Source: Acidimicrobiia bacterium (GTDB lineage: Bacteria > Actinomycetota > Acidimicrobiia > Spongiisociales > SHLN01). Taken from it: a DNA stretch of 43,932 bases. The position numbers and the translations under genes are program-made. Below are positions 1 through 43,932 of the stretch, one piece after another. Numbering within the stretch: the stretch's first letter is position 1; the number at the start of each line of letters is the position of its first letter. The notes beneath the pieces were generated by a model, which worked only from the letters and a program-made list of their open reading frames with translations, searched no databases and had not been told where the DNA came from. The stretch covers positions 1-43,932 of the forward strand of contig JBFKDW010000018.1 in assembly GCA_041619515.1 (NCBI GenBank). The letters run 5' to 3'.

Positions 1-126
1 ACGACGACACAACAGCCGCCGACGACCACCACGACGGCACCGACGTCGCCGAACACCCCCACGACGACACAACAGCCGCCGACGACCACCACGACGGCAC
101 CGACGTCGCCGAACACCCCCACGACG
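1..126 (+). repeat. Perfect 60-bp coding tandem repeat (at least 2 copies, truncated by the window edge)
   Basis: Bases 1-60 and 61-120 are identical, and 121-126 begin a third copy. Confidence 0.95.
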
Positions 127-494
127 GAGAGCTTGCCGGTACGGTCGTGGAGGTCTCGGTCACCGAATTCAGCTTCGAACCGTCGGTGTTCACGGTGACG
201 GCCGGGGAAACGGTCTCATTCGTCGTGACGAACAACGGCCGGGTCGATCACGAGTTCCGAATCACGACCGAGCACGCGGCTCTCGAGCACCTCGAGAGCC
301 ACCAGGGTGACCACGCCGACCATATGACGTCCGAGGACGGTCATCATGCCGAGTCTTTCGTTCTTGTCGCTTCGGGCGCGACCGAGACGATGACGGTTGT
401 CTTCGACCACGACGCCGAGTTCGACATGGCCGGCTGCCTGCTTCCCGGCCACTGGGAGGCCGGACTGCACGCCCCGATGACCATCGAGGGCTAG
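1..494 (+). CDS. Cupredoxin-domain protein with His/Asp-rich repeat linker (5' partial)
   Basis: The frame of ORF 147..494 stays open to the window start (DDTTAADDHHDGTDVAEHPH x2). It ends in a cupredoxin domain with HEFRI and CLLPGHWEAGL type-1 Cu motifs. Confidence 0.85.
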   Translation, partial: DDTTAADDHHDGTDVAEHPHDDTTAADDHHDGTDVAEHPHDGELAGTVVEVSVTEFSFEPSVFTVTAGETVSFVVTNNGRVDHEFRITTEHAALEHLESHQGDHADHMTSEDGHHAESFVLVASGATETMTVVFDHDAEFDMAGCLLPGHWEAGLHAPMTIEG

Positions 495-513
495 GAACGA
501 CATAGGGGAACAC

Positions 514-1608
514 ATGGTGACCAACGCCAACCCGAACCCGGAGGCCATCTTCGAAGGCGGCCAGCGTGTGCTGGTGTACAGCCTGGTATCGGTGAGTGGC
601 CTGTTCCTCATCATGATGGCGCTTCCGTTCCTACTGGGAAGCGGCCCGGCCGACGAGGCTCTGGCCGACGATGGCGTCCGAGAGATCGAGGTGATCCTCA
701 CCGAATTCACGATCCAGCCGACGAGCTTCGCCTTCGATGCAGGTGACCGGGTCAAGTTCGTCATCGAAAACCGCGGCGGGGTGGTGCACGAGTTTCGACT
801 GACCTCATTGTCCTCGGCCACCGCCCACGCTGAGGGAGGTCACGAAGGGCACCATGACTCGGAGGCCGGCACCGATGAAGCCGGCGATGTGTTGCTGCTG
901 GTCAATCCCAAGCAGACCGAGACCCTCGAGGTCACGTTCGATGAACATTCGGTCTTCGATTTGGCGGCCTGTCTGCTCCCCGGTCACTTCGAGGCCGGCA
1001 TGACCAGCCCTCTCAGCATCGCCGGCGTGATGGTGCACGCCGACGACGCCCACGACCACGCCACCGACGACCACGCCACCGACGACCACACCACCGACGC
1101 CGCCCACGATGACGACCACGCTACCGACGACCACACCACCGACGCCGCCCACGATGACGACCACGCCATGGATGACACCACCGACGCCGCCCACGATGAC
1201 GACCACGCCATGGATGACATGACCGACGACGCCCACGATGACGACCACGCCATGGATGACATGCCTACGGCGGATCGGGAGATCTTCATCTTCATGGACG
1301 AGTTCGCATTCGATCCATCCAACATCGAGGTTGCCCGCGGTGAAACCGTGAGCTTCACCATCATCAACGCCGGCCAACTGGCGCACGAATTTCGCTTCAC
1401 GACCGAGCACGTCGCCCTGGAGCACGTCGCCGGCGGTGACGGCCATCACACCGGCGACGATGGCGATCTTGTCGTTGCGCTCGAGCCGGGCGCAGCAGGG
1501 ACGCTCGTCGTCCACTTCGACGAGGCCATCGAATTCGACACGATCGCCTGTTTCCTGGACGATCACTACGAATCGGGCCTATCGGCCCCGCTGACGGTCA
1601 CATCCTGA
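514..1608 (+). CDS. Membrane-anchored double-cupredoxin protein with His/Asp/Met-rich linker
   Basis: N-terminal hydrophobic helix, two cupredoxin domains (HEFRL...CLLPGHFEAGM and HEFRF...CFLDDHYESGL), and AGGGGA upstream of the ATG. Confidence 0.88.
   Translation: MVTNANPNPEAIFEGGQRVLVYSLVSVSGLFLIMMALPFLLGSGPADEALADDGVREIEVILTEFTIQPTSFAFDAGDRVKFVIENRGGVVHEFRLTSLSSATAHAEGGHEGHHDSEAGTDEAGDVLLLVNPKQTETLEVTFDEHSVFDLAACLLPGHFEAGMTSPLSIAGVMVHADDAHDHATDDHATDDHTTDAAHDDDHATDDHTTDAAHDDDHAMDDTTDAAHDDDHAMDDMTDDAHDDDHAMDDMPTADREIFIFMDEFAFDPSNIEVARGETVSFTIINAGQLAHEFRFTTEHVALEHVAGGDGHHTGDDGDLVVALEPGAAGTLVVHFDEAIEFDTIACFLDDHYESGLSAPLTVTS
1036..1263 (+). repeat. Degenerate 42-45-bp coding tandem repeat (DAAHDDDHA[T/M]DD(H)TT-like, about 4 copies)
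   Basis: Recurrent gcccacgatgacgaccacgc units are directly visible. Confidence 0.9.
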
Positions 1609-1633
1609 AGACCACTCTGATGGCCTGCCGGGC

Positions 1634-2035
1634 TCAGGGCGGATAGGGCTCGAAGCCTTCCCGTGATTGAGTGTCTCTCACGAGAGTGACAATCGCCGCG
1701 ACGTCCTCGTCGCTGACCCCTTCGACCGGCTTCATATCACCGAACCTCCAGTGGTGCGCCGTGACGCCCCTTTGTACCGCAAGCAGGAAGGCGATGTCAG
1801 CATGGTGATCTGGTTCATAGACGCTCGACAAGAACGAGGGTCCCTGATCCGTCCCGCGCAGATCAGGCCCATGGCAGGACGCACAGGAAGCGGCGTAGAC
1901 CTCAGCTCCCCTGGAGAGGACCGACGCGTCGGGCGGTCCGGCATCAGTGGTGGTGGTGCCCCCGCCGCATGCCGCCGCTGCAACGGCGAGGACCAACGCC
2001 GGCGCCACCCGAATGTGCGCTCCCCTTCGGTTCAC
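1634..2035 (-). CDS. Monoheme cytochrome c lipoprotein
   Basis: Lipobox-like AAAAC followed by a Thr linker, CASCH heme-binding motif and distal Met (FGDMKP). Confidence 0.88.
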   Translation of the reverse strand: MNRRGAHIRVAPALVLAVAAAACGGGTTTTDAGPPDASVLSRGAEVYAASCASCHGPDLRGTDQGPSFLSSVYEPDHHADIAFLLAVQRGVTAHHWRFGDMKPVEGVSDEDVAAIVTLVRDTQSREGFEPYPP

Positions 2036-2165
2036 CTGGACCCCAGCCGTTCGTGGGCGGTCATGAATGCCCGCGTTCAGGTCTCATGGGACGCTCAAGC
2101 TGATTGCATCGACCATGCAAGAACCCCAGAGCAGGGACTGTGCCCTATCGCAGATTGGAAACGAG

Positions 2166-2807
2166 TCACAGCTCGATGTCGCAGGGGACCGACTCTGGGC
2201 CGCGTTGGCGATACACCTCTATGAACTCGGAAAGCCCGGGGCCGACGCCTTCGAACCGCTGGAGGCGGTGCCAGGCCGTCGCCACAATCGGTTCACTGAT
2301 CCCAGGATTCGGGGCGGCGATGACATGCGAATCCCACTGACCCAATAGTGCTCGCAACTCGGGCAACAAGCTCTCCTCGAGGTCTGGTCGATACCACACC
2401 ACCACCACGCCGTGCTCCAAGCTGTGCACCGCGAACTCGAGAGGAAGGCCGCCCGTGATCAATCCGCACCGGGCCGACGCGACGGCGTGGGCTCCGCTGG
2501 TGGGCGTGGGGGTCGGATAGTCGACGGATTCGGATGGATCAACATGACCCGAACCAAGGTCTGGTGGACGTTCGACACCCGCGATTTCGGGGTCCGGTCT
2601 TAATTGATTGAAGAGCAGCAACCCCACAATCCCCAGGGCGAGAACGCCGGCGGCGCCATACCCAGCCCTCCGCATCCTGGCCTTTCGAGCTTCTAGAGCG
2701 CGCTGCTTGGCCTCCTGCCGTTGCCTCTCTGCCCTGCGTGCCTTCTTCGCGCCCGCTTTCTCGGCGTCTGGCTTGCGGGGACTCGGCTTCTGCTGTCTTT
2801 TCGACAC
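2166..2807 (-). CDS. DUF3105-family membrane-anchored protein
   Basis: Basic N-terminus, one TM helix, and PTSGAH, VHSLEHGVVVVWY and IVATAW motifs. Confidence 0.8.
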   Translation of the reverse strand: MSKRQQKPSPRKPDAEKAGAKKARRAERQRQEAKQRALEARKARMRRAGYGAAGVLALGIVGLLLFNQLRPDPEIAGVERPPDLGSGHVDPSESVDYPTPTPTSGAHAVASARCGLITGGLPLEFAVHSLEHGVVVVWYRPDLEESLLPELRALLGQWDSHVIAAPNPGISEPIVATAWHRLQRFEGVGPGLSEFIEVYRQRGPESVPCDIEL

Positions 2808-3190
2808 GGCCGCATCCTAAGCGGTCTTCAGCCCTACCCACGACCAGCTGCAGTAGCCCAGCCGGACCCAGCGGGCGTCACGCTCAGCGTCCCCTTCTTC
2901 TCTGCTCAGCTTCGGTCCAAGCTCGATCGAATTGGCGGCGACGAATGAGCGATGGCGGCTCGCTGGACGAAATGACTGATGACTCGGCGATGGACGGTGA
3001 GACGGCCAGGGCGTAACTTCTCCGACAACGCGTAGCATGCGGGCAGGTTGGGGACGACGTGCCCGCAATAGGAGGGTGTCGTTCGGCGAAGCTCCGGCGA
3101 GAATCCGGTGGCTGCGACACCCGCCCGGGGCGTGACGGGCGGGCGCTCGGCGCACTACTGCAAGCAAGGCTGTCGTCCCTTTGCATTCCC

Positions 3191-5248
3191 CTACTGATCA
3201 GGGTCGAGGTCAATTCGCCGCAGGAGCATCGCATTGACGGCAACGATGACGGTCGACACGCTCATGAATAGCGCCCCCACCGCAGGTGAGAGCAAGATGC
3301 CCGCCGAGTAGGCGACTCCTGCAGCAAGGGGCAACGCCACCGCGTTGTAGCCCGTTGCCCAGGCGAGATTCTGGATCATCTTCCGGTGGGTTGCCCGGGA
3401 AAGCGTCAGCGCCCGGGCGACATCGGACGGGTCATCCTCGACGAGAACGAGATCGGCCGATTCGATGGCGACGTTCGTGCCCGCTCCGATTGCCACCCCG
3501 AGATCGGCCTCGAGAAGGGCAGGGGCGTCGTTGATGCCGTCGCCTACGAAGGCGGTGGAGCCTTCGGCCGAGAGCTCGCGCACGATCCGTGCTTTGTCTT
3601 GCGGCAGGACCCGGGCGTAGTAGCGGACTATGCCCAAATCTACTGCGACCGTTTTGGCCACTGCTTCGGCATCGCCGGTGATCATGATCGGCTCGATCCC
3701 GGCGGACCGGAGTCGGTCGACCGTCTCGCGCGCACCATTCCGAACCTTGTCGGCCATCGCAATGACGGCAATGGCCTCGCGGCCATCCATGGTCACAACT
3801 GCGCTTTCCCCTCGTTGGTCCGCCCGCTCGAGCTCCTGTTGGAGCGCTGGTGCGAGCTGAACTCCGAGTTCCATCGCCCACTCGGGTCGGCCGACCCGCA
3901 GCCGTCGACCGTCTACCTTGCCTTCGAGGCCCTGACCCGGCACTGCTCGGACATCTTCCCCGATCGAAGGAGTTATCCCGCGGCTCGCAGCCTCCTCGAC
4001 AATCGCTGCTGCCAAGGGATGCTCGGACGACCGCTCGAGGGACGCCGTGAGCATGAGGGCTTCCTGCTCCGGCACACCGTTCGTGGCGACGCGGGAAACG
4101 ACGAAACGCCCTTCGGTGAGAGTCCCGGTCTTATCGAAGGCAACGAACCGGATATTCCGCCCCCGCTCGAACGCCTCGCGGTTTCGGACCAGTATGCCGT
4201 TTCGCGCCGAGATGGCGGTGGCGTTCATGTTTACCAGCGGTATGGCGAGCCCCAGCGCGTGAGGGCAGGCGATGACGAGCACCGTCACCGCCCGCGCCAC
4301 CGCAAAGGTGGCGCCGGACGAGCCGAACACGAGCCATCCTCCGAGGGTCGGTAGGGACACACCGACCGCGATGATCGTGAGCCAGTAAGCCGCTCGATCG
4401 GCGAGCACCTGAAACCGGCTGCGTGAGGCTTGAGCCTCCTCCACCAGGCGCATGATCTGGCTGAGCGTGGTCTCGTCGCCCGTGCGGGTGATCACGACCG
4501 TCACTGCACCCTCTCCGTTGACGGCACCGGCCACCGCCTCGTCCCCCACCGATTTGGCTACCGGGCGTGATTCGCCGGTGAGGAATGCCTCGTTCATGCT
4601 CGAAGCTCCCTCCGCTACTTCCCCGTCGGCGGGCACTTGCTCGCCTGGGCGGACGACGATGCGATCACCGATGGTGAGCGCTGCAACCGGTACCTCGGTA
4701 ATCGTGCCGTCGTCGGCAACGAGGTGAGCGGTGTCGGGCACCATGGAGGCGAGATGAGCCAGGGCCCGGCTGGCGGATTGCACCGAGCGCATCTCCAACC
4801 AATGCCCCAGCAACATCACGTCGAGCAGCGTGGCCAGCTCCCAGTAGAAGGGCTTGCCAGACAGGCCGAGCGAGACGGCCAGGCTGTAGACGTACGCCAC
4901 GGTGATTGCAATTGAGATGAGCGTCATCATTCCGGGCGCCCGGTCCCGGAGCTCCCGATACCCACCCTGAAGGAACACACTGCCTGCGTAGACGAACAGG
5001 ATGGTCGAGAGAACGGGTACGACCAATCCGTCACCGGGGAACGACACCGCCTGGTAGTTGAACCAGTCTTGAAACTGCTCCGACAGGTATAGGATTGGCA
5101 CCGTCAGGGCAAGGCTCACCCACAGCCGATCCCGAAACATCTCCGGAGAGTGGCCCTCGTGTTTGTCGTGCGCGGCTGCATGGGAGTGGCGGCCGGCCGT
5201 CTCCGACTTCGCTGTGGGCACGGTCACCCCGTGTGTGTGCTCGGTCAT
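3191..5248 (-). CDS. copB: Copper-translocating P1B-type ATPase (CPH / P1B-3 subclass)
   Basis: His-rich N-terminus, TGES, CPHALGLA, DKTGTLT, SEHPLA, GDGINDAP, YN and MSVST motifs. Start set at ATG 5248, which follows GGAGGA. Confidence 0.93.
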   Translation of the reverse strand: MTEHTHGVTVPTAKSETAGRHSHAAAHDKHEGHSPEMFRDRLWVSLALTVPILYLSEQFQDWFNYQAVSFPGDGLVVPVLSTILFVYAGSVFLQGGYRELRDRAPGMMTLISIAITVAYVYSLAVSLGLSGKPFYWELATLLDVMLLGHWLEMRSVQSASRALAHLASMVPDTAHLVADDGTITEVPVAALTIGDRIVVRPGEQVPADGEVAEGASSMNEAFLTGESRPVAKSVGDEAVAGAVNGEGAVTVVITRTGDETTLSQIMRLVEEAQASRSRFQVLADRAAYWLTIIAVGVSLPTLGGWLVFGSSGATFAVARAVTVLVIACPHALGLAIPLVNMNATAISARNGILVRNREAFERGRNIRFVAFDKTGTLTEGRFVVSRVATNGVPEQEALMLTASLERSSEHPLAAAIVEEAASRGITPSIGEDVRAVPGQGLEGKVDGRRLRVGRPEWAMELGVQLAPALQQELERADQRGESAVVTMDGREAIAVIAMADKVRNGARETVDRLRSAGIEPIMITGDAEAVAKTVAVDLGIVRYYARVLPQDKARIVRELSAEGSTAFVGDGINDAPALLEADLGVAIGAGTNVAIESADLVLVEDDPSDVARALTLSRATHRKMIQNLAWATGYNAVALPLAAGVAYSAGILLSPAVGALFMSVSTVIVAVNAMLLRRIDLDPDQ

Positions 5249-5302
5249 GGCTGCTCCTCCAACGAGTTGAAGACGGATGCGGATCCGAAAGGATGTCCCA
5301 CA

Positions 5303-5334
5303 GTTATACACCTTCTAGTCGACTGGAATGTCAA
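5303..5334 (-). promoter_or_regulatory. MerR-type promoter of copB: TTGACA, 20-bp spacer with dyad operator, TATAAC
   Basis: The minus strand reads TTGACA ttccagtcgactagaaggtg TATAAC. The spacer holds the near-perfect palindrome TTCYAGTCGACTRGAA (5313-5328). Confidence 0.85.
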
Positions 5335-5420
5335 GCGATTCGCAGGGAGAGCCACCGGCAGCGTCCCCGGTAAAAGCGAAGATCGGCTCAGATCGTCTGA
5401 CCCACTCACCGCTGGAAGAA

Positions 5421-5882
5421 TCAGCTATGTGCGCCGGGCGCCTCGTGTAGATGCCTCGAACCGCCGAGACGCGTCGGCATCATCCCGGTCTCGGCAATCG
5501 TCTGACATCGATGGGGATCCGTGCACTCGGAGGGATCGAGTCGGCGGGCGCGCTTCGTCAAGGTGGCCAACTTCCCGCGCGTCTCCTGCAGCACGGCGAT
5601 GTGGTGGTCGATGTCCTCGAGATGGGATTCCAGCAGCCCCAGCACGTGATCACACGTCGACTCGCCCTCGTCACGCAACGACAGGATCGAGCTGATCTCG
5701 GCCAGGCTGAGACCGGTCGCCCGGGCGTCGCGGACGAACTTCAGTCGCTCGACGGCTGCTGCCCCATAATCGCGGTACCCGTTGGCGGCTCGCTCGGGAC
5801 GGGGAAGCACCTCGATTTCCTCGTAGTAGCGGATCGTCTTCGTGGTAACGCCCGCCTGCTGCGACAGCTCGCCGATCCTCAT
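5421..5882 (-). CDS. MerR-family heavy-metal-responsive transcriptional regulator
   Basis: MRIGEL...TIRYYE...NGYRDY HTH, a Cys at the start of the dimerisation helix (STCDH) and a C-terminal CTDPHRC. Confidence 0.92.
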   Translation of the reverse strand: MRIGELSQQAGVTTKTIRYYEEIEVLPRPERAANGYRDYGAAAVERLKFVRDARATGLSLAEISSILSLRDEGESTCDHVLGLLESHLEDIDHHIAVLQETRGKLATLTKRARRLDPSECTDPHRCQTIAETGMMPTRLGGSRHLHEAPGAHS

Positions 5883-5889
5883 CACCACG

Positions 5890-5922
5890 ATCTTAATCCG
5901 AGCCTCCGGTTGACTGGAAGGT
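5890..5922 (-). promoter_or_regulatory. Probable leaderless promoter (-10 TAAGAT) of the merR gene with a second operator copy
   Basis: TAAGAT lies 7 nt upstream of ATG 5882. Sequence 5902-5922 (gcctccggttgactggaaggt) resembles the copB operator (ccttctagtcgactggaatgt). Confidence 0.6.
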
Positions 5923-6040
5923 TGGCCAGCGGGCGGACCGCGTATGGCATGGATTGCACGTCAGAAATGCCAGGTCGACGAACCGGGCACGGGTATGGTG
6001 CCAACCCCTCGCAGAGAGACTTCCCCACGTGTCCAGATGG

Positions 6041-6964
6041 ATGTCATCCAAGGCGCGTTTGCTCGCGCTCGTGCTCGCAGGACTGGCGGGCTCAGCCTCC
6101 TATGTCGTCCAGCCGGGTGACACGCTGGGCGCCATCGCCGGCAGGCTGGGCACAAGCGTCGGGCAGTTGGCCGAACTCAACGGTCTCCACGACCCCGACC
6201 GCATCTTCCCGGGTCAGGTCCTGGAAACCGGACCCGCTACGACGCCGACGCCACCAAACGGTGGAACCAGCCATCTGGTGAAACAGGGTGAGACCCTGTC
6301 GGGCATCGCTGCGGCCCATGGAGTCGACGCCGGAACCCTCGTGATGGCCAACGGCATCGTCAATGGGAAGGTGATTGTCGGGACGCGAATCCAACTGACG
6401 CCGCACCCGGTGCCGTTCGACCCGGCTGGGTACGGGCAAACTCATGTCGTTGCATCCGGCGAAGAGCTGGCCGCGATCGCCTTGAACCACAGCACCACAG
6501 TGGGGCAGCTGATGACTCTCAACCATATCCACGAAGGGGAAGGGCTCGAGCCTGGTCGCGTCCTGACGATCGCGGCCGGCTGGCAGTGCCCGGTCCCCGC
6601 CGGGCAGTTCTCCAACGACTGGGGATGGGTCAAGCCCGACGGCCGAACCCATGAGGGCATCGACATCTTCGCCAACCGCGGAGCTTCGATCGTTGCTCCC
6701 ATCGACGGCCATCTCCATCAGGAGGAGGGGCCGGTAGGCGGGTTGCAGTTCACGCTGTGGGGCACCGATGGGGTCCGGTACTTCGGGTCGCATATGGAAT
6801 CGTTTGGAGCGAGCGGCGATGTCCGGGCAGGAGACGTCATCGGAGCCGTCGGGACCAGCGGCAACGCGGCGGGGACCAGTCCCCACCTACATTTCGAGGT
6901 ACACCCCGGAGACGGGGAGCGGTCGGCCAACCCGTACCCAATGCTCCTCAGATCGTGTGAATGA
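6041..6964 (+). CDS. LysM-repeat M23 family metallopeptidase
   Basis: Signal peptide, three LysM-like repeats (YVVQPGDTL, HLVKQGETL, HVVASGEEL), and M23 motifs HEGID and HLHFEV. Start codon is uncertain. Confidence 0.9.
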   Translation: MSSKARLLALVLAGLAGSASYVVQPGDTLGAIAGRLGTSVGQLAELNGLHDPDRIFPGQVLETGPATTPTPPNGGTSHLVKQGETLSGIAAAHGVDAGTLVMANGIVNGKVIVGTRIQLTPHPVPFDPAGYGQTHVVASGEELAAIALNHSTTVGQLMTLNHIHEGEGLEPGRVLTIAAGWQCPVPAGQFSNDWGWVKPDGRTHEGIDIFANRGASIVAPIDGHLHQEEGPVGGLQFTLWGTDGVRYFGSHMESFGASGDVRAGDVIGAVGTSGNAAGTSPHLHFEVHPGDGERSANPYPMLLRSCE

Positions 6965-7015
6965 TCCTCGCCCGCACGGACGAGAGCACACCAAGAAACG
7001 TCGCCGCCGGCAGCG

Positions 7016-7666
7016 CTAGCTGGTCGCCCAGTCCTCTGGAGCGGTCGGGACGGCGACCGTCGAGACCAGGCCGGGAGCCCCCTCAGCCGGGACAAATCCA
7101 CCCTCGGTCCAAATACCCGCTGCTACGGCGACGGAACTGCGTCCGTGGTCGGAGGAGCCCCATTCGACGTAGCTGCGAATGGCCGAGGCGCTGCCAAATG
7201 CGTTCTCGGCGTAGAGAGCAATCTCGCCGCCGGAGGCGCTGAATCGTCCGAAGCGCCCGTTGGCATCGATTACCTGGCCCGTCAATTCGGCCACATCCCC
7301 TCCGGTGGTGAAATGGACCGTCTCGCCCGGCGCCACCTCGACCGGGCCGATGGCGTAATAGGCGGGTCGCTGGCAAAGCTGCCAACCGTCCAGACTGCCT
7401 GCCGTGCCGCCGACGTTGGAGACGGACACATAGCCACCGTCCCCGAACACCACCCGGCTGATCACCAACAGGGCGTCGGTGGCCGAGTTATCGCCGGACG
7501 TCGTATCGGTGCTCCCACCAGTGGCGGTGGTTGAGGTCGCATCACCGGACGTGGTGGTCACGTCGTTGCCGCCCGTTGCGGACGTCGTCGTCGTCGAGTT
7601 GGAATCCGAGCTGCCGCAGGCGGCGGCGATCAGGACAACGACCACGAGTGTCACAAACCGTCTCAT
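7016..7666 (-). CDS. Lipoprotein with Thr/Ser linker and lamin-tail-like domain
   Basis: Lipobox IAAAC, Thr-rich linker, and LVISRV...VSNVGG...LDGWQL...APGETV resembling a lamin-tail domain. Confidence 0.65.
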   Translation of the reverse strand: MRRFVTLVVVVLIAAACGSSDSNSTTTTSATGGNDVTTTSGDATSTTATGGSTDTTSGDNSATDALLVISRVVFGDGGYVSVSNVGGTAGSLDGWQLCQRPAYYAIGPVEVAPGETVHFTTGGDVAELTGQVIDANGRFGRFSASGGEIALYAENAFGSASAIRSYVEWGSSDHGRSSVAVAAGIWTEGGFVPAEGAPGLVSTVAVPTAPEDWATS

Positions 7667-7740
7667 GGCAGGCACCCTACCGGCAGGAGGTGATTACGGC
7701 ACCAACACCCGGCGACAGGCACACCGGGTAGCCTCCGCAG

Positions 7741-8664
7741 ATGCTCAAGTCGCAACCCACCATCGAGCTGGTCGGCGCACCCCAGGACCTGGGTCAGTTT
7801 CATCGCGGCGTGGACATGGGACCGAGCGCGGTGCGGGTCGCCGGCGTCATCGAACGTCTCGAGTTCCTCGGTTTCGAGGTCATCGATCGAGGAAATATCG
7901 ATTGCGCGGCCATGGCCACCGCCACGGAGGGGGACCCTACGGCCCGATTCCTCGAGCACGTCGTACGAGACTCCGAATCACTCGCCGCTGAGGTCGAGTC
8001 GGTGGTGCGGGCCGGGCACTTTCCCCTCGTGATCGGCGGCGATCATTCGATCGCGATCGGAACCATGGGCGGCGTCGCCGCCGTCGAGCCGCGCCAGGGC
8101 CTGCTGTGGATCGATGCCCACGCCGACTTCAACACCCCGGAGACGAGCCCCAGCGGAAACATTCATGGAATGCCGGTGGCCGCCATTCTCGGAGAGGGCC
8201 CGGTGGAACTGGCCCGGGTGGCCGGAGTGAGCCCAAAAGCCCTTGGGGATCACTGCGTGATCATTGGATTGCGGAGTGTGGATCGGGCCGAAGCCGAGCG
8301 GCTCAAGGCCTCCGACATCACCTACTTCACCATGCACGACGTCGACTTGCGCGGAGTTCAGGCCATCATGGAGGAGTCGTTCTCGATCCTGACCGCCGAC
8401 GGGGTCGACCGGGTCCACCTGTCATTCGACGCCGACGCCATCGATCCCCGCCATGCTCCTGGCACCGGCACACCCGTTGTGGGTGGCTTCACCTACCGGG
8501 AAAGCCACCTCATGATGGAACTGCTCTCAGAGGCCGACATCATCACCTCCGCGGAGTTCACCGAGGTCAACCCGATCCTGGACGACCGGAACCAGACGGC
8601 CGAGCTCATCGTCGAGCTGATCGGCTCCCTGGCAGGCCAGCGGATCGTCAAACCCGGCACCTAG
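7741..8664 (+). CDS. rocF: Arginase
   Basis: GGDHS, DAHAD, SPSGNIHGMP, SFDADAIDP, GTGTPV and EVNP ureohydrolase motifs. Confidence 0.93.
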   Translation: MLKSQPTIELVGAPQDLGQFHRGVDMGPSAVRVAGVIERLEFLGFEVIDRGNIDCAAMATATEGDPTARFLEHVVRDSESLAAEVESVVRAGHFPLVIGGDHSIAIGTMGGVAAVEPRQGLLWIDAHADFNTPETSPSGNIHGMPVAAILGEGPVELARVAGVSPKALGDHCVIIGLRSVDRAEAERLKASDITYFTMHDVDLRGVQAIMEESFSILTADGVDRVHLSFDADAIDPRHAPGTGTPVVGGFTYRESHLMMELLSEADIITSAEFTEVNPILDDRNQTAELIVELIGSLAGQRIVKPGT

Positions 8665-8700
8665 CTCCATCATCCGCGGGAATAGTCGCCGCCGTAGACA

Positions 8701-8716
8701 AGTTGCAGTTGCAACT
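8701..8716. promoter_or_regulatory. Inverted repeat AGTTGCA-N2-TGCAACT, candidate repressor (MarR-like) site
   Basis: Perfect 7-bp dyad about 20 bp upstream of the YceI-family gene. Confidence 0.6.
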
Positions 8717-8735
8717 ATCACGCGAGGAGAACACT

Positions 8736-9299
8736 GTGACACTGACACGCGAAGTCGAGGGGCGCCAGGTCCCGGCCCCCGGCACCTACGTCATCGACCC
8801 GACGCACACGAGGATCGAGGCCATCGCCCGCCATCTCATGGTCACGAAGGTACGCGGCCACTTCGCCGAGTACGAGGGCACTATCACCGTCGACGAGGAT
8901 CCCACCAGGTCGACCGTCGAGCTCACGCTCAAAGCCGACTCGATCACGACCGGTGTCGACGACCGCGACAGCCACCTGCGTTCCCCCGACTTCCTCGACG
9001 TCGAAAACCATCCGACGCTCACGTTCCGGAGCACAGGTGTCGTTCCCAACGATGACTCGTGGGTCCTGAACGGCGACCTCACCATCGCCGGCAAGACCAA
9101 CCCCATCAGCCTCGACCTCGAATTCCTCGGGGTGGTCGCCGATCCGTGGGGCAACGCAAAATCCGCCTTCGCCGCTTCCGGCGAGTTCAACCGGCGCGAC
9201 TTCGGCCTCAGCTGGAACGTACCGCTGGACGGGGGCGGTGTGCTCGTCTCCGAAGTCTTGAAGCTGGAGATCGAAGCGCAGCTCGCGCAACAGACGTGA
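8736..9299 (+). CDS. YceI-family protein
   Basis: GTYVIDPTHT, HLMVTKVRGHF, RDSHLRSPDFLD and RRDFGLSWN motifs. GAGGAG precedes GTG 8736; this is the C-terminal part of ORF 8106..9299. Confidence 0.9.
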   Translation: MTLTREVEGRQVPAPGTYVIDPTHTRIEAIARHLMVTKVRGHFAEYEGTITVDEDPTRSTVELTLKADSITTGVDDRDSHLRSPDFLDVENHPTLTFRSTGVVPNDDSWVLNGDLTIAGKTNPISLDLEFLGVVADPWGNAKSAFAASGEFNRRDFGLSWNVPLDGGGVLVSEVLKLEIEAQLAQQT

Positions 9300-9865
9300 G
9301 CACGATCCATATTGCCGGCCTCTCGGGCAGCCTCCGTCGCGGCTCCTATAACACGGCCCTGCTGCGGGCCGCCCAGTCGGTGCTTCCCAACAACACCAAG
9401 CTCGAGATCGTCGACTACGCCGATGTTCCGCTCTTCAACCACGACGTCGAGGCGCTCGGGTTTCCCGAACCGGTGCAGTCGCTGCGAGCGGAGCTCGCCG
9501 GAGCGGACGCCATCCTGTTTGCGAGCCCCGAGTACAACTGGTCTATTCCCGGAGTCATGAAGAACGCGATCGATTGGGCATCCCGGGGGCCCGACTCGCC
9601 GCTCAGGTCCAAGCCGGCGGCGATCATGGGAGCAGGCGGGCGCCTCGGCACCGCCTACGCCCAGCAGCACCTGCGACAGATCCTCAATCATCTCGATCTG
9701 AGGGTCGTCAATCGACCGAACGTCCTGATCAGCCGAGCCGGTGAGCACTTCGATGAGGAGCTCAACGTCACCAACGAGCGGCACCTGAGCCAAATCCGCG
9801 CGCTTTTGGAGGCTCTGGTGGCCGAGGTGGGAGCGGTCGAGAACTCGGTCGGCCACAACGGCTAG
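9296..9865 (+). CDS. NADPH-dependent FMN reductase
   Basis: GSLRRGSYN and PEYNWSIPGVMKNAIDW motifs; GTGA start/stop overlap with the YceI gene. Confidence 0.92.
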   Translation: MSTIHIAGLSGSLRRGSYNTALLRAAQSVLPNNTKLEIVDYADVPLFNHDVEALGFPEPVQSLRAELAGADAILFASPEYNWSIPGVMKNAIDWASRGPDSPLRSKPAAIMGAGGRLGTAYAQQHLRQILNHLDLRVVNRPNVLISRAGEHFDEELNVTNERHLSQIRALLEALVAEVGAVENSVGHNG

Positions 9866-9907
9866 CAGGCCCCCGCGGCCGGCTGGGAGCCGGGTACGCT
9901 GCTTCCG

Positions 9908-11707
9908 ATGAATTCGATCCCCACGAGCTCACTGCGGCGCCTCCTGCGCTACTCCTCCCGTTATCGCCGGCGCATCCAGGCCGCGGTCAGCTTCTCGATC
10001 CTCAACAAGATCTTCGACATCCTCCCACCGCTGCTCATCGGGCTCGGCGTCGACACGGTCGTCGAACGGGAGAACAGCTTCATCGCCCGGTTCGGGCCGG
10101 AGAGCATCGTGAGCCAGCTGTGGGTTCTGGCCGCGATCACCGCAGTGGTGTGGATCATGGAGTCTCTGTTCGAGTACCTGCTCAAGGTGTACTGGCGCAA
10201 CCTCGCACAGGACATCCAGCATGAGATGCGCCTCGACGCCTATCGACATGTGCAGGAGCTGGAGCTGGCGTACTTCGAGGACCGCTCCACCGGCGGGCTC
10301 ATGGCCATCCTCAACGACGACGTCAACCAGCTCGAGCGCTTCCTCAACGACGGCGCCAACGAGGTGGTCCAGGTGGTGACCACGGTGTTGTCCATAGGAA
10401 TCGCCTTCTTCGTCATCGAGTGGCGGGTGGCCTCGCTTGCCTTCCTTCCCATTCCCATCATCGTGTGGGGCTCGTACCGGTTTCAGCGATGGATTGCCCC
10501 CCGCTATTCGGTCGTTCGGGACAAAGTTGGGCTGCTCAACGCCTTCCTGTCGAACAACCTCTCCGGCATCGCCACCATCAAGAGCTTCACCGCCGAGGCT
10601 CACGAAAGTGCGCGCATCGATCGGTCCAGCCGCGAATACGTCGAGTCCAACCGCGACGCCATCCGTATCGGCTCGGCATTCACGCCGTTCATTCGCATGG
10701 CCATCCTCACCGGGTTCATCGCCACGCTGGTGCTGGGTGGCTACCTGGCGTCGGAGAACCGCCTGTCCATCGGCGGCTACACGATCATGGTGTTCCTCAC
10801 GCAGCGGCTCCTCTGGCCGCTCACCCGACTGGGTGAGACCTTCGACCTGTATCAGCGGGCCATGGCATCCACCCATCGAATCCTCAACCTGCTCGACACT
10901 CCAGTGCGGGTGGTGAGTGGCGACGGCAAGCTGTCGATGCCGGTCGTTGCCGGGAGAGTCGAATTCAAGAACGTCGATTTCGCCTATTCGAACGATCTGC
11001 CGGTCTTGCGTGACCTTTCGTTCGAAGTGCCACCGGGCAACACGGTCGCCATCGTGGGCTCCACCGGTGCCGGCAAGTCGACCGTGATCAAGCTGCTGCT
11101 GCGCTTCTACGACGTGACCGGGGGCAGGATCGAGATCGACGGACACAACATCAGCGACCTCAGATTCTCCGACCTGCGTCGTGCCATCGGCCTGGTTTCA
11201 CAGGACGTATTCCTCTACCACGGCACTGTTCGCGAGAACATCGCATACGGGAGACCCGACGCCACCCTCGAGGAGGTCATCGAGGCGGCCACCATCGCTG
11301 AAGCTCACGAGTTCATCATGAGCTTCCCGCAGGGTTACGACACCATCGTCGGCGAACGCGGCCAGAAACTATCCGGGGGTCAGCGGCAGCGGATCTCCAT
11401 TGCCAGGGCCGTACTCAAAGATCCACCGATCCTGGTGCTCGACGAAGCGACCTCATCGGTGGACAACGAGACCGAGGCGGCCATCCAGCGATCGCTGGAG
11501 AAGATCTCGATCGATCGCACCACCATCGTCATCGCCCACCGGCTCTCGACGGTGCGGAACGCCGATCGTATCTACGTCATCGACGCCGGCCGGGTGGTCG
11601 AGGACGGACATCACGATGATCTCCTCGCGCGCAACGGCCTCTACGCCGCCCTGTGGAAGGTGCAAACCGGCACCGCCGTGCCATGGCACGTCCGGGCCGA
11701 TCTCTGA
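9908..11707 (+). CDS. ABC exporter, fused permease/ATP-binding protein
   Basis: N-terminal TM domain, Walker [23 protein letters not shown] and IAHRLST. Confidence 0.95.
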
Positions 11708-11780
11708 CGAATCCTCCACCTCGAGGTGTCGACTGCCGGCGCGCCGCCGCAGGCGACGGGCGAGACGAGCACAACGGTGC

Positions 11781-12416
11781 CTACCCGGCCAGCAAGCCCA
11801 CGACCTCGTCGTCGGTGGTTTGGCTGAAGTCGGCGTAGAACTGGCCGATGGCCCAGAACGTGGCCGGGGTCTCCAGGCAGACGATCTCGTCGAACATGGG
11901 CCGCAACTCCTCGACCGTCCGGGGCGAACCGACGGGAACACCCAAGACCAGCGACTCCGCTCCCAGATGCTGCAACGCTCCGGCGGCGGCCCGAACCGTG
12001 CCACCGGTGGCGAGCCCGTCGTCCACCACGATGACCAGCCGGCCTCTCACTTCGATCGGTTCACGGTCCCCCCGGTATTTCTCGAGGCGTCGCTTCAGCT
12101 CCTCGTTCTCGGCATCGATCGTCGCCTGCAACTGCTCCTTGGTCACTCCGACCTGGCGCATGAGCGGCTTGTTGAGCAACACGACGCCACCCTCGGCGAT
12201 GGCCCCCAGCCCCAGCTCCGGCTGATCGGGCGCTCCCAGCTTGCGGACGACGAGGATGTCGAGATCGGCTCCGAGCACGGCCGCCACCTCGGCGGCAACC
12301 ACTACGCCGCCGCGGGGAAGTGCGACGATGAGCGGACGGCGCGCCCGGTACCGATCGAGAGCGGCACCGAGCTGCCGTCCCGCGTCGCGTCGGTCACGAA
12401 AGCCCATATCGCTCAT
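11781..12416 (-). CDS. Phosphoribosyltransferase-family protein
   Basis: FRDRRDAGRQL, LPRGGV and the PRPP loop VVDDGLATGGT. Confidence 0.9.
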   Translation of the reverse strand: MSDMGFRDRRDAGRQLGAALDRYRARRPLIVALPRGGVVVAAEVAAVLGADLDILVVRKLGAPDQPELGLGAIAEGGVVLLNKPLMRQVGVTKEQLQATIDAENEELKRRLEKYRGDREPIEVRGRLVIVVDDGLATGGTVRAAAGALQHLGAESLVLGVPVGSPRTVEELRPMFDEIVCLETPATFWAIGQFYADFSQTTDDEVVGLLAG

Positions 12417-12425
12417 CGAGTGGGA

Positions 12426-12611
12426 CTACTGCCCGGCGAATTCGCCGACGTCTTCGTCCTCGTCGAGCACGACATCCAGCCGTTGGTTGCAGTCGGCACA
12501 CGTATAGGCGACTGTGTCTCCCGGCTCGAACGGGTCATCGGCCGGACGGTGGCTCAGCAGGTGGGCCGTACCCCCGCACTCGACGCAGGTAATGGTCTGT
12601 TCCGGCTCCAT
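12426..12611 (-). CDS. Small zinc-ribbon-like hypothetical protein
   Basis: CVEC...CADC pairs and an acidic tail; ends 9 bp upstream of the PRTase gene on the same strand. Confidence 0.72.
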   Translation of the reverse strand: MEPEQTITCVECGGTAHLLSHRPADDPFEPGDTVAYTCADCNQRLDVVLDEDEDVGEFAGQ

Positions 12612-12738
12612 CCACCAAGCCTACGCGCTCCCATCCCCAGTTCGCCCATTCCCCACTTGGAGCGGTCGGCAACCGGTACCATCGAGATGCGACGGCGCCC
12701 GTCGCCCGTGACCACCGGGGCCGCGTAGCCTGGCATCC

Positions 12739-13275
12739 ATGGACTCGGCCACGAGAATCCTGGTGATCACCGGCCCACCGGGTGCCGGCAAGACGTCGGT
12801 GGCAGAAGCACTCGTCACCAGAGTCCAGCGGAGCGTCCTGGTAGACGGAGATGCGTTCTTCCGCTCGGTCCGGGGAGGGCAGATGCAACCCTGGGAGCCA
12901 GGAGCCGACGGCCAGAATCGCACCGTGATCCGAGCCATCGGTGCGTCGGCCGCCCAATTCGCAGCAGGCGGCTTCACTGTGGTGGTGGATGCCATCATCG
13001 GTCCGTGGTTCCTGGATTTGTTTCTCGAACGGGTCGAGCATCCGGTTGTGTACCTGATTCTGCGGCCCTCGGCTGGGGTAGCCATGGAGCGTGCCATCGC
13101 ACGAGATGGCGCCGCGCTCGTCGATCCCGAGCCGATCGCCCACATGTTCAGAGCATTCACCGACCTCGGTGAACACGAACGCTACGTCGTCGACTCGACG
13201 GCCATGAACCTCGAACAGACCACCGAAGCCGCTTGGAACCTGGCGAGCGGAGATCGGTTGCTCGTTCGTCCCTAA
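12739..13275 (+). CDS. P-loop kinase / AAA_33-like protein
   Basis: ITGPPGAGKTS Walker A, LVDGD and VVVD motifs. Confidence 0.85.
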   Translation: MDSATRILVITGPPGAGKTSVAEALVTRVQRSVLVDGDAFFRSVRGGQMQPWEPGADGQNRTVIRAIGASAAQFAAGGFTVVVDAIIGPWFLDLFLERVEHPVVYLILRPSAGVAMERAIARDGAALVDPEPIAHMFRAFTDLGEHERYVVDSTAMNLEQTTEAAWNLASGDRLLVRP

Positions 13276-13355
13276 CGGAGCGCCCACCACCGCCACCCTC
13301 AGAGCTCGCCGCGCAGGCGACCGGAACCGGAGGCCCATGGTGCGGTTTGCCGCCA

Positions 13356-16091
13356 CTACCCGGTGTTGCGCAGCCCGGCGGCGATCCCGTTCACGGTCGA
13401 GAGCAGGGCACGGCGGAGCTTGTCGTCGCTGCCGCCGGCACGGGCCTTGGCGAGCAGCTCCACCTGGACAAAACTCATCGGGTCGATGTAGACGTCGCGC
13501 ACCGCCAGCGTGCGGGCGAGTGTGGGGTTGCGGTCCAGGAGGCTCTTCTCCCCCGTCACTGTCAGCGTCTCGTCGACGGTCAACCGGTACTCGGCGCGGA
13601 TGTCGTCGAACACATGCCGGTGGGCGGGATCGACCAGCCGCCTCACATACCGGGCCGCCACGGCCAGGTCGGTCTTGGTGAGGGTCATCTCGACGTTCGA
13701 TATGAACGTACGGAAGAATGCCCAGCGCTGATACATCTCTGCGATCAGTTCTCCGTAGCCGGCCCGGCGGGCTGCCGCCAAACCGCTGCCGACTCCGTAC
13801 CACCCGGGCACTACCTGGCGCGACTGCGTCCATCCGAACACCCACGGGATGGCCCGCAGCCCCTCCAGCCCGGAGCTGCTGCCGGGTCGGCGTGCCGGCC
13901 GGGAGCCGATGTTCATGGCTCCCAGCTCCTCGACGGGCGTCGATGACAAGAAATACGGGACCAGATCCGGGTCGTCGATGAGGGCCCGATAGGTGGCGAA
14001 CGCTTGATCGGATATGGCATCCATGGCTTCGAACCAGCGGTCGAGGGTTGCGGGGTCGGCCCGGGATTGGCGGTGCAGCAGCGACGCCTCGAGCACCGCA
14101 GCCAGGCCCACCTCGAGGTTGCGGTAGGCGAGCTCGGGAAGACCGTACTTGTCGGCGACCACTTCACCCTGCTCGGTCAGCTTGACGGTGGCATCGACGG
14201 TTCCGAATGCCTGGGCCATGATCGCGTCGCCGGTGGGGCCTCCGCCCCGGCCGACCGTTCCCCCCCGGCCGTGGAAGAACCGCAGCTTGACACCGTGGCG
14301 GGCGGCCACATCCCGGATGCCGCGGGTCGCCTGGTACAGCTCCCACTGGGAGGTGGTGATTCCCCCGTGCTTGTTCGAGTCCGAATACCCGAGCATCACC
14401 TCCTGCAGGTCGCCGCGCAGCTCGACGATACGCCGGTAGGCCGGCACGCTCAGCAGCCGGTCGACGCTGTCGGCTCCTCCCCGGATCTCGCCGATGGTCT
14501 CGAACAACGGAACGAACCCGATGCGGGCCACCCCCGCGTAGATGTCGATGAGACCGGCTTCCCGGGCGGCCACAGCTGCTGCCAGCACATCGTCGGCCGC
14601 CACCGTCATCGACAGGATGAAGCTCTCGATGGTGCCGGGGCCGTAGGTGTCGAGCGCCGAGCGGACGGCATGGAAGGCCCCCATCGTGGCCGCGGCATCG
14701 TCCACCAGCTCGACCATGGCAGACGACAGCGGGCGCCGGCTCTCCAGCTCGTCGCCGAGCAGATCGGCACGGGCCGACCGGTCCATGGCGCGGTAGGCAT
14801 CCCCGGACCCATCGATCCGTTCGTACAGCGACGCGATGACCTCATGGACGCGTCCGGCGTCCTCACGGATATCCATGACGGCGAGCCGAAACCCGAAGCA
14901 GGCCACCCGGCGCATCAACCGGGTCAACGATCCCGTAGCGATGAGCTCACCCCGGGACTCGAGGAGTGAGTCGTAGATCAGCCGCAGGTCGTCGAGCAGG
15001 TCATCACCGGTGAGATAGTCCACCCCGGGCACGTGCTGAGACCCGTCTTCGAAGCGCCGGCGGGTGTTGTGGAGCCGCTGATGGACGAACGCCAGTTTGA
15101 GGCGGTAGGACTCCCGGGCGTTCAGCTCGCCGAAGCGCGCGAACACCTTGGGGAGCGCCGCCCGATCGTCTGCCAGCGAGTCCTCCAGAGCGGACGTCGA
15201 CTCGACCAGGCGCCCCGACACGCTCAGCTCGGCGGCCAATTCCTCCACAGCCTTGATGAGATTCCGCAGCCCGTGCTCGTGCTGGATGGCCAGGACTTCG
15301 GCGGTGACCGCCGGGGTCACATTCGGATTGCCGTCGCGGTCACCACCAACCCAGGTCCCGAAGCGGATGGGAAAGCGATCCGGGCGAAGACGAACTCCCA
15401 AGCGCTCGAACTGCTCATCGACGGTATCCGAGAAGGGGCCGATTGTCTCCTCGAACAACTCGTCGAAGTAGTAGACGGCCGAACGAGCCTCATCTATCGG
15501 AGTTGGGCGATCATGTCGCAGCTCGTCGGTTTGCCACATCAGGTCGATGATCTCGCTGACGCGCCGGTCGATTCGGCGCCGCTCGCCGGGGGTGGCGCGG
15601 GGGTCTCCGCGGTCGGTCAACAGCTTGGAGATGTCGGCCACCTTGGTGAGCATGGACCGGCGCGCCGCCTCGGTGGGATGGGCGGTGAATACCGGGCGCA
15701 CCTCGAGCCGGTTGATCACGTCGCTGATCAGCTCGGGCGCCACCTGGGCCTGGAGTATTCGGTCGACGCTCTGTTCCAGCGGCTCATCGATGGGCTCGGC
15801 TCCCGAGGCCGGGTCGCTCGCCCGGTGGGTCTGCTCGGCCACGTTGGCCAGGAAGAAATAGGCGCTGAAGGCTCGCACCAGGTTGATCGTGGTGTCGAGA
15901 TCGAGCTGCCCGAGCACCGCCTCCAGCTCCGAAGCGTCCGCTCCCTCTTCGGACCGGAGGCGCTTGGTGATGGCCCTGACTTCCTCCACCAGAACAAGCA
16001 GTTCGGGGCCGACCTGACGGACGAGGGTCTCACCCAGGTTGGTGCCCAGCCGGCGGATGTCGGATCGCAGGGCGGTATCGCGCTCGCTCAT
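13356..16091 (-). CDS. ppc: Phosphoenolpyruvate carboxylase
   Basis: VFTAHPTE, WVGGDRDGNP, VPLFET, QEVMLGYSDSNK, FHGRGGTVGRGG, LRAIPWVFGW and C-terminal GLRNTG. Start set at ATG 16091. Confidence 0.97.
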   Translation of the reverse strand: MSERDTALRSDIRRLGTNLGETLVRQVGPELLVLVEEVRAITKRLRSEEGADASELEAVLGQLDLDTTINLVRAFSAYFFLANVAEQTHRASDPASGAEPIDEPLEQSVDRILQAQVAPELISDVINRLEVRPVFTAHPTEAARRSMLTKVADISKLLTDRGDPRATPGERRRIDRRVSEIIDLMWQTDELRHDRPTPIDEARSAVYYFDELFEETIGPFSDTVDEQFERLGVRLRPDRFPIRFGTWVGGDRDGNPNVTPAVTAEVLAIQHEHGLRNLIKAVEELAAELSVSGRLVESTSALEDSLADDRAALPKVFARFGELNARESYRLKLAFVHQRLHNTRRRFEDGSQHVPGVDYLTGDDLLDDLRLIYDSLLESRGELIATGSLTRLMRRVACFGFRLAVMDIREDAGRVHEVIASLYERIDGSGDAYRAMDRSARADLLGDELESRRPLSSAMVELVDDAAATMGAFHAVRSALDTYGPGTIESFILSMTVAADDVLAAAVAAREAGLIDIYAGVARIGFVPLFETIGEIRGGADSVDRLLSVPAYRRIVELRGDLQEVMLGYSDSNKHGGITTSQWELYQATRGIRDVAARHGVKLRFFHGRGGTVGRGGGPTGDAIMAQAFGTVDATVKLTEQGEVVADKYGLPELAYRNLEVGLAAVLEASLLHRQSRADPATLDRWFEAMDAISDQAFATYRALIDDPDLVPYFLSSTPVEELGAMNIGSRPARRPGSSSGLEGLRAIPWVFGWTQSRQVVPGWYGVGSGLAAARRAGYGELIAEMYQRWAFFRTFISNVEMTLTKTDLAVAARYVRRLVDPAHRHVFDDIRAEYRLTVDETLTVTGEKSLLDRNPTLARTLAVRDVYIDPMSFVQVELLAKARAGGSDDKLRRALLSTVNGIAAGLRNTG

Positions 16092-16146
16092 GGCGGGCAG
16101 CGTAGCCAACGGGCGCCGCCGACCAAGCGGCCGGCACGGCGGATCG

Positions 16147-16548
16147 CTACCTGGTCCCCAGCAGCGGCGTTTCGTCGAGCTCTGCGAGGAGGGCGTCCCG
16201 GGCTCTCGCCCAGGCCCCGTGCATCGCACACACGTTCACCGCCGGGCAAGGGGTGCCCCGCAGCACACACCGGTCGTCGCGGGTCGGGCCCTCCATCATC
16301 TCGATCAGCATGAGCAGGCTGATCGAGCTCACGTCCCCGGTGATGCGGTAGCCCCCCTGGGGCCCCGGGTCGGATTCCACCCAGCCGGCCTGCACGAGCG
16401 GCCGCATGACCTGAGGGAGATAGGCAACCGTGGTGCCGAGCTGCGCGGCCAGCGTCGCCCCCTTGGTCGGCCCTGCATCCGCGTGGTCCGCCAAGTCGAG
16501 GAGGGCCCGGAGAGCCAACTCTGTCTTTTTCAGCAGCTCCAGCCTCAT
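16147..16548 (-). CDS. Rrf2-family (NsrR/IscR-like) Fe-S transcriptional regulator
   Basis: wHTH with GPQGGY and a three-Cys motif CVLRGTPCPAVNVC followed by His; AGGTG upstream of the start. Confidence 0.92.
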   Translation of the reverse strand: MRLELLKKTELALRALLDLADHADAGPTKGATLAAQLGTTVAYLPQVMRPLVQAGWVESDPGPQGGYRITGDVSSISLLMLIEMMEGPTRDDRCVLRGTPCPAVNVCAMHGAWARARDALLAELDETPLLGTR

Positions 16549-16619
16549 GGCACCTGCTTCGCAGCCGGACAGAAGCCCGAAATCTCAAGTTCCATACTCC
16601 ATGACCTCGCAACTAATGA

Positions 16620-16639
16620 AAGGGGCCATTCGGCCCTAT
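16620..16639. promoter_or_regulatory. DosR/DevR-like box
   Basis: AAGGGGCCATTCGGCCCTAT keeps the GGGxC...GxCCC dyad of the mycobacterial DosR motif and lies in the divergent rrf2/oxidoreductase intergenic region. Confidence 0.5.
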
Positions 16640-16695
16640 CGGTTCGACGCCGCCGTTGGAGACTTGCCTAGAGGCGCCGAGGGATTGGTGCAGCT

Positions 16696-19600
16696 GTGGC
16701 AGATGTCAGCAGGCGGACCTTCTTGATGTCATCGGCGTTCGCGGCCGCCGGTGCCTACGTCACCCACATCGGAACGACCCTCCCGTTCCTCCAGGCCGCG
16801 CCCGGCATCGAGAATCCCCTGCTCGAGTATCCCGGCCGGGACTGGGAGTCGATCTACCGCGATCAATACGCCTACGACGACTCGTTCACCTTCGTGTGCG
16901 CACCAAACGACACCCACCAGTGCCGGCTGCGAGCCTTCGTGCGAAACGGCGTGGTCGTACGCATCGAGCAGAACTACGACGGCGCCAATTACGGGGACAG
17001 CAGCGGCAACAGCTCGACCGCGGCCTGGAATCCGCGGGGGTGCCTCAAGGGGTACACGCTGCATCGCCGGGTGTACGGGCCCTACCGCCTCAAGCATCCA
17101 ATGGTGCGAACCGGCTGGAAGGAATGGGCCGACGACGGATTCCCGTCCCTGTCGGACGATCCCTCCCTCCGCACCCGCTACCGGTTCGACAACCGGGGAG
17201 AAGACACCTTTTTGCGCCTGTCCTGGGACGAGATCGACGATTACCTCGCCCGCGGACTCGAAGCGATAGCCGAGACATACAGCGGCGAAGCCGGCCGGAG
17301 ACGCCTGATCGAGGCCGACGGATACCCCGAGGAGATGCTGGAGCACTGGGAGGAGTCGGGCGTTCGGGTCATGAAGTTCGGGTCCTCCCTGCCCGTGCAT
17401 GGGGTGGCCGGCAAGTTCGGGCTGTTCCGGTTTGCCAACATGCTTTCGCTGCTCGACGCGCACGTCAGGGGGGTTCCGCCCGACGAGGCCAGGGGAGCCC
17501 GGGATTGGTCGGAATACACATGGCGGGGCGACCAGGCACCCGGCTTCCCGTTCGTCCATGGTTTGCAGGCGGCCGAAGTGGATTTCAACGACCTGCGCAA
17601 CAGCAAGCTGCACGTGCAGGTCGGGAAGAACCTCGTGGAAAACAAGATGCCGGAGAGCCATTTCTTCCACGAGTTGATGGAACGAGGCGGCACCATCGTC
17701 TCCATCGTGCCCGAATACGGGCCGCAAGCCTCCAAATCCGACTACTGGATCCCGGTCCGGGCCGGCTTGTCCGACACCGCCCTCTTCCTCGGTGTGGCCG
17801 GGGAGCTGATGCGTCGCAACCTCATCGACGAGCCATTCGTGAAGCAGTTCACCGACCTGCCGCTGCTCATCCGGCTCGACACCCTCCAGCGAGTCAGGGC
17901 CGACGAGGTCTTCCCCGGCTATCAGCCCGCACTGTCCTCCGACGGCCCGAGCTTCGAGTTGCATGGGCTCACCCAGGAGCAATACGAGCTGCTCGGCGAC
18001 CGTGTCATCTTCGACGACTCGTCTCAGTCGCTCCGCGCCATCACCCGGGAAGATGTCGGATCCGTCCTGACCGAGCGCGGGATCGACCCCTCACTGACGT
18101 ATCGCGCACCGATCACCCTGGTCGACGGCACCACCGTCGAGGTCGCCACCGCCTACGTCATGTACCAGGAGCACCTCGCCGACTACGACCTCGCCACGGT
18201 GGCCGACATCACCAGCGCTCCACCCGACCTGATCACCCGGTTCGTGACCGATGTCGCCACCATCAAGCCGGCCTCCTTCCACGTGGGAGAGGGTGTCAAC
18301 CACTACTTCCACGCCACGCTCCACAACCGCGCCGTCTACCTGGTCGCCATGCTGACCGGCAACATCGGCCGGCCGGGGGCGGGCGTCAGCACCTGGGCCG
18401 GCAACTACAAGGGCGGCATCTTCCATGCCGCCCCGTGGCACGGGCCCGGTGTCGGCGGGTACGTGAACGAGGACCCGTTCAACCCGCTGCTGGATCCCGC
18501 CGCCCCGTACACGTTCGCGACGAACCGCCACACCATCCATGGCGAAGAGACCAGCTATTGGGGCAACGGGGATCATCCGCTCATCGTCGACACTCCGGCC
18601 GAGGGGCGCAAGCTGTTCACCGGTCGCACTCACCTCTCCAGTCCCACCAAAGTGATGTGGTACAACAACGCCAACCTCATCAACCAGGCCAAGTGGGCCT
18701 ACGAGCTCGTCAAGAACGTCAACCCCAAGGTCGACCTGATAGTCGACCAGCAGATCGAATGGACGGGATCGGCCGAGTTCGCCGACTTTGCCCTCCCCGT
18801 CAACAGCTGGCTGGAGTTCGAGACCCTCGAGATGACGGGCTCGGCTTCCAACCCGTTCCTACAGATCTGGCGGGGCGGGATCGACCCGCTCCACGAGACC
18901 CGCGACGACATCGCCGTCTTCGCCGGCGTGGCCCGCGCCCTCACCCGCCTCACCGGGGAGGAGCGGTTCGAGCAGTACTACCGCTTCGCCCTCGAGGGCC
19001 GGCCCGAGGTCTATCTCGACCGGGTGCTGTCGGCTGCGTTCACGACTTCCGACTACACCGTGGCCGACATCATGGACGGCAAGTACGGCGAACCGGGCGG
19101 GGCATTGATGCTCTACCGCACGTACCCTCGCATCACGTTCTTCGAGCAGATCGCAGACAGTCTCCCCTTCTACACGGACACCGGGCGCATGCACAGCTAT
19201 GTGGACATCCCGGAAGCGATCGAATACGGCGAGAACCTCATCGTCCATCGCGAGGCAGTCGAGGCAACCCCCTACCTCCCAAACGTCATCGTCTCCACCA
19301 GTCCCTACATCCGGCCGAACGACTACGGGATCGGCCCCGAAGAGATCGACGCCGACCTCCGTCAAGTCCGCAACCTGAAGATGGCGTGGCGCGACGTCAA
19401 GAACACCGTCAACCCGCTCAGCGACCAGGGTTTCCGGTTCCTCTGCCTGACCCCCAAGTCCCGCCACTCGGTCCACTCCTCGTGGGCCGTCACCGACTGG
19501 CATTGGATCTGGAATTCCAGCTTCAGCGACCCCTATCGGGAGGACACCCGGCTGCCTGGGGTCGGCGATGCCATCTTCCACATGAACCCCGACGACGCCA

Positions 19601-20160
19601 GGGAGCTCGGGCTCACCAACGGGGACTACATCTGGGTTGACGCCAACCCGGCGGACAGGCCCTATATCGGCTTCTCGGAGTCGGACGAGTTCGCCGAGGT
19701 AGCCCGACTCATGGCACGGGTCACCTACAACCCGGCCTACCCGCCGGGCGTGACCATGATCAAACACGCCTTCTACATGGCGAGCCCCCGTACCGTGATG
19801 GCCGCCAAGACCCGCCCCGACGGGCGGGCTCTTGCCGACACCGGCTATCAGGCGAGCTTCCGCCACGGCAGCCATCAGAGCATCACTCGCGGATGGGCCC
19901 CTCCCATGCACCAGACCGATTCGCTGTTTCACAAACGAGCAGGCGGGATGGGCTTCATCTTCGGCTTCGACGTCGACAATCACGCCATCAACACCTGCCC
20001 CAAGGAGACCCTCGTCAAGGTCACCAAGGCCGAAGACGGCGGCCTGGGCGGCCGGGGACCGTGGTTGGGATCGACAACCGGCACATCACCCGCCCAGGAA
20101 GACCGGACCATGCAGGCCTACTTGAGCGGTGCACTGACCGTGGTCCGAAACCGGGAGTGA
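16696..20160 (+). CDS. nxrA: Tat-exported molybdopterin oxidoreductase alpha subunit, periplasmic nitrite oxidoreductase (NxrA) / nitrate reductase clade
   Basis: Twin-arginine SRRTFL. FS0 motif CAPNDTHQC...PRGCLKG. RAFVRNGVV.RIEQNYD, HRRVYGPYRLK, YTWRGDQ (Mo-ligand Asp), ENKMPE and TPKSRHSVHS match recalled Nitrospira/anammox NxrA motifs. Catalytic direction is not determinable. Confidence 0.88.
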   Translation: MADVSRRTFLMSSAFAAAGAYVTHIGTTLPFLQAAPGIENPLLEYPGRDWESIYRDQYAYDDSFTFVCAPNDTHQCRLRAFVRNGVVVRIEQNYDGANYGDSSGNSSTAAWNPRGCLKGYTLHRRVYGPYRLKHPMVRTGWKEWADDGFPSLSDDPSLRTRYRFDNRGEDTFLRLSWDEIDDYLARGLEAIAETYSGEAGRRRLIEADGYPEEMLEHWEESGVRVMKFGSSLPVHGVAGKFGLFRFANMLSLLDAHVRGVPPDEARGARDWSEYTWRGDQAPGFPFVHGLQAAEVDFNDLRNSKLHVQVGKNLVENKMPESHFFHELMERGGTIVSIVPEYGPQASKSDYWIPVRAGLSDTALFLGVAGELMRRNLIDEPFVKQFTDLPLLIRLDTLQRVRADEVFPGYQPALSSDGPSFELHGLTQEQYELLGDRVIFDDSSQSLRAITREDVGSVLTERGIDPSLTYRAPITLVDGTTVEVATAYVMYQEHLADYDLATVADITSAPPDLITRFVTDVATIKPASFHVGEGVNHYFHATLHNRAVYLVAMLTGNIGRPGAGVSTWAGNYKGGIFHAAPWHGPGVGGYVNEDPFNPLLDPAAPYTFATNRHTIHGEETSYWGNGDHPLIVDTPAEGRKLFTGRTHLSSPTKVMWYNNANLINQAKWAYELVKNVNPKVDLIVDQQIEWTGSAEFADFALPVNSWLEFETLEMTGSASNPFLQIWRGGIDPLHETRDDIAVFAGVARALTRLTGEERFEQYYRFALEGRPEVYLDRVLSAAFTTSDYTVADIMDGKYGEPGGALMLYRTYPRITFFEQIADSLPFYTDTGRMHSYVDIPEAIEYGENLIVHREAVEATPYLPNVIVSTSPYIRPNDYGIGPEEIDADLRQVRNLKMAWRDVKNTVNPLSDQGFRFLCLTPKSRHSVHSSWAVTDWHWIWNSSFSDPYREDTRLPGVGDAIFHMNPDDARELGLTNGDYIWVDANPADRPYIGFSESDEFAEVARLMARVTYNPAYPPGVTMIKHAFYMASPRTVMAAKTRPDGRALADTGYQASFRHGSHQSITRGWAPPMHQTDSLFHKRAGGMGFIFGFDVDNHAINTCPKETLVKVTKAEDGGLGGRGPWLGSTTGTSPAQEDRTMQAYLSGALTVVRNRE

Positions 20161-20161
20161 C

Positions 20162-20452
20162 ATGGAGAGCGGATACCTGGACAAGCAGCTCGAGCCCGAT
20201 GATCCGTTCGCCTTCGTCGCGGTCCGCTACCCGGTGGAGTCACAGCGCGACCAGGACCTGGAGATGGCACGGTGTTTCATCGAGGAGTACGCCCTGATGG
20301 GCTGGCCCGGCTCCCACATCCGGTCATTGTTCACGTCTCCCCTCTATGCGGGGCCCCATGCCATCTACACCCGGTGGGGACCCGACGTGGTCGACGACCT
20401 GATCCGGGAGATCTTTCACATCGAGGAGAGCGGCGATGGCGCAGGTTCATAA
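20162..20452 (+). CDS. Small acidic hypothetical protein between the alpha and beta subunit genes
   Basis: ATG lies 1 nt after the nxrA stop, with GGGAG upstream; the 3' end overlaps the nxrB start. Confidence 0.78.
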   Translation: MESGYLDKQLEPDDPFAFVAVRYPVESQRDQDLEMARCFIEEYALMGWPGSHIRSLFTSPLYAGPHAIYTRWGPDVVDDLIREIFHIEESGDGAGS

Positions 20453-21668
20453 CTGGCAGCTGGGACGGGACATGCGCTACCGGTTCGAGACCGGACAACA
20501 GGAACGCCAGTTCGCGGCCGTCTTCAACATCAATCGGTGCATCGCCTGTCAGACCTGCACGATGGCGTGCAAGAGCACGTGGACGCACTCGCCCGGCCAG
20601 GAGCTGATGTGGTGGAACAACGTCGAGACGAAGCCATACGGCGGCTACCCCGACGACTGGGACGTCAAGACCCTGGCTTTGCTGGATCAGGCGAATCCGG
20701 GAGGCCAGGTGTGGGACGGCGAACCGGTGGAAGGCGTGCGGGCTCCGTATGGACGATTCGACGGCCAAACCGTCTTCGAGGCGGCCGACGGGCTCACCAA
20801 GGAAGCGGTCGGGTATCTCCCACACGATCGGGAGTGGAAGGCTCCCAACCGTTTCGAGGATCACGCCACCAAGTTCTCGGCTGCCGGTGCCAGCCTCCCC
20901 GCTCACGACGGCTGGTTCTTCTACCTGGCCCGGATCTGCAACCACTGCACGTACCCGGCCTGCCTGGCGGCCTGCCCGCGCAACGCCATCTACAAGCGGC
21001 CCGAGGACGGCATCGTGCTGGTCGACCAGGAGCGCTGCCGCGGGTATCGCAAGTGCGTAGAAGCATGCCCGTACAAGAAGACGATGTACCGTCCGACCAC
21101 TCGTACCACCGAGAAGTGCATCGGCTGCTACCCGCGGGTGGAGGGGGAAGACCCGTTGACCGAAGGCCTGCCGATGGAGCCGCGCTGCATGGCCGCCTGC
21201 GTCGGCAAGATTCGCATGCATGGCCTGGTCAAGGTCGAGGCCGACGGCACCTGGACCCGGGATCCAACCCATCCGCTCTATTACCTCGTCCACGAAGAGC
21301 AGGTGGCCCTTCCGCTCTATCCGCAGTTCGGGACCCAGCCCAACATCTACTACATCCCTCCGCGTTGGGTTCCCCGCGACTACCTGCGCCAGATGTTCGG
21401 ACCGGGGGTCGATGCGGCCATCGAGCGGTACACCCGGCCATCGCGCCGGCTTCTGGCACTGCTCCAGTTGTTCAGGGCCAGCCAGCGGATCATCTACTCG
21501 TTCGACGTCGAAGACGGACCCCGGGTTGGTGAAATAGCCGTGGGAGGCGAGGTCGTCGAGCTGTTCAACGACACTGCGGTCGGCTTCGACGAGGACGGCG
21601 GAGAGATCGTGCGCGTGCAGGTCGAAGAGCCGATCTTCGAGCGAGCCGGAAAACTGAATTCCATTTGA
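20436..21668 (+). CDS. nxrB: Fe-S beta subunit (NxrB/NarH family)
   Basis: Four Cys groups: CIACQTCTMAC, CNHCTYPACLAACP, CRGYRKCVEACP (3Fe-4S type) and CIGC...CMAAC. Also NWQLGR, WWNNVETKPYGGYP and PLYPQFGTQPN. Confidence 0.93.
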   Translation: MAQVHNWQLGRDMRYRFETGQQERQFAAVFNINRCIACQTCTMACKSTWTHSPGQELMWWNNVETKPYGGYPDDWDVKTLALLDQANPGGQVWDGEPVEGVRAPYGRFDGQTVFEAADGLTKEAVGYLPHDREWKAPNRFEDHATKFSAAGASLPAHDGWFFYLARICNHCTYPACLAACPRNAIYKRPEDGIVLVDQERCRGYRKCVEACPYKKTMYRPTTRTTEKCIGCYPRVEGEDPLTEGLPMEPRCMAACVGKIRMHGLVKVEADGTWTRDPTHPLYYLVHEEQVALPLYPQFGTQPNIYYIPPRWVPRDYLRQMFGPGVDAAIERYTRPSRRLLALLQLFRASQRIIYSFDVEDGPRVGEIAVGGEVVELFNDTAVGFDEDGGEIVRVQVEEPIFERAGKLNSI

Positions 21669-21679
21669 GGAGGCCACCG

Positions 21680-22432
21680 ATGACCACAGTGCTCGAGCGA
21701 GATGATTGGGTCGAAGCGGTGGCCCGCACGCTCGTGTACGACTTCCTGGTGCGGGGCTTCGCCTACCCGACCCGGACCGAATGGGAAGAAGGCGCCACCA
21801 CGATTGTGCCGGCGGTCGCCCGCCTCCGGACCAACGATCCGTTTCTGGATGGCAGGCTCAGGGAAGCCGTTGCGACCATCGCAGCCGGCAGGTTCGACGA
21901 CGTGAGGCAAGCTCACCTCGAGCTGTTTCCCCCCATTGAATCCCAGGACTGCCCGGCCTATGAGACCGCCTACCGGGGAGCCGAGGTGTTCCAGCAGGCG
22001 CACATCATGGCCGACGTGGCCGGGTTCTACCGGGCCCACGGCGTCCGCCCCGGTGGGACCCACCGGGAGCGGCCCGATCACATCACCACCGAGCTCACGT
22101 TCATGCAATATCTGAGCCGCAAGGAGGCATACGCCCTCGAACACCTGGGGCCGCAACAGGCAGAGGAATGCCGGGCCACCCAGGCCCTGTTCTTGCGGGA
22201 TCACCTCGGGTGCTGGGCTCCTGGACTGGGTGAGCGAATGGCGGCCGTCTCCACCCACCCGTTCTTCCGAGCCCTCGGGCTCCTGTTGGCAACGTGGCTG
22301 GAGCACGAGATGGACGGGTACGGCGTCACGCCGGCCGAGCTGACCGTGCAGCCGCTGCCGGTCCCGCCCGCCTCGGACTCGTGCGGGCTCGACGCCACCG
22401 ACCATCCGGCCGGAGGCGAGTGCTCATGTTGA
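21680..22432 (+). CDS. TorD/DmsD-family molybdoenzyme chaperone
   Basis: CPAYETAY, MADVAGFYRAHG, ERPDHITTEL and FLRDHLGCW motifs; GAGGAGG RBS before ATG 21680. Confidence 0.9.
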   Translation: MTTVLERDDWVEAVARTLVYDFLVRGFAYPTRTEWEEGATTIVPAVARLRTNDPFLDGRLREAVATIAAGRFDDVRQAHLELFPPIESQDCPAYETAYRGAEVFQQAHIMADVAGFYRAHGVRPGGTHRERPDHITTELTFMQYLSRKEAYALEHLGPQQAEECRATQALFLRDHLGCWAPGLGERMAAVSTHPFFRALGLLLATWLEHEMDGYGVTPAELTVQPLPVPPASDSCGLDATDHPAGGECSC

Positions 22433-23418
22433 CCCACCGATGGGGATCGGCCCGACGCATCGCCTTCCTCGCTCTCGTGCTGCTGGGGGCCGTCCTGCTG
22501 CGGGTCGCGGACGTCAACCCGGCAGTCGCTCAGTCCAGGTCGGTGACGGCGTGGCGAGTCGACCAAAGCCCCGGCGTCGATCCCAACGCTTCGGTTTGGG
22601 ATGAGATCAGGCCGACGACCGTCCCCATGACCGCACAGCAGGTGGCGGTCCCTACGGGAGGCGGGGCCGTCTCGAGCATCCGGGCGCGCGCCGCACATCA
22701 TGATGGCACGCTGTTTGTGAGCGTCGAGTGGACCGACAGCACCATGGACGACGGCTCGGGAGCCACCGAGGAGTTTGTCGACGCTGTGGCGATCGAATTT
22801 CCGGCCGAGCCGGGTTCGGCAGTGCCGGCCATCTGCATGGGTCAAGCCGACGGTGCCGTGAACATCTGGCAGTGGCGCGCCGACCGCCAGACCGGCTTGG
22901 ATCAACTGGGCAAGGGAGCCGACTACGTCGACCTGTACCCGAGCACGGACGAGCTCTTCTATCCGGCTCAGCAGGCCGGAAATGCGCTCGCCATACCGGG
23001 GGCGGATGCGATCGAGAACCTGGTTGCCAATGGCTTCGGCAGTCTCGAGCCGGCGGACGTGGGTGTCATCACGGGCCAAGCCACTTACGTCGATAACGAG
23101 TGGAGGGCCGTCTTTGCCCGGCCGTTCACCGCTCCCGACCAATTCCAGCCCGACTTCGAACCGGGCCTGGAGTTCGACGTTGCGTTCGCCGTGTGGGACG
23201 GTCACCACCTCGATCGGGATGGGCAGAAGTCGGTCTCCAGCTTCGTGAGGCTCGATCTGTCCGACCGGCCGCCGGCCCAGCCGGGCGCGCCGGGTGCCGG
23301 CGAGGGGTCGGGGGGCTGGGGGGTGACGCTCACAGTTCTCATCGTCGCCTTCGGCGTGTACGCAGTGATCGTGCTCCGTTCCCCGAGGCCGGAGCCGCCC
23401 GAGGAGCAAGCGGCGTGA
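22426..23418 (+). CDS. Heme b gamma subunit (ethylbenzene dehydrogenase EbdC / NxrC-like) with C-terminal membrane anchor
   Basis: Signal peptide; DAVAIEFP, ICMGQ (Met ligand), VNIWQWRAD and FAVWDG...RDGQKSVS (Lys ligand); Gly/Pro linker and a TM helix at the C-terminus. Confidence 0.87.
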   Translation: MLTHRWGSARRIAFLALVLLGAVLLRVADVNPAVAQSRSVTAWRVDQSPGVDPNASVWDEIRPTTVPMTAQQVAVPTGGGAVSSIRARAAHHDGTLFVSVEWTDSTMDDGSGATEEFVDAVAIEFPAEPGSAVPAICMGQADGAVNIWQWRADRQTGLDQLGKGADYVDLYPSTDELFYPAQQAGNALAIPGADAIENLVANGFGSLEPADVGVITGQATYVDNEWRAVFARPFTAPDQFQPDFEPGLEFDVAFAVWDGHHLDRDGQKSVSSFVRLDLSDRPPAQPGAPGAGEGSGGWGVTLTVLIVAFGVYAVIVLRSPRPEPPEEQAA

Positions 23419-24380
23419 CCACCCGTTCGATACCGGCGGCGGCGGGCACGACCGGCTTGTGGCTCCTCCGCACCGTCGCCGTCGCGGCCGCGGCCGAGCT
23501 GGTCGTGCTGCGAACGATGACGCGCACCGCCATCCACATCCCGGGGATTGCCCGGGTTGAGGGCCCCTACCGGGTAGTGGCTGAGACGGGCCGGTTCGCC
23601 TACTCCGCCGCCGTGCTGCTGGTCGCGGTGGCTCTGGGTTGGATGGCGTGGAAGGAATGGGAGAGGCGACGGCTGACCGTGAGCCTGGCAGCGGTGGTGT
23701 GGTTCCTGGCAGCCGCGGCCGCAGCCCGCCTCGGCCTCATCAGCGATTCTGTGCTGGATCTGTCGGTCATCGGGGGTGTGCTGCTGCTGGCCACCGCCGC
23801 AATCGGCAAGTATCGGGCGCGGGCGCTGCCGGTTCTGTTGTTCGCCATGTCGTTCGCCGCCGCCGGTCTGCACGGCGCCGGCCCAGCCGCCGGGCTGGGG
23901 AGCGGGGTGGTGCTCAGCGCCCCCGACGGCCTGCTGCCGCTCGCCGAGGCGCTCGCCATCGTGGCGTGTCTCGCCTCGCCCATGCTGGTTTCGGGCCGGC
24001 TGCGAAGGGCCCCGCTCGTGGCCGCAGCCGTGGTTGCGCTTGCGACGCTCCTCGCCCTCCTCGCCAGCCCGGCAACGGTCAAGATCCTGCTTCTCTGGAA
24101 TTTCGGACTGGCCGGATACTTCCCGGCCCTGGTGTACGCGGGGGCGTTCGGCACACTGGCGTTTACTGCCCTGACGTCCCGGATGCCGGATCCGTACCTC
24201 GCCGTCGGGCTGGCACTGCTGGTGCTGGGGGGCATCAGCCTGCACAGTTCGTATCAGAGTGGGCTGGTCGTGCTCGGACTGCTCGCCGTCGCACGTTCCG
24301 GTCCGGGTCCGGGCACCGCGTTCGTGCGACACCCGGCCCGCACCGCCGTCAGAGTCTCGCTGCCGGCCTCGGCCGGCTAG
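23415..24380 (+). CDS. Polytopic integral membrane protein of unknown function, last gene of the oxidoreductase operon
   Basis: GTGA overlap with the gamma subunit stop; about 9-10 hydrophobic segments. Confidence 0.8.
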   Translation: MTTRSIPAAAGTTGLWLLRTVAVAAAAELVVLRTMTRTAIHIPGIARVEGPYRVVAETGRFAYSAAVLLVAVALGWMAWKEWERRRLTVSLAAVVWFLAAAAAARLGLISDSVLDLSVIGGVLLLATAAIGKYRARALPVLLFAMSFAAAGLHGAGPAAGLGSGVVLSAPDGLLPLAEALAIVACLASPMLVSGRLRRAPLVAAAVVALATLLALLASPATVKILLLWNFGLAGYFPALVYAGAFGTLAFTALTSRMPDPYLAVGLALLVLGGISLHSSYQSGLVVLGLLAVARSGPGPGTAFVRHPARTAVRVSLPASAG

Positions 24381-25358
24381 CTAGGCGAGGTTGGAGCCGG
24401 CCAGCCAGACGAAGAGGCCGAACACACCGAGAAGGGTGATTCCCTCCCATCGAACCAGGCGGCTGCCGGTGGCCACCAGCCAGCCGGTGAACAGCGTCAC
24501 ACCGAGGAGGAGCAACAATAGAACGCGAAAACCGGGATCGATGGTGCCCGGACCGATCAGGCCCGCCACCCCGCCCACCGCCAGCGCGTTGAAGAGGTTC
24601 GACCCGAGCACATTGCCGAGCACCAGCCCGGTCTCGTTGCGACGGATCGCGGCAACTGCGGTGGCCAGCTCTGGCAAGCTGGTGCCAACGGCCACAAGTG
24701 TCGCCGCAATGAACGCCGACTGGATGTCGAGCTCCACCGCCAGCCGCTCCGCGCCCTCCACGAGAAGCGTGGCAGCCGCCACGGTCACCACCATGGTCAA
24801 CGCCCCGAGGATCAACTCGCGCCGCACCGTCACGTACCGCGCTAACTCGTCCTCCTCATCCATCAGCCCGGATTCGGACCAGCGAATGAGCAAACCGAGC
24901 GCCAGGGCCAGCACCACCAGAAGGACCAGGGCCTCCCACCGCTGGATGTCGCCATCGATGTGCAGGACGACGTAGAGGAAGGTCACGATCAGGACCATCG
25001 AGCCTTCTTGCCTCACGAGTCCCCGGTTGGCGGCAAGCGGCCGCAGCACTGCCGCCACACCGAGCACCAGCGCCAGGTTGGCAACATTGGATCCGACGAC
25101 GTTTGCCACCGCGAAGTCCGTTTCACCTCGGGCCGCCGCCAGCCCGGACACCACGATCTCGGGCAGTGAGGTCCCGAACCCGACCAGCAATGCCCCCACC
25201 AGAATTGGGGAGAGGCCGAGCGAACGGCTGATCCTGCCGGCCGCGACCACAAATCGATCGGCTGCGAGCGGTAGCACGATCAACCCCCCGATGGTGAGTG
25301 CGAGCGCAGCAAACATGAGCAGACCATCGTAGGGAACGGGCCGCACAAGCGCGATCAC
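24381..25358 (-). CDS. Ca2+/Na+ antiporter (YrbG/CaCA family)
   Basis: Two alpha repeats: GTSLPE...GSNVAN and GTSLPE...GSNLFN. The start could be ATG 25316. Confidence 0.92.
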   Translation of the reverse strand: MIALVRPVPYDGLLMFAALALTIGGLIVLPLAADRFVVAAGRISRSLGLSPILVGALLVGFGTSLPEIVVSGLAAARGETDFAVANVVGSNVANLALVLGVAAVLRPLAANRGLVRQEGSMVLIVTFLYVVLHIDGDIQRWEALVLLVVLALALGLLIRWSESGLMDEEDELARYVTVRRELILGALTMVVTVAAATLLVEGAERLAVELDIQSAFIAATLVAVGTSLPELATAVAAIRRNETGLVLGNVLGSNLFNALAVGGVAGLIGPGTIDPGFRVLLLLLLGVTLFTGWLVATGSRLVRWEGITLLGVFGLFVWLAGSNLA

Positions 25359-25587
25359 ACGCCCCGTTGGTGACTAGTCCTTCGACGCGGAGCGCAAACC
25401 ATCCCGGGTTCGAGATATGTGGTCACAGTACCGGTGGTTGGCTGTGTTATGCGCAGTAACCACTGCAGCGCAGCCGCCGCCCACCCGCGGCGGTGTGGGG
25501 CCGCCGGTTCTTTCTTCCCCCCTCGGAGTAGACCGGCGGCCTCACGTTATCCGATCGCCCCTGTCCCCGGCTCCGCCTGCCGGCGGT

Positions 25588-26259
25588 TCACACCGGCAGA
25601 ATCAGATCGGGCCCGTTGTTTCGGACGTTGTTCACGTCGGTCGACACCTCGTAGGTCTCCAGCAAAGAATCGGGCGGCGGCCCCAGGAACGATCGAAGCA
25701 GCTCGACGTCCTGGTTGTCGCGATCGAGCCAGGCATCCCAGGTCTCCTCGGGCAGCACCGCAGGCATGCGATCGTGGATGGGGCGCATGAAATCGTTCGG
25801 CCGGGTGGTGACGATGGAACACGTGCGCTCCCATTCCCCGCCGACGGGATCCTTCCAAGACGCCCACAGCCCCGCCAGTGCCATCGGGGCGTGGGTTCCA
25901 GCGAAGATCAGGTGCGGGATCTTGCGGCCACCGCGGCGAGTCCACTCGAAAAAACCGTCGGCGGGGATCAGGCATCGTCGCGTCCTGAACGAATCTCGGA
26001 ACGCCGGCTTCTCGACCAGGGTCTCCTCACGGGCGTTGATGAAGCGGGCGGCCTGGCGCCGATCCTTGGACCAATGGGGGATCAACCCCCATCCGAAGCT
26101 GCCGAGTATGCGATGATCGTCGTGCTCGGCGATGGCGTACACCCGATCGGTCGGTGCAACGTTGTAATTGGGGTCGAGGTGCTCGGTCTTGATGACGTCG
26201 GCACCGAAGTAGCGGGCGTAATCATCGGCCGAAGCGCTCTGCACGAACCGCCCGCACAT
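25588..26259 (-). CDS. SRAP (YedK/HMCES) abasic-site protection protein
   Basis: N-terminal MCGRF, YNVAPT, INAREET, RCLIPADGFFEW and IHDRMP. Confidence 0.95.
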   Translation of the reverse strand: MCGRFVQSASADDYARYFGADVIKTEHLDPNYNVAPTDRVYAIAEHDDHRILGSFGWGLIPHWSKDRRQAARFINAREETLVEKPAFRDSFRTRRCLIPADGFFEWTRRGGRKIPHLIFAGTHAPMALAGLWASWKDPVGGEWERTCSIVTTRPNDFMRPIHDRMPAVLPEETWDAWLDRDNQDVELLRSFLGPPPDSLLETYEVSTDVNNVRNNGPDLILPV

Positions 26260-26263
26260 CCCG

Positions 26264-26662
26264 CTACTCCCCGGCCGGGCTCCGACGGCCCCAGATTCCG
26301 AGGATGAACCCGGCTACCGCGCCGGCAACCGAGAACACGATGGCTTCGACGGTGGCGTCCCCAAACGGCAGCCATGACCCGCCGAGCAGGCGGTCGTTGA
26401 AGGCGAGTATGGCGGTGGCAAACAGGGCGTTGGCGAGACCGGACACCGCCGCTCCGGCGGCTGCCGCGTTGGAGAGCGGGCCCGATCCGGCGCTGCGATG
26501 GCTCAGCGGAACTGCCACGGCAACCAGCGGCGGCCCGAGATGGTACGTCGTCGCCGGATTGTTGAAAGCAAGCAGAATCCACAAGACGCCGAGCCCAAGC
26601 GACAGGTACAGCAGCCGTCCGGGCCGGTGCGCTGCCTCGTGCTCGGGTGAGGGGGTGCTCAT
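26264..26662 (-). CDS. Hypothetical membrane protein
   Basis: About four hydrophobic helices; ends 4 bp before the SRAP start on the same strand. Confidence 0.7.
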   Translation of the reverse strand: MSTPSPEHEAAHRPGRLLYLSLGLGVLWILLAFNNPATTYHLGPPLVAVAVPLSHRSAGSGPLSNAAAAGAAVSGLANALFATAILAFNDRLLGGSWLPFGDATVEAIVFSVAGAVAGFILGIWGRRSPAGE

Positions 26663-26732
26663 CCGCAGAAGCTACCAGCGCGCAGCCCGTAGCAAACCGT
26701 GGCGCGGAGCACCGGCCGGCCGGGACCCCTCC

Positions 26733-27395
26733 CTAGGCAGCCACCCAGCCCTGCTCGTGTGCCATCTCGGCGAGAGCGGCGACGACCATCGGATCGAACT
26801 GGCTGCCGGAGCCCTGCTCGATGTTGGTGAGCGCTTCAGCTGAGGTCATCGGGAGGCGATAGGGACGCGGGCTCAACATGGCGTCGTACGCGTCTGCCAC
26901 CAGCAGGATCCGTGACAGCACCGGGATCGCGTCACCGCTGGCGCCCTGCGGGTAGCCCTTGCCGTCGATTCGCTCACAATGCTTGAGCACGGTCTCGGCG
27001 ACCTGCGGGTGCACCGAGGAGGCGATCATCTGGAACGCGTACTCCGGATGGTTGCGGACCCGCTGCCATTCGTCGTCGGTGAGCGGTCCCGGCTTCTCGA
27101 GAACCTCGTCGGGAACGCTGAGCTTGCCGATGTCGTGCAGGAGCCCGGCCAGTCGAAGGCGGGCGACCTGGACCGGAACCAGCTCGAGCCGAACCCCCAG
27201 TTGCGACACCAGCTCGGCTACCCGGAACGCATGCTCGGCGGCCCGGCGGTCCCTCTGTTCGAGGAGGTCCAACAGCATCGAGATGGCAGACGGATTGCGT
27301 GCCCCCCGATCATCGAACGTCGGCGTCGCCGCCAGGCGTGCCCGAACCCCATCAATCGACGGAACGGGATGTTCGAAATCGAAGACGTTGCTCAC
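26733..27395 (-). CDS. Stand-alone HD-GYP domain phosphodiesterase
   Basis: EHAFRV, LHDIGK, HCERIDGKGYP, VADAYDAM, RPYR and GSQFDP. Start is uncertain (GTG 27395); the longer ORF overlaps the ABC gene. Confidence 0.85.
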   Translation of the reverse strand: MSNVFDFEHPVPSIDGVRARLAATPTFDDRGARNPSAISMLLDLLEQRDRRAAEHAFRVAELVSQLGVRLELVPVQVARLRLAGLLHDIGKLSVPDEVLEKPGPLTDDEWQRVRNHPEYAFQMIASSVHPQVAETVLKHCERIDGKGYPQGASGDAIPVLSRILLVADAYDAMLSPRPYRLPMTSAEALTNIEQGSGSQFDPMVVAALAEMAHEQGWVAA

Positions 27396-27524
27396 GTCTG
27401 GGCTATCGGCAACAGGCCGGTTTTCTTGAGACGGAGGCCTGCAAACCAGCCAGACGCGAAAGGGTCTTGGCCGCGATAGCTTCAGGTCTGGAGCACAGAG
27501 ACACACATCGAGGAAGGCCTCCGT

Positions 27525-28274
27525 ATGACCGCAGTAGCCGGCCCCTCCACCCGCCTCGCCGCCCGGGTTGTGAATGCCGAGAAGACCTACGGAACGGGCG
27601 ATGCTGCGGTTCATGCGCTGGCCGGGCTGACCGTCGACTTCGAGCGGGGCCGGTTCACGGCCATCATGGGCCCGTCCGGGTCCGGAAAGTCGACGCTGCT
27701 GCACTGCGTGGCAGGCCTCGATGAGCTCACCCGCGGCTCGGTGTTCATCGGCGACATCGAGCTGGGCTCGCTCAATGACCGCGACCTCACCTTGCTGCGC
27801 CGTGAGAAGGTCGGGTTCATCTTCCAGGCGTTCAATCTGATTCCGACGCTCAGCGCCGCCGAGAACATCACCCTGCCGTTGGATATCGCAGGCAAAGACC
27901 CCGACCCGGACTGGTACCGGCAGGTGGTGGCAACGGTCGGGCTCGGGGATCGCCTGTCTCATCGTCCCAGTGAGTTGTCCGGCGGGCAGCAGCAGCGGGT
28001 GGCGGCGGCCAGAGCGCTGGTCTCCCGGCCGGAGATCATCTTTGCCGACGAGCCGTCCGGCAACCTCGATTCGACATCGGCCGCCGAGCTTCTCGGCTTC
28101 ATGAAACAAGCCGTCGAAGAGCTGGGCCAGACAATCGTCATGGTCACTCACGATCCGGCTGCGGCCAGCTACGCCGACCGCATCGTCTTTCTCGGGGACG
28201 GCCGGGTGGTGGGAGAACTGCTCGACCCAACACAGGAGACCGTTCTCGACAAGATGAAGCAGCTCGGGGGCTGA
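27525..28274 (+). CDS. ABC transporter ATP-binding protein (LolD/MacB type)
   Basis: GPSGSGKST, LSGGQQQRVA, IFADEPSGNLD and VTHD. Confidence 0.95.
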   Translation: MTAVAGPSTRLAARVVNAEKTYGTGDAAVHALAGLTVDFERGRFTAIMGPSGSGKSTLLHCVAGLDELTRGSVFIGDIELGSLNDRDLTLLRREKVGFIFQAFNLIPTLSAAENITLPLDIAGKDPDPDWYRQVVATVGLGDRLSHRPSELSGGQQQRVAAARALVSRPEIIFADEPSGNLDSTSAAELLGFMKQAVEELGQTIVMVTHDPAAASYADRIVFLGDGRVVGELLDPTQETVLDKMKQLGG

Positions 28275-28276
28275 TC

Positions 28277-30811
28277 GTGCTGAAACTCGCCTGGAAGGGA
28301 GTTCTCGGCCACAAACTGCGGCTCGGCCTGACGGCGATCGCCGTGGTCATCGGGGTTGCCTTCGTCTCGGGCACCTTTGTCTTCACCGACACGCTCGACC
28401 GAGCCTTCAGCGGCCTCTTCGAGGAGATCAACTCGACGGTCGACCTCTATGTGCGCGGCCAGACCGAGTTCACGAACGAGGTGGTACCGATCCCGGCCGA
28501 GATCCTCGACGAGGTGAAGGCGGTGCCCGGCATCGGCAACGCCGCCGGAACCGTCCAGGGCTATGCACAGTTCATCGATGCCGATGGTGATCCGGTGGGT
28601 GGTCAGGCGCCCACCTTCGGGTTCTCCTGGGTGCCCGGCGCCGAAGATCTGTCGGTGTTGACGATCAAATCCGGCAGGCCCCCGGAACGGGCCGGAGAGG
28701 TGATGATGGACGCCGGCACGGCGGATGCCAACGACTTCTCCATCGGCCAGACCGTCAGCGTGATCCTGGTAACGGGGACCGAGGAGTTCGAGATCGTCGG
28801 CCTGGCGGGCTTCGGTGCCGAGGACAACCTGCTCGGTGCCACCCTGGCCATCTTCGACGAGCCGACCGCGTTCCGGGTGTTCGACTCGCCAAACCAGTAC
28901 GCATCGATCTCGGCCGTCGGTGACGGCTCTGTCGGGCTCGAGACCCTCGTCGACCGCGTCAACGACATCCTCCCGTCCGGCTTCGAAGCGGTGTCTGCGG
29001 ATGTCCAGAGCGAGGACGACCAGGCCGACTTCCAGGAGGCCATCGGCTTCCTCAACACCGCACTCCTGATCTTCGCAGGGCTGGCGGTCCTGGTCGGCGG
29101 GTTCATCATCTACAACACGTTCTCGATCATCATCGCTCAGCGCATGAAGGAGATGGCGCTCTTGCGAGCCGTCGGAGCCACCTCCCGGCAGGTGACTCGC
29201 ATGGTGGTGGTCGAGGCGCTCATCGTCGGGTTTGTCGCCTCGGCCGTCGGAGTCCTCGGCGGCATCGGCCTGACGTGGACCATCCGCACCGTCTTCGAAG
29301 CCACCGGCATCAGCTTCCCGCAGGGGCCGCTCACCGTGCGTCCCAATACCGTCGTGATCGGCATGGCAGTCGGCCTTTTCGTCACGCTCTTCTCCGCCGT
29401 GATCCCGGCCCGTCAGGCGTCCCGCATTCCACCCGTCGCGGCCATCACCGAAGCCACGATCGGTGGGCCCAAGTCGCTGCGCACGAGGGCGATCGCGGCC
29501 ACGGTCCTCACCGGGATCGGGGCTCTCGTCCTCTTCCTGGGTCTGTTCACCTCGGTGGGAAGCACGCTGACCATGGTCGGTCTCGGTGCGGTGGTGCTGT
29601 TTTTCGGGGTCGCAGGCCTGTCACCCCTGATCGCCCGCCGAACTGCCCGCCTGATCGGGACACCGCTCCCCCGCATGTACGGCGTGACGGGAACCCTCGC
29701 CCGCGAGAACTCCGTGCGGCGCCCCCGCCGGACCGCCGCCACCGCATCAGCGCTGATGATCGGCGTCGCCGTCGTCAGCGTCGTGGCCATCCTGGCATCA
29801 TCCCTGAAGCAGTCCATCACCGACCAAATCACCCAGAACTTCGGCACCGTCGACTTCCAGATACAGTCGTCGGCGTTCGCCGACCCTTCGATCACCGGCG
29901 TCAGCCCGGCCGTCGCCGAGCAACTCGCACAGCTGCCTGAGGTGGCGGTGGTCTCGCCGATGAGCTTCGGGTTCTGGAAGACCGAGGACGGTTCGGACCG
30001 CCAGTTGATCTCGGTCGACCCGGAGACGCTCGAGCTTGTCTTCGTAGCCGATGTGCAATCGGGCAGCGTGGCCGGCCTCGCCGACGGCGGCGTGATGCTC
30101 CAGGCCGACACGGCCGCCGACCTCGAGGTCGGGGTCGGGGACACCATCACCATGGAGTTCCCGATCACGGGCGTCGAGCAAGTGGAGGTGGACGCCACCT
30201 TTACCGGCGAGGGCCTGTCCTCGTACCTGATCAGCAACGATTTCTTCGACGACCGGTTCTCCAACAAGCTGGACTTCATGGTGTTTGTCAATCTCGCCGA
30301 AGGAGTCGACCTCACGACGGGGCGGGCGGCGGTCGAGCGGGTACTCGAGCCCTACCCGAACGTGGAGTTGAGCGACCAGGCCGAGTTCATCGAGAACCAG
30401 AAGGCACAGATCGACGTTCTGCTCACGATCATCAATGCCCTCCTGTTTCTGGCCGTGTTCATAGCGCTGCTGGGCATCGTCAACACGCTGGCCCTCTCCA
30501 TTTTCGAGCGCAAGCGGGAGCTGGGCCTCCTGCGGGCGGTGGGGATGACCCGGCGACAGGTGCGCCGCATGATCCGGTGGGAAGCCGTCATCACGGCCCT
30601 GTACGGCACCTTTCTCGGCCTGGTTCTCGGAATCCTCCTCGGGTGGGCGGTCGTCTCTGCCCTCGCAGACGAAGGGCTGACCCTGGGCTTCCCGTTCCAG
30701 CTGCTCCTCACCTACGTGGTGTTCGCCGCGATCGGGGGGGTCCTCGCCTCGATCTGGCCCAGCTTCCGGGGCGCCCGCACCAACGTGCTGGAAGCCATCT
30801 CCTACGAATGA
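28277..30811 (+). CDS. FtsX/MacB-like ABC permease (duplicated)
   Basis: Two FtsX C-terminal repeats (R.KEMALLRAVGA and ERKRELGLLRAVGM) and large extracytoplasmic loops. Confidence 0.93.
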   Translation: MLKLAWKGVLGHKLRLGLTAIAVVIGVAFVSGTFVFTDTLDRAFSGLFEEINSTVDLYVRGQTEFTNEVVPIPAEILDEVKAVPGIGNAAGTVQGYAQFIDADGDPVGGQAPTFGFSWVPGAEDLSVLTIKSGRPPERAGEVMMDAGTADANDFSIGQTVSVILVTGTEEFEIVGLAGFGAEDNLLGATLAIFDEPTAFRVFDSPNQYASISAVGDGSVGLETLVDRVNDILPSGFEAVSADVQSEDDQADFQEAIGFLNTALLIFAGLAVLVGGFIIYNTFSIIIAQRMKEMALLRAVGATSRQVTRMVVVEALIVGFVASAVGVLGGIGLTWTIRTVFEATGISFPQGPLTVRPNTVVIGMAVGLFVTLFSAVIPARQASRIPPVAAITEATIGGPKSLRTRAIAATVLTGIGALVLFLGLFTSVGSTLTMVGLGAVVLFFGVAGLSPLIARRTARLIGTPLPRMYGVTGTLARENSVRRPRRTAATASALMIGVAVVSVVAILASSLKQSITDQITQNFGTVDFQIQSSAFADPSITGVSPAVAEQLAQLPEVAVVSPMSFGFWKTEDGSDRQLISVDPETLELVFVADVQSGSVAGLADGGVMLQADTAADLEVGVGDTITMEFPITGVEQVEVDATFTGEGLSSYLISNDFFDDRFSNKLDFMVFVNLAEGVDLTTGRAAVERVLEPYPNVELSDQAEFIENQKAQIDVLLTIINALLFLAVFIALLGIVNTLALSIFERKRELGLLRAVGMTRRQVRRMIRWEAVITALYGTFLGLVLGILLGWAVVSALADEGLTLGFPFQLLLTYVVFAAIGGVLASIWPSFRGARTNVLEAISYE

Positions 30812-31057
30812 GGCAACCCTTCGGGTTGCTGGGCAGGTGCTTCGCAACTGCGGGCAGGTGCCGACCCTTTGGGATGCTGGCAACCCTTCGAATCGCTGGG
30901 CAGGTGCTTCGCAACTGCGGGCAGGTGCCGACCCTTTGGGATGCTGGCAACCCTTCGGGTTGCTGGGCAGGTGCTTCGCAACTGCGGGCAGGTGCCGACC
31001 CTTTGGGATGCTGGCAACCCTTCGAATCGCTGGGCAGGTGCTTCGCAACTGCGGGCA
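30812..31057. repeat. Intergenic 67-bp tandem repeat, 3.7 copies, alternating A/B variants (134-bp higher-order unit)
   Basis: GGCAACCC starts at 30812, 30879, 30946 and 31013. Units differ only by GGTT versus AATC after TTCG. Confidence 0.95.
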
Positions 31058-31125
31058 CAAGTGCGGGCAGGCATGATCGGTAGGCAGCAGCTGAGCGTGT
31101 CGGTTCTTGGCTGGAGACGATTCTC

Positions 31126-31168
31126 TCTTCCCCCGGAGGGGGAGGTGGCCCGCAGGGTCGGAGGGGGC
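31126..31168. repeat. REP-like double-hairpin element
   Basis: TTCCCCC-GGA-GGGGGAG followed by GGCCC-GCA-GGGTC and GGAGGGGG, a typical REP architecture. Only one copy occurs in the window. Confidence 0.55.
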
Positions 31169-31264
31169 GCTCACACCAGCGATCCGGGACTGCCCCACGT
31201 CCCGGCGACCCCGGTCTCTGCGGGAGCGGTCCGGTTGGAGCCCGACGGCATCTAACGTCTGCCT

Positions 31265-32113
31265 GTGAGCGACGAGGGATACTTCGGGCCCGACAGCATG
31301 TTCTGGAGGGTCAACCAGGAGCTGTATTCACTGTTCGGGGGTGCGCGCGCCCTGCTCATGCAGGCTGCACACCCGCTGGTGTCGGCGGGCGCCCGCCAAA
31401 CCAGCTTCTATGCGCGAGACCCCTGGAAGAGGCTCATCCGGACGGTGCAGCTGCAATTGATTCTCGCCTTCGGATCCAAGCACGAGGCTGAAGCGACCGC
31501 CGACCGGATCAACAAGTTGCACGAGACCATCAACGGCATCGACCCGGTCACCGGCCTCCACTACGACGCACTCGACCTCGACTTGCTGCTGTGGGTGCAT
31601 GCCACGCTCGAAGAAAGCACGCTCATGTTCTACGAACGGACGGTCCGCCCCCTGAGCCCATCCGAGCGAGAGCAGTACCACCGGGACAACCTCATCTCCG
31701 CCGAATTGATCCGGCTTCCCGCCCATCATGTCCCGCCCTCCTATCCCGAGCTGCGCCGGTACATCCAGGAGGTCGTGAGGGGAACCGACCTCCTCCTCAC
31801 CGACGTCGCCCTGGAAGTGTTCGACCTGATGCGCGGCGGACCGGTGCCCCGAACCGTGAAGCCCGTCTGGCTGTTCATCGCCTTTGCCGCCAGAGGGACG
31901 CTCGCTCCGGAACTGCAGGAGCTGTACAACATCACATGGGACGCCAAGCGTGAACGGCTGCTGGACGCCAACCTGGCGCTGCTACGCCGCACCCGGCCGT
32001 TCCTACCGGACCGGCTTCGCACCGTGCGGCCGGCCGCCTGGGCCGAGCGCCGCCTCGCCGGTGAGCACATCGATCTGATCGAGAAGGCACGGGAAGCCCG
32101 CCGGCAGCTGTAG
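31265..32113 (+). CDS. Oxygenase MpaB / DUF2236 family protein
   Basis: GYFGPDS.FWRV, ALLMQAAHP, DPWKRL, INKLH and LLWVHATL. Confidence 0.88.
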   Translation: MSDEGYFGPDSMFWRVNQELYSLFGGARALLMQAAHPLVSAGARQTSFYARDPWKRLIRTVQLQLILAFGSKHEAEATADRINKLHETINGIDPVTGLHYDALDLDLLLWVHATLEESTLMFYERTVRPLSPSEREQYHRDNLISAELIRLPAHHVPPSYPELRRYIQEVVRGTDLLLTDVALEVFDLMRGGPVPRTVKPVWLFIAFAARGTLAPELQELYNITWDAKRERLLDANLALLRRTRPFLPDRLRTVRPAAWAERRLAGEHIDLIEKAREARRQL

Positions 32114-32157
32114 CCCCAACGGCCGGCCTGGCCCCCGCCCCCACGAGCCGGCGCCGG

Positions 32158-32448
32158 TCAGCCGCCTCGCACCAGCTCGACCCAGGCCTCATAGGTCGGC
32201 ACGTTGCGCTTCAATCGCAAAGCGGTCTCGCAGGTTGCGTGGTCGCATCTCGGCTGGCCGTCGGCAGCGGCGAAGTCGAACATGCATATGTCGCACGTGA
32301 CTTCGAGCTCCTTCGGCAGGCCGGGACAGTCATAGGAGCTGCACGGACGCTCACCTTCGATGCCCATCTTCTCCGGCGAGCATCCCGGGCACCTCGGGCG
32401 AAAGGCCCTCACTTCGGGCGGGAGAGACAGTGCGCCGAATTGGGTCAT
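32158..32448 (-). CDS. Small 8-Cys hypothetical protein
   Basis: CPGC, CSSYDC, CDIC and CDHATC; fills the gap between convergent and co-oriented neighbours. Confidence 0.7.
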   Translation of the reverse strand: MTQFGALSLPPEVRAFRPRCPGCSPEKMGIEGERPCSSYDCPGLPKELEVTCDICMFDFAAADGQPRCDHATCETALRLKRNVPTYEAWVELVRGG

Positions 32449-32581
32449 ACCAATCCCGTCGTCGTGTGTGACTCAATTGTCGAGCGGTTGCCGGGGTCCA
32501 CATAGAGCACTAGGACCCTTTGGTCACATTGAGCCGCCCGGGCGTCGCGTCCCATTTTCCGAGCCGGGTCAGGCCATGCGG

Positions 32582-33061
32582 CTACAGGCCGGCATAGTTC
32601 ACTCGGGATTCGCGGCCGAACGGCCCCACCGCATCCCGCTCGGAGGAAGTATCCGGCATCACCCCCAGCTCTATCAAGGCGAGGAGTGCTTGTCCGTACG
32701 CATTCGATGCGCCGCCATCGCGATATTCGACGATCTCGTCGCCAACATCCACGGCGCACACGAACTCGGCACCGTCGGGGGTGAGGGCAACGAACCGCTC
32801 TCCGAGCAACGAGCGCAACTGGGCCTCCGTCGGAAGCCACACGACCTCGCCGTGGAGAATCGAGTCGAGCGACCATTCGACGGCGCCGTTGAAGGTGATG
32901 GCGGCGCCACCCGCCAAGTGCTGGACGTCGACGGTCATGTCGGACAGCACGAAGACCCGGTCGTCCAGGCCCCGATCTGGGATGAAGAAGATGTCATACA
33001 GTGCGGGGCGCCACTGCAATCCCCGATCACGCAGCGTCCGCGCCAGCTCGACCGAAATCAT
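32582..33061 (-). CDS. Conserved actinobacterial hypothetical protein (often auto-labelled CpaE)
   Basis: LRDRGLQWRP...FVLSDMTVDV...FNGAVEWSLDS...WLPTEAQLR. No ATPase or receiver domain is visible, so a true CpaE function is unsupported. Confidence 0.75.
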   Translation of the reverse strand: MISVELARTLRDRGLQWRPALYDIFFIPDRGLDDRVFVLSDMTVDVQHLAGGAAITFNGAVEWSLDSILHGEVVWLPTEAQLRSLLGERFVALTPDGAEFVCAVDVGDEIVEYRDGGASNAYGQALLALIELGVMPDTSSERDAVGPFGRESRVNYAGL

Positions 33062-33096
33062 GCTGGCAGGTTATCCGTATCGCCGCCCTGGGGAAT

Positions 33097-33112
33097 TGTG
33101 ATTGTTTTCACA
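33097..33112. promoter_or_regulatory. CRP/GlxR-family binding site TGTGA-N6-TCACA
   Basis: Perfect consensus TGTGA-TTGTTT-TCACA, extended to ATTGTGA/TCACAAT, in an AT-rich divergent intergenic region. Confidence 0.8.
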
Positions 33113-33162
33113 ATCGCACAAGCCTGCTCGAGATCGTGTATTCTCGGCATGAGGGAGGTGCC

Positions 33163-33468
33163 ATGGCTCTACTCCTCGGCGCATTCATAGCGCTGGTCGT
33201 TCTGATGCTGGTTCTACTCCTGTGCGACTTCGATGTCAGCCAAACTCGCCGCATCGAGGCACAGGTGGCGCGGGACGCCATCCGGATCCGCAAGCGGACG
33301 CTGCGCGGCTGGTCGGCGGACCGTATCGCCGCCCGCTATCCCGACGTTCCAATGGAACAAATCCGCCGGGTGCGCCGGGAGATGGCCCGGAGCATCGCCG
33401 CCACCCAGGAGATACGACTCCTCGAAACGCTCTGGTCCCTGGAGGTGACCGAAGCCGAGTACGAGTAG
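33163..33468 (+). CDS. Small membrane-anchored hypothetical protein
   Basis: GGGAGG RBS, N-terminal TM helix and Arg-rich helical C-terminus. Confidence 0.7.
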   Translation: MALLLGAFIALVVLMLVLLLCDFDVSQTRRIEAQVARDAIRIRKRTLRGWSADRIAARYPDVPMEQIRRVRREMARSIAATQEIRLLETLWSLEVTEAEYE

Positions 33469-33469
33469 T

Positions 33470-33506
33470 CGCCGTCCCGGGTGGTCGGCGTCACCGGGAT
33501 GGCCGA
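33470..33506. terminator. GC-rich hairpin between convergent genes
   Basis: ccgtcccgg...ccgggatgg inverted repeat with no U-tract. Confidence 0.4.
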
Positions 33507-34469
33507 TCAGTCGCCGGCCACGAAGAAGGCCAGCAGGCCCTCGGTGGAGATACCGACCCGGTAGCCGAAATAGCCGCCGAACCGATCCCACTCGGCCACC
33601 GCCTCCGCACCGAACACTTCCGTGAGCTCACTGCGCTGGTCCTCCGGCAGGGTTCTCCAGTCCTCCAGGAACGCCTGCGGCCAGGCGTAGATGGTCCCGT
33701 CCTCGGTCAATCCGGGATCGAGAGTCAGCACCAGGGCCAGGTCGAGCATGGGGGTGGCACCGCGCATCTCCGCCGCCCGCCAGAACTCGGCAGGATCCTC
33801 CACCGGACCCCCGAACGAGATATTGGCGTCGTCCCTCAATGCAATGGCTGCCAGCGATTCGAAGTCACACGCCGCAGCGGCGGAGAAGAGGTCCTCCCGC
33901 AGAGCTGCGACCGCCTCGGGCAGATCCTGGTCGGGCAGTTCAGGCAGCCGGACTCCGGCGGCCGAACATGCGTCGATCCCACGGTCGTCAAGGTCGTACG
34001 GCTCGACGAGGATCGGTTGCAGGAGCGCCCAATCGGAGATCTGGCACCCGTCGGCGCGGCCGATGCTGACCTCAACCGGTTCCCCGGTCAGGGTTCCCGT
34101 GATAACCGCGACCTCGCTGCCGCCGTAGATCATGGTGCACACCCGGTCCGAAGGGGGCCCGTTCAGCAGCAGTTGCTGCGCCTCGCTCGAGGATCGGAGG
34201 AACTCACATGCCGACACGGCACGAGCAGCCAGGTACCCGTTGGCGGTTTCCTGGGCGTCACAGATGAGGGTTGCAACGAACTCGTTGGGCGCCCCCTCCC
34301 GTCCGATCGTGATGTCGAGATGGGCAGTGAACGGCGGGACGGTGGTCGTTGTCGTGGTCGTGGTGGTCGTGGGGTTCGTATCCGTGTTGATCGGGTCGTT
34401 CTCGGCGGTTCCGCACGCACTTGCGACAATCGCAAGCAGCACTGCCACCGCCATCGTGCGCACATACAT
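33507..34469 (-). CDS. Lipoprotein with SSI (subtilisin-inhibitor-like) domain plus C-terminal domain
   Basis: Lipobox ASAC, poly-Thr linker, and ATLIC...ACEFL...VCTMIYGG...ADGCQISDW. Confidence 0.72.
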   Translation of the reverse strand: MYVRTMAVAVLLAIVASACGTAENDPINTDTNPTTTTTTTTTTVPPFTAHLDITIGREGAPNEFVATLICDAQETANGYLAARAVSACEFLRSSSEAQQLLLNGPPSDRVCTMIYGGSEVAVITGTLTGEPVEVSIGRADGCQISDWALLQPILVEPYDLDDRGIDACSAAGVRLPELPDQDLPEAVAALREDLFSAAAACDFESLAAIALRDDANISFGGPVEDPAEFWRAAEMRGATPMLDLALVLTLDPGLTEDGTIYAWPQAFLEDWRTLPEDQRSELTEVFGAEAVAEWDRFGGYFGYRVGISTEGLLAFFVAGD

Positions 34470-34571
34470 CGTCTGATCTCCTTGTCGGTATGGATGTATC
34501 GCGTTGAGACGTCCATATCGAGCCGCCGGTTCCAGAATCCCAGGGCGGGTGCGGGCGCCCCGCCGGCTTCG

Positions 34572-35447
34572 CTAGTCGGGGAACACGCCTGCTCGCAGCA
34601 GCGCCGACGGTGGGTTGATTCCCAGAGCCTCACCGACCCATCGGGCGATCTCGATGAGCCGATCCAGGTCGAGCCCGGTGCTGCGCCCGGCCCGATGCAG
34701 CATGTAGACCAGGTCGTCGGTGGCGATGTTGCCGGTGGCGTTGGGGGCAAACGGACATCCTCCGATCCCCCCGATGCTGGAGTCGGCGGTCTCGACACCC
34801 GCTTCGATGGCCGCAAACGTGTTGGCGATGCCGGTATGGCGCGTGTCGTGAAAGTGGACCCGCAGTGGTAGATCGCCGGTCACGGCCCGAACGGCGTCGA
34901 TCCGAGCCTGTACCGACCAGGGATCGGCAACCCCGATGGTGTCGGCCAGCGCAATCTCGTCGCAGCCGGCCTCGGCCAGCTGCCGGGCGATGCCGACCAC
35001 CGTGTCCTCGGCCACCTCGCCCTCGTACGGGCACCCAAATGCGACCGAGATGGTTCCCGTCACGGGCAGCCCGGCTGTCCCCACCACCCCGGAGATGAAT
35101 TTGATCGTCTCGTCGGGGGTGGCTGCCACGTTCGCCTGGTTGAAGCCGTTGGTGGCGCCCACCGGGATGTTGACCTCGTCGAGCTCGACCTCCTGAGCGC
35201 GCTCCCAGCCTCGCCGGTTCATGACCAGCCCGATGCGGGAGAAGTCGGAGCGGCCGGCGAAATGCCCGGCCACCGCTTCGGCGTCGGCCGTCTGGGGTAC
35301 CCGGGCGGGATGGGCGAAGCTCACGATCTCGATGCGGGAGGCCCCGGCCGCCACCAGCCCTTCCACCAGGTCTACCTTGCGAGAGGTTTCCAGGACCACG
35401 GACTCATTCTGGAGGCCGTCGCGGGGCCCAACCTCAACAATCTGCAT
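34572..35447 (-). CDS. Hydroxymethylglutaryl-CoA lyase
   Basis: VEVGPRDGLQNE, FGCPYEG, LADTIG, HFHDTR and GGCPFAPNATGN. Confidence 0.93.
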   Translation of the reverse strand: MQIVEVGPRDGLQNESVVLETSRKVDLVEGLVAAGASRIEIVSFAHPARVPQTADAEAVAGHFAGRSDFSRIGLVMNRRGWERAQEVELDEVNIPVGATNGFNQANVAATPDETIKFISGVVGTAGLPVTGTISVAFGCPYEGEVAEDTVVGIARQLAEAGCDEIALADTIGVADPWSVQARIDAVRAVTGDLPLRVHFHDTRHTGIANTFAAIEAGVETADSSIGGIGGCPFAPNATGNIATDDLVYMLHRAGRSTGLDLDRLIEIARWVGEALGINPPSALLRAGVFPD

Positions 35448-35586
35448 GATGCCGCGAGGGTAGCCGCCACCCGATTTGGACTGGGCCTCAGGCGGGCTGT
35501 AATGGCCGGGTGATGGAACCTCGCCCACCGCCCCGGCCGGCCGCACCGCCGCCGGCAGGCGGCATCCCGTACGATCGAGACCGCAG

Positions 35587-36786
35587 GTGAAAGCCATCCC
35601 ACGCCAGACTCGCGTCCTCACCGTCGGCATCTTCCTCACGATGACCGGCCTGACGCTGGTGGCGCCGATTCTGCCCCTGTATGCCCGCGAGTTCGGAGTC
35701 AGCCGGACCGCAGCCGGAGCCCTCATCTCGGGTTTTGCAGCCGCCCGCCTCGTGTTCGACGTGGTCGGAGGCGTGGCCTCGGATCGAGTCGGTGCGCGCA
35801 AAGTCATGCTGGCTGCCGCCGGGCTCCTCACCGCCGCCAGCGTGGGAGCTGCCCTGGCGCCCAACTATCCCGTGCTGCTGCTCACCCGGGTCCTGGAGGG
35901 GTTCGGCTCGGCTGCGTTCGCCACTTCGGCCATGAGGCTGATCGTCGTCACGACCCCCAAAGAACGCCTCGGTCGGACAATGGCCTTCTACCAGACCGGA
36001 CTGCTGGCCGGGGTCTCGGTAGGCCCCCTGGTGGGCGGAGTGGCGGCCGAGCTGGGCGATTTCACGACTCCGTTCTGGGTATACGCGCTGCTCGGCGGGC
36101 TGGTGGGCCTCCTCGTCTGGCGCTACATCGAAGCTCCGGAGATCCACGCCACCACGGTCGGCCAGGTGTATCGAGCCACCAGGGTCCTTCTACGCAGTTC
36201 CGCCTTCACTGCGCTCATGTTCGTGAGTCTCTCCATCTTCTTCATGCGCTCGGGTGCCCGCCTCACCCTGCTGCCGCTCTACGCCGGAGAAGAGCTGGGC
36301 TTGAGCGAAGCCCGGATCGGGCTGGTACTGGCACTGGGTGCCGTCATGACTCTGTCGGTGGTCAATATCGGGGGCTGGCTGCTCGATCGGATCGGGCGGG
36401 TGCCGGTCCTCATCGCCGGGTTGCTGGCCACCGCCGCCACCATCGCCGCCCACGGCGCGGTCACCACCCTGCCCGGCTTGCTCATCGTATCGGCGGGCTT
36501 TGGCCTGGCCGCCGGCATCATGGGGACCGCTCCCCCGACCCTGGCGGGCGACCTCTCGACCCCCGGCGCCGAAGGCGCCTCCGTCGGGTTGTACCGCATG
36601 GCGGGGGACCTGGGTCTGGTGCTCGGGCCCCTGGTGCTGGGGCGGGTGGCGGACGGAGGAGCGTTCGAAGCCGGCTTCCTGCTGTCGGCCGGACTGTTGG
36701 TGATCGCCGCAGGCGCGGCCACGGTGATCGGCCGCAACACGGTCGGGCCGGGCTCGGCCTCCGCCCGGGCCACCGACCTCACCTAG
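35587..36786 (+). CDS. MFS transporter
   Basis: About 12 TM segments, with motif A in both halves ([10 protein letters not shown] and GWLLDRIGR). Confidence 0.92.
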
Positions 36787-36839
36787 CCGGCGCACCCGAT
36801 TGCTTCCTATGCTCTCGCCACCAATTGAAAGGCGCTTCC

Positions 36840-37799
36840 ATGCAGTATCGGCGGCTCGGCAACTCGGGAATTCAGCTCAGCGTGCTCTCATTCGGGTCGT
36901 GGGTGACATTCCACAACCAGTTCGGCGACGACCTCGCTCGCCAGAGTATGCAGGCCGCCTTCGAGGCGGGAGTGAACTTCTTCGACAATGCCGAGGTGTA
37001 TGCCGGTGGCGAGTCCGAGCGTCTCATGGGCAGGGCCATCAGGGATTTGGGGTGGGATCGCCAGGAATTCGTGATCTCCTCCAAGTTCTACTGGGGAATC
37101 CGGCCGGGTGTGAACATGCACAACACCCTGAATCGAAAGTACCTGATGCAGGCGATCGACGGATCGCTCGAGCGGCTGGGTATGGACTTCGTAGACCTCG
37201 TGTTCGCCCACCGGGCCGACCCCGAGACGCCCATCGAGGAGACGGTGTTCGCCATGCACGACATCGTCTCTTCCGGCAAAGCCCTCTACTGGGGAACGTC
37301 CGAGTGGCCGGCCGATGACATCCGGGCGGCGTGGGAGATCGCCGACAAGCATCACCTGCACAAGCCGCAGATGGAACAACCCGAGTACAACCTGTTCCGG
37401 CGGCGGTCGGTCGAGAAGGAATACGCCAGGCTCTATGACGAGATCGGCCTGGGGACCACGACGTGGAGCCCGCTTGCCTCGGGACTGCTGACCGGCAAGT
37501 ACCTCGACGGGATCCCAGAGGGAAGCCGCGGGGCGCTCCCCGGTTACGAGTGGTTGAAGGATTCGCTCACGGACGACGAGCGGTTGGAGAAGGTCCGGCG
37601 GCTCAAGGTGGTGGCCGACGACCTGGGGTGCTCCCTCGCTCAGCTGTCGATCGCCTGGTGTGCCGCCAACCCGCACGTGACGACGGTCATCACCGGGGCC
37701 AGCCGGGTGGAACAGGTGCACGAGAACCTGGCGGCGATCGATGTCATCGACCGCCTGGATGCCGGCGTGCTGGCCCGCATCGACGAAGTCATGGCCTGA
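36840..37799 (+). CDS. Aldo/keto reductase (Kv-beta-like)
   Basis: [30 protein letters not shown] and [13 protein letters not shown]. Confidence 0.94.
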
Positions 37800-37872
37800 C
37801 AGGGCCGTAGGAGCCCGTGCCCGGGCAGCGACGCAGCACTTCCGATAGCGTTGTCCCCATGGAGGAGATCTG

Positions 37873-38547
37873 ATGGCACCGGCTGTCATCCTGGGACGGT
37901 TGCTCCTCGCCGCCCTCTGCAGTGGAGCCATCGGCTACGAGCGCGAGACGGCTCAGAAGGCGGCGGGGTTGCGCACCCACACGCTGGTTGGAGTAGGGGC
38001 TGCCATCTTCTCGGTGGCGTCGATCGTCGGCTTCGAAGCCCCCGACCAGTCGCGGATTGCCGCTCAGATCGTCACCGGCGTCGGCTTTCTCGGCGCGGGC
38101 GCCATCTTCCGCGAGGGCCAGGTGGTGAGAGGCTTGACCACTGCCGCAGGCTTGTGGGTGGCGGCCTCCATCGGCATGGCCGCCGGCTCGGGCAGCTACT
38201 GGCTGGCCGGCATCGGCACGACCGTGACGCTGCTCACGCTGTACGGGCTGCGGGCGGTTGACGAAGCCGTCGCCCGCCGCAAGGCCAAAGTGGGGCGCCG
38301 CCTCGAGATCTACATCAGCGACGTTAGGAAGCTCGAGAGCTTGTACAAGTTCATCCGGCGCATCGACCCCCAGGCCGAGGAGCTCGACTACAAACGGTCG
38401 GGTGATGGCGGGATCCTGGTGGTGGGGTGCGGAGCCGACCAGGTTTCGATGATGCGCGAGTTGCTGGCCTCACATCGGGCGGTGAGCCGGGTGGAGGAGC
38501 TGTCGCCGCTCTACTGGCCTCAGGGCACCGGCAACCGACCGGATTGA
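37873..38547 (+). CDS. MgtC/SapB-family protein
   Basis: IGYERE, AGLRTH, RIAAQIVTGVGFLGAG and GLTTAA; GGAGG RBS. Confidence 0.93.
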   Translation: MAPAVILGRLLLAALCSGAIGYERETAQKAAGLRTHTLVGVGAAIFSVASIVGFEAPDQSRIAAQIVTGVGFLGAGAIFREGQVVRGLTTAAGLWVAASIGMAAGSGSYWLAGIGTTVTLLTLYGLRAVDEAVARRKAKVGRRLEIYISDVRKLESLYKFIRRIDPQAEELDYKRSGDGGILVVGCGADQVSMMRELLASHRAVSRVEELSPLYWPQGTGNRPD

Positions 38548-38556
38548 TCCCACGGA

Positions 38557-39009
38557 TCAGATCCGATCCGCAGTGACCGCAGTGCCGTAACAGAAGATCT
38601 CGGCGCTGGGAACCCTGGGACCGACCTCGGACCACTCGAAGCGAGCGTTGACGATGAGCTGGGCGCCCAGTGCCTGTGCCTCCCCGATCATCCGCAGCCG
38701 CGCTTCGCGGCGGGCCCTGCTCAGCATCGTCTGGTACGCCTTGACCTCGCCGCCTATGAGGTTGCGCAACCCGGCAAGGAAGGATTTGAAGTAGTCGGCG
38801 GCGATCACCACCTCGCCCATCACGAGAGCGCCGTTGCCGCCGACGAAACCGGGCGGAACCTGGGCGACGTCGATCACCGTCACCGCCGCGGCCGCCGCCT
38901 CCCTCTGGTCGAGTTCGGCGAGGTGCCTGCGTTCGCGGAACCGACCGACGAGGAATCCGAGCAGCAGGAGCCCAATCGGGACGGCCAGCGAGATGAAGAG
39001 ACCGGTCAC
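38557..39009 (-). CDS. YbjQ-like (UPF0145) protein with N-terminal TM helix
   Basis: LRNLIGGEVKAY...ARREA...GAQLIVNARFE...YGTAV. Confidence 0.88.
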   Translation of the reverse strand: MTGLFISLAVPIGLLLLGFLVGRFRERRHLAELDQREAAAAAVTVIDVAQVPPGFVGGNGALVMGEVVIAADYFKSFLAGLRNLIGGEVKAYQTMLSRARREARLRMIGEAQALGAQLIVNARFEWSEVGPRVPSAEIFCYGTAVTADRI

Positions 39010-39010
39010 G

Positions 39011-39325
39011 TCAGTTCACCGTGACCGCGGTGCCATATGCGTAGAGCTCGGCGGCGCCGCCTGCCACCGACGAGGTCGTGAAGCGAACGTTGACGATCGC
39101 ATTGGCTCCGTATTCCTCCGCCTGGGCGACCATCCGGTCGATGGCCTCCTGGCGCGCTTCGGAGAGCAGTTCGGTGTAAGCCCGCAGCTCGCCACCCACG
39201 AGGTTCTTGAGTGCCGCACCGATGTCGCGTCCCACGTGTTTGGCACGAATCGTGTTGCCCTGTACCAGACCGTGATACCCGGTGATCTCCCTGCCGGGCA
39301 CGGTCTCGGTGTTGACGATGATCAC
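39011..39325 (-). CDS. YbjQ (UPF0145) protein
   Basis: IIVNTETVPG...LKNLVGGELRAY...GANAIVNVRF...AYGTAV; GGAGGA before GTG 39325. Confidence 0.92.
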   Translation of the reverse strand: MIIVNTETVPGREITGYHGLVQGNTIRAKHVGRDIGAALKNLVGGELRAYTELLSEARQEAIDRMVAQAEEYGANAIVNVRFTTSSVAGGAAELYAYGTAVTVN

Positions 39326-39420
39326 GGTCGATCTCCTCCCGATGGCTCGATGTTCCAAGCCTAGGGATGCCGTCTCCCAGCATGTGGTGCCGGGATCACC
39401 AGCGACCGCCGGTCCCGGAA

Positions 39421-40800
39421 CTACCCGGCCCCGGCTCCGGCTTCGAGCGTCGCCAATACCCGGCGGGCGAGCGGCGCCTGCAGTGGATGGAACTCCGGGC
39501 TCAGTTCCAGTGCCCGCCGCAGCTCCTCGATGGCACGAGCCTCGTCGCCGAGCGCGGCCGAAATGAGGCCGGCGTGGAACCACAGGTGGGGGTCGGGCGT
39601 GGCGAGGGCAAGAGCTCGGTCGGCGGCCGCCCGCGCTTCGATGAAGCGTTGGTTCTGGTAAAGCGCCCAGGCGTAGGTATCGAAAGCGAAAATGTCCCGG
39701 CGCACCGACAGCTCGGCTTCCGCCAGCTCCAGAGCCTCAATCGGTGCCAGCTCGCGATCGGACAAGAACAGCGAGAGCTCCCGGCGATAGACGGTGCTGG
39801 AGCTCAGCGTCTCCCGGGCGATGGCCTCGGCCGTCTGGTACAAGCGGCCGGCCGCCTCGTCATCGCCGGCAGCCTGGTACACGTCGCCCAGCGCCGACAG
39901 GAGCCCCGGATCGACTGTCAGGTTGTTGGCATCGATGTACAGCTCGATCGACTCGTCGAGCCGGCCCTGGGCGACGCGCACCTGTGCGAGCCCGGCCACC
40001 GCCAGGGGCAGCTCCGGATCGACCGCCAGAGCCGCCGCGTACCGGGCGGCCGCCGCCTCATACCTTCCGAGCTCGAATTCCAGGGCACCCTGGAAGGCGC
40101 GAAACCAGGCGACGTCTGAGGCACCTGCTCCCCCGGCGGTGGCCCCCGCCTCTGCCTGCGTTGCGAGGGACACGGCCGCGTCGGCGTCGCCTTCCAGGAA
40201 TGCCAGTTGCGCCAGCCGAGCTTGGATCGCCGGCGCCTCCGGTATCTCATCGTCAACCGCCAAAAAGGCGAGGCGGGCTCCGGCGAGATCGCCGAGGGCG
40301 AGGCGAGCGTCCCCCAAGATGGTCACGGCATCGAGTCGAGACGGATCGTCGGCGACGACCTCAGCAGCCAGATCCTCTGCCTCCCCGAATTGGTGAAGGC
40401 CGAGACGGGCGGATGCGAGCAGCGTTCTGGCGTCGAGGTTCCCAGCCCCGATGCGCAGCGCTCGCTCAAGCACGCCGGCAGCCTGCTGGTACGAGCTCGG
40501 GTCGCCGGTGGTGCGGGCGCTGATCAGATACAGCTCGCCCAGCACCGTCAGGTCGGTGCCGTCGTCGCGGTTGCGCACCCTGGATTCGAACACCCCGATG
40601 AGGCGCTCGACCTCGGCTTGCCGCCCGGCCGCGTCCCCCGCGGCCGGCTCTCCTCCCGAGGACGGCACGCCGCCCGGCACCGGAATGGGCAGGCGCCGTC
40701 CGGGCTCGCGCTCAGAGTCGCGCAGCCCGCTGAGCAGGTAGCCGCCCGCCACCACGATGGCAGTGGCGGCGACCACGCTCCAGACGCTCGGCCGCCTCAT
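39421..40800 (-). CDS. Exported/membrane-anchored tetratricopeptide repeat protein
   Basis: N-terminal TM helix and multiple TPR-like helical repeats (DTYAWALYQ, FHAGLI, RALELSPEF). Confidence 0.88.
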   Translation of the reverse strand: MRRPSVWSVVAATAIVVAGGYLLSGLRDSEREPGRRLPIPVPGGVPSSGGEPAAGDAAGRQAEVERLIGVFESRVRNRDDGTDLTVLGELYLISARTTGDPSSYQQAAGVLERALRIGAGNLDARTLLASARLGLHQFGEAEDLAAEVVADDPSRLDAVTILGDARLALGDLAGARLAFLAVDDEIPEAPAIQARLAQLAFLEGDADAAVSLATQAEAGATAGGAGASDVAWFRAFQGALEFELGRYEAAAARYAAALAVDPELPLAVAGLAQVRVAQGRLDESIELYIDANNLTVDPGLLSALGDVYQAAGDDEAAGRLYQTAEAIARETLSSSTVYRRELSLFLSDRELAPIEALELAEAELSVRRDIFAFDTYAWALYQNQRFIEARAAADRALALATPDPHLWFHAGLISAALGDEARAIEELRRALELSPEFHPLQAPLARRVLATLEAGAGAG

Positions 40801-40820
40801 CCGGTCGAGGCCCGATTCCG

Positions 40821-42983
40821 CTAGCGGGACCAGGCCGATGTATCACCCGACTCGAAACCGTCGGCGAAGATGCTCATGTCGGCTATCCCCAGGGTTCGCG
40901 AGTTGCGGAGCAGGATGGTGCGGCTCGCTGGGCGGTAGACACCCGGCGTTTCGAGACCATCGCCGTCCCAGTCACCGAACATCGGCTCGTCAAAGACATC
41001 GCCAAAATCGAGCCCCAGGTTGTTGGCAGGGCCGGTGTCGAGCGTGTTTCTCCAGAAGAACCTACCGTTGCGGTGGATACCGACCGTGTCCTTCCCGTCC
41101 CCATCGAAGTCCCCGGCGATGGGAGTGTCGAAGGGATTCCCGAAGAAGAAATCCAGTTCGGTTGGCGCCGGGTTGCCCCCGTAGCCGAGCTCATTGGTGA
41201 TGAACACCTTGCCGAGCGAAGGCCGGTAGATACTGACCGTGTCGTCGCCGTCGCCGTCCCAGTCCCCGATCAGCGGGATGTCGCCGGGGTTGCCGAAGAA
41301 GAATTCGATGTCGGCTATCCCAGTCGTGTTCGAGTTCCGCAAGAAGACCTTGCCGGCCGAACGACGGTACAGGCCGGGAGTCGCGATCCCGTCGCCGTCC
41401 CAGTCACCCAGGAAGGGATCGTCCGACGGGTTCCCGAAGAAGAACGGAGGGAGCGGCCCTCCCCCCAGCTGGCCGCGCACCGCGCCCGCCGGGAACATGT
41501 CGGTGTGGACGTTGATGTAGTAGCGATCCAGGTCGGCAAGTATTTGATCGATCAGAGCCTGGTCGGCGTCGACGCACCCTGCATCACCATTGGCAGGCCA
41601 GTCCAGGTTGACGACCACCGGGCCCGAGGTCCCGGCGGGTCCGTCATGGATGTGAGCGGCGGTAACGGTGCCGGAGAGCCCGGACAGGTTGAGGTCGAAG
41701 CACACTGTGCCGGTGTCGGTATTGAACGTAACGACCCCGGTGCCCGATCCCCCGGCGTCACCCGGGCCCGGCACCTCCTGATCCCCGGTGAGATCGGCCA
41801 GGATGGGGTCTACCAGGTACCACAACCCGGAATCCTGATCGATGACTCCCGTTGTGGCCGGCCTGGGTGCCGGTCCACCGGAGTGCGGCGGCCCGAGGTA
41901 GGGGAACACACTGAGATAGTCGGTGTGCGCGCCGATGCCGTCGCCGCCGATGGCGCCCACGCCGTCGCGCCCAGGGAACGGCTCGCCACCGGTCAGGATG
42001 TTGAGCTCGATGTCTATGACGTCGTCCTGCAGCCGGCGGCCGTTGAACGGCCCGGCGGCAGGCGTGCCGGTGTCGTAGAAGAGGACGTCGGGCAGCAGGA
42101 TGTCCGACAGGATGGCGAGCTGGCCCGAGTCGTACGCACCCTCCGAGTCGAGCGACGACAGGATGGCGATGGCCGCCTCGACGTTCGGCACCCAGGCGTC
42201 GTCGTTGAATGGATCACTCTGGTTGAAGATGTCCTTGGCGGTCGGGTCGGCGCCGATGAGGGGCCCGCTGCTGTTGATCACCGTGTTGATGGCAGGCCGG
42301 CCCATCCGGTCGGCCCGAGCCAGTTCGACCCCGTCGAAGATGTCGGTGGTGGCCCACACGTTGATGCCGGTGCCGACCGCGCTATCCGGCACCTCCAGCA
42401 CCAGCGCCAGCACGTTCAGGTCGGCGAAGAAGTCGGCTTCGTTGCCGTCGTTGAACGCCCGTCCGTTGTCGAACCCCTCGACCGAGCCCTGGAATCCTGC
42501 CAGGTCGAAGAAGAATGGATCCGATCTCAGCCCGGCGAAGAAGGTACCGCCGCCGTCTACCGCAAGATTCTGGTTGGTCAGCCCGGAGGCGACCTGGGCG
42601 GTTTCGCCGCCGAACTCGGATCGGAAGAGCTGCACGTCCTGGCTCCCGCCGCCCAGGGGTACCCCCGTGAACACCGTGTAGGCGATGTCGGCGAGGAAGT
42701 CACCTGTGTTGTCGATGTTGAAGGTGTAGATGGTGTCATTTCCGAAGTTGGTGGGCCCGATGACCCCGGCGCCCGGGCTCACCGTCATCGCTAAGACCGT
42801 GTTGGCCGCGTCGGAGCCCTCGAACGCGTAGAGGTCGCCGATGTCGGCTCGCGGTACGGGAGCCAGCGCCGGAGCATCCAGGTGGTCGGCCGCCAGGCCG
42901 GGGAGAGGTACCGTCCCAACCGTCAACGCCAGCAGCGACACCATCACCACCGTTACGAACAGGCCACGCCTCCGAGTCCTCAT
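40821..42983 (-). CDS. Secreted DUF4331 protein fused to a CHRD domain and GD(W/F)DGDG repeats
   Basis: Signal peptide; DUF4331 motifs ADHLDAP, DIGDLYAF, DPFFFD, DRMGRPAIN and NGRRLQDDVID; CHRD motifs AHIH and YINVHT...RGQL; four GD(W/F)DGDG repeats. Confidence 0.88.
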   Translation of the reverse strand: MRTRRRGLFVTVVMVSLLALTVGTVPLPGLAADHLDAPALAPVPRADIGDLYAFEGSDAANTVLAMTVSPGAGVIGPTNFGNDTIYTFNIDNTGDFLADIAYTVFTGVPLGGGSQDVQLFRSEFGGETAQVASGLTNQNLAVDGGGTFFAGLRSDPFFFDLAGFQGSVEGFDNGRAFNDGNEADFFADLNVLALVLEVPDSAVGTGINVWATTDIFDGVELARADRMGRPAINTVINSSGPLIGADPTAKDIFNQSDPFNDDAWVPNVEAAIAILSSLDSEGAYDSGQLAILSDILLPDVLFYDTGTPAAGPFNGRRLQDDVIDIELNILTGGEPFPGRDGVGAIGGDGIGAHTDYLSVFPYLGPPHSGGPAPRPATTGVIDQDSGLWYLVDPILADLTGDQEVPGPGDAGGSGTGVVTFNTDTGTVCFDLNLSGLSGTVTAAHIHDGPAGTSGPVVVNLDWPANGDAGCVDADQALIDQILADLDRYYINVHTDMFPAGAVRGQLGGGPLPPFFFGNPSDDPFLGDWDGDGIATPGLYRRSAGKVFLRNSNTTGIADIEFFFGNPGDIPLIGDWDGDGDDTVSIYRPSLGKVFITNELGYGGNPAPTELDFFFGNPFDTPIAGDFDGDGKDTVGIHRNGRFFWRNTLDTGPANNLGLDFGDVFDEPMFGDWDGDGLETPGVYRPASRTILLRNSRTLGIADMSIFADGFESGDTSAWSR

Positions 42984-43080
42984 CTGGTCTCCTCCCTGGG
43001 CCGACTATCGGCCATACGCGGACCCCCGCGCTGCTCTCGCTCCGCCCACACGCTGCGCAAGCACTTTCGCCGAACCTAGC

Positions 43081-43124
43081 AAAAACAAATGGGGGTGGTC
43101 CGGCCGCTCCGGCCCCCGGCCACA
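43081..43124 (-). terminator. Probable intrinsic terminator after the YccF gene
   Basis: GC-rich stem (gtggccgg...ccggaccac) followed by ATTTGTTTTT on the minus strand. Confidence 0.45.
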
Positions 43125-43141
43125 ATCAGAACCCACGGGTG

Positions 43142-43570
43142 TCAGCCGACCCGGTCCACCCGGACGATCACATCCCGTCCCCGGGCCTGCGCCTCATCGA
43201 CCGAAACGATGGTGTTGCCGAACGGAGCCAGCGCCGCTCCGGCCAGCTTGAGGTGCGCCACCGCGAACGGGAGACCGATGATGGTGACCGCGTTGAGCAC
43301 CGCCGCAACCAGATGACCGAGCGCCAGCCAGATGCCGGCGGCGATGATCCAGATGATGTTGCCGATGGCCGACAGACTGGGACTGGCACGAGGCCGCCCG
43401 ACCATGACCCTGCCGAAGGGCCACAACGCAAACCCGGCCAGTTTGAACGCCTGAATGCCGAAGGGGATGGTGATGATCAGGACAAACGCGATCATCCCGG
43501 CAACCGCGTACGCAAGCGCCATCCACAGCCCGCCAAGCACCAGCCAGAGTATGTTGCCGAGAAGCCGCAC
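43142..43570 (-). CDS. YccF-domain membrane protein
   Basis: GNILWLVLGG, TIPFG.QAFKLA...LWPFG, and a second repeat GNIIW...TIIGLPFA...APFG. Confidence 0.92.
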   Translation of the reverse strand: MRLLGNILWLVLGGLWMALAYAVAGMIAFVLIITIPFGIQAFKLAGFALWPFGRVMVGRPRASPSLSAIGNIIWIIAAGIWLALGHLVAAVLNAVTIIGLPFAVAHLKLAGAALAPFGNTIVSVDEAQARGRDVIVRVDRVG

Positions 43571-43713
43571 CTGTTCTCCGTGCCCCGCCGTATTCAGACC
43601 TTAACGCCGGGAACCGGCTTGGGGCTCCAGCACCCGGCGCGTTCGGTCAACCTCGATAGCCTCGCTTCTTGGCCTCGAGGGCCGGCGAGTCGGCCGGGGT
43701 CAGCTTCGTCCGC

Positions 43714-43932
43714 TCAGCCGCTGTCACCTGCCATCAGGCCTTCGAGGGTCGCCTCCAAGGCCGCCAGCCGGGCCTCCAGCGCCTCGTTCTCGGCCTCCAG
43801 GGCCGCCACCTGCTCGAGCAGGGCGCCGTCACCGGCCCCCAGCGTCCCTCCCGCCGTCGTCAAGGTCCCCGCGATGGTCAGGTTCCCCGCCGGGTCCAGC
43901 ACGAAGGTGCTGGCCGGACCGGGGCCCATCAC
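43714..43932 (-). CDS. C-terminal fragment of a protein ending in a coiled coil (5' partial)
   Basis: Frame is open to the window end. GNLTIAGTLTT beta segment, then heptad LEAENEALEARLAALE. Confidence 0.65.
   Translation of the reverse strand: MMGPGPASTFVLDPAGNLTIAGTLTTAGGTLGAGDGALLEQVAALEAENEALEARLAALEATLEGLMAGDSG

What the first reader, a model, noticed from the sequence alone, without database searches (positions are those of the whole stretch)
16696..24380. Complete Nitrospira/anammox-type periplasmic NXR-like operon in a probable actinobacterium (Acidimicrobiia)
Seen: six genes coupled by overlaps or gaps of 11 bp or less (alpha, small ORF, beta, TorD-like chaperone, heme b gamma, membrane protein). 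The alpha subunit has a Tat signal, and the operon has no narI or narK. Established: actinobacterial respiratory nitrate reductase is normally cytoplasm-facing NarGHJI with NarK, whereas Tat-exported alpha subunits with CxxxDxxxC, HRRVYGPYRL and ENKMPE belong to the clade holding Nitrospira, Nitrospina and anammox NXR. Inference: this is an outward-facing nitrate/nitrite interconverting system in a monoderm, either an unrecognised nitrite oxidiser/mixotroph or a different architecture of nitrate respiration. Host taxonomy is inferred from flanking genes.
Basis: partly seen in the sequence, partly recalled or inferred. Interest (0 to 1): 0.88.

Follow-up and report, generated by a model that had tools for sequence, protein, structure and literature searches.

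The report
Exported NXR-type nitrate/nitrite operon, Acidimicrobiia
An uncultured marine Acidimicrobiia genome carries a six-gene operon for an exported molybdenum enzyme of the anammox nitrite-oxidoreductase type plus two unnamed conserved proteins; it likely lets the cell respire nitrate outside the membrane when oxygen is scarce, though nitrite oxidation is not excluded.

Summary
Window 16696-24380 is a tight six-gene operon: Tat-signal alpha, conserved 96-aa ORF, beta, TorD-like chaperone, haem-b gamma with a C-terminal anchor, and an 8-helix membrane protein.

The alpha subunit matches Kuenenia NxrA (PDB 7B04) over its full length at 1490.7 bits. PcrA scores 166.7, EbdA 124.2 and NarG 101.5. 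The FS0 C-x3-D-x3-C ligands, the Mo-Asp, the substrate Asn and the gamma Met/Lys haem ligands are all kept.

The host is an Acidimicrobiia genome (95.65% complete). No second NarG-like gene, NarK, RuBisCO, nirK, nirS, nrfA or sirohaem nitrite reductase was found in it.

The operon is not rare. 478 relatives occur in species-representative genomes, and 27 of 401 sampled genomes of the class have it. This scan met it before in other Acidimicrobiia.

Two things go beyond print. The 8-helix protein occurs only beside this enzyme, in the Actinomycetota/Chloroflexota branch. A DosR-like palindrome lies 73 bp upstream and is conserved in 23 of 37 related loci.

My reading is low-oxygen nitrate respiration outside the cell (about 0.5). 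Nitrite oxidation remains open (about 0.3). The direction is untested.

The parts
16619..16640 (.). DosR-like palindrome (core GGGCC-ATTC-GGCCC at 16623-16636), 73 bp upstream of the alpha start and 71-92 bp upstream of the divergent Rrf2 gene
   Evidence: the core pattern lies within 400 bp upstream of alpha in 23 of 37 loci of the Actinomycetota/Chloroflexota branch and in 0 of 19 loci of the Gram-negative branch; the background is 34 of 1759 other 400-bp windows of the same loci. For a stricter pattern the figures are 21 of 37 against 7 of 1759; it is the best-scoring site in the whole genome. The published DosR consensus was read in PMC2275270.
16147..16548 (-). Divergent Rrf2-family regulator (possible local regulator, present only in the closest relatives)
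   Evidence: Pfam Rrf2 at 3.9e-28. NCBIfam matches only the superfamily model, not NsrR or IscR. The same gene sits upstream in L003. Upstream neighbours differ in the other 11 loci examined.
16696..20160 (+). Alpha (catalytic Mo-bisMGD) subunit with a Tat signal, NxrA-like
   Evidence: Scores 1490.7 bits over its full length against Kuenenia NxrA 7b04_B. Matches Pfam Molybdopterin. C68/D72/C76/C116, N71 and D279 are invariant in 17 homologues.
20162..20452 (+). Conserved 96-aa cytoplasmic protein of unknown function, between alpha and beta
   Evidence: tblastn hit at the same position in 65 of 80 loci across phyla. The profile finds 171 proteins, all unnamed and without a Pfam family. The model is four helices at pLDDT 81.8. 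No Foldseek PDB match.
20436..21668 (+). Beta (Fe-S) subunit, NxrB-like
   Evidence: Scores 579.9 bits over its full length against 7b04_A. Matches Fer4_11.
21665..22432 (+). TorD/NarJ-like maturation chaperone
   Evidence: Pfam Nitrate_red_del at 8.9e-20. TIGR03482 at 5e-21, below its curated cut-off.
22426..23418 (+). Gamma subunit: Sec signal, EB_dh haem-b domain, C-terminal membrane helix
   Evidence: Pfam EB_dh at 7.5e-35. Scores 92.3 bits against 7b04_C. M138 and K268 align with the Met155/Lys305 haem ligands of Kuenenia NxrC and are invariant in 12 sequences. There is a hydrophobic tail around residues 300-320.
23415..24380 (+). 8-helix membrane protein of no known family, specific to this operon
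   Evidence: No Pfam or NCBIfam match. Present after gamma in 43 of 44 loci of the Actinomycetota/Chloroflexota branch and in 0 of 20 Gram-negative-branch loci. In the class sample it occurs in 28 of 401 genomes, 26 of them with the enzyme on the same contig. The model has pLDDT 88.1 and pTM 0.86. No clear fold relative was found.

Best explanation
The operon encodes an exported, membrane-tethered molybdenum enzyme of the anammox NXR lineage that this Acidimicrobiia cell likely uses as an outward-facing nitrate reductase when oxygen is low.

Shown:
- Alpha carries a Tat signal. Beta has none, so it would be co-exported with alpha (inferred).
- Gamma has its own Sec signal, a Met/Lys-type haem-b site and a C-terminal helix.
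- A dedicated 8-helix membrane protein is always encoded next to it.

Inferred chain of events:
1. A NarL/LuxR-type regulator binds the DosR-like box and switches the operon on under hypoxia or NO.
2. The TorD-like chaperone, and perhaps the 96-aa protein, hold alpha in the cytoplasm until the cofactors are in.
3. Outside the membrane, the 8-helix protein would oxidise menaquinol near the outer face and pass the electrons on. It would do this without haem of its own, as PsrC/NrfD/DmsC-type anchors do (recalled analogy).
4. The electrons would run through gamma's haem b and the Fe-S chain of beta and alpha to the Mo site, where nitrate becomes nitrite.
5. Because the site faces outward, no nitrate/nitrite transporter is needed, and nitrite is simply released.
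For: 1. Control site. A DosR-like palindrome is conserved upstream in 23 of 37 related loci, against 34 of 1759 background windows. It matches the core of the published mycobacterial hypoxia-regulator consensus. Induction by low oxygen fits an electron acceptor, not an oxygen-dependent oxidation.

2. No sign of a CBB autotroph. There is no RuBisCO in this genome. None of the 10 class genomes with a RuBisCO match of 400 bits or more carries the operon; one of those 10, G275, is unpublished. Only 5 of 27 operon-bearing genomes have any RuBisCO-like match, at 116-218 bits.

3. Link with nitrite reduction. NirK-like genes (230 bits or more) occur in 13 of 27 operon-bearing genomes against 35 of 374 others. 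In G080, G344 and G350 nirK lies about 10 kb from the operon. Kin are not independent.

4. This enzyme is the only NarG-like gene in the genome, which also has a nifJ-type pyruvate:ferredoxin oxidoreductase and a cbb3-like oxidase. That fits a facultative, low-oxygen lifestyle.

5. A membrane protein found only with the enzyme fits a quinol-coupling anchor. Its invariant H41-I-P-G loop is predicted to face outward, because the next loop, RRRLT, is positively charged.

6. Exported relatives with an EB_dh-type gamma work as nitrate reductases in haloarchaea. The Haloferax mediterranei narGH locus shows this layout.

7. Nitrate reducers are reported within the wider NXR clade (PMC10732223; passages read).
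Against: 1. Kitzinger et al. 2018 (PMC6050957; passages read) describe the Nitrospira/Nitrospina/anammox lineage as exclusively NXRs. This enzyme keeps every residue checked against Kuenenia NXR.

2. The Met/Lys haem is described as high-potential in Kuenenia NXR (PMC8387239). That suits electron flow from nitrite towards an oxidase at least as well as flow from menaquinol.

3. An aa3-type cytochrome c oxidase is present.

4. This genome has no nitrite-consuming enzyme that I could find, so nitrite would be a dead-end product.

5. The DosR-like box has only 12 of 20 consensus positions in this window. The regulator is unidentified. Genome-wide, sites scoring 13 or more are no more frequent than in a shuffled genome (22 against 23). 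The next-best sites do not precede recognisable hypoxia genes.

6. The 8-helix protein has one invariant histidine and no detectable likeness to known quinol-oxidising anchors.
Confidence: 0.5

Rival explanations
1. The enzyme works as a true nitrite oxidoreductase. Nitrite would be oxidised outside the membrane. Electrons would pass from gamma's high-potential haem b, via the anchored gamma and the 8-helix protein, to the aa3-type (or cbb3-like) oxidase. This would give a lithoheterotrophic or mixotrophic energy supplement in an organism that need not fix CO2.
For: The enzyme matches Kuenenia NxrA, NxrB and NxrC over their full lengths, with all checked catalytic, FS0 and haem ligands kept. 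The lineage is described as NXR-only in PMC6050957 (passages read). Terminal oxidases are present. No nitrite-reducing enzyme was found in this genome. Two 2-oxoacid:ferredoxin oxidoreductases leave a reversed-TCA type of CO2 fixation untested.
Against: A hypoxia-type control box is conserved upstream. There is no RuBisCO here, and none of the strong-RuBisCO genomes of the class carries the operon. No soluble or dedicated cytochrome c gene lies in or beside the operon in the 12 loci whose flanks were scanned. The operon co-occurs with nirK in half of the carriers. It is patchily distributed: the one other genome of the same genus lacks it. That looks like an accessory respiratory module.
Confidence: 0.3
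2. The enzyme is used in both directions, or for another purpose. It could act as a redox valve or for nitrite detoxification at oxic-anoxic interfaces. It could also act on another oxyanion such as chlorate or selenate, as other type II DMSO-reductase-family members do.
For: Kuenenia NXR is described as bidirectional (cited in PMC10732223; passages read). The family holds perchlorate, selenate and ethylbenzene enzymes: PcrA and EbdA are the next-best solved matches. A neighbouring Rrf2-type regulator in the closest relatives could sense NO or redox state.
Against: The substrate-side Asn and the Mo-ligand Asp match NXR/NAR. Similarity to PcrA and EbdA is nine to twelve times lower in bits than to NxrA. 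No chlorite dismutase or similar partner was looked for.
Confidence: 0.15
3. The operon does not belong to this organism, because the contig was mis-binned or is chimeric.
For: Two close relatives of the operon sit in bins labelled Gammaproteobacteria (L003) and Kiloniellaceae (L019). So binning errors, or transfers, do occur around this element.
Against: GC is even along the contig. Genome contamination is 0.2%. The operon lies on contigs of 1.2 to 3.0 Mb labelled Acidimicrobiia (L017, L044, L045). It occurs in 27 of 401 genomes of the class. The alpha tree groups it with Actinomycetota rows.
Confidence: 0.03

Closest known systems
Kuenenia stuttgartiensis NXR-ABC (PDB 7B04; Chicano et al. 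2021, PMC8387239, passages read)
   Same: All three subunits match over their full lengths (1490.7, 579.9 and 92.3 bits). Both have a Tat signal on alpha, the 3Cys/1Asp FS0 motif C-x3-D-x3-C, the Mo-ligand Asp, the substrate Asn, and the Met/Lys haem b in gamma.
   Different: Gamma here ends in a membrane helix. There is no NXR-T-type tubule protein or cytochrome c gene in the operon. An 8-helix membrane protein is added. The host has a single membrane and no anammoxosome. The physiological direction is unknown.
Periplasmic NXR of Nitrospira and Nitrospina (Lucker et al. 2010, 2013; not read here, known to me from citations in PMC6050957 and from recall)
   Same: Same enzyme lineage as reported. 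Tat-exported alpha, an Asp in the FS0 motif, and an outward-facing active site.
   Different: I could not obtain named sequences, so no tree placement relative to them was made. Those organisms are autotrophic nitrite oxidisers with two membranes. This host shows no CBB pathway and has one membrane.
Haloarchaeal exported nitrate reductase pNarGH (Haloferax mediterranei pHME322 locus)
   Same: Outward-facing enzyme in a cell without an outer membrane. It has an EB_dh-type gamma and a TorD-like chaperone, and it is used for nitrate respiration.
   Different: Only about 27% identity over two thirds of alpha. Its quinol link is a Rieske/cytochrome-b pair encoded upstream. Here that place is taken by an unrelated 8-helix protein.
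Actinobacterial NarGHJI with NarK (for example Rhodococcus plasmid NarG)
   Same: Same superfamily, same overall chemistry, and a NarJ/TorD-type chaperone.
   Different: Alpha is cytoplasmic and has no Tat signal. FS0 is of the His type. The anchor is the di-haem NarI, and a nitrate/nitrite transporter is needed. Alpha scores only 101.5 bits against E. coli NarG, and NarG is the outgroup in the trees.
Exported NXR of Candidatus Nitrotoga and of the Chloroflexota nitrite oxidisers Ca. Nitrocaldera and Ca. Nitrotheca (PMC6050957, PMC11009272, 10.1101/2025.07.31.663499; passages read)
   Same: Exported NXR with an nxrABC-plus-chaperone layout. It shows that an outward-facing NXR can serve nitrite oxidation outside the classic phyla, including Chloroflexota.
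   Different: Those enzymes are reported to form a sister clade (the Nitrotoga type), not the Nitrospira/Nitrospina/anammox clade. A separate paralogue, about 40% identical, seen in a few Acidimicrobiia genomes may be of that type (untested).

Membership tests
Type II DMSO reductase family (Mo-bisMGD alpha, Fe-S beta, haem-b gamma, TorD-like chaperone) | All four component types are present and match the family models | tested here: met
   Best NCBIfam models: TIGR03479 (alpha, 283.5 bits), TIGR03478 (beta, 266.7), TIGR03477 (gamma, 154.4) and TIGR03482 (chaperone, 75.6). All are below the curated subfamily cut-offs. Pfam Molybdopterin, Fer4_11, EB_dh and Nitrate_red_del are above their cut-offs.
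Nitrospira/Nitrospina/anammox-type exported NXR | Alpha is far closer to a proven NxrA than to NarG, PcrA or EbdA | tested here: met
   1490.7 bits against 7b04_B, compared with 166.7 (PcrA), 124.2 (EbdA) and 101.5 (NarG).
Nitrospira/Nitrospina/anammox-type exported NXR | Twin-arginine signal on alpha, none on beta, Sec signal on gamma | tested here: met
   SRRTFL at alpha residues 5-10; R6 and R7 are invariant in 17 homologues. Beta starts directly with the conserved core. Gamma has a hydrophobic N-terminus ending in AVAQ. The signals were read by eye; no predictor was run.
Nitrospira/Nitrospina/anammox-type exported NXR | FS0 cluster with 3Cys/1Asp ligation (C-x3-D-x3-C), Mo-ligand Asp and substrate Asn | tested here: met
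   C68, N71, D72, C76, C116 and D279 align with Kuenenia Cys67, Asn70, Asp71 and Asp275, and are invariant.
Nitrospira/Nitrospina/anammox-type exported NXR | Gamma with Met/Lys-ligated haem b | tested here: met
   M138 and K268 align with Met155 and Lys305 of Kuenenia NxrC. Both are invariant in 12 sequences.
Nitrospira/Nitrospina/anammox-type exported NXR | Branches inside the clade on a tree that includes named Nitrospira, Nitrospina and Brocadiales sequences | not testable with these tools
   No named sequences of these genera could be fetched. The trees hold only MAG relatives and four outgroups. Bit scores against Kuenenia NxrA are 1490.7 for the window, 1679.7 for Methylomirabilota and 1645.8 for a betaproteobacterial MAG.
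Nitrospira/Nitrospina/anammox-type exported NXR | Catalyses nitrite oxidation in vivo | not testable with these tools
   No RNA run holds the stretch. No culture exists.
Canonical respiratory nitrate reductase NarGHJI | Cytoplasm-facing alpha without a Tat signal, His-type FS0 motif, NarI di-haem anchor, NarK transporter | tested here: not met
   Alpha has a Tat motif and a Cys/Asp-type FS0. No operon product matches NarI. No NarK over the cut-off exists in the genome. NarG is the outgroup.
Chemolithoautotrophic nitrite oxidiser (organism level) | A CO2-fixation pathway alongside NXR | tested here: inconclusive
   No RuBisCO was found in a 95.65% complete genome. ATP-citrate lyase and the Wood-Ljungdahl genes were not searched. 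Two 2-oxoacid:ferredoxin oxidoreductases are present.
DosR/DevR-type hypoxia regulon | Palindromic box of the TTSGGGACTWWAGTCCCSAA type upstream, plus a DosR-like regulator with a GAF haem kinase | tested here: inconclusive
   The box core is conserved. The window's box has 12 of 20 consensus positions, and relatives up to 15 of 20, counted by eye. The genome has two NarL-family pairs and a GAF-HisKA_3 kinase cut by a contig end, none specifically DosRS. No wider regulon was seen.

The most novel reading that the evidence does not exclude
Acidimicrobiia, abundant in marine waters and sediments, include unrecognised nitrite oxidisers. An NXR on the outer face of a single-membrane cell would be wired to the terminal oxidase through the anchored gamma subunit and a new 8-helix subunit, with no need for periplasmic cytochrome c or for autotrophy.
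Probability: 0.28. Interest if true: 0.85.

Novelty: new variant of a known kind. Interest (0 to 1): 0.55.

Why it matters
Gene surveys count K00370/K00371 hits either as nitrate reduction or as nitrite oxidation. Two surveys that I read list these Acidimicrobiia genes under opposite labels, as 'membrane-bound nitrate reductase narGHI' and as 'nxrAB'.

About 7% of sampled genomes of this common marine and soil class carry the operon, so its true direction affects nitrogen budgets inferred from metagenomes. The operon also offers three testable things:
- a dedicated membrane subunit of unknown fold that must link an NXR-type enzyme to the respiratory chain of a single-membrane cell;
- a widely conserved 96-aa protein wedged between alpha and beta;
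- a conserved control site that predicts when the enzyme is made.

Tried and rejected
- **Named nitrifier sequences.** Two protein searches and one cluster look-up returned only MAG proteins. No fine placement against Nitrospira or Nitrospina was therefore possible.

- **Fold of the 8-helix protein.** Foldseek against the PDB gave nothing at E 0.001 or better; the best was E 0.37 at TM 0.19. The wide VIA search gave microbial rhodopsins at Z 8.3-7.3 with rmsd 5-6 A. By the tool's own note that is within the range of unrelated helical bundles. The protein-atlas search gave only unnamed clusters at 0.81-0.84.

- **Fold of the 96-aa protein.** No Foldseek PDB match; the best was E 1.2.

- **Expression.** No RNA holder is listed. 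The DNA is held in marine metagenome runs and in one soil run at a 0.70 share. No reads were laid.

- **Genome-wide regulon for the upstream box.** 22 sites score 13 or more, against 23 in a shuffled genome. The six next-best sites flank dnaX, a rhomboid, a PocR-like regulator, DUF4386, an FAD oxidoreductase beside a multihaem cytochrome, and a PD40 protein. No hypoxia set emerged.

- **Conserved neighbouring regulator.** Flanks differ among the 12 loci scanned.

- **C-terminal anchor of gamma as a single-membrane adaptation.** Rejected. It is present in 41 of 44 gammas of the Actinomycetota/Chloroflexota branch but also in 13 of 20 of the Gram-negative branch.

- **Rrf2 as NsrR.** Only the superfamily model matches.

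- **Literature.** Six searches found no paper that analyses this operon in Acidimicrobiia beyond KEGG-level listing. Supplementary tables of PMC12008989 and PMC11411797, which may list the carriers, were not opened. Spieck et al. 2020 was not read.

Full report
**Observation.** The window is the whole of contig C18 of a 3.10-Mb genome of 146 contigs, 95.65% complete and 0.2% contaminated. Between 16696 and 24380 six ORFs lie on the + strand with coding-type base composition.

The most likely starts are GTG 16696, ATG 20162, ATG 20436, TTG 21665 (or ATG 21680), ATG 22426 and GTG 23415. These give a 1-nt gap and overlaps of 17, 4, 7 and 4 nt.

A divergent Rrf2-family gene (16147-16548) and PEP carboxylase lie upstream. 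A convergent Na/Ca-exchanger gene abuts the last stop codon. GC is even along the contig at 0.63-0.70.

[quoted passage not shown] The 96-aa ORF and the last ORF match nothing.

Against solved structures, the scores are:

| Subunit | Best match | Bits | Next matches (bits) |
|---|---|---|---|
| Alpha | Kuenenia NxrA, residues 4-1148 | 1490.7 | PcrA 166.7, EbdA 124.2, NarG 101.5 |
| Beta | NxrB | 579.9 | - |
| Gamma | NxrC | 92.3 | - |

I read passages of the structure paper (PMC8387239) and mapped its residues onto this enzyme:
- FS0 ligands Cys67 and Asp71 correspond to C68 and D72, with C76 and C116 completing the cluster.
- The substrate Asn70 corresponds to N71.
- The Mo-ligand Asp275 corresponds to D279.
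- The NxrC haem ligands Met155 and Lys305 correspond to M138 and K268.

All of these are invariant in my alignments. Alpha begins with SRRTFL. Gamma has a Sec-type N-terminus and a hydrophobic C-terminal helix.

**Host.** Of the 120 best protein hits (63-90% identity), 19 carry organism names, and 15 of those are Acidimicrobiia or Acidimicrobiales.

In species-representative genomes, 478 stretches encode a relative. Of the best 80, 45 are labelled Actinomycetota. Three of those are contigs of 1.2, 1.9 and 3.0 Mb.

In a sample of 401 genomes of the window's class, 27 carry the enzyme at 61% identity or more. The carriers are concentrated in a few families. The only other genome of the same genus lacks it. 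The operon's flanks differ among the 12 loci scanned. So this is a self-contained accessory module of Acidimicrobiia, not a binning artefact.

**Family structure.** The order alpha, small ORF, beta, chaperone, gamma is kept across Actinomycetota, Chloroflexota, Pseudomonadota, Acidobacteriota, Methylomirabilota, Tectomicrobia and Elusimicrobia loci.

I built two alpha trees. The FastTree run used 65 alphas plus four outgroups. It left out four loci with frame breaks and all partial alphas under 1100 aa. The IQ-TREE quick run used 39 rows. Both split the family into a Gram-negative branch and an Actinomycetota/Chloroflexota branch, with SH-type support of 96-97.

Kuenenia NxrA scores somewhat higher against the Gram-negative branch (1679.7 and 1645.8 bits) than against the window (1490.7). 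I could not obtain named Nitrospira or Nitrospina sequences, so the fine position relative to proven nitrite oxidisers is open.

**The two unnamed proteins.** The 96-aa protein is found at the same place in 65 of 80 loci. A profile finds 171 proteins, all 'hypothetical' and without a Pfam family. It has no signal peptide, models as four helices at pLDDT 81.8 and has no structural match. A role in cytoplasmic maturation or export proofreading is a guess.

The last gene is more telling.
- It follows gamma in 43 of 44 loci of the Actinomycetota/Chloroflexota branch and in 0 of 20 of the other branch.
- In the class sample it occurs in 28 of 401 genomes. In 26 of them it shares a contig with the enzyme.
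- The two exceptions are a fragment with an in-frame stop (G009) and a 590-contig assembly (G031).
- The one carrier of the enzyme without it has its operon broken over contig ends (G206).
- An exhaustive profile search finds 545 cluster representatives at E 0.001 or better and 142 at 1e-30 or better, nearly all 300-340 aa.
- The model is confident (pLDDT 88.1, pTM 0.86) but has no clear fold relative.
- Invariant residues include E28, R33, R37, H41-I-P, R60, E178, W228 and Q281.
- The H41 loop is predicted to face outward, because the following loop is RRRLT.

The membrane helix on gamma is not special to this branch (41 of 44 against 13 of 20).

**Direction of the reaction.** Nothing in the sequence fixes it, so I looked for context.

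First, following a lead from earlier notes of this scan, I found a palindrome 73 bp upstream of alpha, with core GGGCC-ATTC-GGCCC.
- The core pattern lies within 400 bp upstream in 23 of 37 loci of the same branch and in 0 of 19 of the other branch.
- The background is 34 of 1759 windows. For a stricter pattern the figures are 21 of 37 against 7 of 1759.
- It is the best site in the genome.
- It resembles the mycobacterial DosR consensus read in PMC2275270.
- Against this: sites scoring 13 or more are no more frequent than in a shuffled genome, and no wider regulon emerged.
- The genome offers only generic NarL-family pairs and a truncated GAF kinase as candidate regulators.

Second, the genome has an aa3-type oxidase, a cbb3-like fused oxidase and a nifJ-type pyruvate:ferredoxin oxidoreductase. 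It has no RuBisCO, cytochrome bd, NarK, nirK, nirS, nrfA or sirohaem nitrite reductase.

Third, across the class, none of the 10 genomes with a strong RuBisCO match carries the operon (one of the 10 is unpublished). NirK-like genes are found in 13 of 27 carriers against 35 of 374 others. In three carriers nirK lies about 10 kb from the operon. These genomes are related to each other, so the contrast is indicative only.

**Reading.** Together these points favour an accessory, low-oxygen nitrate reductase that works outside the membrane and needs no transporter. The 8-helix protein would be its quinol link. This is the job that a Rieske/cytochrome-b pair does for the exported nitrate reductase of Haloferax, and that haem-free anchors do in other molybdoenzymes (recalled).

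The rival reading is nitrite oxidation feeding the oxidase. It keeps real weight for three reasons:
- the lineage is known for it (PMC6050957);
- the Met/Lys haem is of the high-potential type (PMC8387239);
- this genome has nothing else to do with nitrite.

**Known or new.** NXR-like operons of this clade in non-nitrifier MAGs are in print for Planctomycetota and Verrucomicrobiota (10.1101/2020.05.19.103440, PMC10732223). Exported NXR in Chloroflexota nitrite oxidisers is in print, but of the Nitrotoga type (PMC11009272, 10.1101/2025.07.31.663499).

For Acidimicrobiia I found only gene-table mentions: 'narGHI' in 14-17% of UBA5794 genomes (PMC12008989), 'nxrAB' in UBA5794 MAGs (PMC13335318), and a caution about K00370/K00371 (PMC11411797). 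All of these papers were read as passages only.

This scan has met the same operon in at least four other Acidimicrobiia genomes and in Chloroflexota.

The enzyme itself is a new member of a known kind. The dedicated membrane subunit, the conserved small protein and the conserved control site make the system a new variant worth a bench test.

Noticed in passing
window 3-5888: A likely copper-handling cluster: two cupredoxin-domain ORFs (3-494 and 514-1608), a DUF3105 protein (2166-2807), a P-type ATPase (3191-5311) and a MerR-family regulator (5421-5888).
   Followed up: no
L003 (whole locus) and L019: Records labelled Gammaproteobacteria and Kiloniellaceae carry the actinobacterial-branch operon, including the 8-helix gene. 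L003 is 91% identical in alpha to the window. The likeliest explanation is mis-binned contigs, or else recent transfer.
   Followed up: partly
G010:C70:10459-13917, G016:C1:48848-52318, G006:C52:922-4383, G367:C1:476062-479445, G031:C536: A second NXR/pNAR-like alpha, only 40-42% identical to the window's, occurs in some Acidimicrobiia genomes. In G010 and G016 it occurs alongside the main type. It may be the Nitrotoga or haloarchaeal type.
   Followed up: no
G080:C2:192815-193708, G350:C2:320249-321148, G344:C1:2872430-2873329: A copper nitrite reductase gene scoring above the curated cut-off lies about 10 kb from the operon in all three carriers of one family.
   Followed up: partly
L084:832-2769 (-) = G000:C8: A 645-aa fused protein resembles cbb3-type subunits I and II (166 bits, far below the cut-off). 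It could be a distant high-affinity oxidase or an NO-reductase-like enzyme.
   Followed up: partly
L097:576-1661 (-) = G000:C10, with a DosR-like site at C10:23715: A multihaem c-type cytochrome (c7/c3-like domains) is divergent from an FAD oxidoreductase. One of the better-scoring copies of the upstream box lies between them.
   Followed up: no
window 26733-28151 (-); L007:7612-9210 (-): An HD_5-domain protein lies 2.4 kb downstream of the operon. In L007 an HD_5 protein fused to a LuxR-type HTH lies directly upstream of the operon. This may be a signalling partner.
   Followed up: no
window 40821-42983 (-): A 720-aa protein that combines DUF4331 and a CHRD domain. It was not examined.
   Followed up: no
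window 13356-16229 (-) versus 16147-16548 (-): The longest PEP carboxylase ORF overlaps the Rrf2 ORF by about 80 nt. The Pfam match starts at residue 54, so the true PEPC start is probably further downstream.
   Followed up: no
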